This document shows positions 1 through 64,000 of a stretch of 64,000 bases of DNA, one piece after another (within the stretch, counting starts at the first letter, position 1; every line of letters begins with the position of its first letter). The stretch lies in the NCBI RefSeq assembly GCF_058153355.1, contig NZ_CM177019.1. The stretch is one strand, 5' to 3'. The notes beneath the pieces are model-generated. The model saw nothing but the letters and a program-made list of their open reading frames with translations, did no database searches and had not been told where the DNA came from. Position numbers and translations under genes: made by a program.

Positions 1-241
1 CGGTATCAACCACGCGCCAGACGCCGTAAAGCTGATTATGGCTGTAGAGCGTTAACCCGTTGGAAAAATGAGTTAACAACGCCTTACCTCGCGTTTCCAC
101 ATGGGTAACGTGTTGACCGATAAGTTGTGATTGATAAGGTTTTAACTGCGGGAAGGCAAACCAGACATCAGTTAGAGGTTTGCCTTTGATCGCCGCCTCC
201 AGGTTATCCGCTGCACGGCGGATCTCCGGGCCTTCAGGCAT
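1..241 (-). CDS. nei: Endonuclease VIII (Nei), N-terminal part only; gene runs off the window start
   Basis: Reverse strand from ATG at 239-241 encodes [22 protein letters not shown]..., the Fpg/Nei N-terminal catalytic Pro2-Glu3 signature; position downstream of pxpA matches K-12 order. Confidence 0.8.
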
Positions 242-276
242 GGTGATATCCTTTTTTCATTCTTTATTAAGCGGGG

Positions 277-1011
277 TTATGCTGCGACAACAATCCCCTT
301 TTCGGCAAATGTAGAGCGTAGTCGGCGGGCGAACGCCAGTGCGTGTTCTCCATCGCCATGCAGGCAGACCGTTTGCGCCGTGACCGTTGCCCATTCGCCG
401 TTGATACTTTTGACTCTGCCGTGTTGCACCATCTCCAGCGTCTGCGCCAGCGCCTGTTCTTCGTTTTCAATCAACGCGCCAGGCTGACTTCGCGGTACCA
501 GTGAGCCGTCAGCCTGATATCCGCGATCGGCAAATACTTCCTCGCGCGTTGTCAGGCCATATTGCTTGCCTGCACGAATCAGCTCGCTTCCCGCCAGCCC
601 AACGAGAATCAACGCCGGATCGCAAGCGTAAACTGCTCTGGCAATGGCGTCTGCCAGTTGTGCCTCTTTCGCCGCCTGGTTGTATAACATGCCGTGCGGT
701 TTGACGTGACGCATCACGCCGCCTTGCGCGCGAGCAATAGCGGCCAGCGCACCAATTTGATACAGCGTTTGGGCGTAAACGGTTTCCGGCGGCAATTGCA
801 TGGCGCTACGGCCAAAATGTTCCCTGTCCGGAAAGCTCGGGTGAGCGCCAATGGCGACACCATTTTGTATGGCGTCACGCACACAAGCCTGCATGGTTTG
901 TGCATCGCCTGCATGAAATCCACAGGCAATATTGGCTGAGGAAACCAGCGTTAATAGCTCTGCATCACTCGCGCAGCCTTCGCCCAGATCGGCGTTCAGG
1001 TCAATTTTCAT
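277..1011 (-). CDS. pxpA: 5-oxoprolinase subunit A (LamB/YcsF family)
   Basis: 244-aa ORF; last gene of a three-gene overlapping operon; recognised as ybgL/pxpA. Confidence 0.85.
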
Positions 1012-1933
1012 TGTGCAGCCGCCACGCTAATTGTTCGAAATAACGTTGCTGATCTTGCCGCGCTTTCAGTGCCTCTTCCAGTGAACACTGGACAAAATGA
1101 ATCGGCTGACCGAGCGGAATTTGCGCCAGATGATACATATCAGCCTCAATGATACAGGCAATACGCGGGTACCCACCGGTGGTTTGCGCGTCGTTCATCA
1201 ACACAATCGGCTGCCCGTTATGCGGCACCTGCACCACGCCCGGCAACAAACCATGAGATAACAGTTCGCGATCGGTGGTGCGTTTTAAAATTTGCCCCTG
1301 TAAGCGATAACCCATGCGGTTACTTTGCGGGCTAAGTTGCCAGGGCGAACGCCAGAATGCATCCTGCGAGGCACGATCGAACTCATGATATTCCGGCCCT
1401 GGCAAGGCGCGAATGCGGTTGCCCCACAGCAGCTGTTTAACGCCCTGCGCTTCCATAAAATCACGCTTCGATTTACCCATCGGGAGTCGGTCACCATCCT
1501 TCAGTAAACGGCCTTCCAGCCCACCAATCCCCACTTTGAGATCGGTACTGCATGACCCCATTACCGGCGGAACATCAATACCACCCGCGACCGCCAGATA
1601 ACTGCGCATCCCGTGCTGCGGGCGTTTAAGCGTTAAACGCTGGCCTGCTTTCATCGGCAATCGCCAGCCAGTCCAGACGGCATTATCATCCAGCCGCGCT
1701 TCGCAACCTGCCCCCGTCAGGGCAAACCAACCATCAGTTTCGAACTCTACCGTTAACTGACCGAGCGTGATTTCCAGCGCCGGAGCGTTGGCATCATTAC
1801 CCACCAGCAGGTTAGCAATGCGTAACGCAGGCATATCCAGTGCGCCGCAGTGGCTGATACCCGACTGGCGAAAACCGTGACGACCGCCATCCTGCACAGT
1901 AGTATACATGCCCGCACGAATAATCTTCAGCAT
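1001..1933 (-). CDS. pxpC: 5-oxoprolinase subunit C (allophanate hydrolase subunit 2-like)
   Basis: 310-aa ORF; start overlaps pxpB stop by 7 bp and stop overlaps pxpA start by 11 bp. Confidence 0.85.
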
Positions 1934-2583
1934 ACTCCCTCCTTCTGCGGTACAAAGCGCACGCTGTCTCCCGGACGTAATAAGATGGGTTCGTCACGCG
2001 CCGGATCAAACAGGCTGAGTGAGGTATGACCAATCAACTGCCAGCCGCCCGGCGTTGCCAGCGGATAAACACCGGTCTGCGGCCCGCCGATCCCGACAGA
2101 ACCTGCCGGAACGAGCAAGCGCGGTTCAGCGCGCCGTGGCGTGTGTAGTTGTTCCGGCAAACTCCCGAGATACGGGAAGCCCGGTTGAAAACCTAAAAAC
2201 CAGACCACGTATTCCACAGAGGAGTGCAATTCAACAACCTGTTTTTCGCTCAATCCACAATGCGCCGCGACCACCGCCAAATCCGGTCCGCCTGCGCCAC
2301 CGTAAACCACCGGAATTTCAATAAAACGAGACTCCGGCTCCAGCGCCTCACTCTCCTCCCACCAGCGTTGCAAACGCTCTATGGCATCCAGCGCCAGCGA
2401 CTCAGGATTACGTAAAATCACCGTGATATTGTTCATGCCGGGAATGGCTTCAACCACATTCGGCATATCCACCAGACGCTGCGCCAGTCGCCAGATCCGT
2501 TTCTGGCTAGCCAGCGTCACCGGCGGTTCCAGCTCCAGCACTACCGCCGTTTCACCTATCAGATAACAACGCGCTCGTTGCAC
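1927..2583 (-). CDS. pxpB: 5-oxoprolinase subunit B (KipI-like)
   Basis: 218-aa ORF; first gene of the pxpBCA operon. Confidence 0.85.
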
Positions 2584-2605
2584 TTTCGATCCCTCTGATT
2601 ATTCG

Positions 2606-3349
2606 TTATGCAGGATTAGGAATATCAATAAAGGTCACATCAAGATCGGTATTTTCATTCAGCCACTCGCTCAATGCGCGAATACCACCGCGTTCAGTGG
2701 CATGGTGACCCGCAGCATAAAAATGCAATCCCTGCTCGCGGGCTGAATGAATGGTCTGTTCAGAAACTTCGCCAGTAATAAAAGCATCCACGCCAAAACG
2801 CGCGGCGCTATCGATAAAACTCTGCCCGCCGCCCGTGCACCAGGCAACGCGCTGAACCACCTCAGGTCCGGTATCGCCACACCATAACGGCTTACGACCC
2901 AGACGCGCTTCAATCCAGGAAGCCAGCTCCAGTCCCGGCACAGGCATGGTCAGTTCGCCCCACGGCACCAACGGCTCAATTTCGCCCAAGACCGTAATCC
3001 CAAGTAACGCCGCCAGCTGTGCGTTATTGCCCAGCTCTGGATGTGCGTCAAGCGGCAAATGCCAGCCATACAGGTTGATATCATTCGCCAGCAACGTTTT
3101 TAAACGGTTACGCTTCATGCCGCGAATTACCGGGGATTCGCCTTTCCAGAAGTAGCCATGATGCACAATGACCGCATCCGCGCCCAGACGCACCGCTTCA
3201 TCGAGCAAAGCCTGGCTGGCGGTGACACCGGTAACAATTTTTTGCACCGTCTCTTTGCCTTCCACCTGCAAACCATTCGGCGCGTAATCACTAATCGCCG
3301 CGCTGTTCAGTTTTTCGTTAATCAGTTGTTCCAGTTCGATGTTTTTCAT
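2606..3349 (-). CDS. ybgI: Nif3-family metal-binding protein (GTP cyclohydrolase 1 type 2 homolog)
   Basis: 247-aa ORF directly upstream of pxpB on the same strand; recognised YbgI sequence. Confidence 0.85.
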   Translation of the reverse strand: MKNIELEQLINEKLNSAAISDYAPNGLQVEGKETVQKIVTGVTASQALLDEAVRLGADAVIVHHGYFWKGESPVIRGMKRNRLKTLLANDINLYGWHLPLDAHPELGNNAQLAALLGITVLGEIEPLVPWGELTMPVPGLELASWIEARLGRKPLWCGDTGPEVVQRVAWCTGGGQSFIDSAARFGVDAFITGEVSEQTIHSAREQGLHFYAAGHHATERGGIRALSEWLNENTDLDVTFIDIPNPA

Positions 3350-3436
3350 CTTCGCGCCTTCCGTATTCTGATAGCTACACCGTTAACATAGCGTTACCTC
3401 GCCTGTTCGTCGATAGCCAATCTTTTGACATATTAA

Positions 3437-5101
<1,665 letters not shown>

Positions 5102-5116
5102 CAGGTCAGCACCGAT

Positions 5117-5149
5117 GCCTGATAAGACGCTCGCTGCGTTTTATCAGGC
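5117..5149. terminator. Hairpin between convergent dtpD and phr (gcctgataa ... ttatcaggc), likely bidirectional terminator / REP-like
   Basis: Perfect 9-bp inverted repeat with 15-nt loop located between two convergent stops. Confidence 0.5.
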
Positions 5150-6562
5150 TCCTTTCCTCGCTTCTTCGTACGCTGCCAGCGTTCGCAGCCTTGCCTCTTT
5201 GTGATCAACTATCGGTTGCGGATAATCCAGCGTCACACCTGCTTTCTGCGCCCACTTCCACGGTTCATGCACCGCTTTCCCTGGTACATCACGCAACTCT
5301 GGTAACCACTGGCGGATAAACTCACCTTCGTGGTCAAATTTCTCGCCCTGAGTTGTCGGGTTGAAAATACGGAAATACGGTGCAGCATCAGTTCCAGTAG
5401 AAGCCGCCCATTGCCAGCCACCGTTATTGGCTGCCAAATCACCATCAATCAGTTGCGACATGAAATATCGCTCGCCTTCCCGCCAGTCGATCAGCAAATC
5501 TTTCACCAGAAAACTGGCAGTAATCATCCGCAGGCGATTATGCATCCAGCCAGCGCTGTTAAGCTGACGCATGGCCGCATCAACAATCGGGTATCCCGTT
5601 TTGCCTTCCTGCCAGGCCTTTAAATGCGCGGGATTGCTTTGCCACTGTACGCGATCGGTCCAGGCAATAAAGGGGCGATGCTTACACAGTGACGGGTGAT
5701 ACGTCATCAAATGACGGTAGAACTCGCGCCAGATCAGCTCATTAAGCCAGACGCTACCCGGTCCGCCTTCCAGCGCCTGCGGCTGTTCCGCCAACAGGCG
5801 ATGCAGACACTGGCGAGGCGATAACCTACCCGTTGCAAGGCTTGCAGACAAACGGCTGGTGCCTTCCACTGCCGGAAAATCACGCTGCTGATCGTACTGA
5901 CTCGCACCGTTCTGGCAAAACTGGCGTAATTGCGCAATCGCCGCTTTTTCTTCCACCGGGAAATGCGCGGTATCGAAAGACTGACGAGGGTAATTCAGCG
6001 TAATAGATGGCGCGGGATCTAATGATCCGCTACTCCGAACTTTTGGCGCAGCGACGCACTCCGGCATCCCTTCCCGCAGCCGTTTCAGCCAGGCATTCTT
6101 AAAAGGCGTAAAGACTTTGTACATCTCATGATTGCCAGTCATCACCGCCCCCGGCGGCAGGATCACGCTGTCATCGAACCCTTCACACACCACGTTACTC
6201 AGCGCTCTTTCAACTTCCACATCCCGCGCCCGCTCATTCACCTCATACTGATAGTTATAAAACAGATGGGTAACACGATTTTCCGCGCACACCTGTTTAA
6301 CTATTTCGACGCTGGCGGCAAAGTCATCCACTTCATGAAACAGCAAAGGAATGCCTTTTTCCGCCAGCGCGATTTGTAGCCCGTTCAGTTGTGCATTGAT
6401 AAATTCAGCCTGACGCGGCGACATATTATGCGCCGCCCACTGGCGTGGTGTAGCGATATACAACGCCAGCACGCGTGCAGACGAATAGCGGCAAGCGGCC
6501 GCCAGCGCGAGATTATCATGCAGACGTAAATCCTGGCGAAACCAGACCAGATGGGTAGTCAT
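5144..6562 (-). CDS. phr: Deoxyribodipyrimidine photolyase
   Basis: 472-aa ORF with C-terminal FAD-binding region (WQWAASTGTDAAPYFRIFNP). Confidence 0.9.
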   Translation of the reverse strand: MTTHLVWFRQDLRLHDNLALAAACRYSSARVLALYIATPRQWAAHNMSPRQAEFINAQLNGLQIALAEKGIPLLFHEVDDFAASVEIVKQVCAENRVTHLFYNYQYEVNERARDVEVERALSNVVCEGFDDSVILPPGAVMTGNHEMYKVFTPFKNAWLKRLREGMPECVAAPKVRSSGSLDPAPSITLNYPRQSFDTAHFPVEEKAAIAQLRQFCQNGASQYDQQRDFPAVEGTSRLSASLATGRLSPRQCLHRLLAEQPQALEGGPGSVWLNELIWREFYRHLMTYHPSLCKHRPFIAWTDRVQWQSNPAHLKAWQEGKTGYPIVDAAMRQLNSAGWMHNRLRMITASFLVKDLLIDWREGERYFMSQLIDGDLAANNGGWQWAASTGTDAAPYFRIFNPTTQGEKFDHEGEFIRQWLPELRDVPGKAVHEPWKWAQKAGVTLDYPQPIVDHKEARLRTLAAYEEARKGA

Positions 6563-7113
6563 AAAACTCCTGCATGGCGCAAGTTAATCACCCGCGGCCA
6601 AAGTTCGAAATAACGCTGCTCTGAAAGCCAGGCGTCAGGATAAAGCGCCATATAGTGTTTGATACGCATCAGCGGCGCAAGAAGCGGTTGCTCGCCACGG
6701 CGATAACTGTCGATAAGCGCCGCCAGCTGCTGGCGTTCTGTGGAATCAATATGTGGGCGAAAATAACCCTGAACGTGCATCAAAACGTTGGTGTGATCGC
6801 GCGGGTTGGCGGGATGAGAAAGCAAAACAATGACGCGTTGGCGGTACTGGTTGTAATAGTCATCCAGATTTTGCCACTGGTGAATATCAGCCACAAACGG
6901 GCCAAGTTTGCGGTATTCCGGCTGGGAATGAGCCAGAAAGACGAGTTTATAGCGGCTGTGATAATCGTTGAGCGCCCCGCGCGTTAAGCCATGTTCTTTC
7001 AGTCGATGTAACTCATAAAGCGCGAAGATACGGATTAAAGTGCTTTCATCAAATCGTTGCTGATTCATTACTGCTCCTGAACGGTTTACAGGAGTAAGTG
7101 TAGACGTTGGCAA
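6559..7113 (-). CDS. ybgA: DUF1722 protein YbgA (co-transcribed with phr)
   Basis: ORF whose stop overlaps phr start by 4 bp; true start may be an internal ATG (K-12 protein is shorter than the 184-aa maximal ORF). Confidence 0.7.
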   Translation of the reverse strand: MPTSTLTPVNRSGAVMNQQRFDESTLIRIFALYELHRLKEHGLTRGALNDYHSRYKLVFLAHSQPEYRKLGPFVADIHQWQNLDDYYNQYRQRVIVLLSHPANPRDHTNVLMHVQGYFRPHIDSTERQQLAALIDSYRRGEQPLLAPLMRIKHYMALYPDAWLSEQRYFELWPRVINLRHAGVL

Positions 7114-7128
7114 ATGATGTTTGTGAAG

Positions 7129-7986
7129 TTAATCCTGTTGTAGCAGGGCAAGATTACGAAAGCACGCTCCCCGCAAGGACTGACGCCAGGTAGTTTCTGT
7201 CCATGGCTGCCCTTTCCATTCACACGTGAAATCAATAAGTTCATCAGGGACATCGCAAACAATGTGAAGACGGATTTCTTCTCTGCCGTGACTCTTTTCA
7301 CTAATTGCGTAACTGTCATGCTCTGGATTATTTAATTCTTTCAGTGAGAATTTTTCCTCAAAGGCTTTATTTAGCCGCCCCTGGTTTCCTTTTACAGCGA
7401 ATAAATAATCACCTCCCTGTTTTTGTATCTTCTCTGCAATATCTTTCTGGCAACCCATCGCATCAGTTGTGATGATTTTTCCTTTAATATCCAGCATGTT
7501 AAGAAGTTCAGGGATAGCTGTAATTTCATTTGATTTCTCATCCGTCCTGATCTGTCCGATGACCAGACTGTGCATTGTTGAGAACGCACTAATGACATGA
7601 ATCGCTCCCCTGCAGCGACTCTTGTCATAAGAATGCCGGAGCTTTTTTCCATCAATTGCAATGACGTCTTTATCATCTGAAGAATGGCAGTCACGCATCC
7701 AGTTAATAAAGCACTCGTGAAATTTTGCAGGACTGATACAGGATACAACTCTGGCAATGGTATCGTGAACAGGAATACCATTTTCAAAATCACCCTATTG
7801 CTTCAAAAAATCGAGATGTGTTTCCCCAAAATCCTCTATATCTTCTCAACCTTCTGCACCCGAAATAACGGCGCAAATAGTCAACAGTAGAATATCCGAT
7901 AATTTATGTTCCACTTTCCAGGCTTGTCTGTAATCGGGGATAATAGAAATATGTTCCATCAATTTTTTAAGTACCATTTTGTTCTC
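7129..7986 (-). pseudogene. Decayed H-repeat (ISAs1-family) transposase: frameshifted and internally deleted
   Basis: N-terminus [43 protein letters not shown] then stop; body in two overlapping frames (7392-7793 and 7129-7698); the canonical C-terminal peptide [12 protein letters not shown] appears out of frame after ...EWKG, indicating an internal deletion. Confidence 0.8.
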
Positions 7987-8370
7987 CTTAATTATGTAAG
8001 GAGTATTTGATCATGTATAAGCAATAAAAAACAGCTTCAGGTAATGAGGAATATCTCAATTTTTAAACATAAAATGCGAATTGTTTAGTACAAAAAAGCA
8101 GCGTTACGTGATCTTTTCCTGCCATGGGTCTTTACCACAGCAGCTGGGGTTGTTTGGGACCGACTTCCGACAGCAGATCCCGGTGAGCCTGCCACCATCT
8201 CTTCACAAGCTTATGCTTATTACATGCAAAACGTCCCGTTTTGCATCTTTGTGCCTACGGCACACGATGATCTTTCCCTGAGGAGTCATACTTTGTTAGG
8301 ATAAAAAACCTTTAAATAGCTTTCCTACCTTCCAATAAAAACCACAGAATCAGCAATGTTTAAATTTCAA

Positions 8371-9192
8371 TCAGTATTGAGTTTCATTTGTGATCTCTAC
8401 ATTCACTCCTGATGGCTTCTCGCTAAATAAATATCTCATACTCTCATTCTCCATAATCACGGATATATTTAACCCTCCATGAATCCATTGATATGTAATA
8501 TTTTTATCATCAATCTTATAACTAAAATTCCCAATTGGTAACTTTTCCTTCAGATAATTATTCTCCTCATAACTAAGTGCTAGTAATTTATCATAGGCAC
8601 CTTTTAAATCAAAACCCTCAAAATAGCAATGTTCTTTTGATGAACCATCAAATTCTTTTCTGGGATTAGCATCATGACACCAAGTCGACCATTTTTCTTT
8701 TTTTTCCTCAGAAGTATGTTTTTTTTCATTGAAAAACAGCACATAATATTTCTCTGGGATTATTATCTGATCATTAATTTTTAAGATATCTCTATATGGC
8801 CCAGGACATTTATGAACAGAATCCATAATGGATATTTCTTCAGGAAAAAGTTTGCCTTCATGTTTAAATAATTTCCTGTACATACCAACTGTTGTTTGTG
8901 ATAAGTAATATGACAAGGGCTTTTTTTTAACTTCAACATAGTCAGTCGAGCATACGAGACTATTTTCCAATGAATAATCATTTATCGTTAGCTTTCGCCC
9001 ATCCATATTTATCACTACCTTACTGTATGTTTCATCAAGGGCACTTATTATAAGCGAATCATGTTTACCAAAAACATCGATATCTGAAACATTATGATAA
9101 ATCCATACGGTATTTTTAGTATTATCATTAGAATATGCGATACCATGAATAAAAAAAATCATTAGAAAGCCCATAAAAAATTTACCGCGCAT
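8371..9192 (-). CDS. Secreted (signal-peptide) protein of unknown function; candidate immunity protein for the upstream effector
   Basis: 273-aa ORF, N-terminal hydrophobic signal peptide (MRGKFFMGFLMIFFIHGIAYS), very AT-rich and K/N/E-rich; AAGGA ribosome-binding site; starts 19 bp after the effector stop. Confidence 0.6.
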   Translation of the reverse strand: MRGKFFMGFLMIFFIHGIAYSNDNTKNTVWIYHNVSDIDVFGKHDSLIISALDETYSKVVINMDGRKLTINDYSLENSLVCSTDYVEVKKKPLSYYLSQTTVGMYRKLFKHEGKLFPEEISIMDSVHKCPGPYRDILKINDQIIIPEKYYVLFFNEKKHTSEEKKEKWSTWCHDANPRKEFDGSSKEHCYFEGFDLKGAYDKLLALSYEENNYLKEKLPIGNFSYKIDDKNITYQWIHGGLNISVIMENESMRYLFSEKPSGVNVEITNETQY

Positions 9193-9211
9193 ACAAATTC
9201 CTTAATGTAAA

Positions 9212-11977
9212 TCAATGTGATGAATCATAAACATTATTCAAAAATAGATTTTGTTCTTTTCGGCGTCGTATAACAAGGCCAGCAACTCCGCCATTTGTAA
9301 TATCAAGAAATTCATTGGAGGCACCTATATAATCCTTTTGATTAAGTTTAGAATTCAAATTCGGTGCCTTACTCATGCTCCCCATATTAAACAATAAACT
9401 TATTAACGCATCAAATTCGTACTGATATAAATCCACACTCACTGTTCTTTTAAGCTCACTAACAAAACCAGATAAACGCTCTTCAAATAACTCATCAGCT
9501 TTAGCAATTGTTATTCCATGCTGAAATTCTTCTGGTAAAACTATATCATTGCAACGTTGTGTAGCAATTAAATGTCCATAACCTATAGTACAGTAACCTT
9601 CTGAATCATTATATGCTGTTAGTTGTAAATATTCCCATTCTTTTATAAAACCCTTACCTTTATTTGATACATTCAAATCTGCAATGGCGATCCTTTCAGC
9701 AGTTTGTTCTTCGTTAAAACTATTGATGTACCCCTCCATCAATATATCAATTGGATCATGTAAATCATCCCGTCTATAAAATGGAGGTATTTGTGTATTA
9801 TTCGGCGGAGGCGCTCCATTGTTTCCTGGATAGTATTCAAAATGCAACATATAAACCACTTCTTCCCCAGGGATTATAACTGGAGGCCTCCCTGTATCAG
9901 GTTTAATCATCAACCCTGTTTTGGCAATTATTGCCCCTTGCATAATATGATCATTAATCTTTACTAAAATACTTGATGGATCAACTTCACCATACCGCAC
10001 ATAGAAATGCCGACCATCTCTAGTCGAGTGCTCAATCGTAACTTGCCAAGTACCGTAATAGTATCGAGAAATAGCTCTTACTATTCCGTTGCAAACCGAA
10101 ACAATATCAGACTTCGGTTCCGTATATAGATCACGCGCTCCATGTTTTCTATTACCATTATTACGATTTCGTCCAAATATAGCTTGAGAGGCATTTCGAT
10201 CTGTCAAGGCAGCAGCCCAAAAATAATTTTTCCACTTTCCATTTTTGTCATTATTAGGTTTTACTTTTAAAGGAAAAATAATTTGATTTGATTTTTTCTG
10301 AGATAATGAATCTAAAAACACAACCGGATGAAAATGCCACACAGCATCATCACTATTAAACGGAGATACCCCGCTCATCCACTCCAGATCCAGCTGCCAC
10401 TTCTCACAGTATGCCACTTCCTCTGTATCCAGATCTTTATAAAATCCTTCCCACCGCCCTGTCGAGCGCCCTCCGTACCATTCGCTGTGGTGTTTAACTA
10501 TCAGATGATTCACCACATTTCTCACCAGTGGTTCACGCACGATCAGCGCCTGTCTGATCTCTTCCTCCGTCACTTTTCCATCACCGTCCTGATCCATACC
10601 CGCCATCAGCTCACGATAAAAGGGCGGTACCTGCTCATACAGCCACTCATCTCCCTGTTCTGCGGCACGGCTTATTGAGTCAAACGCTTCCGGCACCCAT
10701 CCTTCGTACGGGCTGTACGTCATGTCACCGCTGCTGTTCTCCTCCAGCGGTTGAAAACCCAGCTTCAGTAAATCATACTGTCCGGCCTCTTCAACATCCT
10801 TTTGTGGCAGCCAGCCGGTTCCGGTGATATTAAACCACCACTGCTGCGATTCATCCGTGACTGGTGTCGTGGCTTCCCGCGGAAGAACGCGCTGAGCACC
10901 CAGCGTGGCTGCGGTTGCGGTAAATACCTCCTGTCCCGGAACGGCCTGCCGGGTGTATAAAATTATCCCTTTTGGTGCCAGAACAGTCCGTTTTTCTCCC
11001 TTAACGCCTGCCGGGTTGGATAAGAACTTTGGCATATTCGGGTCTGTACTCAGAACCTCCAGATGGACGAACCACTCGCGCTCAATCTCACCGCTTCCCT
11101 CGCCAGGATAATCCTCGCATCCCATAAATCCGACCGGTGTTCCGGCACTGACTTTCCACTCTTCCGTTTCGTCGACCGTCTGTACCGAGTCAAAAATGCC
11201 TTTTGCCTTCGCCTTCTGCATCCACTCAGGCATCAGCATCTGTATTTCGCCATCTGACTCCATCAGATCCGGATCCAGGGTCACCCAGTACTGCTCATTC
11301 CCCGGTTTATTGCCTTCCAGCAGGCGAACCAGTCCGAATGTCGTCAGGACCGGCTGGCCGTTATTGGTCACGTAAAAACGTCCGGTCCGGGATGACACAA
11401 ACCGATCTCCCGCATTAAGTGTCCTGTTTCCGCTGATTTTCGGGGGTATCCAGTACGTGGCATGATCTCCGCTTTCCTGCCCCTCGGGAAGGCCGTTCTT
11501 TCCCGGGATGTATCGGTGCAGCAATATGCCACCATGCCCGGTTTTAACTTTATAGCAGGGGGAGCCGGGATAATCGTTCACCGGGGCCAGATGCATATAG
11601 AGACAGTAAAATTCCAGCCAGCTTTCTTTTTTTTGCGGGTCTGGCTGGCACTGCGATTTCACCAGAACAAATGTGCTGCTGTAACGGAGTTGCTGCCCTT
11701 TGTAGGGGCCTTTCAGGTAATCATTATTTATCCGGTACGCCGCAATGGTGCCATCGGCCATAAACTGAAGAGGAACCGGTTCTCCGGTAGCGGCGGTATC
11801 CGGTTTCAGGGCTGATAACGGATTAGACACGTCACTGATATGTATCCCGCCGTGCCACAGCCCGTTTCCACCCAGCAGCCAGGTTCCGTGCGCTTCTTTG
11901 TCAATAAGCCGCATTATCTCATCCAGTGAGCGAAACTCTTTGCCTTCTTTATCCCTGATGGGATGGCTGATTTTCAT
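9212..11977 (-). CDS. Candidate T6SS cargo effector: multidomain peptidoglycan hydrolase (M23/LytM-like domain plus C-terminal T4-lysozyme-like GH24 domain), with an EF-hand-like loop
   Basis: 921-aa ORF starting 9 bp after the vgrG stop with an AAGGA ribosome-binding site; C-terminus carries the phage-lysozyme signature EWEYLQLTAYNDSEGYCTIGYGHL; middle region has KHGARD (HxxxD) ... YMLHFEY (M23-like); DQDGDGKVTEEE calcium-binding-type loop. Confidence 0.7.
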   Translation of the reverse strand: MKISHPIRDKEGKEFRSLDEIMRLIDKEAHGTWLLGGNGLWHGGIHISDVSNPLSALKPDTAATGEPVPLQFMADGTIAAYRINNDYLKGPYKGQQLRYSSTFVLVKSQCQPDPQKKESWLEFYCLYMHLAPVNDYPGSPCYKVKTGHGGILLHRYIPGKNGLPEGQESGDHATYWIPPKISGNRTLNAGDRFVSSRTGRFYVTNNGQPVLTTFGLVRLLEGNKPGNEQYWVTLDPDLMESDGEIQMLMPEWMQKAKAKGIFDSVQTVDETEEWKVSAGTPVGFMGCEDYPGEGSGEIEREWFVHLEVLSTDPNMPKFLSNPAGVKGEKRTVLAPKGIILYTRQAVPGQEVFTATAATLGAQRVLPREATTPVTDESQQWWFNITGTGWLPQKDVEEAGQYDLLKLGFQPLEENSSGDMTYSPYEGWVPEAFDSISRAAEQGDEWLYEQVPPFYRELMAGMDQDGDGKVTEEEIRQALIVREPLVRNVVNHLIVKHHSEWYGGRSTGRWEGFYKDLDTEEVAYCEKWQLDLEWMSGVSPFNSDDAVWHFHPVVFLDSLSQKKSNQIIFPLKVKPNNDKNGKWKNYFWAAALTDRNASQAIFGRNRNNGNRKHGARDLYTEPKSDIVSVCNGIVRAISRYYYGTWQVTIEHSTRDGRHFYVRYGEVDPSSILVKINDHIMQGAIIAKTGLMIKPDTGRPPVIIPGEEVVYMLHFEYYPGNNGAPPPNNTQIPPFYRRDDLHDPIDILMEGYINSFNEEQTAERIAIADLNVSNKGKGFIKEWEYLQLTAYNDSEGYCTIGYGHLIATQRCNDIVLPEEFQHGITIAKADELFEERLSGFVSELKRTVSVDLYQYEFDALISLLFNMGSMSKAPNLNSKLNQKDYIGASNEFLDITNGGVAGLVIRRRKEQNLFLNNVYDSSH

Positions 11978-11986
11978 GTTCAGTCC

Positions 11987-14186
11987 TTATCGTGAGAATC
12001 TTCCCGGCCGTTGTGGCGGTACCTTATCCTGCTGGGGAGGATCAAAGGCTTCCTGTACACTTTTCCGTGGTGGCTCCGCCCCTTCAGTTCCAGGTCCGCC
12101 ATTGTCATAATCTGCCAGCGCTTTCAAAACCGCCGGTCGTAGCGTCGGCACCGGCGTTCCCGGACTACCGCCGCTATTGAGATTGATTTTCGGCCCGACG
12201 ATGTCCACGCCCCCTGAATGGATGACCACAAACGAACCACCCACCTTTAGGGTGATTTTACCGCCACTCTCCAGTACGATTTCATTCCGGACCTTCATTC
12301 CCAGCGCACCGGTAATCTTCCTCGCCAGGTCGCCCTTCACCTCCAGACTGTGCTTTCCCTCCACCAGGCTGATATGGTTCCCCGTCGTCTTATGCTCCTG
12401 CTTCCCTTCCACCGTCACTTTACGGTCGTTTCTGACATACAGGCCGTCATCGTGACTCACGCTCACCGTCCGGTCATTCGTCACCTTCAGCGTCTGGTCA
12501 TTACGTACCGTTATGCGCCGGTCGTTCGCCACCGTGATACTCTGGTCGTGACCCCCTTCTTTTCTGGTGCCGACCTCAACCGTCTGCCCCTTCACCACCC
12601 TTATCTTCTGGTCGTTACCGATGGTCTCCGTATGGTCATGCTTCACGTCCGTCGTCCGGTCGTTAAGCACCTCCGTGTCCATGTTCTTCTGCGCGTGGAT
12701 ATACACCTGCTCACTGTCCGTCGCATCCTCGAAACGCAGTTCATTAAAGCCGCTTCCTTTATAGGTCTTCGAGCGGATGGTCATCTGCGTCCGCGTGCCC
12801 GGTAAATCCCCCGGTGAACGGTTATCTTCATGGTAGGTCCGCCCCGTCACAATGGGCTGGTCCGGGTCGCCGTTCAGAAAGTCCACTATCACTTCCTGAC
12901 CCACACGCGGTATCGCCAGATTGCCGAACCCCGGTCCCGCCCATGCCTGCGACACCCGTATCCAGCACGAACTCTCCTCCGTCATCCCGTGATAACGGTC
13001 CCAGTGAAACTTCACCCGTACCCGGCCATGCTCGTCGCAGAATATCTCCTCACCCTTCGGCCCGGTCACGATGGCACTCTGCGGGCCGTCCACCTTCGGC
13101 TTCGGCAGCGGCGCGTGACGCCACGTCCTGTCTGCCGGTATCACCTCAAACTGATTGCTCAGTGTCGTCCCTTCACCGTGACTCCCGTGCAGCGCCTGCG
13201 GCTGTTCTCCCCGCAGTGTGCTTCCCACAACCTGCCATTCCCGGTTCAGCGTCTCTGAGGGATGGCCCGTCAGCCGGAACCGCGTTCCCGGCCACAGCCG
13301 CGCCGTGTTACACACCCCGCTCGCCGTCTCCGCCCCGTTCCGCCACCCTTCCGTCTGGTAACGCGCAAAATCCTGGCCATGCTGCTCATCCTTGAAACGC
13401 CCCGGATAATCAAATATCTCGTACTGCGTTCCCTGCCCGTTCAGGCTCTCCCCGTCATGGCTGTAGTACCCCGGCCACCCCGGCGTTTTGAACGTATAAT
13501 CCTGCGTCTCCACCGACGCCACGCTTATCTGCGCACGGTAACGAAACTCACTGATGTACTCCGTCGTTCCCCCGGTCGTGGTATTCGGGTTAAACGCCAG
13601 CGCCCCCATTCCCGTCAGCCCCGCCACGTCATCACACACCGCCAGCTTCTGCTCCGGCCCTTCCTGACCGCAGCGCTCATAAAAGAAGATACCTTCCTCC
13701 GCCCACAGCCGGGTCAGGAATGCCAGGTCGCTCTCCCCGTACTGCACGCAGAACTCCCGCGCCGGGTGCGCCTCATAGAACAGCGGCATCCACGCCGTCA
13801 CCCCGTTCTCTCTCAGAAGCTGTGCTGATATCGTCTGAATGTCCTGCTGCTGGAAGATACGGAAGTTCTGCCGTAACCCTGCCCGCCACAGCGGCGGGCT
13901 GATGCTCAGGGAATAACGCATCTGCCAGTCGTTGTTCTCACCGAGCTGCACCTCCGTCACGATACCGCTGACGTAACGCTGCGGGATATCACCCTGCCAG
14001 ACCGTCAGCACCGCGCTCTTCTCCAGAAAATCCTCCGCCATCAGGTCGGACAGCCCGCTGGCGATATCCACATCCAGGATGAACGACGTGCAGTGGTGCT
14101 GGTACAGACGGAAGCTCACCACCGCCGTCGCCATCTCCACGATACCGTCCACCGACAGCGTGAAACGTAATCCTTCTGAGGACATA
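11987..14186 (-). CDS. vgrG: Type VI secretion spike protein VgrG (gp27/gp5-like)
   Basis: About 733 aa from MSSEGLRFTL; characteristic VgrG N-terminus, gp5-like beta-helix repeats (VTVxNDRxxTV...) and Pro-rich C-terminal tail; the maximal ORF extends 11 codons further upstream. Confidence 0.85.
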
Positions 14187-14360
14187 TAAACCCCATAGCT
14201 ACCGCACTCATGGTGCAAACCATACGGGCTTATAAGAAAGGCTTAAGTGAGATATCTGCCAGATAGCAACTATTAGGAAAATATTTATATATATTTCATG
14301 AATATATATTTCGGTTGGTATAACGGTGTCTAAATATTCCTCTGAACATCTTCCTGATAC

Positions 14361-14394
14361 AAAAAAACCGCCAGCGTCTCCGCTGGCGGTTTTC
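14361..14394. terminator. Rho-independent terminator downstream of ybfA
   Basis: GC hairpin accgccagcg/cgctggcggt flanked by A-run and T-run. Confidence 0.6.
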
Positions 14395-14415
14395 TTTGAA
14401 CGTCATGTTTAGCAA

Positions 14416-14622
14416 TCAGTAAAAATCACCGGTTGCCTTTTCGGCCTGATCCATCCACACCGGTTTATCGCTGGTTTTCGACCAGACGCGATGCAGGTAG
14501 CTGTAAAAGCGGGCGCGGTCTTTCCAGAAAAGCATGAAAGGCAGCGCCAGGACGCCCGCTGCAACCGCATAAGTACGGCGTAAAAAGATAAGCCATGCAG
14601 GATATTCTCTGTAGAGTTCCAT
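14416..14622 (-). CDS. ybfA: DUF2517 small membrane protein YbfA
   Basis: 68-aa ORF recognised as YbfA. Confidence 0.8.
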
Positions 14623-14830
14623 ACTTTTCTCCCCCTTTTGTATCTACCCGGTGAATGGCACCGGAAAAATGAATTTGTTTATCTGATGAAAATAGTACCG
14701 CCTTTTGTGTAATTTTACTACTCATCCGACCACTTATTTTTGCTTATTGATGGTTTATTTACATTCACTCTGTAATTAAGTTACACAAAAGTTAAATTAA
14801 TACTAAACATTAGTTAAATCATGGCTTTTG

Positions 14831-14857
14831 CCATTTTTATACTTTTTTTACACCCCG
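14831..14857 (+). promoter_or_regulatory. T-rich KdpE operator in the kdpFABC promoter
   Basis: ccatttttatacttttttttacacc about 80 bp upstream of kdpF; recalled KdpE binding site. Confidence 0.5.
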
Positions 14858-14934
14858 TCCGCAGATTTTTGCGAAATCTTTGCAGCCAGAATTCTACCCT
14901 TCCGGTATCACTTTTAGGCCACTGGAGGTGCACT

Positions 14935-15024
14935 GTGAGTGCAGGCGTGATAACCGGCGTATTGCTGGTGTTTTTATTACTGGGTTATCTGGTTTATGCC
15001 CTGATCAATGCGGAGGCGTTCTGA
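14935..15024 (+). CDS. kdpF: Kdp-ATPase small subunit KdpF
   Basis: 29-aa hydrophobic peptide [29 protein letters not shown]; GTG start preceded by GGAGG; stop overlaps kdpA start. Confidence 0.8.
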
Positions 15025-16697
15025 TGGCTGCGCAAGGGTTCTTACTGATTGCCACGTTTTTACTGGTATTAATGGTACTGTCGCGTCCTTTAGGCAGCGG
15101 GCTGGCGCGGCTGATTAATGACATACCTCTTCCCGGTACAGCGGGCGTTGAGCGCGTACTTTTTCGTTTACCTGGCGTCTCTGACCGTGAGATGAACTGG
15201 AAGCAGTATCTCTGTGCCATTCTCGGCCTGAACATGCTGGGGCTGGCAGTGCTGTTTTTTATGTTGCTCGGTCAGCACTATCTGCCGCTTAACCCGCAGC
15301 AACTGCCGGGGCTGTCGTGGGATCTGGCGCTGAATACCGCCGTCAGCTTTGTCACGAATACCAACTGGCAATCTTACAGCGGTGAAACCACATTAAGCTA
15401 TTTCAGCCAGATGGTGGGCTTAACGGTACAAAACTTTCTTTCTGCCGCCAGCGGGATTGCGGTGATTTTTGCCCTCATCCGTGCATTTACCCGCCAGAGC
15501 ATGAGCACACTCGGGAATGCCTGGGTCGATCTGCTACGCATCACGTTATGGGTGCTAGTCCCTGTGGCGTTGTTGATCGCACTGTTTTTTATTCAACAAG
15601 GTGCGCTGCAAAACTTTCTGCCCTATCAGGCGGTGAATACCGTTGAAGGAGCGCAACAGCTGTTACCCATGGGGCCTGTAGCTTCTCAGGAAGCGATCAA
15701 GATGCTCGGTACTAACGGCGGTGGCTTCTTTAATGCCAACTCGTCGCATCCGTTTGAAAACCCAACCGCACTGACCAACTTCGTGCAGATGCTGGCGATT
15801 TTCTTGATCCCAACAGCGCTGTGCTTTGCCTTTGGTGAAGTGGCAGGCGATCGCCGCCAGGGGCGCATGTTGCTGTGGGCGATGTCAGTGATTTTTGTCA
15901 TCTGCGTAGGCGTGGTGATGTGGGCAGAAGTTCAGGGTAATCCTCATCTGCTGGCGCTGGGTGCGGACAGCAGCATCAATATGGAAGGTAAAGAGAGCCG
16001 TTTCGGCGTGCTGGTCAGTAGCCTGTTTGCGGTCGTGACTACAGCGGCTTCCTGTGGCGCGGTGATTGCGATGCATGATTCGTTTACCGCTCTCGGCGGC
16101 ATGGTGCCGATGTGGCTGATGCAAATTGGTGAAGTGGTGTTCGGCGGTGTCGGTTCTGGTCTTTACGGCATGATGCTGTTTGTCCTGCTGGCGGTGTTTA
16201 TTGCTGGGCTGATGATTGGTCGTACGCCGGAATATCTGGGTAAAAAAATCGACGTACGCGAGATGAAACTGACCGCACTGGCGATTCTGGTCACTCCAAC
16301 GCTGGTACTGATGGGCGCAGCACTGGCGATGATGACCGACGCCGGACGTAGCGCCATGCTCAACCCTGGCCCGCATGGTTTTAGCGAAGTGCTGTACGCC
16401 GTGTCATCCGCCGCTAACAACAACGGCAGCGCCTTTGCCGGATTAAGCGCCAACTCTCCGTTCTGGAACTGTTTACTGGCGTTCTGCATGTTTGTCGGTC
16501 GCTTCGGGGTGATTATCCCGGTAATGGCAATTGCCGGTTCGCTGGTGAGTAAAAAGAGCCAACCCGCCAGCTCCGGCACGCTGCCAACGCACGGCCCGCT
16601 GTTTGTTGGCCTGTTAATCGGCACCGTGTTGCTGGTTGGCGCACTGACCTTTATCCCTGCCCTGGCGCTTGGTCCGGTGGCGGAATATCTCTCCTGA
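15024..16697 (+). CDS. kdpA: Potassium-transporting ATPase subunit A
   Basis: 557 aa from [12 protein letters not shown]...; the six-frame ORF over-extends upstream. Confidence 0.9.
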
Positions 16698-16719
16698 TGA
16701 TATTGAGTGAGCACTGAAT

Positions 16720-18768
16720 ATGAGTCGTAAACAACTGGCGCTATTCGAACCAACACTTGTCGTTCAGGCGCTGAAAGAAGCGGTGAAAAAATTAAACCCG
16801 CAGGCGCAATGGCGCAATCCGGTGATGTTTATCGTCTGGATCGGCAGTCTGCTGACCACCTGTATTAGCATCGCGATGGCAAGCGGCGTGATGCCTGGCA
16901 ATGCGCTGTTTAGCGCGGCAATTAGCGGCTGGCTGTGGGTCACCGTACTGTTCGCTAATTTCGCCGAGGCGCTGGCAGAAGGCCGCAGTAAAGCGCAGGC
17001 CAACAGTCTGAAAGGGGTGAAAAAAACTGCCTTTGCCCGCAAGCTGCGTGAGCCGAAATATGGCGCTGTGGCAGACAAAGTTCCTGCCGATCAACTGCGT
17101 AAAGGCGATATCGTACTAGTAGAAGCTGGCGATATTATCCCCTGCGATGGTGAAGTCATTGAAGGGGGTGCATCGGTCGATGAAAGCGCCATCACTGGGG
17201 AATCGGCACCGGTGATCCGTGAATCCGGTGGCGATTTTGCCTCCGTCACTGGCGGCACGCGTATTCTTTCTGACTGGCTGGTGATTGAGTGCAGCGTTAA
17301 CCCCGGTGAGACATTTCTGGATCGGATGATCGCGATGGTGGAAGGCGCGCAGCGACGTAAAACGCCGAACGAGATTGCCCTGACCATTCTGCTGATTGCC
17401 CTGACTATCGTCTTTTTACTGGCAACCGCCACGCTGTGGCCGTTTTCCGCGTGGGGCGGTAATGCAGTCAGCGTAACGGTACTGGTGGCGCTGTTGGTCT
17501 GTCTGATCCCAACCACTATTGGCGGCCTGTTGTCAGCGATCGGCGTCGCCGGAATGAGTCGGATGCTGGGCGCGAATGTGATTGCCACCAGCGGACGTGC
17601 AGTTGAAGCGGCGGGCGACGTGGACGTCCTGCTGCTGGATAAAACCGGCACCATCACACTCGGTAACCGTCAGGCATCAGAGTTTATCCCTGCGCAGGGC
17701 GTAGAGGAAAAAACGCTGGCCGACGCAGCACAACTGGCTTCGCTGGCCGACGAAACGCCGGAAGGCCGCAGTATTGTGATCCTCGCCAAGCAGCGTTTTA
17801 ACCTGCGCGAGCGCGATGTGCAGTCGCTTCACGCCACTTTTGTACCGTTTACTGCGCAAAGTCGAATGAGCGGGATCAATATCGACAACCGTATGATCCG
17901 TAAAGGTTCTGTCGATGCCATTCGCCGCCATATTGAAGCTAACGGTGGTCACTTCCCTGCCGATGTCGATCAAAAAGTCGATCAGGTTGCGCGTCAGGGG
18001 GCCACGCCTCTGGTAGTGGTGGAAGGTTCCCGCGTGCTGGGCGTTATTGGGCTGAAAGATATCGTCAAAGGCGGCATTAAAGAGCGCTTCGCCCAACTGC
18101 GCAAAATGGGCATTAAAACGGTGATGATTACCGGTGATAACCGTCTGACTGCCGCCGCGATAGCTGCGGAAGCGGGTGTCGATGATTTTCTCGCCGAAGC
18201 GACACCGGAGGCCAAGCTGGCATTGATTCGTCAGTATCAGGCGGAAGGCCGTTTGGTGGCGATGACCGGCGACGGCACCAACGATGCTCCGGCGCTGGCG
18301 CAGGCAGATGTCGCGGTAGCGATGAACTCCGGCACTCAGGCGGCGAAAGAAGCGGGCAATATGGTGGATCTCGACTCTAACCCGACCAAGTTGATCGAGG
18401 TGGTGCATATTGGCAAACAGATGCTGATGACCCGTGGCTCGCTCACTACCTTCAGCATCGCCAACGATGTGGCGAAATACTTCGCCATTATTCCGGCGGC
18501 GTTCGCGGCAACGTATCCGCAGTTAAATGCGCTGAACATCATGCGCCTGCATTCGCCCGACTCCGCCATTCTCAGTGCGGTCATTTTCAACGCCTTGATT
18601 ATCGTCTTTTTGATTCCCCTGGCGTTAAAAGGCGTGAGTTATAAACCGCTTACCGCTTCTGCCATGTTGCGCCGTAACTTATGGATTTACGGTCTGGGTG
18701 GGCTGCTGGTGCCGTTTATTGGTATCAAAGTCATTGATTTACTGCTGACCGTTTGCGGTCTGGTGTGA
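16720..18768 (+). CDS. kdpB: Potassium-transporting P-type ATPase subunit B
   Basis: 682 aa; P-type ATPase motifs DKTGTIT and [12 protein letters not shown]. Confidence 0.95.
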
Positions 18769-18776
18769 GGTTTACC

Positions 18777-19349
18777 ATGAGTGGATTACGTCCGGCATTA
18801 TCAACATTTCTCTTTTTGTTACTGATTACTGGCGGTGTTTACCCGCTGCTGACCACCGCGCTGGGGCAATGGTGGTTTCCCTGGCAGGCCAATGGTTCGT
18901 TGATTCGCGAAGGTGATACGGTGCGCGGCTCGGCATTAATCGGGCAGAATTTTACCGGCAACGGCTATTTTCATGGTCGCCCGTCGGCAACGGCAGAAAT
19001 GCCCTATAATCCACAGGCTTCTGGCGGGAGCAATCTGGCGGTCAGTAACCCTGAGCTGGATAAACAAATCGCTGCACGCGTTGCCGCATTACGGGCCGCT
19101 AACCCGGACGCCAGCACGAGCGTTCCGGTTGAACTGGTGACGGCGTCAGCAAGCGGGCTGGACAATAACATTACCCCGCAAGCGGCGGCCTGGCAGATTC
19201 CTCGCGTGGCGAAAGCGCGTAATCTCAGCGTTGAACAGCTCACGCAGCTGATCGCAAAATATAGCCAACAACCGCTGGTGAAATATATCGGCCAGCCGGT
19301 CGTCAACATTGTCGAACTCAATCTGGCGCTGGATAAGCTTGATGAATAA
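18777..19349 (+). CDS. kdpC: Potassium-transporting ATPase subunit C
   Basis: 190 aa from [11 protein letters not shown]... Confidence 0.9.
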
Positions 19350-22026
19350 CGAACCCTTACGTCCCGACCCCGATCGTCTGCTGGAACAAACTGCCGCGCC
19401 GCACCGGGGGAAGCTGAAAGTTTTTTTCGGTGCCTGTGCAGGCGTCGGGAAGACCTGGGCGATGCTGGCAGAAGCCCAACGACTGCGGGCGCAAGGGCTG
19501 GATATTGTGGTTGGCGTGGTTGAAACTCACGGACGGAAAGATACCGCCGCAATGCTGGAAGGGCTGGCTGTTCTGCCGCTAAAACGCCAGGCGTACCGTG
19601 GGCGGCATATCAGCGAGTTTGATCTCGATGCCGCCCTCGCCCGCCGTCCGGCGCTGATCTTAATGGACGAACTGGCGCACAGTAATGCGCCAGGTTCTCG
19701 TCATCCTAAACGCTGGCAGGACATTGAAGAGCTGCTGGAAGCAGGCATTGATGTTTTCACTACCGTCAACGTTCAGCATCTGGAAAGTCTGAATGATGTG
19801 GTCAGTGGCGTCACCGGAATTCAGGTACGGGAAACCGTGCCCGATCCTTTTTTTGATGCTGCCGACGACGTGGTGCTGGTGGACTTGCCCCCGGACGATC
19901 TGCGCCAGCGGCTGAAAGAAGGCAAAGTCTATATTGCCGGGCAGGCGGAGCGCGCCATTGAACACTTTTTCCGCAAAGGCAATCTGATCGCCCTGCGCGA
20001 ACTGGCACTGCGCCGTACTGCCGATCGCGTAGATGAGCAAATGCGCGCCTGGCGGGGGCATCCTGGCAAAGAGAAAGTCTGGCACACGCGCGACGCGATC
20101 CTTTTATGTATTGGGCATAACACCGGCAGCGAAAAACTGGTCCGCGCGGCGGCGCGGTTGGCGTCACGGCTGGGGAGCATCTGGCACGCGGTGTATGTTG
20201 AAACCCCTGCCCTGCACCGCTTACCGGAGAAAAAACGTCGGGCAATTCTCAGCGCCTTACGTCTGGCGCAGGAGCTGGGCGCGGAGACGGCAACACTTTC
20301 TGATCCAGCGGAAGAGAAAGCGGTAGTGCGTTATGCCCGTGAACATAATCTCGGCAAGATTATTCTCGGTCGCCCGGCCTCGCGCCGCTGGTGGCGTCGG
20401 GAAACGTTTGCTGACCGACTGGCGCGAATCGCCCCCGATCTCGATCAGGTGCTGGTCGCGCTTGATGAACCACCCGCCCGCACGATTAACAACGCGCCGG
20501 ATAGCCGCTCTTTTAAAGACAAGTGGCGGGTACAGATTCAGGGATGCGTGGTTGCCGCCGCGTTATGCGCCGTTATCACCTTAATTGCCATGCAGTGGCT
20601 GATGGCGTTTGATGCCGCCAACCTAGTGATGCTGTATCTGCTTGGCGTGGTGGTGGTGGCGCTATTTTATGGACGCTGGCCTTCGGTGCTTGCTACCGTC
20701 ATTAATGTGGTGAGTTTCGATCTCTTTTTTATCGCCCCACGCGGCACGCTCGCCGTCTCTGATGTGCAGTATCTGCTGACTTTCGCGGTGATGTTAACCG
20801 TCGGGCTGGTGATCGGGAATCTTACTGCTGGCGTACGTTATCAGGCGCGGGTAGCCCGTTACCGCGAGCAACGCACACGACACTTATATGAAATGTCGAA
20901 AGCTCTGGCTGTGGGACGCAGTCCGCAGGACATCGCCGCCACCAGCGAACAATTTATTGCTTCCACGTTTCATGCCCGCAGTCAGGTGTTGTTGCCCGAT
21001 GACAACGGCAAATTGCAGCCGTTGACACATCCGCAAGGAATGACGCCGTGGGACGATGCCATCGCGCAATGGAGTTTTGATAAAGGCCTGCCTGCGGGCG
21101 CGGGCACCGACACGTTACCCGGTGTGCCATACCAGATTTTGCCGTTAAAAAGCGGCGAGAAAACCTACGGACTGGTGGTGGTGGAACCGGGGAATCTGCG
21201 CCAGTTGATGATCCCGGAACAGCAACGCCTGCTGGAGACGTTCACGCTGTTAGTTGCCAATGCCCTGGAACGCCTGGCACTGACCGCCAGCGAAGAACAG
21301 GCGCGGATGGCAAGCGAACGAGAACAGATCCGCAACGCCCTGCTGGCGGCGCTTTCGCATGATTTACGCACGCCGCTTACGGTGCTGTTCGGTCAGGCAG
21401 AAATCTTAACGCTCGATCTGGCAAGCGAAGGATCGCCTCACGCCCGCCAGGCCAGCGAGATTCGTCAGCATGTGCTGAACACGACCCGACTGGTGAATAA
21501 TCTACTGGATATGGCGCGAATTCAGTCCGGCGGCTTTAATTTGAAGAAAGAGTGGTTAACGCTGGAAGAAGTGGTCGGCAGCGCGCTGCAAATGCTGGAA
21601 CCGGGTTTATCCTCGCCCATCAACCTTTCTCTGCCAGAACCGCTGACCTTAATCCACGTTGACGGGCCACTCTTTGAACGGGTGCTGATTAATCTGCTGG
21701 AGAACGCGGTGAAATACGCGGGTGCGCAGGCCGAAATTGGTATCGATGCCCACGTTGAGGGCGAAAATCTACAACTGGATGTCTGGGATAACGGCCCCGG
21801 TCTTCCACAAGGCCTGGAGCAGGCGATATTCGATAAGTTTGCTCGTGGAAATAAAGAGTCGGCGGTGCCGGGCGTTGGGCTTGGGCTGGCAATTTGTCGG
21901 GCGATTGTGGATGTACACGACGGCACCATTACCGCGTTCAACCGACCGCAAGGTGGTGCCTGTTTTCGTGTTACACTTCCCCAGCAAACTGCCCCTGAAC
22001 TTGAAGAATTTCATGAGGATATGTGA
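19342..22026 (+). CDS. kdpD: Sensor histidine kinase KdpD
   Basis: 894 aa from [14 protein letters not shown]; histidine-kinase H-box (LSHDLRTPL) and ATPase motifs; start overlaps kdpC stop. Confidence 0.9.
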
Positions 22027-22700
22027 CAAACGTTCTGATTGTTGAAGATGAACAGGCTATTCGTCGCTTTCTGCGCACAGCGCTGGAGGGCGATGGGATG
22101 CGCGTCTTTGAGGCCGAAACGCTGCAACGCGGCTTGCTGGAAGCGGCAACCCGTAAGCCAGATTTGATTATTCTCGATCTCGGCCTGCCAGACGGTGATG
22201 GGATTGAGTTTATCCGCGACCTGCGCCAGTGGAGCGCGGTGCCAGTAATTGTGCTTTCCGCCCGCAGCGAAGAGAGCGACAAAATCGCCGCGCTGGATGC
22301 CGGAGCGGATGATTACCTGAGTAAGCCATTTGGTATTGGCGAATTACAGGCCCGTCTGCGCGTTGCTTTACGCCGCCACTCTGCTACCACCGCGCCCGAT
22401 CCGCTGGTGAAATTTTCTGATGTTACCGTCGATTTAGCCGCCCGCGTAATCCACCGCGGCGAGGAAGAGGTGCACCTCACACCGCTTGAGTTCCGCCTGC
22501 TGGCGGTGCTGCTCAACAACGCCGGAAAAGTGCTCACCCAGCGCCAGCTCCTCAACCAGGTGTGGGGGCCAAATGCGGTCGAACACAGCCACTATTTGCG
22601 TATATATATGGGGCATCTGCGACAAAAACTGGAGCAAGATCCCGCCCGCCCTCGCCATTTTATTACTGAAACCGGTATTGGGTATCGGTTTATGCTTTGA
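22023..22700 (+). CDS. kdpE: Response regulator KdpE (OmpR family)
   Basis: 225 aa; receiver domain plus winged-helix; overlaps kdpD stop by 4 bp. Confidence 0.9.
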   Translation: MTNVLIVEDEQAIRRFLRTALEGDGMRVFEAETLQRGLLEAATRKPDLIILDLGLPDGDGIEFIRDLRQWSAVPVIVLSARSEESDKIAALDAGADDYLSKPFGIGELQARLRVALRRHSATTAPDPLVKFSDVTVDLAARVIHRGEEEVHLTPLEFRLLAVLLNNAGKVLTQRQLLNQVWGPNAVEHSHYLRIYMGHLRQKLEQDPARPRHFITETGIGYRFML

Positions 22701-22933
22701 ATGTTAATTTTAATATATCCTGTCTTTTATTAATTAAAGCCGTAATAATAAATACGGCTTTTTATCTTAAACAACACACAAAAATAACAATTCAATATTT
22801 TATATTACTGAGTGAAAAACTCATCATTAAATAAATTAAGGTTGATCATTTTTTATTGATCACCTTCACAGTTCAACCGTATTTTCTGGATAGAATACCT
22901 TCACCTTCATTCACATCAGGAAAGGTAAATCAA

Positions 22934-23038
22934 ATGGAAAACAACAGCCGCACTATGCCCCATATAAGGCGGACAACCCATATTATGAAGTTTGCTCATC
23001 GTAATAGCTTCGACTTTCACTTCTTCAATGCCCGTTAG
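22934..23038 (+). CDS. speFL: speF leader (ornithine-sensing arrest peptide) SpeFL
   Basis: 34-aa ORF MENNSRTMPHIRRTTHIMKFAHRNSFDFHFFNAR about 260 bp upstream of speF. Confidence 0.75.
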   Translation: MENNSRTMPHIRRTTHIMKFAHRNSFDFHFFNAR

Positions 23039-23295
23039 TCTGTCGACTAAGGGCACTTCAGCGTACAGGTCTTCCTGACTCTCTGTATTACAGGCATACG
23101 CCTGTATTCCGCAGTGCTCATTCTCTGTTAACCCTTATATTATCAGCCACCGGACTGGTAAGGGTTTCTGCATTCTGAAAAAAGCAATCTACTGATTTAT
23201 TTATCAGCGGGGTAACTTTGCTTTTTTTCCGGCACGATCGATTTCTCATTCGAGAAATTGAGGACCTGCTATTACCTAAACTAAAGAGATGAAAA

Positions 23296-25494
23296 ATGTC
23301 AAAATTAAAAATTGCGGTTAGTGATTCTTGCCCGGACTGTTTTACCACGCAGCGAGAATGTATCTATATTAATGAAAACAGTAATATCGATGTGGCGGCA
23401 ATAGTTTTATCGATCAACGATGTTGCACGAGGAAAACTCGATGAAATCGATGCCACGGGTTATGGCATCCCGGTATTTATTGCTACTGAAGATAAAGAAC
23501 GTGTACCCGCAGAGTATTTGCCCCGTATTTCGGGTGTATTTGAGAATTGCGAATCACGACGAGAATTTTATGGTCGTCAGTTAGAAACCGCAGCCAGCCA
23601 TTATGAAACTCAACTGCGCCCGCCCTTCTTCCGCGCACTGGTCGATTATGTCAATCAGGGCAATAGCGCTTTTGACTGCCCGGGTCATCAGGGGGGTGAG
23701 TTTTTCCGTCGCCATCCGGCAGGCAATCAGTTCGTGGAATATTTTGGCGAAATGCTCTTCCGCTCCGACTTGTGTAATGCCGACGTAGCAATGGGCGATC
23801 TACTGATTCATGAAGGTGCGCCATGCATTGCACAGCAACATGCGGCTAAAGTGTTTAATGCCGATAAAACGTACTTTGTTTTAAACGGCACCTCCTCTTC
23901 CAACAAAGTGGTTTTAAACGCCCTGCTAACACCGGGTGATCTGGTGCTGTTTGACCGCAATAACCATAAGTCTAACCACCACGGGGCCTTGCTACAGGCT
24001 GGTGCAACACCGGTTTATCTGGAAACAGCACGTAACCCGTATGGTTTTATCGGTGGTATTGATGCGCACTGCTTCGAAGAAAGTTATCTGCGTGAACTGA
24101 TTAGAGAAGTTGCACCGCAACGGGCAAAAGAGGCGCGTCCGTTCCGCCTCGCTGTGATTCAGTTAGGCACCTACGACGGTACTATTTATAACGCCCGCCA
24201 GGTGGTGGATAAAATCGGTCATCTGTGTGACTACATCCTGTTTGACTCAGCATGGGTCGGCTATGAACAGTTTATTCCGATGATGGCGGACTGTTCGCCG
24301 CTGCTACTGGAGCTTAATGAGAACGATCCGGGTATTCTGGTTACGCAATCTGTACATAAGCAGCAGGCTGGTTTTTCTCAGACTTCACAAATTCATAAAA
24401 AAGACAGCCATATCAAAGGGCAACAGCGTTATGTACCGCACAAACGCATGAACAACGCCTTTATGATGCACGCCTCCACCAGCCCGTTCTATCCGCTGTT
24501 TGCCGCACTGGATATTAACGCCAAAATGCATGAAGGTGTCAGCGGTCGTAATATGTGGATGGATTGTGTGGTTAACGGTATTAATGCCCGCAAATTGATC
24601 CTCGATAACTGCCAGCACATTCGTCCGTTCGTTCCTGAACTGGTGGATGGTAAACCCTGGCAATCGTATGAAACAGCGCAAATTGCGGTTGATCTGCGCT
24701 TCTTTAAATTTGTACCCGGTGAGCACTGGCATTCTTTTGAAGGTTACGCAGAGAATCAATACTTTGTCGATCCGTGCAAACTGTTGCTGACAACCCCAGG
24801 TATTGATGCACGTAACGGCGAATACGAAGCGTTCGGTGTACCCGCGACGATTCTTGCTAACTTCCTGCGCGAAAATGGCGTAGTGCCGGAAAAATGCGAT
24901 CTTAACTCCATCCTCTTCCTGCTGACTCCGGCAGAAGATATGGCCAAACTGCAGCAACTTGTTGCCCTGCTGGTACGCTTCGAAAAACTACTGGAAGCTG
25001 ATGCGCCTCTGGCGGAAGTATTGCCTTCCATCTACAAACAGCATGAAGAGCGCTACGCCGGTTATACCCTGCGTCAGTTGTGCCAGGAAATGCATGATTT
25101 GTATGCCCGTCACAACGTGAAACAACTGCAAAAAGAGATGTTCCGTAAGGAACACTTCCCACGCGTCAGCATGAATCCACAGGAAGCCAACTATGCCTAC
25201 TTACGCGGTGAAGTGGAATTGGTTCGTCTGCCGGATGCAGAAGGCCGTATCGCAGCCGAAGGTGCGCTTCCTTATCCTCCGGGTGTGCTGTGTGTTGTTC
25301 CGGGTGAAATCTGGGGTGGTGCTGTTCTGCGTTACTTCAGCGCTCTGGAAGAAGGGATCAATCTGCTGCCAGGTTTTGCACCGGAGCTGCAGGGTGTCTA
25401 TATCGAAGAACATGATGGTCGTAAGCAAGTTTGGTGCTATGTCATCAAGCCTCGTGATGCGCAAAGCACCCTGTTGAAAGGGGAAAAATTATGA
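23296..25494 (+). CDS. speF: Inducible ornithine decarboxylase
   Basis: 732-aa ORF followed by overlapping potE. Confidence 0.9.
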   Translation: MSKLKIAVSDSCPDCFTTQRECIYINENSNIDVAAIVLSINDVARGKLDEIDATGYGIPVFIATEDKERVPAEYLPRISGVFENCESRREFYGRQLETAASHYETQLRPPFFRALVDYVNQGNSAFDCPGHQGGEFFRRHPAGNQFVEYFGEMLFRSDLCNADVAMGDLLIHEGAPCIAQQHAAKVFNADKTYFVLNGTSSSNKVVLNALLTPGDLVLFDRNNHKSNHHGALLQAGATPVYLETARNPYGFIGGIDAHCFEESYLRELIREVAPQRAKEARPFRLAVIQLGTYDGTIYNARQVVDKIGHLCDYILFDSAWVGYEQFIPMMADCSPLLLELNENDPGILVTQSVHKQQAGFSQTSQIHKKDSHIKGQQRYVPHKRMNNAFMMHASTSPFYPLFAALDINAKMHEGVSGRNMWMDCVVNGINARKLILDNCQHIRPFVPELVDGKPWQSYETAQIAVDLRFFKFVPGEHWHSFEGYAENQYFVDPCKLLLTTPGIDARNGEYEAFGVPATILANFLRENGVVPEKCDLNSILFLLTPAEDMAKLQQLVALLVRFEKLLEADAPLAEVLPSIYKQHEERYAGYTLRQLCQEMHDLYARHNVKQLQKEMFRKEHFPRVSMNPQEANYAYLRGEVELVRLPDAEGRIAAEGALPYPPGVLCVVPGEIWGGAVLRYFSALEEGINLLPGFAPELQGVYIEEHDGRKQVWCYVIKPRDAQSTLLKGEKL

Positions 25495-26810
25495 GTCAGG
25501 CTAAATCGAACAAAATGGGCGTCGTTCAGTTAACCATACTGACGATGGTCAACATGATGGGCTCCGGCATCATCATGCTGCCGACAAAGCTTGCCGAAGT
25601 TGGGACAATCTCAATAATCTCCTGGTTGGTGACAGCCGTAGGCTCAATGGCGCTGGCATGGGCATTCGCAAAATGCGGTATGTTCAGCCGTAAATCAGGC
25701 GGTATGGGCGGTTATGCCGAGTATGCTTTCGGTAAATCCGGTAACTTTATGGCGAACTATACCTACGGCGTCTCGCTGCTGATTGCTAACGTGGCGATTG
25801 CTATTTCGGCAGTTGGTTACGGCACCGAACTGCTCGGCGCGAGTTTGTCACCAGTGCAGATTGGTCTGGCAACCATCGGAGTGCTGTGGATTTGTACCGT
25901 GGCTAACTTTGGTGGTGCGCGCATTACCGGGCAAATCAGTAGCATTACCGTGTGGGGGGGCATTATTCCGGTGGTAGGCTTGTGCGTTATCGGCTGGTTC
26001 TGGTTTAGCCCGACACTTTACGTTGATTCCTGGAATCCGCATCATGCACCGTTCTTCAGTGCGGTAGGTTCTTCCATCGCCATGACGCTGTGGGCTTTTC
26101 TTGGTCTGGAGTCTGCGTGTGCGAATACTGATGTAGTGGAAAACCCGGAACGTAATGTGCCAATCGCGGTACTCGGCGGTACGTTAGGTGCGGCGGTGAT
26201 TTATATCGTCTCCACCAACGTGATTGCCGGGATTGTGCCCAATATGGAGCTGGCAAATTCAACGGCACCATTTGGTCTGGCCTTCGCGCAAATGTTCACA
26301 CCGGAAGTGGGTAAAGTCATTATGGCGCTGATGGTGATGTCCTGCTGCGGTTCGCTACTTGGCTGGCAGTTCACCATTGCCCAGGTGTTTAAATCTTCAT
26401 CTGATGAAGGCTACTTCCCTAAAATTTTCTCCCGTGTAACCAAAGTGGATGCACCGGTTCAGGGGATGTTGACCATTGTGATTATTCAGAGTGGATTGGC
26501 ACTGATGACCATTAGCCCGTCACTGAACAGCCAGTTCAACGTGCTGGTTAACCTGGCCGTGGTGACCAATATCATCCCATATATTCTGTCGATGGCGGCA
26601 TTAGTCATTATTCAGAAGGTCGCCAATGTGCCACCATCAAAAGCGAAAGTAGCAAACTTTGTTGCCTTTGTTGGTGCGATGTACAGTTTCTATGCGCTGT
26701 ACTCATCCGGGGAAGAAGCCATGCTGTACGGTTCCATCGTGACTTTCCTTGGTTGGACACTGTATGGTCTGGTATCACCACGCTTTGAACTGAAAAACAA
26801 ACACGGTTAA
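25491..26810 (+). CDS. potE: Putrescine/ornithine antiporter
   Basis: 439-aa APC-family transporter; start overlaps speF stop. Confidence 0.9.
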   Translation: MSQAKSNKMGVVQLTILTMVNMMGSGIIMLPTKLAEVGTISIISWLVTAVGSMALAWAFAKCGMFSRKSGGMGGYAEYAFGKSGNFMANYTYGVSLLIANVAIAISAVGYGTELLGASLSPVQIGLATIGVLWICTVANFGGARITGQISSITVWGGIIPVVGLCVIGWFWFSPTLYVDSWNPHHAPFFSAVGSSIAMTLWAFLGLESACANTDVVENPERNVPIAVLGGTLGAAVIYIVSTNVIAGIVPNMELANSTAPFGLAFAQMFTPEVGKVIMALMVMSCCGSLLGWQFTIAQVFKSSSDEGYFPKIFSRVTKVDAPVQGMLTIVIIQSGLALMTISPSLNSQFNVLVNLAVVTNIIPYILSMAALVIIQKVANVPPSKAKVANFVAFVGAMYSFYALYSSGEEAMLYGSIVTFLGWTLYGLVSPRFELKNKHG

Positions 26811-26825
26811 TAAAGCGAAATAAAA

Positions 26826-26856
26826 AAGGGCGATTGAATGATCGCCCTTTCTGTTT
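26826..26856 (+). terminator. Rho-independent terminator after potE
   Basis: gggcgat...atcgccc hairpin followed by T-rich tract. Confidence 0.6.
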
Positions 26857-26894
26857 GTTGACAAAGAGTTCGTTATTTATGCCGCATCCGGCAG

Positions 26895-27034
26895 GTGTAG
26901 GGTCCAAACGCGGTCGAACACAGCAACTATTTGCGTAATTATATGAGGCATTTGCGACAAAAACTGGAACAGGATCTCGTCCGCCCCGCCATTTCATTAC
27001 TGAAACCGGTATTGGGTATCGGTTTATGCTTTGA
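26895..27034 (+). repeat. Diverged duplicate of the kdpE 3' end (last ~140 bp including stop)
   Basis: Aligns to 22561-22700 at roughly 85-90% identity, ending in the identical aaaccggtattgggtatcggtttatgctttga. Confidence 0.85.
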
Positions 27035-27157
27035 AAAAAGTGGCAATGTATGGATAAAGTCATTTTTTATTCAAATATAAGGAACTTAATATTTAAAAAA
27101 TGTCCCATACAATGCCTCATCATAAATGACACCGTAGCACACAAGGAGCAAGTAGCG

Positions 27158-27808
27158 ATGCGTGAAGTGAGTCAGTTAGTAAATACTGAAGATTCAGCCT
27201 GGCCAATAATCCAGAATTGGTTAAAAGAAGCCACAAACCATGCCGAACTCTTACCGGTTAATAAAGATTTAGCCGAAACCGCGCTTTATCAATTACAGGT
27301 TACAACAAAATCACCGATGGGTGCGCTTGTCTATGGCTCCGGAGGTCTGCTGATTGATAACGGTTGGTTACGCATAGCAGGCTCTGGTCACCCCCGGTTA
27401 CCACGAGATCCAGCAAGTTGGACACAACGCCCTGAATTCGCAAGCGTGCGGGCTTTACCCATCGCCGATGATGTCGCAGGGGGAATTTTTGCTCTTAATG
27501 GTGGCGATCTTGGGGAAGATACTGGCTGCGTTTATTATTTTGCGCCAGATACGCTGAATTGGGAAAGTCTGGAGGTTGGATATTCTGAGTTTCTTCAGTG
27601 GGCATTATCCGGTGATTTAGATACCTTCTATGAAAATGTACGCTGGCCGCAATGGCAAGAAGACGTAATAAAATTATCGGCAACGGAAGCCTTCACTTTC
27701 TACCCTTTCTTATGGGTACAAAGTGAAGAAGCAAGAACAAGAAAAGTTATTTCGCTTACTGAACTCTGGGAAATGCAGTATCAAATGAAAGAAACAATCA
27801 CGCAATAA
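27158..27808 (+). CDS. DUF2625-family protein (YbfG-like), apparently intact
   Basis: 216-aa ORF from MREVSQLVNTEDS preceded by AAGGAG; maximal ORF starts at 27050. Confidence 0.6.
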   Translation: MREVSQLVNTEDSAWPIIQNWLKEATNHAELLPVNKDLAETALYQLQVTTKSPMGALVYGSGGLLIDNGWLRIAGSGHPRLPRDPASWTQRPEFASVRALPIADDVAGGIFALNGGDLGEDTGCVYYFAPDTLNWESLEVGYSEFLQWALSGDLDTFYENVRWPQWQEDVIKLSATEAFTFYPFLWVQSEEARTRKVISLTELWEMQYQMKETITQ

Positions 27809-27848
27809 GACATGTTCAGGTCCGGGTTTCATTCCCGGACTCGCTATT

Positions 27849-28343
27849 TTAATGTGTGTTTATCGCTTTCAATTCTTGCTGGCAATTTTCTGACTGACAG
27901 CGTCGCAACTCAATAATCCCGACATGCATCATCGAGCCAAAAAATCCGCTTTCGCTGACATAATCCTCATTAACTATCGGTCGAGTGCCGGGCTTACCCT
28001 GGCAAATCCCCATAAAAAATGAGGTGTAGCATTGCCATTCAGGATTTAAACCGGTCTTTTCTTGTGCTGACATATCATGAAGATAAGTAAGTTCTTTTTC
28101 GTTCCCGCCTGACAACTGCCAGCGGCGGGTATTATCAGGTAAGTTATCGCCACGGCAATTTGTCTTACACCGGGAAGGCGCAATATTTACCGCAATGCTA
28201 CCCGTTAATCCTCTGGTTTTATCTTTAGGGGTCAGTAACCAGTCACCAGCTAATGATGATTGTTCAGGTTGGGCGCATGCTGTCAGCAGTAGTGTGGCGG
28301 TAATTAATGCCACTCTGACGACCAGACTCCTTTTGGTCTTCAT
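27849..28343 (-). CDS. ybfP: Lipoprotein YbfP
   Basis: 164 aa from MKTKRSLVVRVALITATLLLTAC (lipobox). Confidence 0.75.
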   Translation of the reverse strand: MKTKRSLVVRVALITATLLLTACAQPEQSSLAGDWLLTPKDKTRGLTGSIAVNIAPSRCKTNCRGDNLPDNTRRWQLSGGNEKELTYLHDMSAQEKTGLNPEWQCYTSFFMGICQGKPGTRPIVNEDYVSESGFFGSMMHVGIIELRRCQSENCQQELKAINTH

Positions 28344-28394
28344 TTTGAATTCCCTTGAGCTATTCAGTTTGTTGGCAAAGTACTCGTTGTTCAT

Positions 28395-28493
28395 GCCGGA
28401 TGCGGCGTGAACGCCTTATCCGTCCTACAAAATAGTGCAAATTCAATATATTGCACCATCCTCGTAGGCCTGATGAACGTAGCGTATCAGGCT
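28395..28493. repeat. REP/BIME cluster (two inverted REP units)
   Basis: gccggatgcggcgtgaacgccttatccg..cctac and gtaggcctgatgaacgtagcgtatcaggc. Confidence 0.8.
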
Positions 28494-28546
28494 ATCATAA
28501 GTAAAAAGGGCGATCTTCCGACCGCCCTTTTTCTTATTTAATGTGT

Positions 28547-30187
28547 TTACGCGTTTTTCAGAACTTCGCTAACAATCTCAACCGCTTCTTTCTCGATCTG
28601 CTTGCGATGTTCTTCACCGAGGAAGCTTTCGCAGTAGATTTTGTATGCGTCTTCCGTGCCTGACGGACGCGCGGCGAACCAGCCGTTGTCAGTCATCACT
28701 TTCAGACCGCCAATAGAAGCACCGTTGCCCGGTGCCGCCGTCAGGCGCGCGGTGATCGGGTCACCAGCCAGGGTGCTGGCGCTCACCATTTCCGGAGACA
28801 GCTTAGACAGCGCCGCTTTTTGCGCGGAAGTCGCAGCTGCCTGCAAACGGTTATAGCTCGGCGCACCAAACCGTTTTGCCAGTTCGTTGTAGTGTTCCTG
28901 CGGGTTCTTACCGGTGACCGCGGTGATTTCTGCCGCCAGCAGACACATAATGATACCGTCTTTATCGGTGGACCACGGCGTGCCGTCGAAACGCAGGAAG
29001 GAAGCCCCTGCGCTCTCTTCGCCGCCAAAGCCGAAGCTGCCGTCGAACAGACCATCAACAAACCATTTGAAGCCTACCGGGACTTCTACCAGCTTACGGC
29101 CCAAATCATTGACCACACGGTCGATCATCGCAGATGAAACCAGCGTTTTACCGACAGCAACATCTTTGCCCCACTGCGGACGATGCTGGAACAGGTAGTT
29201 GATCGCCACTGCCAGGTAATGGTTAGGATTCATCAAACCTGCCGGAGTGACGATACCGTGACGGTCATAATCCGGGTCGTTAGCAAACGCCAGATCGAAC
29301 TTATCACGCAGTGCCAGCAGACCCGCCATCGCACACTCGGAGGAGCAGTCCATACGGATCGCGCCGTCTTTATCAAGGTGCATAAAGCGGAAGGTTTGAT
29401 CGACCTGATCGTTAACGATGGTCAGGTTGAGGTTGTAATACTCGCCAATGCGCTTCCAGTATTCAATACCGGAACCGCCCAGCGGATCAACGCCCAGCGT
29501 CAGGCCCGCTTTCTGAATCGCCGCCATATCAACTATATCGGCCAGACCTTCCACAAACGGCTGCACCAGATCCTGCTCTTTCACATGACCGGATGCCATC
29601 GCTTCGTCGAGGGAGATACGCTTCACACCTTTCAGGCCATCGGCCATCAGTGCGTTGGCCCTGTCCTCCACCACTTTGGTGACGTTAGTATCAGCCGGGC
29701 CACCATTTGGTGGATTGTACTTGATACCACCATCTTCCGGCGGGTTATGGGACGGTGTAATCACGATACCGTCTGCCAGCGGGCCACCTTTTTTATTGTG
29801 AACCAGGATGGCATTGGAAACGGCAGGCGTCGGAGTGAAGCCATTGTTTTCCTGCACAATAACATCTACGCCGTTCGCTGCCAGCACTTCCAGTACGGAA
29901 ATGAACGCAGGCTCGGACAGGGCGTGAGTATCTTTACCCACATAGCAAGGGCCAGTGATGCCGTTTTTCGCACGTTCTTCAGCAATTGCCTGAGCGATCG
30001 CCAGAATATGCGGCTCGTTAAAGCTGTGGCGCGCTGCACTGCCACGGTGACCGGAAGTACCGAATTTCACCGCGTGCTCCGCATTCCCTGCTTCTGGTTT
30101 CAGTACATAGTATTGCGCCGTCAGTTGGGCGACGTTAATCAAATCACTCTGTTGTGCAGGTTGGCCTGCACGATTGTGGATTGCCAT
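28547..30187 (-). CDS. pgm: Phosphoglucomutase
   Basis: 546 aa from [13 protein letters not shown]; active-site TPSHNP motif. Confidence 0.9.
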
Positions 30188-30212
30188 TGCTTTGTCCTTT
30201 GTCTGCAACGTT

Positions 30213-30758
30213 TTAGATAGTTCCGCAAACCTTCTCAATCAATTCCGCCGGGAATTGCATCGACTGCATGATGTGTTCGATCATGCTGCATTTACGGCCG
30301 GTGTTGGTGTTGGTGATCACCCAATACGGCGTGCCTGGCACATGTTTCGGCTTGGTCTGATTACCATTTTTCAGCAGCGTTTGTTCATCTGCCGCAAAGT
30401 AAACGCGTGTACGACCGTGCAACGATTCCGTGGCCTCGGCAAACGCCTGGGCGTCAAGAGAATATAGTGTAGACAACAGCAGCATGAAGCGATTGACCGC
30501 TCGCTTTTGCTCTGCGTATTCGTCTGAAAGCAAAAGTTCACGCATTGCGCGAACCTTGTCTTTAATCGTTTTGACCGGCTTCGCTTCGACGATAGCAGGT
30601 GACGCAACGCGAACCTCTTTCGTCACCGGAGCAGCAGGCTGTGATGCGGCGGAAAATTTCAACATACGCCGTAAAATGTCGGATGCGCTCTCGCCGATAT
30701 GCTTAGTGTGGCTGGCAATATAGCTGTAGAGTTCATCATCAACTTCAATCGTTTTCAT
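30213..30758 (-). CDS. seqA: Replication-initiation negative regulator SeqA
   Basis: 181 aa from [22 protein letters not shown]. Confidence 0.9.
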
Positions 30759-30942
30759 CTTAATCCAGTGCAGTGTCTTAGCTGAATACAAGTCGCCAGG
30801 AGTATATGAATAAATCCCGGCAGCGGATAGCGTCAAGCCTGGCTTGCAGAAAAACTCGGATTAAACCTTATTTGTTGCAGCCCTGTGGCACAATGGTCAA
30901 CATAATACCCTAACCCGACAACGCGAAAAAAAGAACTTTGCC

Positions 30943-31707
30943 ATGAAATTGAATATCCGCGCGCAAACTGCACAAAACCAGCACAATAATTCTCCCATCG
31001 TTCTTGTCCATGGTCTGTTTGGCAGCCTCGACAACCTTGGCGTACTGGCTCGCGATCTGGTAAACGATCACAATATCATCCAGGTTGATATGCGTAACCA
31101 CGGTCTTTCCCCGAGAGATCCGGTGATGAGTTACCCGGCGATGGCCCAGGATCTTGTTGACACTCTGGATGCACAGCAGATCGATAAGGCAACATTTATT
31201 GGACACTCAATGGGCGGTAAAGCGGTGATGGCACTGACTGCACTGGCCCCCGATCGCATCGATAAACTGGTGGCGATTGACATCGCGCCGGTCGACTATC
31301 ACGTACGCCGTCATGATGAGATTTTCGCGGCCATCAACGCAGTCAGTGAATCAGACGCACAAACACGCCAGCAAGCAGCGGCAATAATGCGCCAGCATCT
31401 TAATGAAGAAGGGGTGATTCAGTTTCTGTTGAAATCTTTTGTTGACGGGGAGTGGCGCTTTAACGTGCCAGTATTGTGGGATCAGTATCCGCATATTGTG
31501 GGTTGGGAGAAAATCCCGGCATGGGATCACCCTGCCCTGTTTATCCCAGGCGGCAATTCTCCGTATGTTAGCGAGCAGTATCGTGATGATTTACTGACAC
31601 AATTTCCACAGGCACGAGCGCATGTGATTGCTGGCGCGGGTCACTGGGTCCATGCTGAAAAACCGGATGCGGTATTACGCGCTATCCGTCGCTATCTCAA
31701 TGATTAA
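30943..31707 (+). CDS. ybfF: Alpha/beta-hydrolase esterase YbfF
   Basis: 254 aa; HSMGG nucleophile elbow. Confidence 0.85.
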   Translation: MKLNIRAQTAQNQHNNSPIVLVHGLFGSLDNLGVLARDLVNDHNIIQVDMRNHGLSPRDPVMSYPAMAQDLVDTLDAQQIDKATFIGHSMGGKAVMALTALAPDRIDKLVAIDIAPVDYHVRRHDEIFAAINAVSESDAQTRQQAAAIMRQHLNEEGVIQFLLKSFVDGEWRFNVPVLWDQYPHIVGWEKIPAWDHPALFIPGGNSPYVSEQYRDDLLTQFPQARAHVIAGAGHWVHAEKPDAVLRAIRRYLND

Positions 31708-31846
31708 CGTAACTGATTAAAAACCCAGCGTCCGCGTCGCTTTCCGCGCGTGGGCGTTGGCGTGACTCATCGCGCTGATGTATTATGGCGCGCTATCCAT
31801 CCGGGCAGAGGCCTGGCTGATTGTTTCCCCCGAAGTCACCAAGATC

Positions 31847-32140
31847 ATGGCCAAAGAACAAACGGACCGTACGACATTAGATCTGTTCGCGCACGAGCGT
31901 CGACCGGGACGACCGAAAACTAATCCGCTTTCGCGCGATGAACAGCTGCGTATTAATAAACGCAACCAGCTAAAACGCGACAAAGTACGTGGCCTTAAGC
32001 GTGTCGAACTGAAGCTGAACGCGGAAGCTGTCGAGGCACTGAACGAGCTGGCAGAATCGCGCAATATGAGCCGTAGCGAACTGATCGAAGAGATGTTAAT
32101 GCAGCAACTGGCGGCGCTGCGTAGTCAGGGCATCGTTTAA
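31847..32140 (+). CDS. ybfE: Small DNA-damage-inducible protein YbfE
   Basis: 97 aa from [14 protein letters not shown]; maximal ORF starts at 31778. Confidence 0.7.
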
Positions 32141-32279
32141 ATTTCCACTTTCATGTAGCACAGTGTGCAGTCCTGCTCGTTTGCTGATTCCGCAAGACTG
32201 CCTGTTCTGCTATGATTGCCTTTATCCGTGGGCAATTTTCCACCCCCATTTCAATAAGTTTCAAGAGGTTATTTCACTC

Positions 32280-32810
32280 ATGGCTATCACTGGCATCTTT
32301 TTCGGCAGCGACACCGGTAATACCGAAAATATCGCAAAAATGATTCAAAAACAGCTTGGTAAAGACGTTGCCGATGTCCATGACATTGCAAAAAGCAGCA
32401 AAGAAGATCTGGAAGCTTATGACATTCTGCTGCTGGGCATCCCAACCTGGTATTACGGCGAAGCGCAGTGTGACTGGGATGACTTCTTCCCGACTCTCGA
32501 AGAGATTGATTTCAATGGCAAACTGGTTGCGCTGTTTGGTTGTGGTGACCAGGAAGATTACGCTGAATACTTCTGTGACGCATTGGGCACCATCCGCGAC
32601 ATCATTGAACCGCGCGGTGCAACCATCGTTGGTCACTGGCCAACTGCGGGCTACCATTTCGAAGCATCAAAAGGTCTGGCAGATGACGACCACTTTGTCG
32701 GTCTGGCTATCGACGAAGACCGTCAGCCGGAACTGACCGCTGAACGTGTAGAAAAATGGGTTAAACAGATTTCTGAAGAATTGCATCTCGACGAAATTCT
32801 CAATGCCTGA
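32280..32810 (+). CDS. fldA: Flavodoxin 1
   Basis: 176 aa from [19 protein letters not shown] (FMN-binding loop). Confidence 0.9.
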
Positions 32811-33019
32811 TGTGATGCGGCGTAGACTCATGTCTACGCCGTATTAATAGATAATGCCAATCAAAATAATTGCTACAAATTTGTAACTTTTGCTGTTGTA
32901 CCTGTACAATGTCCCGGTGTTCAAGTGGCCTTGCCGTTGTAAATGTAAGCTGTGCCACGTTTTTATTAACAATATTTGCCAGGGACTTGTGGTTTTCATT
33001 TAGGCGTGGCAATTCTATA

Positions 33020-33106
33020 ATGATACGCATTATCTCAAGAGCAAATTCTGTCACTTCTCCTAATGAAGTGAACCGCTTAGTAACAGGACAGATTCCGCAT
33101 GACTGA
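33020..33106 (+). CDS. uof: fur upstream leader peptide Uof
   Basis: 28-aa ORF MIRIISRANSVTSPNEVNRLVTGQIPHD overlapping the fur start by 8 bp. Confidence 0.7.
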   Translation: MIRIISRANSVTSPNEVNRLVTGQIPHD

Positions 33107-33545
33107 TAACAATACCGCCCTAAAGAAAGCTGGCCTGAAAGTAACGCTTCCTCGTTTAAAAATCCTGGAAGTTCTTCAGGAGCCGGACAACCATCACGTC
33201 AGTGCGGAAGATTTATACAAACGTCTGATCGATATGGGTGAAGAAATTGGTCTGGCTACGGTATATCGCGTACTGAACCAGTTTGACGATGCTGGTATCG
33301 TCACCCGCCACAATTTTGAAGGCGGTAAATCCGTATTTGAACTGACACAGCAACATCACCACGATCACCTGATCTGCCTCGACTGCGGCAAGGTTATCGA
33401 ATTTAGTGATGATTCCATCGAAGCGCGTCAGCGTGAAATTGCCGCCAAACATGGCATTCGCCTGACTAACCACAGTCTCTATCTTTACGGTCACTGTGCC
33501 GAAGGCGATTGCCGCGAAGATGAGCACGCGCACGAAGGCAAATAA
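33099..33545 (+). CDS. fur: Ferric uptake regulator
   Basis: 148 aa; HHHDHLICLDCGK metal-binding motifs. Confidence 0.95.
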   Translation: MTDNNTALKKAGLKVTLPRLKILEVLQEPDNHHVSAEDLYKRLIDMGEEIGLATVYRVLNQFDDAGIVTRHNFEGGKSVFELTQQHHHDHLICLDCGKVIEFSDDSIEARQREIAAKHGIRLTNHSLYLYGHCAEGDCREDEHAHEGK

Positions 33546-33561
33546 GCCAGCCTGAACGAGA

Positions 33562-33589
33562 AAAGCCAACCTGCGGGTTGGCTTTTTTA
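33562..33589 (+). terminator. Rho-independent terminator after fur
   Basis: agccaacc..ggttggct hairpin followed by tttttt. Confidence 0.7.
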
Positions 33590-33628
33590 TGCAAGGGAAA
33601 TAAGAAAAGCGAGAGTTACAGCTCTCAC

Positions 33629-33955
33629 TTATTTGTTATTACTGCGAATTTCCTGCCAGACTTTATCACAATCGGCTTTCACCGCCTGATCATTTCCGGT
33701 TTGCGTTGCACGCAGACACTGCTGATAATCCAGTACGCGTACACTTTCCTGCTCGGCAAACTGCTGATGTTGTTTCTCTTTCTTCAGCACGTTTAACACG
33801 CTCTGACAGGCTTCAATTTTTTCCGGCGAACCTTGCGCGGTGTTGATACAGGCGCTGTAAGCTTCTTTCAGATGGCTGTCTTCCTGTGGCGCGGTGGATT
33901 GTGCACAAGCCACCAGCCCCGATGCCATCATGGCGATGAGAATCAGTTTTTTCAT
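33629..33955 (-). CDS. chiQ: Lipoprotein ChiQ (YbfN)
   Basis: 108 aa with lipoprotein signal (LVAC); immediately downstream of chiP. Confidence 0.8.
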   Translation of the reverse strand: MKKLILIAMMASGLVACAQSTAPQEDSHLKEAYSACINTAQGSPEKIEACQSVLNVLKKEKQHQQFAEQESVRVLDYQQCLRATQTGNDQAVKADCDKVWQEIRSNNK

Positions 33956-34004
33956 TGCAAATTCCTCAAACGTGCGGCAGGCACAAAACCTGCCGCGTCG
34001 GGCA

Positions 34005-35411
34005 TCAGAAGATGGTGAATGGTGCGATTACCATAAATTTCACGTCACGCTCATCCTGGAAGATGTTGCCGTAACCACCGCCCCAGCTTGGGATGTCGGA
34101 GTGGTTGTCGTATTCGGTAAAGTGCAGTTTGAACATCGTGCCTTTGGCGCGACCGTCCTGAATGGTGTAGACCGCATCCAGGCTGTACGCAGACTCTTCA
34201 ATAGTCCGGTTCTTGTCGTAGTATGCATCCGGATTGCTCTGCCAGGTAGCGGGTTTAGCATCCCATGCGTAAACGTAGGAAGCGCCGATGGCGAAGCCTG
34301 GAAGATTCCAGTTTTTCAGGTCATACATCGCACCGAAGAAGACCGCTTTTTCGCCGTTGGCGTTGAAGTCAGAACGGTTATCCCACCAGATATCCAGGCG
34401 ACCGTTCGAGGAAGCATAGGTTGGAGTCATACGTTGCAGGAAGTATCCCTGCTGACCGTCGGCTTTAACCCAGGTGCCTTCCAGACGCAAATCCACTACG
34501 TCAGCCGCCCGGTAACCAAAGGTCAACGCTTGCAGCCAGGCAGTGCCGTCGTAAAGGTCGTTGACGCTGCGATCGTCAACTTTATCGCGCGTACCGTAGA
34601 ACTGGTAGCTGGTGGTTAACGGGCTACCGGCGATATCAAATTTATAGCTGGCTTTGGCAAAATACTGATCAATATACCCTTCCGCCTGACCAAACGCCGC
34701 TTCCAGTACGAAGTTATTTTTGAAGTCGTACTTCGCCCCAAGGGAGTGTAGATAATCAACTTTGGTGGTTTTATCGTTCTGATAAAACTCATCCATTTCC
34801 AGATGCCACGGCGCTTTATATTCGTTGGTCCACATGTAGGAGAAACTCAACGCACCAGCATCGCCGTAATCAAAATTCGCCCCCGCTTCCGCCCCCTGAT
34901 AAGTACCCGGCATAAAGCTCCAGTGCGGCGCTAACAGCGTCTGACCGGTTGGCTGAATATAACCTGCCCGCGCCCACACCGGACCGTATTTAAATTTGGC
35001 CGCTGCTTTATACAGGCTTATACCGCTTTTATCGCCGGACCAGTCTTCGTCATAGGCTTTATTGCTTTTTGAAAACGCGATTTCGTTCGGGTGAGAACTG
35101 TCGCCGTTTTCCGCCATTTCAATCGCCGTAAACGCCGCAATATCAAGGCCGAACATATCAGCAGCATAACCAGACTGAAAATCGAGGTTGGCGTTCCAGG
35201 TGGAATGAGAAAGGTTGGTTTTGTATTTGTCGCCGTCGGTAACGTCTTTACGGTCGCGTTCACGCTGCCAGTAATAGATACCGCCGGTTAAGGTTGAATC
35301 GTCGATGAATCCTTCGGCGCGAGCCTCCGGCATTGCCATAAAGCCCGACATTGCTGTAACACCGGCGATAGCCAGCGCCAGCGTACTACGTTTGCCACTA
35401 AACGTACGCAT
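34005..35411 (-). CDS. chiP: Chitoporin ChiP (OprD-family outer membrane porin)
   Basis: 468 aa with signal peptide; C-terminal aromatic residue typical of beta-barrels. Confidence 0.85.
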
Positions 35412-35858
35412 GGGTTAATCCTCTTTGACGTATAAATTGCTGCACCAAAGGTGAACAGCGAAAAAAATAAAAATTAAAAAAGTAGCGTTGAGAAAAGTCT
35501 CGCTGACTACAGGAACAGACTATTTTTCGCGACGCGAATTATCAATCTCTTTCTGTAACCAGAATGTAAGAACATGAGCAACCGCACATATTTTGATGAT
35601 TTTTGTTACAAGGCTTAAGTTTGCAGTTGAAAGGCTTGCAGAAGAATAAAAGCGTGAATTTCCAGCAAGATGAAAACGGTTACATTTTATTTAATTATGG
35701 TTTGTGATTTTAAATTTGTTTTATGGATAAATTGCGAAGCGGAATTAATTCGCGAAGAAAAGCAGAAAAAAACGCCGCGGAGCGCGGCGTTTGGGTTTGT
35801 TTGCTATTTCTTGCCGGATGCGACGTAAACGCCTCACCCGGCCTGGTAGAACTTAAAA

Positions 35859-37523
35859 TTACTCGCCTACTTTCGCCCAGGTATCACGCAGCCCAACGGT
35901 GCGGTTAAATACCGGTTTTTCCGCCGTAGAATGGCGGCTGTCGAGGCAGAAATAACCTTCACGCTCAAACTGGAATGCTTTGCCCGCTACCGCGTCTTTC
36001 AGCGACGGTTCAGCAAAGCCCTGTTTGATCACCAGCGATTCCGGGTTAATCACCGACAGGAAATCATCCGCAGCACCTGGGTTCGGCACGCTGAACAGAC
36101 GATCATACAGACGAATTTCTACCGGCAACGCATGTGCCGCGCTCACCCAGTGAATAACACCTTTTACTTTACGACCATCTGCCGGATCTTTGCTTAAGGT
36201 GTCAGCATCATAAGTACAGAAGATAGTGGTGATATTGCCTTCGGCATCTTTCTCCACGCGCTCTGCCTTAATAACGTAAGCATTACGCAGACGCACTTCT
36301 TTACCCAGCACCAGACGCTTGTACTGCTTGTTAGCTTCTTCGCGGAAATCAGCGCGATCGATCCAAATCTCACCGCTGAATGGCACCTGACGGCTGCCCA
36401 TTTCCGGTTTGTTCGGATGGTTCGGCATGGTGACCATTTCGCCTTCGCCCTGATAGTTTTCGATAACCAGTTTCACCGGATCGATAACCGCCATTGCGCG
36501 CGGGGCGTTTTCGTTGAGATCTTCACGAATGCAGGATTCCAGCGACGCCATCTCAATGGTGTTGTCCTGCTTGGTCACGCCAATGCGTTTGCAGAACTCA
36601 CGAATAGAAGCCGCCGTGTAACCACGACGACGCAGACCGGAAATAGTCGGCATACGCGGATCATCCCAGCCTTCAACGTGCTTGTCGGTCACCAGCAGGT
36701 TCAGCTTACGCTTGGACATCACGGTGTATTCCAGATTCAGGCGCGAGAATTCGTACTGGCGCGGGTGAACAGGAATGGTGATGTTGTCCAGTACCCAGTC
36801 GTACAGACGACGGTTGTCCTGGAACTCAAGCGTACACAGAGAGTGCGTAATACCTTCCAGCGCATCGCTGATGCAGTGTGTGAAGTCGTACATCGGGTAG
36901 ATGCACCACTTGTTGCCAGTCTGGTGGTGTTCAGCAAATTTAATGCGGTACAGCACCGGATCGCGCATTACGATAAATGGCGACGCCATGTCGATTTTCG
37001 CACGCAGGCAGGCTTTACCTTCTTCAAAACCGCCGGTACGCATTTTTTCGAACAGCGCCAGGTTCTCTTCAACGCTACGGTCGCGGTACGGGCTGTTTTT
37101 ACCCGGCTGAGTCAGGGTGCCGCGGTATTCGCGGATCTGTTCCGGTGTCAGTTCATCAACGTACGCCAGGCCTTTATTGATCAGTTCGATCGCATAGGCG
37201 TGGAGCTGATCAAAATAATCGGAGGAGTAACGGACGTTACCAGACCAGTGAAAACCTAACCACTCAACGTCGTTTTTGATCGACTCAACATACTCGATAT
37301 CTTCTTTTACCGGGTTAGTGTCGTCGAAACGCAGGTTGCACTGGCCTTTATAGTCCTGGGCGATCCCGAAGTTCAGGCAGATAGATTTCGCATGCCCAAT
37401 ATGCAGATAGCCATTCGGCTCCGGCGGGAAACGGGTGTGTACTGTGGTGTGCTTACCACTGGCCAGATCTTCATCGATGATCTGACGAATAAAGTTAGTC
37501 GGGCGGGCTTCTGCCTCACTCAT
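35859..37523 (-). CDS. glnS: Glutaminyl-tRNA synthetase
   Basis: 554 aa; class I HIGH motif (HIGH) and KMSKS-like (VMSKR). Confidence 0.95.
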
Positions 37524-37696
37524 CGCGGATTCCTCAAAGCGTAAACAACGTATAACGGCGTATGATCTTATAAGCGGGACAGGCTGACAACTGTTAGTTA
37601 GTGAAAATCGAAAATCTCACTGAGATTATGGGGATGATTGATGAAAAAAAAAGCGGCAGAGAAGATCTCCACCGCTTCTGCCAGTCCTGCGTCATT

Positions 37697-37780
37697 GTTG
37701 GATGCGACGCTTAAGCGTCTTATCCAACCTGGACTGAGCTTTTGTAGGCCTGATAAGACGCGTCATGCGTCGCATCAGGC
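37697..37780. repeat. REP/BIME cluster between glnS and nagE
   Basis: Two inverted REP units (gttggatgcgacgcttaagcgtcttatccaacc; gtaggcctgataagacgcgtcatgcgtcgcatcaggc). Confidence 0.8.
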
Positions 37781-37790
37781 ATGAAGCAGA

Positions 37791-39737
37791 TTACTTTTTG
37801 ATTTCATACAGCGGCGTTTGACCCGCCACAACATGACCCTGAGCTTTAATGATAAGGCCGCTGAAATCGTCGATATTGCTGCAAACCACCGGGCTAATCA
37901 TCGAACGGGCGTTAGCGTTCAGGTAATCCAGATCCATTTCCAGAATCGGTTGCCCTGCGCTTACTTGCGCCCCCTCTTCCACCAGACGTTTAAAGCCTTT
38001 GCCTTCCAGCGCTACGGTGTCGATACCCATATGGACGACAATCTCAGCGCCTTTTTCGGTTTCCAGGCAGAACGCGTGATTGGTGTTGAAGATTTTCACG
38101 ATTGTCCCTGCGGCTGGCGATACGACGATTTTATCCGTCGGTTTCACCGCCACACCGTCACCCACCGCTTTGCTGGCAAATGCTTCGTCAGGAACCTGAT
38201 CCAGCGCCACAACATCACCGGTAATCGGCGATACCAGCTCCGCGACAGACACCGCGTTTGGTACAGCCTGCGGTTTTGCTACAGGCGCGGCAGTTACAGG
38301 CGCAGTTTCAGCTGACGCAGCGGCTACCGGACCACGGGCAACAACTTTCTTCATTGCATCGCCAATGGATTCCGCTTTCGCGCCAACAATCACCTGAATA
38401 GTCTGTTTGTTCAGTTTCACTACCCCAGAAGCACCCAGACGTTTACACATCGTATCGTTAACGCGGGCAGAGTCAGCCACGGTCAGACGCAGACGGGTGA
38501 TACAGGCGTCAATCGCTTTCAGGTTGTCAGTACCGCCAACCGCAGCAATATAGTTGGTCGCCAGTTGAGTCAGGCCTTCCTCGGTATTGCTGTTGGCTTC
38601 TTCAGTAACGATCTCGTCTTCTTTATCTTCGCGACCCGGCGTTTTCAGATTGAACATGCGGATAACCACACTGAACACCACGAAGTAGATAGCGAAGAAC
38701 ACAACCCCCATCACCAGCAGCATCCAGACGTTCTGGCTGGCGGCCGGCAGGTTATACATCAACGCGTAGTCGATAGCCCCCGCAGAGAAGGAGAAGCCAG
38801 CATGGATACCCAGCAGCGTTGCCACAAACAGGCTGATACCCGTCAGCAGTGCGTGCAGGAGGTACAGCAGCGGTGCAAGGAACATGAACAGGAATTCCAG
38901 CGGCTCAGTCACACCGGTCAGGAACGCAGTAACAGCAACAGAAAGCAGCATACCGCCAACCATCGGACGACGCTCTTTCGGTGCTGCGAAGTACATCGCC
39001 AGCGCCGCGCCCGGCAGACCGAACATCATAATCGGGAAGAAGCCGGACATGAACATCCCCGCGGTGCCGTCACCGGCATAGAAGCGGTTAATGTCGCCGT
39101 GGAAAACCGTACCCGCCGCGTTGGTGAATTCACCAATCTGGAACCAGGCGATGGTGTTCAGCACCTGATGCAGACCGGTTGGGATCAGCAGACGGTTGAT
39201 GAAACCAAAGATACCGGAACCCAGCGCGCCCGCAGAAACGATCCATTCGCCGCCTGCATGGATAGCGTGCTGTACCGGTGGCCAGACGTAACCAAAAATG
39301 GCCGCCAGCACCAGGCAGAAGAAGCCGGTGGCGATCGGCACAAAACGTTTGCCGCCGAAGAAGCTCAGGAAGTCCGGCAGTTTAATATCGGACCAACGGT
39401 TATAGGCAGCACCACCGACCAGACCGGTAATGATACCCGCCAGTACACCCATGTTAATTTCTGGGTTGATGGTCACCATCGCTTTGGTTAACACAAAGTA
39501 ACCGACCGCACCCGCCAGCGCCGCCGCACCTGCGCTGTCTTTCGACCAGCTGGATGCCACACCGATGGCGAAGATTAATGCGAGGTTATCAAAAATCGCA
39601 CCGCCCGCCTGGGCAATAAACGCAACGTTAAGTAAATCTGGCTGACCGAATCGCAGCAACAGTGCCGCCACCGGCAGCACCGCGATAGGGAGCTGTAACG
39701 CCCTACCGAGTCGCTGGAAAAAACCTAAAATATTCAT
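37791..39737 (-). CDS. nagE: PTS N-acetylglucosamine-specific EIICBA
   Basis: 648 aa; membrane domain plus EIIB/EIIA domains. Confidence 0.9.
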   Translation of the reverse strand: MNILGFFQRLGRALQLPIAVLPVAALLLRFGQPDLLNVAFIAQAGGAIFDNLALIFAIGVASSWSKDSAGAAALAGAVGYFVLTKAMVTINPEINMGVLAGIITGLVGGAAYNRWSDIKLPDFLSFFGGKRFVPIATGFFCLVLAAIFGYVWPPVQHAIHAGGEWIVSAGALGSGIFGFINRLLIPTGLHQVLNTIAWFQIGEFTNAAGTVFHGDINRFYAGDGTAGMFMSGFFPIMMFGLPGAALAMYFAAPKERRPMVGGMLLSVAVTAFLTGVTEPLEFLFMFLAPLLYLLHALLTGISLFVATLLGIHAGFSFSAGAIDYALMYNLPAASQNVWMLLVMGVVFFAIYFVVFSVVIRMFNLKTPGREDKEDEIVTEEANSNTEEGLTQLATNYIAAVGGTDNLKAIDACITRLRLTVADSARVNDTMCKRLGASGVVKLNKQTIQVIVGAKAESIGDAMKKVVARGPVAAASAETAPVTAAPVAKPQAVPNAVSVAELVSPITGDVVALDQVPDEAFASKAVGDGVAVKPTDKIVVSPAAGTIVKIFNTNHAFCLETEKGAEIVVHMGIDTVALEGKGFKRLVEEGAQVSAGQPILEMDLDYLNANARSMISPVVCSNIDDFSGLIIKAQGHVVAGQTPLYEIKK

Positions 39738-40069
39738 CTTATTCCCCCTACGAGAACCCTATTTGGCTCGTTTAAAGCCGTATTTTTATTTTGCTGCAAA
39801 TTGTACTGCCGATGTTCTGTAATCAGATTGTTAGATCATCTGCTACAGAGTGTGTGAAAATTTAATTCGTATCGCAAATTAAACGCGTGTCTTTTGTGAG
39901 TTTTGTCACCAAATATCGTTATCATCACTCCCTTTTACTGGCTAAACCAGAAAACTTATTTTATCATTCAAAAAATCAGGTCGGATTGACGCCTGTCTGC
40001 GCAAATCCAGGTTACGCTTAAAGATGCCTAATCCGCCAACGGCTTACATTTTACTTACTGAGGTGAATA
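39738..40069. promoter_or_regulatory. Divergent nagE / nagBACD promoter region (NagC and CRP sites expected)
   Basis: 332-bp AT-rich intergenic region between divergently oriented operons; individual sites not resolved by eye. Confidence 0.5.
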
Positions 40070-42078
<2,009 letters not shown>

Positions 42079-42086
42079 GAGAAAGT

Positions 42087-43307
42087 ATGACACCAGGCGG
42101 ACAAGCTCAGATAGGTAATGTTGATCTCGTAAAACAGCTTAACAGCGCGGCGGTTTATCGCCTGATTGACCAGTATGGGCCAATCTCGCGGATTCAGATT
42201 GCCGAGCAAAGCCAGCTTGCCCCCGCCAGCGTAACAAAAATTACGCGTCAGCTTATCGAACGCGGGCTGATTAAAGAAGTTGATCAGCAGGCCTCCACCG
42301 GGGGCCGCCGCGCTATCTCTATCGTCACCGAAACCCGCAATTTCCACGCAATCGGCGTACGGCTTGGTCGTCACGACGCCACCATCACCCTGTTTGATCT
42401 CAGCAGCAAAGTGCTGGCAGAAGAACATTACCCGCTGCCAGAACGTACCCAGCAGACGCTGGAACATGCCCTGCTGAATGCCATTGCTCAGTTTATTGAT
42501 AGCTACCAGCGCAAACTGCGCGAGCTGATCGCCATTTCCGTGATCCTGCCAGGGCTTGTTGACCCGGACAGCGGCAAAATTCATTACATGCCGCATATTC
42601 AGGTGGAAAACTGGGGACTGGTAGAAGCACTGGAAGAGCGTTTTAAAGTGACCTGTTTCGTCGGTCACGATATCCGTAGTCTGGCACTGGCAGAGCACTA
42701 CTTCGGTGCAAGTCAGGATTGCGAAGATTCCATTCTGGTGCGTGTCCATCGCGGGACCGGGGCCGGGATTATCTCTAATGGGCGCATTTTTATCGGCCGC
42801 AACGGCAACGTCGGTGAAATTGGCCATATTCAGGTCGAACCGCTGGGTGAACGCTGCCACTGCGGCAACTTTGGCTGCCTGGAAACTATCGCCGCCAACG
42901 CTGCCATTGAACAACGGGTGTTGAATCTGTTAAAGCAGGGCTACCAGAGCCGTGTGCCACTGGACGACTGCACCATCAAAACTATCTGCAAAGCCGCGAA
43001 CAAAGGCGATAGCCTGGCGTCGGAAGTGATTGAGTATGTCGGTCGTCATCTGGGCAAAACCATCGCCATTGCTATCAACTTATTTAATCCGCAAAAAATT
43101 GTTATTGCCGGTGAAATCACCGAAGCCGATAAAGTGCTGCTCCCTGCTATTGAAAGCTGCATTAATACCCAGGCGCTGAAGGCGTTTCGTACTAATCTGC
43201 CGGTGGTACGTTCTGAGCTGGATCACCGCTCGGCAATCGGCGCTTTTGCGCTGGTAAAACGCGCCATGCTCAACGGTATTTTGCTCCAGCATTTGCTGGA
43301 AAATTAA
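42087..43307 (+). CDS. nagC: ROK-family transcriptional repressor NagC
   Basis: 406 aa; N-terminal helix-turn-helix and ROK domain with CxCGxxGC. Confidence 0.9.
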   Translation: MTPGGQAQIGNVDLVKQLNSAAVYRLIDQYGPISRIQIAEQSQLAPASVTKITRQLIERGLIKEVDQQASTGGRRAISIVTETRNFHAIGVRLGRHDATITLFDLSSKVLAEEHYPLPERTQQTLEHALLNAIAQFIDSYQRKLRELIAISVILPGLVDPDSGKIHYMPHIQVENWGLVEALEERFKVTCFVGHDIRSLALAEHYFGASQDCEDSILVRVHRGTGAGIISNGRIFIGRNGNVGEIGHIQVEPLGERCHCGNFGCLETIAANAAIEQRVLNLLKQGYQSRVPLDDCTIKTICKAANKGDSLASEVIEYVGRHLGKTIAIAINLFNPQKIVIAGEITEADKVLLPAIESCINTQALKAFRTNLPVVRSELDHRSAIGAFALVKRAMLNGILLQHLLEN

Positions 43308-43354
43308 TGTGCTTTTATAGTGGCGCTTATTGTTGTCAATATTCTGGGTAGTCC

Positions 43355-44107
43355 ATGACCATTAAAAATGTAATTTGCGATATCGACGGCGTGCTGATGC
43401 ACGATAACGTCGCCGTACCGGGTGCAGCGGAATTTTTGCACGGGATTATGGATAAAGGCCTGCCGCTGGTGTTGCTGACCAACTATCCTTCGCAGACCGG
43501 GCAAGATCTGGCGAACCGCTTTGCCACTGCGGGTGTCGATGTGCCGGACAGCGTGTTTTATACCTCCGCGATGGCGACCGCCGATTTCCTGCGTCGCCAG
43601 GAAGGTAAGAAAGCGTATGTGGTGGGCGAAGGCGCACTGATTCATGAACTGTACAAAGCCGGTTTCACTATTACCGATGTGAACCCTGATTTTGTGATTG
43701 TTGGCGAAACGCGTTCCTACAACTGGGACATGATGCATAAAGCAGCCTATTTCGTCGCTAACGGTGCACGCTTTATCGCCACCAACCCGGACACCCACGG
43801 GCGCGGTTTTTATCCGGCCTGTGGCGCGCTATGCGCGGGGATCGAAAAAATCTCCGGACGTAAACCGTTCTATGTTGGTAAGCCGAGTCCGTGGATCATC
43901 CGCGCAGCATTAAACAAAATGCAGGCGCATTCGGAAGAAACGGTGATTGTCGGCGATAACTTGCGCACCGACATTCTGGCGGGCTTCCAGGCCGGTCTGG
44001 AGACGATTCTGGTGCTTTCTGGTGTTTCATCGCTCGACGATATCGACAGTATGCCGTTCCGCCCAAGCTGGATTTACCCGTCAGTCGCTGAAATCGACGT
44101 TATCTGA
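43355..44107 (+). CDS. nagD: HAD-family UMP phosphatase NagD (UmpH)
   Basis: 250 aa; HAD motif I (CDIDGVL). Confidence 0.9.
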   Translation: MTIKNVICDIDGVLMHDNVAVPGAAEFLHGIMDKGLPLVLLTNYPSQTGQDLANRFATAGVDVPDSVFYTSAMATADFLRRQEGKKAYVVGEGALIHELYKAGFTITDVNPDFVIVGETRSYNWDMMHKAAYFVANGARFIATNPDTHGRGFYPACGALCAGIEKISGRKPFYVGKPSPWIIRAALNKMQAHSEETVIVGDNLRTDILAGFQAGLETILVLSGVSSLDDIDSMPFRPSWIYPSVAEIDVI

Positions 44108-44180
44108 ATACCACCCACGTCTGCGGACGTGGTTGGCTCTGATGACAAACGCCAAACTGCCTGATGCGCTACGCTTATCA

Positions 44181-45407
<1,227 letters not shown>

Positions 45408-45783
45408 CATGCCTGCAATCTGGGAAACCGGGGTAGAAAAAAACTTGCAGGCCATAACAGTATCTACGCAGCTCCTGCAATATATTGAATTTTCATGCTT
45501 TTGTAGGCAGGATAAGGCGTTCACGCCGCATCCGGCATGAACAAATCGCACTTTGTCAGCAATTTGGCCCCCGTAAAATATAACCATTTAATAAAACCCG
45601 CTAAAAATTATCGATTCATCAATAAATACATCCTCACACCAGACCTTTTTTCACCAATCGACAATCACCATTACGTTTTTTATTCCCCCCCTGCCAAATC
45701 GCTTGCGCACAGTGCTGCTTTGCGGCATTTTTTTAAACAAGCAAACACAACAAGCAACAAATACCAGGTTAACGGAGAAGGTT

Positions 45784-47448
45784 ATGTGTTCAATTTTTGG
45801 CGTATTCGATATCAAAACAGACGCAGTTGAGCTGCGTAAGAAAGCACTCGAGCTGTCACGCCTGATGCGTCATCGTGGCCCGGACTGGTCCGGTATTTAT
45901 GCCAGCGATAACGCCATTCTCGCCCACGAACGTCTGTCCATTGTTGACGTTAACGCGGGGGCGCAACCTCTCTACAACCAACAAAAAACGCATGTGCTGG
46001 CGGTAAACGGTGAAATCTACAACCACCAGGCATTGCGCGCTGAATATGGCGATCGTTACCAGTTCCAGACCGGGTCTGACTGTGAAGTGATCCTCGCGCT
46101 GTATCAGGAAAAAGGGCCGGAATTTCTCGACGATTTGCAGGGCATGTTCGCTTTTGCCCTGTACGACAGCGAAAAAGATGCGTATCTGATTGGTCGCGAC
46201 CATCTGGGGATCATCCCACTGTATATGGGCTATGACGAACATGGTCAGCTGTATGTGGCCTCAGAAATGAAAGCCCTGGTGCCGGTATGCCGCACGATTA
46301 AAGAGTTCCCGGCGGGGAGCTATTTGTGGAGTCAGGACGGCGAAATCCGTTCTTATTATCACCGCGACTGGTTCGACTACGATGCGGTGAAAGATAACGT
46401 GACCGACAAAAACGAGCTGCGTCAGGCGCTGGAAGATTCCGTTAAAAGCCATCTGATGTCTGACGTGCCTTACGGTGTGCTGCTTTCTGGTGGTCTGGAT
46501 TCCTCAATTATTTCCGCGATCACCAAGAAATACGCCGCCCGTCGCGTGGAAGATCAGGAACGCTCTGAAGCCTGGTGGCCGCAGCTGCACTCCTTTGCTG
46601 TAGGTCTGCCGGGTTCACCGGATCTGAAGGCAGCCCAGGAAGTGGCAAACCATCTGGGCACTGTGCATCATGAAATTCACTTCACTGTACAGGAAGGTCT
46701 GGATGCCATCCGCGATGTTATTTACCACATCGAAACCTATGACGTGACGACTATCCGCGCTTCAACGCCGATGTATTTAATGTCGCGTAAGATCAAGGCG
46801 ATGGGCATTAAAATGGTGCTGTCCGGTGAAGGTTCTGATGAAGTGTTTGGCGGTTATCTCTACTTCCACAAAGCACCAAACGCCAAAGAGCTACATGAAG
46901 AGACGGTGCGTAAACTGCTGGCCCTGCATATGTATGATTGCGCGCGTGCCAACAAAGCGATGTCAGCCTGGGGCGTGGAAGCGCGCGTTCCGTTCCTCGA
47001 CAAGAAATTCCTCGACGTGGCAATGCGTATTAACCCACAGGATAAAATGTGCGGTAACGGCAAAATGGAAAAACACATCCTGCGTGAATGTTTTGAAGCG
47101 TATCTGCCTGCAAGCGTGGCCTGGCGGCAGAAAGAGCAGTTTTCCGATGGCGTCGGTTACAGTTGGATAGACACTCTGAAAGAAGTGGCGGCGCAGCAGG
47201 TTTCTGATCAACAACTGGAAACTGCCCGTTTCCGCTTCCCGTACAACACGCCGACCTCAAAAGAAGCGTATCTGTACCGGGAGATCTTTGAAGAACTGTT
47301 CCCGCTACCGAGCGCCGCTGAGTGTGTACCGGGCGGCCCGTCCGTCGCGTGTTCTTCCGCTAAAGCGATTGAATGGGATGAGGCGTTCAAGAAAATGGAC
47401 GATCCGTCTGGTCGTGCGGTTGGCGTTCACCAGTCGGCCTATAAGTAA
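45784..47448 (+). CDS. asnB: Asparagine synthetase B (glutamine-hydrolysing)
   Basis: 554 aa from MCSIFGVFDIK (N-terminal nucleophile Cys2); maximal ORF over-extends. Confidence 0.9.
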   Translation: MCSIFGVFDIKTDAVELRKKALELSRLMRHRGPDWSGIYASDNAILAHERLSIVDVNAGAQPLYNQQKTHVLAVNGEIYNHQALRAEYGDRYQFQTGSDCEVILALYQEKGPEFLDDLQGMFAFALYDSEKDAYLIGRDHLGIIPLYMGYDEHGQLYVASEMKALVPVCRTIKEFPAGSYLWSQDGEIRSYYHRDWFDYDAVKDNVTDKNELRQALEDSVKSHLMSDVPYGVLLSGGLDSSIISAITKKYAARRVEDQERSEAWWPQLHSFAVGLPGSPDLKAAQEVANHLGTVHHEIHFTVQEGLDAIRDVIYHIETYDVTTIRASTPMYLMSRKIKAMGIKMVLSGEGSDEVFGGYLYFHKAPNAKELHEETVRKLLALHMYDCARANKAMSAWGVEARVPFLDKKFLDVAMRINPQDKMCGNGKMEKHILRECFEAYLPASVAWRQKEQFSDGVGYSWIDTLKEVAAQQVSDQQLETARFRFPYNTPTSKEAYLYREIFEELFPLPSAAECVPGGPSVACSSAKAIEWDEAFKKMDDPSGRAVGVHQSAYK

Positions 47449-47826
47449 GAAAGGCGGTACTGCCCCGGAGAAATCCGGGGCTGTTTCAGTTATTGAGCTG
47501 CTTGTTGATTCTCATATGCAGTAAGGAAATGTTCCGGGTTTGCCACATCACTGTTTGACAACTCATCACTGTAGGCCAGTACTTCATAGATTAATTTCCT
47601 ACCACTATTGTTGAATTCCGAATTTCATCCTGTATGACAAAAGAATGGCTGTAGGGTGGGGAAAAAACACAAAGTAAACAATAATTGACGAATATAGCGC
47701 CACGCTGTTCGCAACCTAACCAAACAGTCACTTTCGAGCAATTTTCCTTGAAAAAGAGGTTGACGCTGCAAGGCTCTATACGCATAATGCGCCCCGCAAC
47801 GCCGATAAGGTATCGCGAAAAAAAGA

Positions 47827-47903
47827 TGGCTACGTAGCTCAGTTGGTTAGAGCACATCACTCATAATGATGGGGTCACAGGTTCGAATCCCGTCGTAGCC
47901 ACC
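47827..47903 (+). tRNA. metT: tRNA-Met (elongator, anticodon CAU)
   Basis: 77-nt cloverleaf ggctacgtagctcag...ctCATaa...gtagccacca. Confidence 0.9.
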
Positions 47904-47911
47904 ATCTTTTT

Positions 47912-47996
47912 TGCGGGAGTGGCGAAATTGGTAGACGCACCAGATTTAGGTTCTGGCGCCGCAAGGTGTGCGAGTTCAAGTCTCGCCTCCCGCACC
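47912..47996 (+). tRNA. leuW: tRNA-Leu (anticodon UAG)
   Basis: 85-nt sequence with long variable arm, ends ...cccgcacca. Confidence 0.85.
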
Positions 47997-48019
47997 ATTC
48001 ACCAGAAAGCGTTGTACGG

Positions 48020-48094
48020 ATGGGGTATCGCCAAGCGGTAAGGCACCGGTTTTTGATACCGGCATTCCCTGGTTCGAATCCAGGTACCCCAGCC
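48020..48094 (+). tRNA. glnU: tRNA-Gln (anticodon UUG)
   Basis: 75-nt tggggtatcgccaagcggtaaggcaccggtttTTGat... Confidence 0.9.
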
Positions 48095-48129
48095 ATCTTC
48101 TTCGAATAAGCGGTTCACCGCCCGGTTAT

Positions 48130-48204
48130 TGGGGTATCGCCAAGCGGTAAGGCACCGGTTTTTGATACCGGCATTCCCTGGTTCGAATCCAGGTACCCCA
48201 GCCA
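48130..48204 (+). tRNA. glnW: tRNA-Gln (anticodon UUG), tandem copy
   Basis: Identical to the 48020-48094 copy. Confidence 0.9.
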
Positions 48205-48219
48205 TCGAAGAAACAATCT

Positions 48220-48296
48220 GGCTACGTAGCTCAGTTGGTTAGAGCACATCACTCATAATGATGGGGTCACAGGTTCGAATCCCGTCGTAGCCACCA
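48220..48296 (+). tRNA. metU: tRNA-Met (elongator, anticodon CAU), second copy
   Basis: Identical to the 47827-47903 copy. Confidence 0.9.
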
Positions 48297-48344
48297 AATT
48301 CTGAATGTGTCGAATGCGTTCGGCAAATTCACAAACCAATTTGT

Positions 48345-48419
48345 TGGGGTATCGCCAAGCGGTAAGGCACCGGATTCTGATTCCGGCATTCCGAGGTTCG
48401 AATCCTCGTACCCCAGCCA
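48345..48419 (+). tRNA. glnV: tRNA-Gln (anticodon CUG)
   Basis: 75-nt ...ccggattCTGattccgg... Confidence 0.9.
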
Positions 48420-48456
48420 ATTTATTCAAGACGCTTATATTGTAAGTGCACCCAGT

Positions 48457-48531
48457 TGGGGTATCGCCAAGCGGTAAGGCACCGGATTCTGATTCCGGCA
48501 TTCCGAGGTTCGAATCCTCGTACCCCAGCCA
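48457..48531 (+). tRNA. glnX: tRNA-Gln (anticodon CUG), tandem copy
   Basis: Identical to the 48345-48419 copy. Confidence 0.9.
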
Positions 48532-48540
48532 CATTAAAAA

Positions 48541-48570
48541 AACTCGCTTCGGCGAGCTTTTTGCTTTTCT
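48541..48570 (+). terminator. Rho-independent terminator closing the tRNA operon
   Basis: ctcgcttcggcgag hairpin followed by ctttttgcttttc. Confidence 0.75.
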
Positions 48571-48619
48571 GCGTATATTCAATGTCGAATGCGATGTTGA
48601 CACGTCTTATTCTTCAAAG

Positions 48620-48655
48620 TCGGATGCGACGCTGATGCGTCTTATCCGACCTACA
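48620..48655. repeat. REP element
   Basis: gtcggatgcgacgctgatgcgtcttatccgacctac. Confidence 0.75.
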
Positions 48656-48684
48656 GTTGGCATGCATCCGTCAATGTTGTAAGG

Positions 48685-49860
48685 CTACAACCCTAACGCA
48701 TATTTCAGCGCCTGCCGTTTCAATACGCCAGCACGCTCCGCCGCCATTAACCCGAGATTACGCATAAAACGCAGTGGCGGCAGATTATTGCTGAATCCGG
48801 CATAAAACAGATCCATACCGCTTTGCATAATGAAGTTATCCGCCATACGCCGCATCTGGTAACGCTTGAGGACAGGATAACTGGCCCACGCTTCACCGTA
48901 GCTGCGGGCATTCACCAGAACGTCAATCAGCGCATCAACATCGCGATAACCGAGGTTAACCCCCTGCCCCGCCAACGGATGAATGGTGTGCGCGGCATCG
49001 CCCACCAGCGCAAGCCCTGGTTGCACATACTGCAACGCATGGCGGCGCGTCAGCGGAAACGCACCAGCGGCGAGTGGCATCACGTACCCAAGACGCGACG
49101 GGAAATGCTTCGCGATTTCCGCCTGTAACTGCGCCATATTCATATTCTGCAACTGGCGAATGCGTGCCGGAGAGTCATACCACACCAGCGATGCCCAGTT
49201 ATCAAACAGCGGCAGAAACGCACGAGGTCCATCCGGGGTAAATTGCTGCCAGGTGCTGTCGCCGGGATCGTTCTCACACTGTACGCTAATCAACATACAC
49301 GACTGTGCATACTGCCAGGCATGAACGCCAATTCCCGCCATCTGCCGCACCTGCGAATTTGCGCCGTCGGCACCAATCACCAGCTTCGCGCGGATCGTTT
49401 CACCGCCCTTCAGTTCCAGCTCCTGAAGATCATTATGGCGATGCAGCGCAATCAGCGAGCCTGGCACACGTAACGTTACTTTCGGATGCGCTTCCAGCGC
49501 CTGCCACAGCGCCTGTTGCAGGACAGTGTTTTCCACCATATAGCCAAGCAACGGCAGCTTCAATTCGGCTGCATCAAACACCACATGCGCCGTTTCCCAC
49601 TCCCACGTTTCCAGTCTGCGATAAGGATGGCAACGCATGGCCTGTACCGCGTCCCAGACGCCTAAACCTTTAAGCAATGATACCGAAGCCGCACTAATCG
49701 CCGAGATCCGCACGTCAGGCTGGCTGTCAGCGACAAACGGTGCAGGTTGGGCATGTTCGATAACCGTTACCGAAAATCCGTGCTGAGCCAGTCCCAGCGC
49801 CAGTGCGCCGCCGACCATTCCTCCGCCGACAATGGCAATTTCCGTTGGTTGATTTGTCAT
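48685..49860 (-). CDS. ubiF: 2-octaprenyl-3-methyl-6-methoxy-1,4-benzoquinol hydroxylase
   Basis: 391 aa from MTNQPTEIAIVGGGMVGG (FAD-binding GxGxxG). Confidence 0.85.
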   Translation of the reverse strand: MTNQPTEIAIVGGGMVGGALALGLAQHGFSVTVIEHAQPAPFVADSQPDVRISAISAASVSLLKGLGVWDAVQAMRCHPYRRLETWEWETAHVVFDAAELKLPLLGYMVENTVLQQALWQALEAHPKVTLRVPGSLIALHRHNDLQELELKGGETIRAKLVIGADGANSQVRQMAGIGVHAWQYAQSCMLISVQCENDPGDSTWQQFTPDGPRAFLPLFDNWASLVWYDSPARIRQLQNMNMAQLQAEIAKHFPSRLGYVMPLAAGAFPLTRRHALQYVQPGLALVGDAAHTIHPLAGQGVNLGYRDVDALIDVLVNARSYGEAWASYPVLKRYQMRRMADNFIMQSGMDLFYAGFSNNLPPLRFMRNLGLMAAERAGVLKRQALKYALGL

Positions 49861-50005
49861 GGTCAATCATCCTGTTAGCAATATGCTTTAAGTTTACAGG
49901 ATTTTTACCCCCAAGGGCTGATAACGCTCATACTGGTCACAACGGCAGCAAAGCATTACACTATGCGCCCTGCATTCCTGGCTACTATTTCGCAAGAGCA
50001 AGTCG

Positions 50006-51430
50006 ATGACCAAAAAACTCCATATTAAAACCTGGGGCTGTCAGATGAATGAGTACGATTCATCGAAGATGGCCGATCTGCTGGATGCCACCCACGGCTA
50101 TCAACTGACCGACGTGGCGGAAGAAGCGGATGTGCTGCTGCTGAACACCTGCTCAATCCGCGAGAAGGCTCAGGAAAAAGTCTTCCATCAGTTGGGTCGC
50201 TGGAAACTGTTAAAAGAGAAGAATCCAGACCTGATTATCGGCGTCGGCGGCTGCGTGGCATCGCAAGAAGGCGAGCACATTCGCCAGCGCGCCCACTATG
50301 TTGATATTATTTTTGGGCCGCAAACGCTGCACCGTCTGCCGGAGATGATCAACTCCGTGCGCGGCGATCGCAGCCCGGTTGTAGATATCAGCTTCCCGGA
50401 AATCGAGAAGTTTGACCGTCTGCCGGAACCGCGTGCCGAAGGACCAACCGCGTTTGTCTCCATCATGGAAGGCTGCAATAAATATTGCACCTACTGTGTG
50501 GTGCCTTACACCCGTGGTGAAGAGGTAAGCCGTCCTTCCGACGATATTCTGTTTGAGATTGCCCAGCTTGCGGCTCAGGGCGTGCGTGAAGTCAACCTGC
50601 TCGGTCAGAACGTGAACGCCTGGCGTGGTGAGAACTACGACGGCACCACCGGATCGTTTGCCGATCTGCTGCGTCTGGTTGCGGCGATCGACGGGATCGA
50701 TCGTATTCGCTTTACCACCAGCCATCCGATCGAATTCACCGACGATATAATCGAGGTGTACCGCGACACGCCGGAGCTGGTGAGCTTCCTGCATCTGCCG
50801 GTTCAGAGCGGTTCCGATCGCATTCTAAACCTGATGGGACGTACCCACACGGCGCTGGAGTACAAAGCGATCATCCGTAAATTGCGTGCGGCGCGTCCTG
50901 ATATTCAGATCAGTTCTGACTTCATTGTCGGCTTCCCGGGCGAAACCACCGAAGACTTCGAAAAAACGATGAAGCTGATTGCCGACGTCAATTTCGACAT
51001 GAGCTACAGCTTTATCTTCTCCGCTCGTCCAGGAACGCCTGCCGCCGATATGGTTGATGATGTTCCGGAAGAAGAGAAGAAGCAGCGTCTGTATATTCTG
51101 CAAGAGCGCATTAATCAGCAAGCGATGGCATGGAGCCGCCGTATGCTCGGCACCACCCAGCGTATTCTGGTAGAAGGTACATCGCGTAAGAGCATCATGG
51201 AGCTTTCCGGTCGTACTGAAAATAACCGCGTGGTCAACTTCGAAGGTACGCCGGATATGATCGGTAAATTCGTCGATGTAGAAATTACCGACGTCTACCC
51301 GAACTCTCTGCGCGGTAAAGTGGTGCGTACTGAAGATGAAATGGGTCTGCGCGTGGCAGAAACACCGGAATCGGTGATTGCCCGTACCCGCAAAGAAAAT
51401 GACCTGGGCGTGGGTTATTATCAGCCGTAA
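50006..51430 (+). CDS. miaB: tRNA-i6A37 methylthiotransferase
   Basis: 474 aa; radical-SAM CxxxCxxC (CNKYCTYC) and TRAM domain. Confidence 0.9.
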
Positions 51431-51582
51431 TTCTCAGGCCCGCCGTTCCGGTGGGCCTTGTTTTTTCTCTCTTTATCCCCATCTTTATCGCAATGCTTGC
51501 GCCTTTTTCCTGTGGCGTGAATAATTTCCTTATAGGCCGGTGAATGTTCAGCTTCCGGCGGCATACAGATAAGAGGAACGGT

Positions 51583-52623
51583 TTGAACATAGACACTCGC
51601 GAAATCACTCTGGAGCCAGCAAACAACGCACGTCTGTTGAGCCTGTGCGGCCCGTTTGATGACAACATCAAACAACTCGAACGCCGTCTCGGCATCGAAA
51701 TCAATCGCCGCGATAACCACTTTAAACTGACCGGCCGTCCGATTTGCGTCACCGCTGCGGCAGACATTCTGCGTAGCCTGTATGTCGATACTGCCCCGAT
51801 GCGCGGTCAGATTCAGGATATCGAGCCGGAACAGATCCACCTGGCGATTAAAGAAGCGCGCGTGCTGGAACAAAGTGCGGAGAGCGTGCCGGAGTATGGC
51901 AAAGCGGTCAATATCAAGACCAAACGAGGTGTAATTAAACCGCGCACGCCAAACCAGGCGCAGTACATCGCCAATATTCTCGACCATGATATTACCTTCG
52001 GCGTTGGCCCGGCGGGTACGGGTAAAACCTACCTGGCAGTGGCTGCGGCAGTTGATGCCCTGGAGCGTCAGGAAATTCGCCGTATTCTGCTGACTCGTCC
52101 GGCGGTAGAAGCCGGTGAGAAACTGGGCTTCCTGCCTGGCGATTTAAGCCAGAAAGTGGACCCGTATCTGCGCCCGCTGTATGACGCGCTGTTTGAAATG
52201 TTGGGCTTTGAGAAAGTCGAGAAGCTGATTGAGCGCAACGTTATTGAAGTCGCGCCACTGGCCTATATGCGTGGTCGTACGCTGAACGACGCGTTTATCA
52301 TTCTTGATGAGAGCCAGAACACCACCATCGAACAGATGAAGATGTTCCTGACTCGTATCGGTTTTAACTCAAAAGCGGTTATTACCGGCGATGTCACGCA
52401 GATCGACTTACCGCGTAATACTAAATCAGGTTTACGTCACGCTATCGAAGTGTTAGCCGATGTCGAAGAGATCAGCTTTAACTTCTTCCACAGCGAAGAC
52501 GTGGTTCGTCACCCGGTGGTAGCGCGTATCGTTAACGCTTATGAAGCCTGGGAAGAAGCCGAACAAAAACGAAAAGCGGCGCTGGCAGCAGAACGCAAGC
52601 GCGAAGAACAGGAACAAAAATGA
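51583..52623 (+). CDS. ybeZ: PhoH-like ATPase YbeZ
   Basis: Walker A GPAGTGKT; start uncertain (possible TTG at 51583 versus ATG at 51544). Confidence 0.8.
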
Positions 52624-53087
52624 GTCAGGTGATCCTCGATTTACAACTGGCATGTGAAGATAATTCCGGGTTACCGGAAGAGAGCCAGTTTCAGACATGG
52701 CTGAATGCGGTGATCCCGCAGTTTCAGGAAGAATCGGAAGTGACGATTCGCGTGGTCGATACCGCCGAAAGCCACAGTCTCAATCTGACCTATCGCGGTA
52801 AGGATAAGCCGACCAACGTGCTCTCCTTCCCGTTTGAAGTACCGCCTGGCATGGAGATGTCGCTGCTGGGCGATCTGGTTATCTGCCGTCAGGTCGTTGA
52901 GAAGGAAGCACAAGAGCAAGGCAAACCACTGGAAGCGCACTGGGCGCATATGGTGGTGCACGGCAGTCTGCATTTGTTAGGTTACGATCACATCGAAGAC
53001 GACGAAGCAGAAGAAATGGAAGCCCTCGAAACAGAGATTATGCTTGCTCTGGGCTATGAGGATCCGTACATTGCCGAGAAAGAATAA
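52620..53087 (+). CDS. ybeY: Endoribonuclease YbeY (rRNA maturation)
   Basis: 155 aa with [11 protein letters not shown] zinc motif; overlaps ybeZ stop. Confidence 0.9.
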
Positions 53088-53176
53088 TTTGCCAGGCATT
53101 TGACTGGCAGACATCCCCGCCGTTGGTGATTAACGACGGCGTTTTGATTAACCAACATGAGAACCCATACGACGCC

Positions 53177-54055
53177 ATGAGCGACGACAATTCACACAGT
53201 AGTGACACGATAAGCAACAAGAAGGGATTTTTCTCCCTGTTACTCAGCCAACTTTTCCACGGTGAACCGAAAAACCGTGACGAACTGCTGGCGCTGATCC
53301 GTGATTCCGGGCAGAACGACCTTATCGACGAAGATACGCGCGATATGCTCGAAGGGGTGATGGACATCGCAGACCAACGCGTTCGCGACATCATGATCCC
53401 CCGCTCCCAGATGATTACCCTGAAACGCAACCAGACGCTGGACGAATGCCTTGATGTCATCATCGAGTCCGCCCACTCACGTTTCCCGGTGATTAGCGAA
53501 GACAAAGATCACATTGAAGGGATTCTGATGGCGAAAGACTTGCTGCCGTTTATGCGCAGCGATGCAGAAGCCTTCAGCATGGACAAAGTGTTACGTCAGG
53601 CGGTTGTCGTTCCTGAAAGTAAGCGCGTAGACCGGATGCTGAAAGAGTTTCGCTCTCAGCGTTACCACATGGCGATCGTCATTGACGAATTCGGTGGGGT
53701 TTCCGGTCTGGTGACCATTGAAGATATCCTGGAACTGATTGTTGGTGAGATTGAAGACGAGTATGACGAAGAAGATGATATCGACTTCCGTCAGCTGAGT
53801 CGTCATACCTGGACCGTGCGCGCACTGGCTTCCATCGAAGATTTCAACGAAGCCTTCGGCACCCACTTTAGCGATGAAGAAGTCGACACCATCGGAGGTC
53901 TGGTGATGCAGGCATTTGGGCATCTCCCGGCGCGTGGCGAAACCATCGACATCGACGGTTACCAGTTCAAAGTGGCGATGGCCGACAGTCGGCGTATTAT
54001 TCAGGTTCATGTCAAAATCCCGGATGACTCACCCCAGCCAAAGCTGGATGAATAA
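53177..54055 (+). CDS. corC: Magnesium/cobalt efflux protein CorC (CBS-pair plus CorC_HlyC domains)
   Basis: 292 aa from [11 protein letters not shown]. Confidence 0.85.
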
Positions 54056-54079
54056 AACCGAAACTGGATAGATAACTAC

Positions 54080-55618
54080 ATGGCTTTTGCCTCATTAATT
54101 GAACGCCAGCGCATTCGCCTGCTGCTGGCGTTATTATTCGGTGCCTGCGGAACGCTGGCCTTCTCTCCTTACGATGTCTGGCCTGCGGCGATTATTTCGC
54201 TGATGGGACTTCAGGCGCTCACCTTTAACCGCCGTCCACTCCAGTCTGCCTCTATTGGCTTTTGCTGGGGATTTGGCCTGTTTGGCAGCGGTATTAACTG
54301 GGTCTATGTCAGCATCGCGACCTTTGGCGGAATGCCTGGCCCGGTTAACATCTTCCTGGTGGTGCTGCTGGCGGCGTATTTGTCGCTGTATACCGGACTG
54401 TTTGCTGGCGTGCTGTCGCGTCTGTGGCCGAAAACCACCTGGCTGCGCGTGGCGATTGCCGCCCCTGCTCTCTGGCAAGTGACCGAGTTTCTGCGCGGTT
54501 GGGTGCTGACTGGCTTCCCGTGGTTGCAGTTCGGCTATAGCCAGATTGACGGTCCGTTAAAAGGACTGGCACCGATAATGGGCGTGGAAGCCATTAACTT
54601 CCTGCTGATGATGGTAAGCGGCCTGCTGGCACTGGCGTTGGTCAAACGCAACTGGCGTCCGCTGGTGGTGGCCGTCGTGCTGTTTGCCCTTCCCTTCCCG
54701 CTACGTTACATCCAGTGGTTTACCCCGCAACCGGAGAAAACCATTCAGGTTTCGATGGTTCAGGGCGACATTCCGCAATCGCTGAAGTGGGATGAAGGCC
54801 AGCTTCTCAATACGCTGAAGATTTACTACAACGCAACGGCACCGCTGATGGGCAAGTCATCGCTGATTATCTGGCCTGAATCGGCGATAACCGACCTGGA
54901 AATTAATCAGCAGCCGTTCCTCAAAGCACTGGACGGTGAGTTGCGTGATAAAGGTAGCTCGCTGGTCACCGGGATTGTCGACGCGCGTCTCAATAAGCAG
55001 AATCGCTACGATACCTACAACACCATCATCACGCTGGGTAAAGGTGCACCGTATAGCTACGAATCAGCCGATCGCTATAACAAAAACCATCTGGTACCGT
55101 TTGGCGAGTTTGTCCCGCTGGAGTCGATTCTGCGTCCGTTAGCACCGTTCTTTGATCTGCCGATGTCGTCATTCAGCCGTGGACCATATATCCAACCACC
55201 GCTGTCGGTAAATGGTATTGAGCTTACTGCGGCTATTTGCTACGAGATCATTCTCGGCGAGCAAGTGCGCGATAACTTCCGCCCGGATACCGACTATCTG
55301 CTGACTATCTCCAACGATGCGTGGTTTGGTAAGTCTATTGGCCCATGGCAGCACTTTCAGATGGCGCGAATGCGTGCGCTGGAGCTGGCGCGCCCGCTGC
55401 TGCGTAGCACCAACAACGGCATTACGGCGGTGATTGGCCCGCAGGGTGAGATTCAGGCGATGATCCCGCAATTCACCCGCGAGGTGTTGACCACTAATGT
55501 GACGCCGACTACCGGACTCACACCGTACGCACGTACCGGCAACTGGCCGCTGTGGGTACTGACGGCACTGTTTGGTTTTGCCGCTGTGTTGATGAGACTG
55601 CGAGCACGTCAACGTTAA
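54080..55618 (+). CDS. lnt: Apolipoprotein N-acyltransferase
   Basis: 512 aa; N-terminal transmembrane segments plus C-terminal nitrilase-fold domain. Confidence 0.9.
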
Positions 55619-55748
55619 TGTGAATGATGCACTGGCCAGCAAAATCGCATCATTTTTGCAGGCCAGATAAACTGTTCACACCACATCCGGTATCAACAAA
55701 ACGTACTTTCTCATTGAGCTGTGGGGCGTGATTATCATGCCCCTTTTT

Positions 55749-57626
55749 TTACGGTTCAGGGATACAAGCCACATCGCCATATTGGGGATGCCGAATAATT
55801 GCCTGCGGATCAAGCGAGCGCGTCCTGTCCATTTGGATTAACCCGTTCTTCGCCATAACAAATATCTTTCTACCATCCGCTGAAAAACGAAGATGATTAA
55901 CGTAGCTGGCAGGATAAACGCCAATAATCTGCCCGGCATTAATATTGAGCAGGATGACATAACCTTGCAGGCCATATGACACCAACGCTAAATACTGACC
56001 GTCCGGGCTAATACCCTCAACAGAATAAACGCTCCTGCTACACCATTGCGTCATAATGCTGGCTTGTTGATCCCCTGTGCTTATACGTGAAATCCCCTGA
56101 CTATCGGCAAAAATAACCTCACCATTTTTTGGTCGGAATCCCATCGCAGAAACGACACCACGCGCATCACCTGCGGGAAAGTCTTCTTTCTGATGCGTGA
56201 TGGTATTGATCCGCACGATGTTACCTCTGCCTGCTCCTGGAACCAGTAATGTTTTTTCATCCGGGGAAAGTGCCATAACCCAGGCGCCTGGTTTACCGCT
56301 CGTCCCCGTCCCGTCGTATTTCTCCAGTGCGATATCCGCCACATGCTGATAAGTCACCAGATCAATCGCTGACACACTATTACTGGTGCGATTCATCACC
56401 CAGGCTTTTGTGCCATCACGCGAGAGGATAAGGCTGTCAGGATGGGCGCCGGTGGTAATCGACTGAATAATCTCCCCCGTCGCCACGTTAACGACCGATA
56501 ATGCATTCGCTTCAAATGAAGTCGCATACAGCAACTTTTCATCGGGGCTTAACACCAGCGATCTGACGCCCTGATCTTTACAGCCACCACAATGTTTGAC
56601 TGACTTTTCTTTCGCTATGGGCGCTGTAAAGGTATGCAGGATTTTCTTTTGTCCGAGGTCGAAAACAACAATACTGTTCGTGTTTTCAATTGCGGCATAT
56701 AACGTATTACCATCCCGATTGATCGCCATATCATGGATATCGGCAATCTCAGCGAGCAAATCACCACTGGCCTGTTCACGACTTACCGGAGCGGATAATG
56801 TTTCCCTGAGGGCATTGCGTTCCTCCGCTAACTGCTGCTTTTTATGCCGTCGCTCTTGTTCAATCTCCTGCGGATAAAACTCTTCACGCAGGCTTTGCCT
56901 GACCTGCAAAACTGATTCATCAATCTGCTGCTGCACAAGCCAGATAGCCCCGGTCAGTAGAAGACTACCCGCAACAATAATCCCACCTTCCGTAACGAGC
57001 CGGTTTTGCCCAGATAAACGCGCACTCAGCCAACCCAACGCTCCACCTGCCATCAGGCCGCCAATGTGGCAAGCGTTATCTATTCCTGCTTGCCGGGCAC
57101 CATACAACAGTGTCAGCGCCACCATACCCAACAGAGAAAATACTCGCCGCTGGTTTTTATGGTGTGTACCCGCACCTGAAGAAAGCTGTGTTGCTATCGC
57201 AGCGCCAGCTATTCCCATAATTGCCCCGGATGCCCCAACGCTGATGACTATCTGCTCACTTTCGCGTAACGCATAACAGGCGCTGATGAGCCCACCAAAG
57301 ATGCCGGAGAATAACCAGATAATCAGGAGTCGCCATTTCCCCAGTATCCGTTCCGCCACTGTCCCCACCACCAGGAGTGCAAACATATTCATCAGCAAAT
57401 GGGAAAAACTACTGTGCAGAAAAACACTGCTCAATAAGCGCCAGGGTTCACCCGACAACGTGAGAGAGGCAACGTTAGCGCCGAGATGGATGAGTGCGGA
57501 TTGATCGACTTCTTCATAACTCATCCATTGTGCGAGGTAACAAAATATCCCAACACATAGCGCAAAAAGGATCAGGGTTATTGCGGGTAATTGAACATTT
57601 AACGGCTTAACCGAAGATGCAGACAT
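55749..57626 (-). CDS. Rhomboid-family intramembrane serine protease fused to a C-terminal beta-propeller (YVTN-like repeat) domain
   Basis: About 625 aa from MSASSVKPLN (AAGGAAG ribosome-binding site); rhomboid signatures GASGAIMG (GxSG) and HIGG; coiled-coil linker; repeated S/T-rich beta-strand motifs (e.g. NSIVVFDL, NALSVVNVATGE, NSVSAIDL). Confidence 0.7.
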   Translation of the reverse strand: MSASSVKPLNVQLPAITLILFALCVGIFCYLAQWMSYEEVDQSALIHLGANVASLTLSGEPWRLLSSVFLHSSFSHLLMNMFALLVVGTVAERILGKWRLLIIWLFSGIFGGLISACYALRESEQIVISVGASGAIMGIAGAAIATQLSSGAGTHHKNQRRVFSLLGMVALTLLYGARQAGIDNACHIGGLMAGGALGWLSARLSGQNRLVTEGGIIVAGSLLLTGAIWLVQQQIDESVLQVRQSLREEFYPQEIEQERRHKKQQLAEERNALRETLSAPVSREQASGDLLAEIADIHDMAINRDGNTLYAAIENTNSIVVFDLGQKKILHTFTAPIAKEKSVKHCGGCKDQGVRSLVLSPDEKLLYATSFEANALSVVNVATGEIIQSITTGAHPDSLILSRDGTKAWVMNRTSNSVSAIDLVTYQHVADIALEKYDGTGTSGKPGAWVMALSPDEKTLLVPGAGRGNIVRINTITHQKEDFPAGDARGVVSAMGFRPKNGEVIFADSQGISRISTGDQQASIMTQWCSRSVYSVEGISPDGQYLALVSYGLQGYVILLNINAGQIIGVYPASYVNHLRFSADGRKIFVMAKNGLIQMDRTRSLDPQAIIRHPQYGDVACIPEP

Positions 57627-57959
57627 AAGGTGATTCTTCCTTGAAAAGACAGGTAAAAAAGCATTTTTCCCGTGTGCAGTTATCATCCCGGCAAACGTCC
57701 CATACCGAAAAGTTAACTCTGTCCGAAATATGACTTTTTCAGCCTGAAATTACAATCGTAATTAATTCACCCCTAAGTATTTTTTGGCATGTAAGTTGCT
57801 TTATTTACTGTGTAAGCAATGAAATCAGCCGCAACGCAACCGGGTTGCACCAACACAAATCAGCGGTAGCACCAAAAAGGTGCGGTTTAAGAGTTTTGCT
57901 TCGGAATGGTGCGGCGCATCTCGCAAAAACAAACAATAAAACATCAATATCTTTACATT

Positions 57960-58081
57960 TAACCAAACTAAATGTTACCTAACAAACACAACACTGCACA
58001 ATAAAGTTGCAGATGATAACAACACAAACACTCACAACGGGTATCCATGCGTTCTTAACGCAGAAGATAAAGGAGTTGGAT
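57960..58081 (+). promoter_or_regulatory. C/A-rich gltI 5' leader (translational enhancer / candidate sRNA target)
   Basis: Long run of acaaac / caacac repeats immediately upstream of the gltI ribosome-binding site AAGGAG. Confidence 0.45.
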
Positions 58082-58990
58082 ATGCAATTACGTAAACCTG
58101 CCACAGCAATCCTGGCCCTGGCGCTTTCCGCAGGACTGGCACAGGCAGATGACGCCGCCCCGGCAGCAGGCAGTACGCTGGACAAAATCGCCAAAAACGG
58201 TGTGATTGTCGTCGGTCACCGTGAATCTTCAGTACCTTTCTCTTATTACGACAATCAGCAAAAAGTGGTGGGTTACTCGCAGGATTACTCCAACGCCATT
58301 GTTGAAGCAGTGAAAAAGAAACTCAACAAACCGGACTTGCAGGTGAAATTGATTCCGATCACCTCACAAAACCGTATTCCGCTGCTGCAAAACGGCACTT
58401 TCGATTTTGAATGTGGTTCTACCACCAACAACGTCGAACGCCAGAAACAGGCGGCTTTCTCCGACACTATTTTCGTGGTCGGTACGCGCCTGCTGACAAA
58501 AAAAGGCGGCGATATTAAAGATTTTGCCGATCTGAAAGACAAAGCCGTCGTAGTCACTTCCGGCACCACCTCTGAAGTTTTGCTCAACAAACTGAATGAA
58601 GAGCAAAAAATGAACATGCGCATCATCAGCGCCAAAGATCACGGTGACTCTTTCCGCACCCTGGAAAGCGGTCGTGCCGTTGCCTTTATGATGGATGACG
58701 CTCTGTTAGCCGGTGAGCGAGCGAAAGCGAAGAAACCAGACAACTGGGAAATCGTCGGCAAGCCGCAGTCTCAGGAAGCCTACGGTTGCATGTTGCGTAA
58801 AGACGATCCGCAGTTCAAAAAGCTGATGGATGACACTATCGCTCAGGTGCAGACCTCCGGTGAAGCGGAAAAATGGTTTGATAAGTGGTTCAAAAATCCA
58901 ATTCCGCCGAAAAACCTGAACATGAATTTCGAACTGTCGGACGAAATGAAAGCACTGTTCAAAGAACCGAATGACAAGGCACTGAACTAA
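58082..58990 (+). CDS. gltI: Glutamate/aspartate ABC transporter periplasmic binding protein
   Basis: 302 aa from MQLRKPATAILALALSAGLAQA (signal peptide). Confidence 0.9.
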   Translation: MQLRKPATAILALALSAGLAQADDAAPAAGSTLDKIAKNGVIVVGHRESSVPFSYYDNQQKVVGYSQDYSNAIVEAVKKKLNKPDLQVKLIPITSQNRIPLLQNGTFDFECGSTTNNVERQKQAAFSDTIFVVGTRLLTKKGGDIKDFADLKDKAVVVTSGTTSEVLLNKLNEEQKMNMRIISAKDHGDSFRTLESGRAVAFMMDDALLAGERAKAKKPDNWEIVGKPQSQEAYGCMLRKDDPQFKKLMDDTIAQVQTSGEAEKWFDKWFKNPIPPKNLNMNFELSDEMKALFKEPNDKALN

Positions 58991-58994
58991 TTAC

Positions 58995-59150
58995 AAGAAC
59001 CAGGGGCGGAAATTCCAGCCCTCTCGATTGTTACGTAGCACGGACAGACTATACGCCTGATGGTCGTTCCCCATCGGGCCTGAAAACCGCAATACGCTGG
59101 GTAACAATCTTCGAGGGTAGCAGTTAACGCTGCTACCCTTTTTTTTCTGG
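58995..59150 (+). ncRNA. sroC: Candidate SroC-type sRNA from the gltI-gltJ spacer
   Basis: 169-bp structured intergenic segment ending in a strong terminator hairpin gggtagcagttaacgctgctaccc plus T8. Confidence 0.45.
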
Positions 59151-59159
59151 AGTAGATTT

Positions 59160-59900
59160 ATGTCTATAGACTGGAACTGGGGTATTTTTTTACAACAAGC
59201 CCCGTTCGGCAACACCACCTATCTTGGTTGGATCTGGAGTGGTTTTCAGGTGACGATTGCTTTGTCGATCTGCGCCTGGATTATCGCTTTCCTCGTCGGT
59301 TCATTTTTCGGCATTTTACGTACCGTTCCAAACCGTTTTCTCTCCGGTCTGGGTACGTTGTATGTCGAACTGTTCCGCAACGTGCCGTTGATTGTGCAAT
59401 TCTTTACCTGGTATCTGGTTATCCCTGAACTGTTGCCGGAAAAAATCGGCATATGGTTTAAGGCAGAACTAGACCCAAATATTCAGTTTTTCCTCTCCTC
59501 CATGCTCTGTCTGGGACTGTTTACTGCAGCTCGTGTTTGCGAACAAGTACGCGCCGCGATTCAGTCGCTGCCGCGTGGGCAAAAAAATGCCGCGCTGGCG
59601 ATGGGTCTGACGCTTCCGCAGGCTTACCGCTACGTACTGTTGCCTAACGCTTATCGCGTTATCGTCCCGCCAATGACCTCTGAGATGATGAACCTGGTAA
59701 AAAACTCCGCCATCGCCTCGACCATCGGTCTGGTAGATATGGCGGCGCAGGCCGGTAAATTGCTCGATTACTCAGCCCACGCCTGGGAGTCATTTACCGC
59801 CATTACGTTGGCGTATGTGTTGATTAACGCTTTTATCATGCTGGTGATGACGCTGGTTGAACGTAAAGTTCGCCTGCCCGGCAACATGGGGGGCAAATAA
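59160..59900 (+). CDS. gltJ: Glutamate/aspartate ABC transporter permease
   Basis: 246-aa membrane protein. Confidence 0.9.
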
Positions 59901-60573
59901 TGTACGAGTTTGACTGGAGTTCCATTGTTCCTTCCCTGCCATATCTGCTCGACGGGCTGGTGATCACCCTGAAAATCACCATCACGGCGGTGGTCATTGG
60001 TATTTTGTGGGGTACGTTGCTGGCAGTAATGCGCTTGTCCAGCTTTGCGCCGATTGCCTGGTTTGCCAAAGCCTACGTTAACGTGTTCCGTTCGATCCCG
60101 TTAGTCATGGTTTTGCTATGGTTTTACCTGATTGTGCCGGGTTTTCTGCAAAACGTGCTGGGATTATCGCCAAAAAATGATATCCGTTTAATTTCGGCGA
60201 TGGTGGCGTTTTCGATGTTTGAAGCGGCCTACTATTCAGAGATTATCCGTGCCGGTATTCAAAGTATTTCCCGTGGTCAGTCGAGCGCCGCGCTGGCGTT
60301 GGGGATGACTCACTGGCAGTCGATGAAACTGATTATTCTGCCGCAGGCGTTCCGCGCGATGGTGCCGCTGCTGCTCACTCAGGGCATCGTACTGTTCCAG
60401 GATACCTCGCTGGTGTATGTGTTATCTCTGGCCGATTTCTTCCGTACCGCCTCAACCATTGGTGAGCGTGATGGTACGCAGGTTGAGATGATCCTGTTTG
60501 CCGGATTTGTTTATTTCGTTATTAGCCTTAGCGCATCGTTGTTGGTCAGCTACTTGAAAAGAAGGACAGCTTA

Positions 60574-60574
<1 letters not shown>
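59900..60574 (+). CDS. gltK: Glutamate/aspartate ABC transporter permease
   Basis: 224-aa membrane protein; start overlaps gltJ stop. Confidence 0.9.
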
Positions 60575-61299
<725 letters not shown>

Positions 61300-61416
61300 T
61301 CACTCTGGCGCGCATACCCAAGTGCGCGCCATCTCACGCTTTATCGTTTCGCTCCTCGTATCTGTTACATCCTGGCGGTACCCTTGTCGCAAAGAAGCAC
61401 ACAACAAGGAGCAACA

Positions 61417-62352
61417 ATGGCACTGCCAATTCTGTTAGATTGCGACCCAGGTCATGACGACGCTATCGCAATAGTTCTTGCCCTCGCCTCACCAGAGCTT
61501 GATGTCAAAGCAATTACGTCTTCCGCCGGAAACCAGACTCCAGAAAAAACCTTACGCAATGTTCTGCGTATGCTGACCTTGCTCAATCGCACCGATATTC
61601 CGGTAGCAGGCGGCGCGGTAAAACCGTTAATGCGTGAGTTGATTATCGCGGACAATGTGCACGGCGAAAGCGGTCTCGACGGCCCGGCATTACCGGAACC
61701 AACGTTCGCACCGCAAAACTGCACGGCGGTGGAGTTGATGGCGAAAACGCTGCGTGAAAGTGCGGAACCTGTCACGATTGTTTCTACCGGGCCGCAAACT
61801 AACGTTGCCTTGCTGCTCAATAGCCATCCGGAACTGCATAGCAAAATGGCCCGTATCGTGATTATGGGCGGCGCAATGGGGCTTGGTAACTGGACGCCAG
61901 CGGCAGAATTTAATATTTACGTTGACCCAGAAGCGGCAGAAATTGTCTTCCAGTCAGGGATACCGGTGGTGATGGCCGGTCTGGATGTTACTCACAAAGC
62001 GCAAATTCACGTTGAGGACACCGAGCGTTTCCGCACCATTGGTAACCCGGTTTCTACCATTGTTGCCGAACTGCTGGATTTCTTCCTCGAATATCACAAA
62101 GACGAAAAATGGGGCTTTGTGGGCGCACCGCTGCATGACCCATGCACCATCGCCTGGCTGTTGAAACCCGAGTTGTTTACCACTGTTGAGCGCTGGGTTG
62201 GCGTGGAAACACAGGGGAAATATACTCAGGGCATGACGGTTGTTGATTATTATTATCTGACGGGCAATAAACCGAATGCCACTGTAATGGTCGACGTTGA
62301 TCGTCAGGGCTTTGTTGATTTACTGGCTGAGCGTCTGAAATTTTACGCTTAA
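61417..62352 (+). CDS. rihA: Pyrimidine-specific ribonucleoside hydrolase
   Basis: 311 aa from [16 protein letters not shown] (nucleoside hydrolase DxDxxxDD motif). Confidence 0.9.
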
Positions 62353-62435
62353 CACACGTCATTGATTAAGATCACCACGCGTTACCTGGGTGGTCTTAAT
62401 CTGTTTATCTCTTTTTCCTTTAAGATATAAATGCA

Positions 62436-64000
62436 ATGGATAATGCAGAACTCGCCATTGGTATCTATCTCGGTACTACCAATAGTTTAATTGCCGTCTG
62501 GAAAGACGGTGCCGCGCAATTAATTCCAAATAAGTTCGGTGAATATTTAACACCATCCATAATTAGCATGGATGAAAATAATCATATTTTAGTCGGAAAA
62601 CCGGCTGTATCACGGCGCACTTCGCATCCGGATAAAACCGCCGCATTATTTAAACGCTCAATGGGCAGTAATACCAACTGGCGGTTAGGCAGCGACACAT
62701 TTAACGCACCAGAACTGTCCTCTTTGGTCTTACGTTCATTAAAAGAAGATGCCGAAGAATTTCTGCAACGTTCTATTAAAAATGTGGTGATCTCCGTTCC
62801 GGCTTATTTCAGCGATGAACAACGCAAGCATACCCGTTTAGCAGCGGAGTTAGCCGGGTTAAATGCGGTACGCTTAATTAATGAACCCACAGCAGCTGCA
62901 ATGGCGTATGGCCTGCATACCCAACAAAATACCCGTTCGCTGGTGTTTGATCTCGGTGGCGGCACGTTTGACGTTACGGTGCTTGAGTACGCCACGCCGG
63001 TGATTGAAGTTCACGCCTCCGCTGGCGACAACTTTCTTGGCGGCGAAGATTTTACTCATATGCTGGTGGATGAAGTTTTAAAACGCGCCGCAGTGGCTAA
63101 AAACATGCTCAACGAAAGTGAGCTGGCAGCCCTGTACACCAGCGTGGAAGCGGCAAAATGCAGCAATCAATTACCGCTACAAATTAGCTGGCAGTATCAG
63201 GAAGAAACGCGTGAGTGCGAATTTTACGAGAACGAACTGGAAGATTTGTGGTTGCCGCTGCTCAATCGCTTGCGAGTGCCGATTGAACAGGCGTTGCGCG
63301 ATGCGCGTCTGAAACCGAGTCAAATCGACAGTCTGGTGCTGGTTGGCGGCGCGTCACAAATGCCGCTAGTGCAACGAATCGCCGTGCGTCTGTTTGGCAA
63401 ATTGCCATATCAAAGTTACGACCCGAGCACCATTGTCGCGCTGGGCGCAGCGATCCAGGCCGCCTGCCGCTTACGCAGCGAAGACATTGAAGAAGTGATC
63501 CTCACCGATATTTGCCCCTACTCCTTAGGTGTTGAAGTTAACCGCCAGGGCGTTTCCGGCATTTTCTCACCGATTATTGAACGAAACACCACTGTACCGG
63601 TGTCGCGTGTAGAAACTTACTCGACCATGCACCCGGAACAGGATTCAATTACGGTTAACGTCTATCAGGGAGAAAACCACAAAGTTAAAAATAACATTCT
63701 GGTGGAATCCTTCGATGTGCCGTTGAAGAAAACCGGGGCTTATCAGTCGATTGATATTCGCTTTAGTTATGATATCAACGGGTTGCTTGAAGTTGACGTG
63801 CTTCTGGAAGACGGCAGCGTTAAGTCCAGAGTCATTAATCACAGTCCTGTAACATTGAGCGCACAGCAGATTGAAGAGAGTCGGACGCGGTTATCCGCAT
63901 TGAAAATTTATCCACGCGATATGCTCATCAACCGCACCTTTAAGGCCAAACTGGAAGAGTTGTGGGCGCGGGCGCTGGGTGACGAGCGAGAAGAGATCGG
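62436..64000 (+). CDS. hscC: Hsp70-family chaperone HscC, 5' portion only; continues beyond window end
   Basis: Open frame from MDNAELAIGIYLGTTNSLIAVW with Hsp70 signatures (DLGGGTFD); no stop within the window. Confidence 0.8.
   Translation, partial: MDNAELAIGIYLGTTNSLIAVWKDGAAQLIPNKFGEYLTPSIISMDENNHILVGKPAVSRRTSHPDKTAALFKRSMGSNTNWRLGSDTFNAPELSSLVLRSLKEDAEEFLQRSIKNVVISVPAYFSDEQRKHTRLAAELAGLNAVRLINEPTAAAMAYGLHTQQNTRSLVFDLGGGTFDVTVLEYATPVIEVHASAGDNFLGGEDFTHMLVDEVLKRAAVAKNMLNESELAALYTSVEAAKCSNQLPLQISWQYQEETRECEFYENELEDLWLPLLNRLRVPIEQALRDARLKPSQIDSLVLVGGASQMPLVQRIAVRLFGKLPYQSYDPSTIVALGAAIQAACRLRSEDIEEVILTDICPYSLGVEVNRQGVSGIFSPIIERNTTVPVSRVETYSTMHPEQDSITVNVYQGENHKVKNNILVESFDVPLKKTGAYQSIDIRFSYDINGLLEVDVLLEDGSVKSRVINHSPVTLSAQQIEESRTRLSALKIYPRDMLINRTFKAKLEELWARALGDEREEI

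Follow-up and report, generated by a model that had tools for sequence, protein, structure and literature searches.

The window analysed here, a stretch of 64,000 nucleotides from contig NZ_CM177019.1, carries between lnt and gltI an uninterrupted minus-strand reading frame (55749..57686) of 645 aa from its first ATG, which the initial annotation had described as a possibly strain-variable rhomboid protease fused to a beta-propeller. The reading frame proved to be real and intact, and the gene, referred to below as rhom7, was assigned to 55749-57626 on the minus strand with a product of 625 aa. The features of the locus are as follows.

54080-55618, plus strand: lnt, one flank of rhom7, with gltI as the other
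55603..57782, no strand assigned: presence/absence segment of ~2.2 kb, which includes the last 5 codons of lnt
55723..55743, plus strand: GC-rich hairpin with a T7 run after it, in the spacer where lnt and rhom7 converge (terminator scan, consensus match only)
55749..57626, minus strand: rhom7 coding sequence, 625 codons plus the stop at 55749-55751 (ORF list; RefSeq CDS of equal extent)
57636..57641, minus strand: AGGAAG, the ribosome-binding site, with a 9-nt spacer to the start ATG (57626)
57652..57686, minus strand: non-coding leader containing the alternative ATG (57684-57686) and a T6 run within 57652-57662

The start codon had been left ambiguous between 57626, favoured for its ribosome-binding site, and 57686, and comparison of alleles bore out the former. 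The GGAAG core of the binding site is kept at equal spacing in Escherichia alleles and in two loci encoding homologues with 49-52% identity, L004 (attributed to K. aerogenes) and L005. In the present allele only the T6 run brings the upstream ATG into frame. Of five other Escherichia-type alleles, four have this ATG out of frame; the run is T5 in L008-L011, which shifts the frame, and in L004 and L005 the leader frame is interrupted by stop codons. The long 645-aa form was rejected on these grounds together with the conserved AGGAAG, and the true start of rhom7, as judged from the alleles compared, is 57626. This extent agrees with RefSeq, in which the equivalent CDS of a 99%-identical E. coli genome measures 1878 nt, is named 'rhomboid family intramembrane serine protease' and corresponds to 55749-57626. 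The exact protein is already on record under the same name (P0269), its organism being given in public records as Escherichia fergusonii or E. coli. The hairpin at 55723..55743, which also stands just 3' of rhom7, is likely to be the lnt terminator. The divergent region between rhom7 and gltI measures 455 bp. A consensus scan of the rhom7 strand found no sigma-70-like promoter, in itself an uninformative outcome.

Strain variability was confirmed by a survey in which 3231 of 5426 complete E. coli genomes (~60%) held at least 80% of the region. Blastn comparison with K-12 (L001) and MRSN346647 (L002) placed the left breakpoint at 55602/55603 and the right one between 57783 and 57837, and where E. 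coli lacks rhom7, REP-like sequence of about 113-167 bp takes the place of the segment. Some alleles of rhom7 are frameshifted or truncated at the 5' end, independently of one another. The initial annotation had further placed an IS5 copy at this position in K-12. K-12 indeed has IS5 in the lnt-gltI spacer and no rhomboid gene there, but the notion of IS5 as the allelic alternative to the gene did not hold: the element lies further towards gltI, in the gltI upstream region, and MRSN346647, which is free of IS5, lacks the same ~2.2 kb. The proposal that IS5 replaced the gene in K-12 was consequently rejected, since strains with no IS5 are also without rhom7.

The protein was divided into four regions, with residues of the motifs numbered from the start at 57626 (Met21 of the longer frame).

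57018..57584, minus strand: rhomboid catalytic core, TM1-TM6, residues 15-203 (Pfam PF01694 and model helices)
57438-57443, minus strand: WR motif in loop L1
57228..57230, minus strand: TCC codon of catalytic Ser133, the position of the residue inactivated by S133A in Shigella sonnei Rhom7 (PMC7232013)
57066..57068, minus strand: CAC codon of catalytic His187, the position of the residue inactivated by H187A in the same protein (PMC7232013)
56931..57002, minus strand: seventh transmembrane helix, residues 209-232 (model helix), taking the chain from cytoplasm to periplasm
56799..56918, minus strand: charged alpha-helical stalk, residues 237-276 (model helices 237-250 and 253-276), sequence ESVLQVRQSLREEFYPQEIEQERRHKKQQLAEERNALRE
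55764..56762, minus strand: seven-bladed YVTN-type beta-propeller, residues ~289-621 (TIGR02276, AF2 model, 1L0Q)

Both motifs on which the rhomboid assignment had first been based, the serine in GASGAIMG and the histidine in HIGG, are present, and the Pfam Rhomboid profile PF01694 matched with E=1.1e-28 over model positions 2-140 of 143. The AF2 model places the helices of the core at residues 15-34, 74-95, 97-122, 132-149, 152-178 and 184-203. In addition to the WR motif, the core carries H76/N80 in TM2, GASG in TM4, and H187 with GxxxG in TM6, and W62, R63, H76, N80, G131-A132-S133-G134, H187, G190 and G194 were invariant in 18 of 18 full-length homologues. The N-terminal part aligned to the H. 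influenzae GlpG structure 2NR9 (E=8.8e-10) and also to the GlpG structure 2IC8, with the core motifs falling on the corresponding GlpG residues. A Foldseek search against the PDB listed propeller matches only and no rhomboid fold match; the rhomboid fold therefore rests on sequence profiles and model helices. From these, the protein is predicted to be a rhomboid intramembrane serine protease (MEROPS S54) with a six-helix core. The count of about six transmembrane helices originally proposed is corrected by the model, which predicts seven (6+1). A catalytically dead, rhomboid-like scaffold of the iRhom or Derlin kind, with a propeller that binds clients, might be considered because matching the core against PDB sequences also brings up the inactive iRhom1/2; the motifs (GxSG serine, TM6 histidine, WR and HxxxN) are nevertheless complete and invariant, and the ~94% identical S. 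sonnei orthologue has a proteolytic activity that either S133A or H187A abolishes (PMC7232013). The intact motifs and the active orthologue effectively refute the scaffold reading, which we consider scarcely credible.

Beyond the core, the AF2 model (mean pLDDT 81.7, pTM 0.57) shows seven transmembrane helices, a stalk and ~28 strands; with a pTM of only 0.57, it is no reliable guide to how the two domains lie relative to each other. The linker had been called a charged coiled coil and was found to be charged and helical, with ~40 residues between TM7 and the propeller. It is the seventh helix that would place the propeller in the periplasm. Lysine and arginine counts in the loops fit the positive-inside rule (3, 3 and 2 in those predicted to be cytoplasmic; 1, 1 and 1 in those predicted to be periplasmic), and these loops, together with conserved cysteine pairs in the propeller, predict that it faces the periplasm. 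The cysteines concerned, Cys346/Cys349 and Cys529/Cys621, were conserved in 15, 15, 16 and 11 of 18 homologues, respectively.

The C-terminal domain of ~330 aa, which had been read as a YVTN/WD40-like propeller from its repeated short strands, was upheld as a YVTN-type propeller by several comparisons. Two stretches matched the YVTN repeat model TIGR02276, which scored 53 bits (cut-off 27.85), and the ~40-residue repeat signature was strongest in blades 2-4. In the AF2 model the ~28 strands fall into seven four-stranded groups, with pLDDT for the most part at 80-96; this blade count was taken from the secondary-structure string and not from coordinates. The best Foldseek match in the PDB was the YVTN propeller 1L0Q (1.1e-16), followed by G-beta, both seven-bladed, and phmmer aligned five repeats to 1L0Q with E=1e-27. 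Only the generic repeat was shared with YncE (NF052280, 34.8 vs 400 bits) and the PQQ-associated family (TIGR03866, 51.3 vs 287.3 bits), and the lactonase and hydrazine-synthase families were rejected for the propeller since their models scored far below cut-off.

By sequence, the ORF is orthologous to Rhom7 of Shigella sonnei (SSON_0610, UniProt Q3Z4D6). The S. sonnei protein (P0005) had 94% identity at 100% coverage, so that ~6% of residues differ between it and the window allele; the published sequence has 625 aa, is collinear with the window protein and has the same N- and C-termini. Ser153 and His207 of the 645-aa frame become Ser133 and His187 when counted from Met21, which matches the catalytic numbering of Rhom7. 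The two proteins thus share length, termini, the Ser133/His187 dyad, a prediction of 7 TM helices and a C-terminal domain, and the seventh helix and large C-terminal domain that mark the Rhom7 group are present in the model of the window protein. Rhom7 was shown to be an active rhomboid protease that loses its activity on mutation to S133A or H187A (Liu et al., EMBO J 2020, PMC7232013); its dyad cuts transmembrane helices bearing a helix-destabilising proline (PMC7232013). Its targets include orphan, unassembled HybA and FdnH, which are Tat-exported Fe-S subunits, HybA being a substrate common to GlpG and Rhom7 in Shigella, and the first cut licenses further degradation of the orphan subunits, a form of membrane-protein quality control (PMC7232013). 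Cleavage of HybA and FdnH was seen only when Rhom7 was plasmid-expressed or over-expressed; native expression was too low for detectable cleavage, and deletion of rhom7 gave no phenotype (PMC7232013). In the same work Phobius predicted 7 TMDs, an artificial model substrate, the only one on which the C-terminal domain was tried, was cut without TM7 and this domain, and the nature of the domain was never identified (PMC7232013). Because Rhom7 of S. sonnei had already been published and tested (PMC7232013), the window gene is not new. The gene is known and annotated, and what is novel is the recognition of its C-terminal domain as a seven-bladed beta-propeller, predicted to be periplasmic.

The suggestion that rhomboid-propeller fusions are rare was also sustained: AFDB50 contains about six full-length clusters, and protein searches gave a handful of cases. 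The fusions occur in some Enterobacterales, other Gammaproteobacteria and Betaproteobacteria. When the C-terminal domain was searched against 1.84 billion representatives, the list was dominated by giant multi-repeat YVTN proteins, and among the matches listed three clusters (P0023, P0037 and P0266) combined a long domain alignment with a fusion-like size. This result supports the rarity of the fusion and gives no functional clue. An all-against-all comparison of ORFs at nine loci of distant fusions found nothing in common but the gene itself. Searches of the open-access literature found no bacterial rhomboid described as carrying a propeller or a YVTN domain, and no account of propeller-guided intramembrane proteolysis in one.

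The age of rhom7 at this locus was assessed from synteny and divergence. The 49-52% identical homologues in K. aerogenes and another enterobacterium lie at the same gltI/lnt position, and position and orientation are also the same in E. whittamii and Escherichia sp. MOD1-EC7003. Relative to L008-L011, dN/dS of rhom7 was about 0.17, and the rhomboid and propeller halves each gave 0.15-0.19, which suggests that the gene is still functional; omega was 0.15-0.2 over a dS of ~0.2, and the comparison with Klebsiella, where divergence is saturating, again gave about 0.15-0.2. The neighbours lnt, gltI and corC have an equal dS and an omega of 0-0.05, 3 to 10 times lower than that of rhom7. Given the K. 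aerogenes homologue at the same position, we regard rhom7 as an old resident under relaxed purifying selection, and the higher omega and frequent loss would fit a marginal function. Recent horizontal acquisition, with rhom7 as mobile-element cargo inserted between lnt and gltI, would account for its patchy presence, and is suggested by the presence/absence polymorphism, by the K-12 IS5 in the same spacer and by a protein far more divergent than those of the neighbours. Against it stand the identical position and orientation across these genera, a dS matching that of the flanking core genes, a GC content of 46-54% like that of the surroundings, and the IS5-free strains that are also without rhom7; moreover, neither flanking direct or inverted repeats nor mobility genes were found. 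Synteny across genera, neighbour-like dS and the absence of repeats and mobility genes led us to reject a mobile-element origin, which appears highly improbable.

The same data bear on whether rhom7 is a near-neutral, decaying accessory gene on course to be lost, whose product can still cut model substrates but plays no significant physiological part in Escherichia today. Its absence from ~40% of complete E. coli genomes, the independently frameshifted and 5'-truncated alleles, an omega of ~0.17 vs 0-0.05 for the neighbours, the lack of a consensus promoter in our scan, and the undetectable native cleavage and phenotype-free deletion of Rhom7 (PMC7232013) all speak for such decay. However, an omega of 0.15-0.2 is clear purifying selection on both domains, even against Klebsiella; different genera retain the full-length ORF, catalytic residues and ribosome-binding site at this one locus; and distant Proteobacteria still have full-length fusions in which the dyad is intact. 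We judge near-neutrality to be distinctly improbable. The reading that we hold with high confidence is that rhom7 encodes a Rhom7 orthologue, an active-type rhomboid of 6+1 TM helices with a stalk and a propeller predicted to be periplasmic, and is probably an old, vertically inherited resident. It would be weakly expressed and dispensable, with loss or disruption in many lineages of E. coli, K-12 among them.

As to mechanism, TM7 would carry the chain out of the cytoplasm, and a charged helical stalk of ~40 residues would lead to the propeller, which would sit on the periplasmic side, that of the folded domains of the known substrates. There it may serve as a substrate-selecting or regulatory exosite and not as part of the catalytic machinery. 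More specifically, and only tentatively, we propose that the propeller, held on its stalk, might read the folded periplasmic domain or the exposed assembly interface of orphan Tat-exported Fe-S subunits such as HybA and FdnH, or a periplasmic stress ligand, and thereby select the transmembrane helices that are open to cleavage by a core that would otherwise be promiscuous. A propeller that acts as a periplasmic ligand or stress sensor, or as an oligomerisation module, and switches the protease on or off with no docking of substrate, is a rather improbable alternative. It would agree with the finding that the C-terminal domain is not needed for cleavage of a model substrate, as expected of a regulatory add-on (PMC7232013), and with the long stalk, which in the model keeps the propeller away from the active site; other rhomboids are likewise regulated via extramembrane domains, YqgP sensing metal through an extra domain. 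Weighing against a sensor, we found no ligand-binding motif or enzyme-family membership (the YncE, lactonase and PQQ models lay below their cut-offs) and no conserved neighbouring genes that hint at a signal. Sequence alone cannot separate switching from docking.

Rhomboids are nearly universal, and very few bacterial members have known substrates or regulation. Rhom7 is among the few bacterial rhomboids with identified substrates, and a propeller on a stalk offers a testable idea for how it might choose orphan subunits, for which the small rhomboid-propeller fusion family defined here can be used. Because K-12 is without rhom7, a 'GlpG only' view of the E. coli rhomboid repertoire fails for ~60% of complete genomes. 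Beyond the propeller there is little new in the gene itself, which was already annotated and published.

Among known systems, the window protein shares its catalytic core and motifs with GlpG of E. coli and H. influenzae, the prototype 6-TM rhomboid. GlpG has an N-terminal cytoplasmic domain and neither a seventh helix nor a periplasmic domain, and identity with GlpG was rejected because the equivalogs TIGR04239 and NF008155 scored 42.9 vs 250 and 37.6 vs 335 bits. Rhombosortase (TIGR03902, 44.5 vs 84 bits) likewise fell below its equivalog cut-off. The nearest rhomboid cores outside the fusion family belong to TPR-carrying proteins, some labelled 'GluP', with 32-45% identity over the core. 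Providencia stuartii AarA, which is 30% identical to Rhom7 (PMC7232013), and GluP/YqgP have 6+1 TM helices and a C-terminus outside the cytoplasm, as predicted for the window protein. Whereas GluP/YqgP-type proteins carry an extracytoplasmic TPR, the window protein, in which the Pfam scan found no TPR family, has a beta-propeller on a helical stalk, and it is without the large N-terminal cytosolic domain of YqgP. The window domain has its seven-bladed fold in common with the YVTN propellers of the Methanosarcina surface-layer protein (1L0Q), YncE and the hydrazine synthase beta subunit; those propellers are soluble or part of a surface layer, whereas that of the window protein is tethered to an intramembrane protease.

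The ORF initially annotated between lnt and gltI was confirmed as intact, and the RefSeq CDS in a 99%-identical genome coincided exactly with window positions 55749-57626. One flank holds ybeZ, ybeY, corC and lnt, the other gltI, gltJ, gltK and gltL, and the GC content of the ORF (46-54%) was similar to that of its neighbours. The window contained the following features at this locus:

54080-55618, plus strand: lnt
55723-55750: a single GC-rich hairpin ending in T7 where lnt and rhom7 converge, its T-tract overlapping the rhom7 stop codon; the probable lnt terminator, which may also end rhom7 transcripts
55749-57686, minus strand: a single unbroken ORF in the window ORF list, containing rhom7
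58986-59148, plus strand: sroC sRNA in the gltI-gltJ spacer (Rfam RF00369, 173.9 bits, full length), as expected for the gltI operon

By megablast, the rhom7 region was present at a coverage of at least 80% in 3,231 of 5,426 complete E. coli genomes, where it was always annotated as 'rhomboid family intramembrane serine protease'. The exact window protein (P0269) carries the public-record names Escherichia fergusonii and E. coli, and the flanking 15.6 kb of core genes (window 40000-55600) showed only ~96.8% identity to most E. coli genomes. Taken together, these two results point to E. fergusonii or a nearby lineage as the origin of the window, which probably does not belong to E. coli in the strict sense.

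The product of this ORF is Rhom7, a protein already published, annotated and experimentally characterised, and the gene is therefore not novel. Rhom7 of Shigella sonnei is SSON_0610 (UniProt Q3Z4D6 according to a 2025 review) and owes its name to the seven TMDs that Phobius predicts in it (Liu et al., EMBO J 2020, PMC7232013). End to end, the window protein was 94% identical to an S. sonnei protein (P0005). The 625-aa sequence in Figure EV1 of that study begins MSASSVKPLNVQ and ends ACIPEP, as does the window protein. The S. sonnei orthologue is a Ser/His intramembrane protease whose targets are metastable TMDs with a proline in orphan subunits of respiratory complexes, and its cut licenses the degradation of these subunits; its catalytic residues are Ser133 and His187, and S133A or H187A abolishes cleavage of a TatA-TMD reporter (PMC7232013). 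Plasmid-expressed Rhom7 cut the TMDs of HybA, HybO and FdnH, and cut full-length HybA and FdnH only when these were orphaned from their partners, a reaction requiring a conserved TMD proline (FdnH Pro259, HybA Pro300). At its native level of expression, too low for this, no cleavage was detected, and a double rhomboid deletion had no phenotype (PMC7232013). The word 'propeller' occurs neither in Liu et al. (PMC7232013) nor in the 2025 review listing Rhom7, and our literature searches for a propeller or YVTN domain on a bacterial rhomboid found nothing relevant; Pfam propeller families are, however, precomputed on the public entries. The present analysis adds what the C-terminal domain is structurally and where it probably lies, settles the start codon and traces how the locus evolved.

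Two start codons had been proposed, with a preference for the downstream one. The window allele keeps the upstream ATG (57686) in frame only because a T-run within the GCTTTTTTACC motif (window 57652-57662) is T6; L008-L011, four further Escherichia-type alleles, have T5 there, which throws this ATG out of frame. Since, in addition, the leader of the 49-52% identical alleles contains stops, and all the alleles compared retain an AGGAAG site 9 nt ahead of the 57626 ATG, the start was placed at 57626, in agreement with RefSeq and with the residue numbering of Rhom7, and that at 57686 was dropped.

The reading of the N-terminal half as a rhomboid core held (Pfam PF01694, E=1.1e-28). With the Met at 57626 as residue 1, the serine of GASG is Ser133 and the histidine of HIGG is His187. 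Across 18 aligned full-length homologues, the most distant at 24% identity, the invariant positions included W62-R63 in the L1 loop, H76 and N80 in TM2, G131-A-S133-G134 in TM4, and H187, G190 and G194 in TM6. The N-terminal 240 residues aligned to H. influenzae GlpG (2NR9, E=8.8e-10) and also to E. coli GlpG structures. An AlphaFold2 model built from the 18-sequence alignment (mean pLDDT 81.7) contained seven transmembrane helices (15-34, 74-95, 97-122, 132-149, 152-178, 184-203 and 209-232) in place of the approximately six first counted, followed by two long helices (237-250 and 253-276); the inter-domain geometry of this model is unreliable because pTM was 0.57.

The C-terminal domain likewise turned out to be the YVTN/WD40-like propeller suggested earlier. 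The C-terminal 360 residues matched the YVTN repeat model TIGR02276 (53 bits against a cut-off of 27.85) and the solved YVTN propeller 1L0Q (E=1e-27, five repeat alignments), and in the AlphaFold2 model residues 289 to ~621 formed seven four-strand groups, ~28 strands in total. After 1L0Q, the top Foldseek match in the PDB (1.1e-16), came G-beta and WD40 propellers with seven blades. The computational results give a 6+1 TM core followed by a stalk and by a YVTN propeller of seven blades; the catalytic motifs and the propeller are conserved, and purifying selection acts on both. A periplasmic location is predicted for the propeller, consistent with the positive-inside pattern of the loops and with two cysteine pairs of the C-terminal domain that are well conserved, C346/C349 and C529/C621. 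This would place the propeller on the same side as the folded ferredoxin-type domains of known substrates. The propeller is not required for the chemistry, because Rhom7 lacking the C-terminal domain still cleaves a model substrate (PMC7232013); most likely it would act as a selectivity or regulatory exosite.

The expectation that the gene is strain-variable was correct, K-12 and MRSN346647 both lacking it. Alignment to rhom7-negative strains placed the left break of the segment at window 55602/55603, in the last five codons of lnt, and the right break between 57783 and 57837; in these strains ~113-167 bp of REP-like sequence replaces the missing ~2.2 kb, and neither repeats nor mobility genes were found in the segment flanks. 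Lnt is 512 aa in either case, ending ...RARQR in the window and ...RQRRK in K-12 and MRSN346647. The IS5 copy named in the initial reading does lie between lnt and gltI in K-12, where a transposase gene of IS5 and no rhomboid are found, but not as the allelic alternative to the gene: IS5 did not remove or replace rhom7, because MRSN346647 is IS5-free and also lacks it, and the K-12 copy (L001, the K-12 locus, 4147-5337) sits further towards gltI, near window 57978. That copy lies upstream of gltI, ~100 bp from the start of the gene and away from the deletion junction, and could affect gltIJKL expression in K-12.

Two contigs, one encoding P0038 (NCBI name Klebsiella aerogenes) and the other also enterobacterial, carry homologues of 49-52% identity at this position and in this orientation, and alleles 91-93% identical were at the lnt-gltI position in E. 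whittamii and Escherichia sp. MOD1-EC7003; Lnt, GltI, GltJ and CorC in the loci of these syntenic homologues were 83-100% identical to the window proteins. Short rhom7 contigs of 94-95% identity (L008, L009) came from MAGs labelled 'Collinsella sp.' and 'Proteobacteria bacterium', almost certainly Escherichia contamination.

Substitution rates in the comparisons with the Escherichia-type alleles L010 and L011
rhom7: dS 0.22-0.26; dN/dS 0.17-0.18
lnt, gltI and corC: dS 0.10-0.26; dN/dS 0.00-0.05

The rhomboid and propeller halves had similar dN/dS (0.15-0.19 for L010 and L011; 0.15-0.25 across L008-L011). Broken alleles were common and recurrent in E. coli assemblies (L026 2447-4323; L027 and L028 3001-4470), as a frameshift yielding a 199-aa rhomboid ORF and a 440-aa propeller ORF (640 members in the 90% cluster of the latter) or as a call of 489 aa truncated at its 5' end, once preceded by transposase and Mom genes; rhom7 fragments are mislabelled 'Outer membrane protein' in UniProt. 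The main rival reading, that rhom7 may be marginal and decaying, draws on this frequent loss, the low expression and the raised omega, yet omega remains well below 1 and the gene is conserved across genera. We conclude that rhom7 is old, vertically inherited, under real but relaxed purifying selection, and repeatedly lost. Overall, the initial interpretation of a strain-variable rhomboid protease with a propeller was supported, with corrections to helix number, IS5 and novelty.

The fusion is also as rare as had been claimed. Among the matches listed in a 5.8-billion-protein search, full-length fusions outside Escherichia/Shigella comprised a few enterobacterial clusters at 49-65% identity and others at 24-32%, including two Pseudoduganella species. 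A species-representative genome scan added Budvicia, Andreprevotia, Paraburkholderia, Trinickia and Burkholderia, and AFDB50 added Cedecea neteri and Phytopseudomonas, with about six full-length clusters in all. When the C-terminal domain was searched against 1.84 billion representatives, giant YVTN-repeat proteins made up most of the list, and only three clusters among the matches listed aligned over a long stretch of the domain in proteins similar in size to the fusion. All nine distant loci examined had a full-length ORF and shared no other gene. At one, in Pseudoduganella armeniaca (L007 2957-4931 and 11833-13105), the homologue lies near SCO1/SenC, SBP56, DsbD-like and thioredoxin-like genes of periplasmic copper and redox function, a neighbourhood that is probably coincidental because the remaining distant loci do not share it. 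After the fusions, the closest rhomboid cores were proteins with C-terminal TPR domains, some source-labelled GluP, so that Rhom7 looks like a 6+1 rhomboid whose extracytoplasmic repeat module is a propeller rather than TPR.

Follow-up and report, generated by a model that had tools for sequence, protein, structure and literature searches.

The C/A-rich sequence in front of gltI is a feature that is already known, and its presence here can be explained without claiming a discovery. In the explanation that we favour, the 122 nt at 57960-58081, which end right at the gltI start codon, are the 3' half of a long 5' leader of gltIJKL. One C/A-rich block in this leader (block 2 below) would serve both as a translational enhancer and as the landing site for the R1 region of the small RNA GcvB. 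We give this explanation a probability of about 0.9. On our side it is based on orthology, position, composition, predicted accessibility, complementarity and conservation; the regulation and the enhancer activity are taken from work on Salmonella, and the interaction is taken from the E. coli literature. This is textbook sRNA action upstream of a ribosome binding site (RBS), and what the analysis adds is a correct annotation, not new biology. The features at its centre are the following.

58082..58990, plus strand: gltI, the regulated gene, encoding a periplasmic glutamate/aspartate-binding protein
58071-58075, plus strand: Shine-Dalgarno sequence (SD) AGGAG, followed by a 6-nt spacer and the gltI ATG at 58082-58084, as read from the sequence
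58016..58038, plus strand: C/A-rich block 2, at -66..-44 from the AUG, AUAACAACACAAACACUCACAAC, with C+A 0.91 and no G

The window (the whole 64-kb stretch of DNA that was analysed) is, judged by its sequence, Escherichia DNA. Its interval 57600-58200 was matched in 5423 of the 5426 complete E. coli genomes, mostly at 95-99% identity and at 99.3% in E200086. The gene order is lnt, a rhomboid-family gene, gltI, sroC, gltJ, gltK and gltL, and the DNA of the locus shares 97-99% identity with E. coli. RefSeq annotation of E200086 gives lnt, a rhomboid-family protease gene on the opposite strand, gltI, gltJ, gltK and gltL, and it places the start of gltI at the same ATG. The product of gltI matched NCBIfam PRK10797, the family of glutamate/aspartate ABC transporter substrate-binding proteins, over its full length (residues 1-302, 667 bits). 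The gcvB gene lies outside the window; it was found in 5425 of the 5426 complete E. coli genomes, with at least 99% identity in 5389. Between lnt and gltI there is a 645-aa ORF on the minus strand (55749-57686) with a rhomboid-protease-like N-terminal region and beta-propeller repeats. The DNA adjoining this ORF is present in about 3236 of the 5426 genomes and is missing from K-12, which has no rhomboid gene here either.

The original prediction described the ~120 bp before gltI as dominated by CA-rich repeats. The composition is indeed extreme. The segment 57960-58081 contains 52 A, 27 C, 24 T and 19 G (C+A = 0.648), and stretches of 122 nt that are equally C/A-rich make up 0.53% of those on the same strand and 1.1% of those on both strands of the 64 kb. 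The 60 nt at 57977-58036, with C+A of 0.783, are the maximum of the entire 64 kb on either strand. The repeat motifs that had been named (acaaac, aacac and caacac) are all there: ACAAAC occurs twice (57982 and 58024), AACAC four times and CAACAC twice, alongside ten occurrences of ACA. What has to be corrected is the extent, since the signal occupies about half of the 122 nt. It is concentrated in two G-poor blocks, 57982-58004 and 58016-58038. The last 43 nt (58039-58081; C+A 0.44, G 0.30) are not C/A-rich and hold a hairpin and the Shine-Dalgarno sequence. At the other end, the C/A- and A-rich character extends upstream of 57960. Two further tracts are therefore named here.

57982..58004, plus strand: C/A-rich block 1, at -100..-78, ACAAACACAACACUGCACAAUAA, with C+A 0.87 and G 0.04; a predicted second R1 site
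57917..57951, plus strand: block 0, an A/CA-rich tract, GCAAAAACAAACAAUAAAACAUCAA, with C+A 0.80

In Salmonella, GcvB R1 targets a CA-rich element that lies 45 nt upstream of the gltI AUG (Sharma et al. 2007, as related in PMC3879156, PMC4474525, PMC7534054, PMC7769764 and PMC11347164). According to the account in PMC3879156, a 27-nt deletion that includes this element abolished control by GcvB and lowered translation, and grafting the element onto another mRNA transferred both properties. Translational repression that depends on GcvB and Hfq is reported for Salmonella (PMC3879156, PMC4474525). The 3' end of block 2 lies at -44, and the Salmonella element lies ~45 nt upstream of the AUG (PMC3879156). 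Because block 2 ends at the published position, the interpretation given by the original prediction is supported, and for the same reason the feature counts as known. One part of it, a target site for an Hfq-dependent sRNA, agrees with the literature on the Salmonella ortholog, with the E. coli interactomes and with the predicted pairing and conservation described below; the other part, a translational enhancer, agrees with the effects of deleting and grafting the Salmonella element. From sequence and position, block 2 is thus to be regarded as orthologous to the published gltI element, which is both a target of GcvB R1 and an enhancer of translation. The likeness to the element of Salmonella Typhimurium, as far as Sharma et al. 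(2007, Genes Dev 21:2804) is represented in these later papers, takes in the gene, the operon, sroC downstream, an element that ends 44-45 nt upstream of the AUG, CA repeats free of G, the R1 partner region and a sigma-54 promoter ~280-300 nt upstream. There are also differences when Citrobacter leaders are taken as the closest proxies for Salmonella. Block 2 is a few nucleotides longer in Escherichia (AACACAAACACUCACAAC versus AACAUCACAAU), and block 1, which is strong in Escherichia, is degenerate in Citrobacter.

Pairing with GcvB was predicted with an IntaRNA-like windowed scan, in which the opening energies of both RNAs are added to the duplex energy, and with the MG1655 (K-12) sequence of gcvB as the query. 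RNAduplex applied to the whole leader and the whole of GcvB returned a meaningless 200-nt duplex, with intramolecular structure ignored, and was dropped. An interaction prediction against GcvB was the check that had been proposed for this leader, and its outcome is in line with the proposal: the best site in the leader is block 2 against R1, in a predicted duplex of 58016-58041 (-66..-41) with GcvB 61-85. The hybridisation energy is -26.8, the cost of opening the mRNA is 2.4 and the total is -17.7 kcal/mol; the K-12 block 2 scores -20.1 kcal/mol. Block 2 is unpaired in both the predicted minimum free energy (MFE) fold and the centroid fold, and the six E. coli strains that were sampled, as well as K-12, have exactly this sequence.

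The pairing energy alone is modestly significant, because the best energies of shuffled leaders already average -11 to -13 kcal/mol from composition alone; the energy of the best site was reached by 5 of 100 dinucleotide shuffles in one run and by 3 of 150 in another. When the leaders of 45 long ORFs of the window are ranked, gltI comes second (mean of all ORFs -9.9, sd 3.4 kcal/mol). First is asnB, with the best predicted R1 site of the whole window at ~45740-45760 on the plus strand, ahead of an ATG at 45784 (-19.2 kcal/mol, GcvB 70-91). As asnB is a verified GcvB R1 target (PMC9299463), it is a built-in positive control of the scan. The third-best predicted R1 site belongs to dtpD, which encodes a dipeptide permease (ATG 3620); it lies at ~3626-3644 on the plus strand, in codons 2-8, and pairs with GcvB 61-80 at -17.4 kcal/mol. 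The main text of PMC9299463 does not name dtpD, and the regulon table of that paper has dtpB as a GcvB target.

In E. coli, gltI was found among the partners of GcvB R1 with RIL-seq, CLASH and MAPS (PMC9299463) and also with TRIC-seq, that is, in chimeras from four independent interactome methods; it is graded there as 'Conserved', not as 'Verified' (PMC9299463). In addition, the RNase E-dependent fall of the gltI transcript is seen only when GcvB is present (PMC11347164), and the R1 complementarity of the leader exceeds what composition leads one to expect, given the 3 in 150 shuffles that reach it. These observations weigh against the suggestion that the element is a C/A-rich enhancer or a ribosome standby site only, and that its pairing with GcvB has no real effect in this lineage. 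Such a suggestion is not without grounds: ACA and CA repeats by themselves enhance translation (PMC3879156), and compensatory mutations at the known gltI site in E. coli were reported without a clear outcome (PMC11347164). PMC3495738 makes no mention of gltI. We nevertheless consider the enhancer-only suggestion very improbable.

A regulator other than GcvB could also be imagined. If the leader were mainly the target of RprA, CsrA or Hfq alone, the match to GcvB would be incidental. RprA is a candidate in that gltI is among its common partners in TRIC-seq and RIL-seq, and CsrA in that two GGA motifs (AAGGAG and UUGGAU) flank the start region. All of the best predicted sites, however, pair with GcvB R1, as in the published interaction, and the presence of RprA or CsrA would not exclude GcvB. 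Of the alternatives mentioned in this article we find this one the least credible.

If the GcvB reading is correct, the mechanism would be as follows. Block 2, unstructured and free of G, would promote the initiation of translation. GcvB, which depends on Hfq and is made when amino acids are plentiful, would land on block 2 with its G/U-rich R1 region, which spans about nt 63-90. This pairing would mask the enhancer, less 30S would bind at the gltI RBS and less GltI would be made. In E. coli, GcvB would in addition promote RNase E-dependent decay of the mRNA. In block 1 (57982-58004) GcvB may have a second site. A hairpin between block 2 and the Shine-Dalgarno sequence would bring the two next to each other.

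Over its entire length the leader folds no more stably than its shuffles (z = 0.03), which is expected of a C/A-rich leader. No Rfam family was matched by covariance models in 57750-58150 on either strand at E-values up to 1. Two local hairpins are predicted.

57994..58012, plus strand: hairpin 1, between blocks 1 and 2, CUGCA 57994-57998 paired with UGCAG 58008-58012
58042..58069, plus strand: hairpin 2, two-tiered, between block 2 and the Shine-Dalgarno sequence, UAUC 58042-58045 paired with GAUA 58066-58069 and UGCGUU 58048-58053 paired with AACGCA 58057-58062

Hairpin 1 is present in both the MFE and the centroid fold, and part of it also in the consensus fold. Across 16 genera 76% of cells pair and no compensatory changes were found, so it is to be taken as a weakly supported prediction. 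Hairpin 2 has a fold z of -1.5, and in its upper stem 96% of cells pair, with 2 compensatory pairs within Enterobacteriaceae. Within Enterobacteriaceae the region varies too little for hairpin covariation to be distinguished from that of shuffles. Unrelated hairpin sequences occupy the place of hairpin 2 in Pantoea, Erwinia, Mixta and Mangrovibacter (z -1.7 to -4.1). The hairpin is missing from Yersinia, Providencia, Proteus and Edwardsiella, and in them the CA site adjoins the Shine-Dalgarno sequence. We infer that, with hairpin 2 folded, only a few nucleotides separate block 2 from the Shine-Dalgarno sequence; this would account for how 30S binding can be repressed over a distance of 45 nt.

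The heptamer GGGTATC (58039-58045), directly 3' of the GcvB site, is nearly invariant in Enterobacteriaceae. It may pair locally with GAUA 58066-58069 or, alternatively, with the region of the spacer and the AUG (~58078-58086), and no covariation favours one over the other. The consensus fold contains a long-range pairing of GGGUAUCC with the AUG region, which shows no covariation and competes with the UAUC/GAUA stem.

Block 2 is conserved across Enterobacteriaceae and Erwiniaceae. In nearly all sampled members of these two families a predicted R1 site lies at about -72..-41, and in Yersinia, Providencia, Edwardsiella and Serratia the predicted R1 site adjoins the Shine-Dalgarno sequence. The best R1 pairing averages -15.0 kcal/mol in 39 gltI leaders of Enterobacterales and -7.8 kcal/mol in 72 leaders of other gltI homologs (p = 2e-12), a comparison that is confounded by G+C content. 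The 72 leaders are mostly from Betaproteobacteria. We know of no GcvB in Betaproteobacteria.

Several known systems resemble the one described here. The leader of yifK (Yang, Figueroa-Bossi and Bossi 2014, PMC3879156) is a C/A-rich R1 target and an enhancer at once, and ACA is its active motif. The gltI leader has the sequence traits of such an enhancer, with CA and ACA repeats upstream of the Shine-Dalgarno sequence, 10 ACA triplets in 57960-58081 and a predicted lack of structure. The yifK site is directly upstream of the Shine-Dalgarno sequence (PMC3879156), whereas the gltI site is ~30 nt farther upstream with a predicted hairpin in between. In dppA, oppA and asnB, too, the R1 seed acts on a C/A-rich target to repress genes for the uptake or metabolism of amino acids or peptides (PMC9299463). 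Their sites are in or beside the RBS and act by direct occlusion, while the 30S footprint does not usually reach as far as the gltI site. The gltI leaders of Yersinia, Providencia and Edwardsiella are of the dppA kind, with the site beside the Shine-Dalgarno sequence and no hairpin. A third likeness is to IstR-1 on tisB and SgrS on manY, where the sRNA covers an unstructured upstream loading or enhancer sequence and not the Shine-Dalgarno sequence (PMC7534054). In contrast to these two cases, a role of S1 or of standby has not been established for gltI (PMC7534054), and a standby-like reading of its leader is conjectural.

The extent of the leader follows from the position of its promoter, for which the features are these.

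57785..57800, plus strand: sigma-54 promoter of gltIJKL, a pattern match, TGGCATGTAAGTTGCT, 297-282 nt upstream of the ATG
57869-57883, plus strand: NtrC-like site, GCACCAAAAAGGTGC
57897-57913, plus strand: degenerate NtrC-like site, TGCTTCGGAATGGTGCG

A sigma-54 promoter was taken to have GG and GC exactly 10 nt apart (TGGCAC-N5-TTGCA), and 57785-57800 was the only place found by the pattern search. Of 39 Enterobacterales loci, 35 have the pattern TGGCAY-N5-TTGCW at a distance of 270-450 nt upstream of gltI, and the sigma-54 site detected by ChIP-chip at Salmonella gltI is TGGCACGTCTATTGCTTT (PMC3844500). Transcription would then start near 57811. The 5' UTR would be ~270 nt, which is unusually long, and with a promoter at this position it would include all of the C/A-rich blocks. 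The sequence CTGCAC-N7-TTGCA at 57994-58011, within hairpin 1, was considered as another sigma-54 promoter and rejected, as it has TG instead of GG and its spacing is 2 nt too long.

The two NtrC-like sites are conserved in Enterobacteriaceae, and they lie downstream of the sigma-54 promoter, in the predicted transcribed leader. Enhancer sites are normally upstream of the promoter; here the DNA on that side of the sigma-54 promoter showed no NtrC-like site. An NtrC ChIP-seq peak in E. coli has been assigned to gltIJKL (PMC4066584).

Conservation in Enterobacteriaceae is very strong at 57952-57977 on the plus strand, an interval with TTTACA and, at 57955-57975, the perfect inverted repeat ACATTT-N9-AAATGT. 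It may function as an operator or as a promoter of atypical form. As the -35 element of a sigma-70 promoter, TTTACA at 57952 was rejected for want of an acceptable -10 hexamer.

With these elements in view, one may ask if the C/A composition is a matter of DNA-level signals (a promoter, an UP element or sites for transcription factors) and not of an RNA element. The high conservation of the upstream region speaks in favour of this, as do the A-rich tract at 57917-57951, TTTACA at 57952-57957, the inverted repeat at 57955-57975, and the NtrC-like sites at 57869-57913 together with the ChIP-seq peak (PMC4066584). But a consensus scan for sigma-70 promoters passed none in 57600-59200. Blocks 1 and 2 are downstream of all such DNA elements and within the transcript expected from the sigma-54 promoter. 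In block 2, conservation concerns the complementarity to R1 and its fixed spacing from the Shine-Dalgarno sequence, and RNA-level experiments on the ortholog are described in PMC3879156. A DNA-level explanation of the C/A composition therefore seems to us very improbable; it may fit block 0 and does not fit blocks 1 and 2.

To return to GcvB and its landing site in the leader, the other end of gltI bears on the same sRNA.

58986..59148, plus strand: sroC, directly 3' of gltI, matched to Rfam RF00369 (173.9 bits, E = 2.6e-37)
59113-59140: terminator-like hairpin in the sroC region

SroC is a sponge RNA derived from a 3' UTR that destabilises GcvB (PMC4474525). Judged from this arrangement, the two ends of one mRNA carry a target of GcvB (5') and an antagonist of GcvB (3'), and a regulatory loop would be closed.

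The one point that may go beyond the textbook is block 1, as a predicted second R1 site of nearly equal strength. Its predicted duplex joins 57982-58003 (-100..-79) to GcvB 72-90 at -16.7 kcal/mol, and none of 150 dinucleotide shuffles contained a second, non-overlapping site as good as this one. Block 1 is a strong predicted site in Escherichia only: its score is -20.3 in E. albertii and, in K-12, -13.6, and in other genera there are scores of -9 to -13 or no site at all. E. coli strains differ at the 5' edge of block 1 (CAAACAC, CAAGCAC, CAGGCAC). In K-12 MG1655, IS5D (insH3) is inserted at CTAA 57979-57982, 103 nt upstream of the gltI ATG and directly 5' of block 1, where it parts the sigma-54 promoter and the NtrC-like sites from the C/A-rich blocks. 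A third, weaker pairing is predicted for block 0 (57923-57952, -159..-130, with GcvB 62-91; -15.0 kcal/mol). The homologous site in other genera scores -13 to -17.7, and block 0 is strongly conserved in Enterobacteriaceae. Block 0 could alternatively be a DNA tract resembling an UP element, or an A-rich site for Hfq.

Taken together, these predictions allow a tentative suggestion, possible although in our opinion rather doubtful, that the gltI leader of Escherichia is a multi-site target of GcvB. Block 1 would be a second and partly redundant R1 site, block 0 would perhaps be a third, and the hairpin at 58042-58069 would set the proximal site beside the Shine-Dalgarno sequence.

The leader of gltI is an example of a genuine riboregulatory element that can be recognised from composition alone. 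If redundant sites do exist, they could explain why compensatory mutations at a single site in E. coli gave no clear outcome, and also why effects of R1 on gltI and SroC seemed independent of pairing at the known site (PMC11347164). Those who design gltI leader mutants in E. coli, or interpret them, should heed block 1 and the IS5 element that K-12 carries at its 5' edge.

Follow-up and report, generated by a model that had tools for sequence, protein, structure and literature searches.

SroC is a small regulatory RNA whose host transcript and target have both been described. One promoter gives rise to the gltIJKL mRNA and to a monocistronic gltI mRNA that ends at a 'leaky Rho-independent terminator', and SroC is released from the monocistronic mRNA by RNase E processing (PMC4474525). 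In vitro, its maturation requires a 5'-monophosphate substrate together with Hfq, and the rneR169K mutant, which is defective in 5'-P sensing, builds up longer SroC intermediates (PMC4474525). The depletion of GcvB by SroC likewise requires Hfq (PMC4474525). Deletion of sroC in Salmonella, or mutation of both of its pairing sites, extends the half-life of GcvB, otherwise 1.7 min, beyond 15 min, and SroC itself stays stable (PMC4474525). In E. coli, the half-life of SroC exceeds 16 min irrespective of 5' phosphorylation, and that of GcvB is cut by SroC to about 3.8 min (PMC10250213). Sponging of MgrR and repression of fliE and flhBAE by SroC have also been reported (review PMC9438474).

Two kinds of described RNA come closest to this arrangement. 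CpxQ, SdhX, NarS, MalH and GlnZ are, like SroC, made by RNase E, and they share its 5' monophosphate, its use of the terminator of the host mRNA and its dependence on Hfq (PMC9438474, PMC10250213). They come last in their transcription units and act mainly by repressing mRNAs, whereas SroC sits inside an operon behind a leaky terminator and has a sponged sRNA as its main target. The chbB-chbC trap for ChiX resembles SroC in that an intercistronic operon RNA pairs with an Hfq-dependent sRNA and brings about its decay (PMC4474525). However, the chb trap acts as part of the mRNA, with ChiX degraded via a change at its terminator and PNPase, whereas SroC acts as a stable RNA after its release and RNase E is the enzyme that cuts GcvB (PMC4474525).

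The locus studied here lies near the end of a window of 64,000 nucleotides, the whole stretch of DNA that was analysed (contig NZ_CM177019.1 of RefSeq assembly GCF_058153355.1). With SroC as described (RF00369; K-12 b4763; Salmonella SroC, Miyakoshi, Chao and Vogel 2015) it shares the locus, the strand and the length of 163 nt, as well as the stem-loops, both GcvB pairing sites and the terminator. One base differs from K-12 SroC, at nt 155, which is C in K-12 and U in the window.

Identity of the RNA in the gltI-gltJ spacer

The features on which the comparison draws are the following.

About 58004-58041, plus strand: C/A-rich GcvB target in the gltI 5' UTR, from RNAduplex with GcvB
58082-58990, plus strand: gltI coding sequence (periplasmic Glu/Asp-binding protein), whose mRNA is parental to SroC; an ORF with a matching E. 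coli annotation of 909 nt, the length from which the start at 58082 is derived
58986-59148, plus strand: sroC, a 163-nt sRNA from the gltI 3' UTR; RF00369, and MG1655 b4763 at 162 of 163 bases
59003-59022, plus strand: stem-loop 1, SroC nt 18-37, from the minimum-free-energy fold
59026-59109, plus strand: central long-range stem, SroC nt 41-124, enclosing stem-loop 2, from the minimum-free-energy fold
59042-59049, plus strand: GcvB pairing site 1 (BS1), GGACAGAC, SroC nt 57-64, a perfect 8-nt complement of K-12 GcvB
59055-59079, plus strand: stem-loop 2, the apical hairpin, SroC nt 70-94, from fold and covariation
59064-59070, plus strand: GcvB pairing site 2 (BS2), UCGUUCC, SroC nt 79-85, a perfect 7-nt complement of K-12 GcvB
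59113-59146, plus strand: Rho-independent terminator and SroC 3' end, a 12-bp stem at 59113-59140 with a U-tract to 59146, from scan and fold
59140, plus strand: single-base difference from E. coli, T in the window and C in MG1655, DH1 and ECCNB12-2
59149-59152, plus strand: gltJ Shine-Dalgarno sequence GGAG, 7 nt before the ATG, read from the sequence
59160-61299, plus strand: gltJ (59160-59900), gltK (59900-60574) and gltL (60574-61299), the read-through part of the operon, from ORFs and annotations

When the whole window was scanned with Rfam at gathering thresholds, RF00369 (sroC) matched 58986-59148 on the plus strand with an E-value of 1.2e-36, over model positions 1-163 of 163 and without truncation. 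The earlier note on this DNA had proposed an SroC-like, mRNA-derived sRNA and had named an Infernal search with the Rfam SroC model as the way to check it. That search returned 173.9 bits against a gathering score of 45, and the full-length match refines the claim to SroC itself. Its picture of partial termination or processing with read-through into gltJKL is the biogenesis that has been published for the orthologues (PMC4474525). The coordinates that it gave, 58991-59159, are those of the spacer; the RNA is 58986-59148, with its 3' end at the U-tract.

More exactly, the 5' end of SroC falls 5 nt inside the gltI coding sequence, among its last codons, and the 3' end lies at about 59146-59148, the RF00369 match stopping 12 nt before the gltJ ATG. 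MG1655 has the same layout: its curated record gives the ncRNA sroC (b4763, 'small regulatory RNA SroC') as 163 nt on the minus strand at 686681-686843, placed between gltI and gltJ with a 5-nt overlap on the gltI side. The feature in the gltI-gltJ spacer is the already known gene sroC and not a new one, and 58986-59148 is almost certainly the gene for SroC as an Hfq-dependent sRNA cut from the 3' end of the gltI transcript. The finding has little weight as a discovery, as knowledge of SroC dates from 2003 and knowledge of how it works as a GcvB sponge from 2015. It does illustrate that an sRNA embedded in an operon can be recognised by a reader from raw sequence alone.

A 351-nt query around the spacer was found in 5421 of 5426 complete E. 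coli genomes, at a median of one place per genome. Because of this distribution, the sroC locus is, on genome comparison, a single-copy feature of the core genome and not a dispersed repeat.

What we establish directly for the window is the sequence identity of sroC and its place in the family, together with its fold, its terminator, the pairing sites and a conservation backed by covariation; every sequence feature that the published mechanism requires is intact there. That the RNA is processed, bound by Hfq and stable in this strain, and that GcvB decays, we infer from the literature on the orthologues.

As a separate observation on annotation, the automatic RefSeq records of DH1 and ECCNB12-2 are without sroC. 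Of the three records compared, the curated MG1655 record alone lists it.

Fold, covariation and the GcvB pairing sites

The 163-nt RNA folds at -63.9 kcal/mol, compared with -40.7 +/- 4 kcal/mol for 200 dinucleotide-preserving shuffles, none of which folds as well (0/200; z = -5.8). In the minimum-free-energy fold, a 5' leader of 17 unpaired nucleotides (nt 1-17) precedes stem-loop 1 and the central stem, and the terminator occupies nt 128-155 (59113-59140), followed by the U-tail.

Conservation of this fold was assessed across the family. A pattern scan of the genome collection for the core of both pairing sites yielded at least 80 loci. The matches listed include Citrobacter, Enterobacter, Klebsiella, Raoultella, Kluyvera, Kosakonia and Salmonella, as well as several Escherichia species, Mangrovibacter, Trabulsiella and others. 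From them we took 73 distinct Enterobacteriaceae sequences, which together with the window make an alignment of 74 sequences spanning more than 10 genera. Since the pattern itself specified the bases of the pairing sites (BS1 in part), the invariance of those sites is not independent evidence; covariation elsewhere is.

The RNAalifold consensus of the alignment contains stem-loop 2, the central stem and the terminator. Counting the pairs of the window's own fold on the 74 sequences, 89.7% of cells are paired, compared with 36-53% when the partners are slid, and cells with a change on both sides number 241, compared with 24-85 in the slid-partner controls. Compensatory changes affect 16 pairs of the whole fold. 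They include 8 of the 13 pairs in the central stem (helix 2) and 5 of the 9 pairs in stem-loop 2, where 97.7% of cells are paired; in stem-loop 1 the paired cells amount to 87.9%, with changes on both sides in 2 pairs. From these compensatory changes across 74 Enterobacteriaceae sequences we conclude that the secondary structure of SroC is conserved.

An exact search for complementary runs showed BS1 to complement K-12 GcvB nt 156-163, GUCUGUCC, and BS2 to complement nt 13-19, GGAACGA. In the minimum-free-energy fold BS2 is exactly the 7-nt apical loop of stem-loop 2. The sites are about 14 nt apart, and their positions agree with those mapped by structure probing by Miyakoshi et al. (PMC4474525), who confirmed them by compensatory mutations (SroC C63G with GcvB G160C, and SroC C87G with GcvB G14C, in the Salmonella SroC numbering, which runs 3 ahead of that used here for the window). 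The pairing was compared with K-12 GcvB, the window's own gcvB lying outside the 64 kb. Runs of this length are in themselves common, as 112 of 500 SroC shuffles had two complementary runs against GcvB, one of 8 or more nucleotides and a second of 7 or more. Because shuffles do as well this often, the evidence for pairing lies in the coincidence with validated sites and not in the statistics. A whole-molecule RNAduplex of SroC against GcvB was dropped in favour of the exact search, since it produced meaningless full-length duplexes.

GcvB also has a predicted site upstream of the parental gene. The gltI 5' UTR at about 58004-58041 pairs with the GU-rich region of GcvB (nt 61-95) at -38.2 kcal/mol in RNAduplex, and a C/A-rich GcvB site in this UTR has been described (PMC4474525). 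Because gltI is itself repressed by GcvB through the 5' UTR site, the circuit would form a feed-forward loop.

The terminator ahead of gltJ

The spacer had been described in the earlier note as 169 bp, as unusually long for an operon of this kind, and as closed by a terminator at 59115-59146 directly before the gltJ ribosome-binding site. The coordinates bear out all of this. The gltI TAA at 58988-58990 and the gltJ ATG at 59160 leave 58991-59159, that is, 169 bp. Because both other junctions overlap by one base in the ORF list (gltJ/gltK at 59900, gltK/gltL at 60574), the gltI-gltJ spacer is an exception within its own operon. The proposed terminator is the same feature as the stem that we find by scanning at 59113-59140 with Ts to 59146, and GGAG stands right behind the T-run.

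This stem, with 12 pairs (6 of them G-C) and a 4-nt loop, is the top-ranked terminator-like site in 57600-61600, and the hairpin folded alone reaches -20.3 kcal/mol. Its core is unchanged in all 74 aligned sequences, drawn from the matches listed, and the GGAG before gltJ is kept across the same alignment. By analogy with the orthologues, the terminator at 59113-59146 is described as leaky here, which would let gltJKL be read through. A crude consensus scan of 57600-61600 found no sigma-70-like promoter on either strand, and the absence of an own sroC promoter is consistent with origin by processing.

The mechanism published for Salmonella and E. coli K-12 would then operate as follows. Transcripts from the single gltIJKL promoter would be read into the gltI-gltJ spacer, where the leaky Rho-independent terminator would stop part of them, giving the monocistronic gltI mRNA, and the rest would continue into gltJKL. 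Decay of the gltI mRNA by RNase E, dependent on the 5' end and guided by Hfq, would halt at the tightly folded 3' part and leave a fragment of about 160 nt that is very stable and carries a 5' monophosphate. This product would pair with GcvB through GGACAGAC at 59042-59049 (with nt 156-163) and UCGUUCC at 59064-59070 (with nt 13-19). RNase E would then degrade GcvB, and SroC itself would survive. With less GcvB, mRNAs of amino-acid and peptide transporters would be de-repressed, that of gltI included.

We considered whether the conserved bases outside the GcvB sites serve, beside the sponge role, as a switch in cis. UCUCG at 59022-59026 could pair with CGAGG at 59112-59116, which would extend the central stem, sequester the base of the terminator and tune read-through into gltJKL, possibly under a trans-acting factor. 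A nascent transcript that lacks the 3' arm of the terminator (lengths 135 and 143) is predicted to fold with exactly this extension, the Rfam consensus structure has the same five pairs, and both segments are almost invariant in the 74 sequences. Control of termination by a cis element or a trans factor has also been raised as a possibility for this site by Miyakoshi et al. (PMC4474525). Counter to this, the extension shows no covariation: nt 39 and nt 129 are mismatched in 17 of the 74 sequences, as C-A in 12 of those, and the mismatch is never compensated. Moreover, forcing the alternative costs 8 kcal/mol relative to the fold with the full terminator (-55.7 versus -63.9 kcal/mol), and the invariance could equally reflect contacts with Hfq or RNase E. 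We consider such an additional switch unlikely. As an anti-terminator-like competitor, the UCUCG/CGAGG helix was rejected for want of covariation support, its bases being either invariant or mismatched without compensation.

A more specific form of this idea is that the near-invariant blocks CUCUCGAUUG and AAUCUUCGAGGGUAG may form a helix that competes with the foot of the terminator and so sets, or lets a factor set, its leakiness, and hence the ratio of SroC plus gltI mRNA to gltJKL mRNA. We regard this form as slightly more doubtful still. If it were true, the U for C at 59140 would shift the ratio in this strain. The change lengthens the U-tract, weakens the closing pair and may also lengthen the 3' U-tail.

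Alternatively, the spacer could be an intercistronic attenuator and nothing else, one that secures much GltI and little GltJKL and leaves a fragment with no function in trans. The terminator does directly precede the gltJ ribosome-binding site, and it sets the ratio of gltI to gltIJKL mRNA (PMC4474525); this role is genuine and does not conflict with that of an sRNA. However, the roughly 125 nt upstream of the terminator are conserved, structured and covarying, none of which a bare terminator needs, and both GcvB sites are intact. The rise of the GcvB half-life in Salmonella, 1.7 min at first and above 15 min on loss of sroC or of both sites (PMC4474525), also speaks against a fragment without function. 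Attenuation as the sole explanation has been refuted in Salmonella and E. coli by the compensatory-mutation experiments, and for the window we hold it to be very improbable.

We give a negligible chance to a dispersed repeat (REP or ERIC type) and to a small-protein gene (a minus-strand 75-aa ORF or a plus-strand mini-ORF) as explanations of the spacer. Insertions, most of them ERIC-like, do occur inside the gltI-gltJ spacer of four other species, and a mechanical 75-aa ORF does run along the minus strand at 58991-59218. However, no E. coli genome has the sequence at more than 2 places, the median being 1. On the plus strand, ORFs of 30 aa or more are absent from the spacer. The alignment has 1-nt and 2-nt gaps and covarying base pairs but no codon pattern, and the minus-strand ORF overlaps the gltJ start and is unsupported.

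The base at 59140, the lineage and neighbouring loci

Returning to sroC itself, the T at 59140 puts U instead of C at SroC nt 155 and turns CCCUCUUUUUU into CCCUUUUUUUU, giving an uninterrupted U8 tract instead of UCU6. It also swaps the outermost G-C pair of the terminator for G-U, which leaves the hairpin at -20.3 compared with -22.7 kcal/mol. Of the complete E. coli genomes, 5419 match at 59100-59165, none of them exactly. Across the alignment, drawn from the matches listed, the T state is found in 66 of 74 sequences, and C in Escherichia species and a few others. The lineage thus adds a small detail, in that it carries the U8 terminator tail typical of other genera and not the UCU6 of E. 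coli. A GTDB representative with the same T allele reaches only about 95% identity.

The sroC gene itself is 99.4-99.7% identical to E. coli genomes. Over 52000-64000, the best identity among the 5426 complete E. coli genomes is only 98.5%, ECCNB12-2 being the best-matching genome, and in the phrB region (5500-11500) most of these genomes reach about 95%. Because the best match over 12 kb and the phrB region both stand this low, the window is, by these identities, from an Escherichia lineage poorly represented among the 5426 complete E. coli genomes.

In four spacers, insertions of about 30-140 nt separate the sroC core, which has both GcvB sites, from the conserved terminator and the gltJ start downstream. 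They belong to Enterobacteriaceae bacterium RIT691, Yokenella regensburgei, Citrobacter sp. 18056 and a record labelled Chryseobacterium sp. 18061, which looks like an enterobacterial contig. The insertion is ERIC-like in three of the four, namely RIT691 and Yokenella regensburgei (GTGAATCCCC...GGGGTGA) and, in a diverged form, Chryseobacterium sp. 18061. Insertions between the sponge module and the terminator would lengthen SroC in those bacteria.

Elsewhere in the window, at least 80% of the 6-kb stretch 5500-11500 is covered in only 1 of the 5426 genomes. In matching E. coli records this stretch is annotated with ltrA (group II intron reverse transcriptase/maturase) beside phrB, ybfD and a glycoside hydrolase, and Rfam group-II-D1D4-2 matches 8079-8196 on the minus strand with 42.9 bits against a gathering score of 36. 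A 645-aa ORF on the minus strand at 55749-57686, between lnt and gltI, is a rhomboid family intramembrane serine protease in the matching E. coli annotation; K-12 has an IS5 copy in its place, and ECCNB12-2 has neither. Seven tRNA genes are clustered on the plus strand at 47828-48528 in the Rfam scan, and the cluster resembles K-12 metT-leuW-glnUW-metU-glnVX. At 28429-28471 on the plus strand, the sRNA family ES036 (CssrF) of Rfam matches with 45.5 bits against a gathering score of 37.6.
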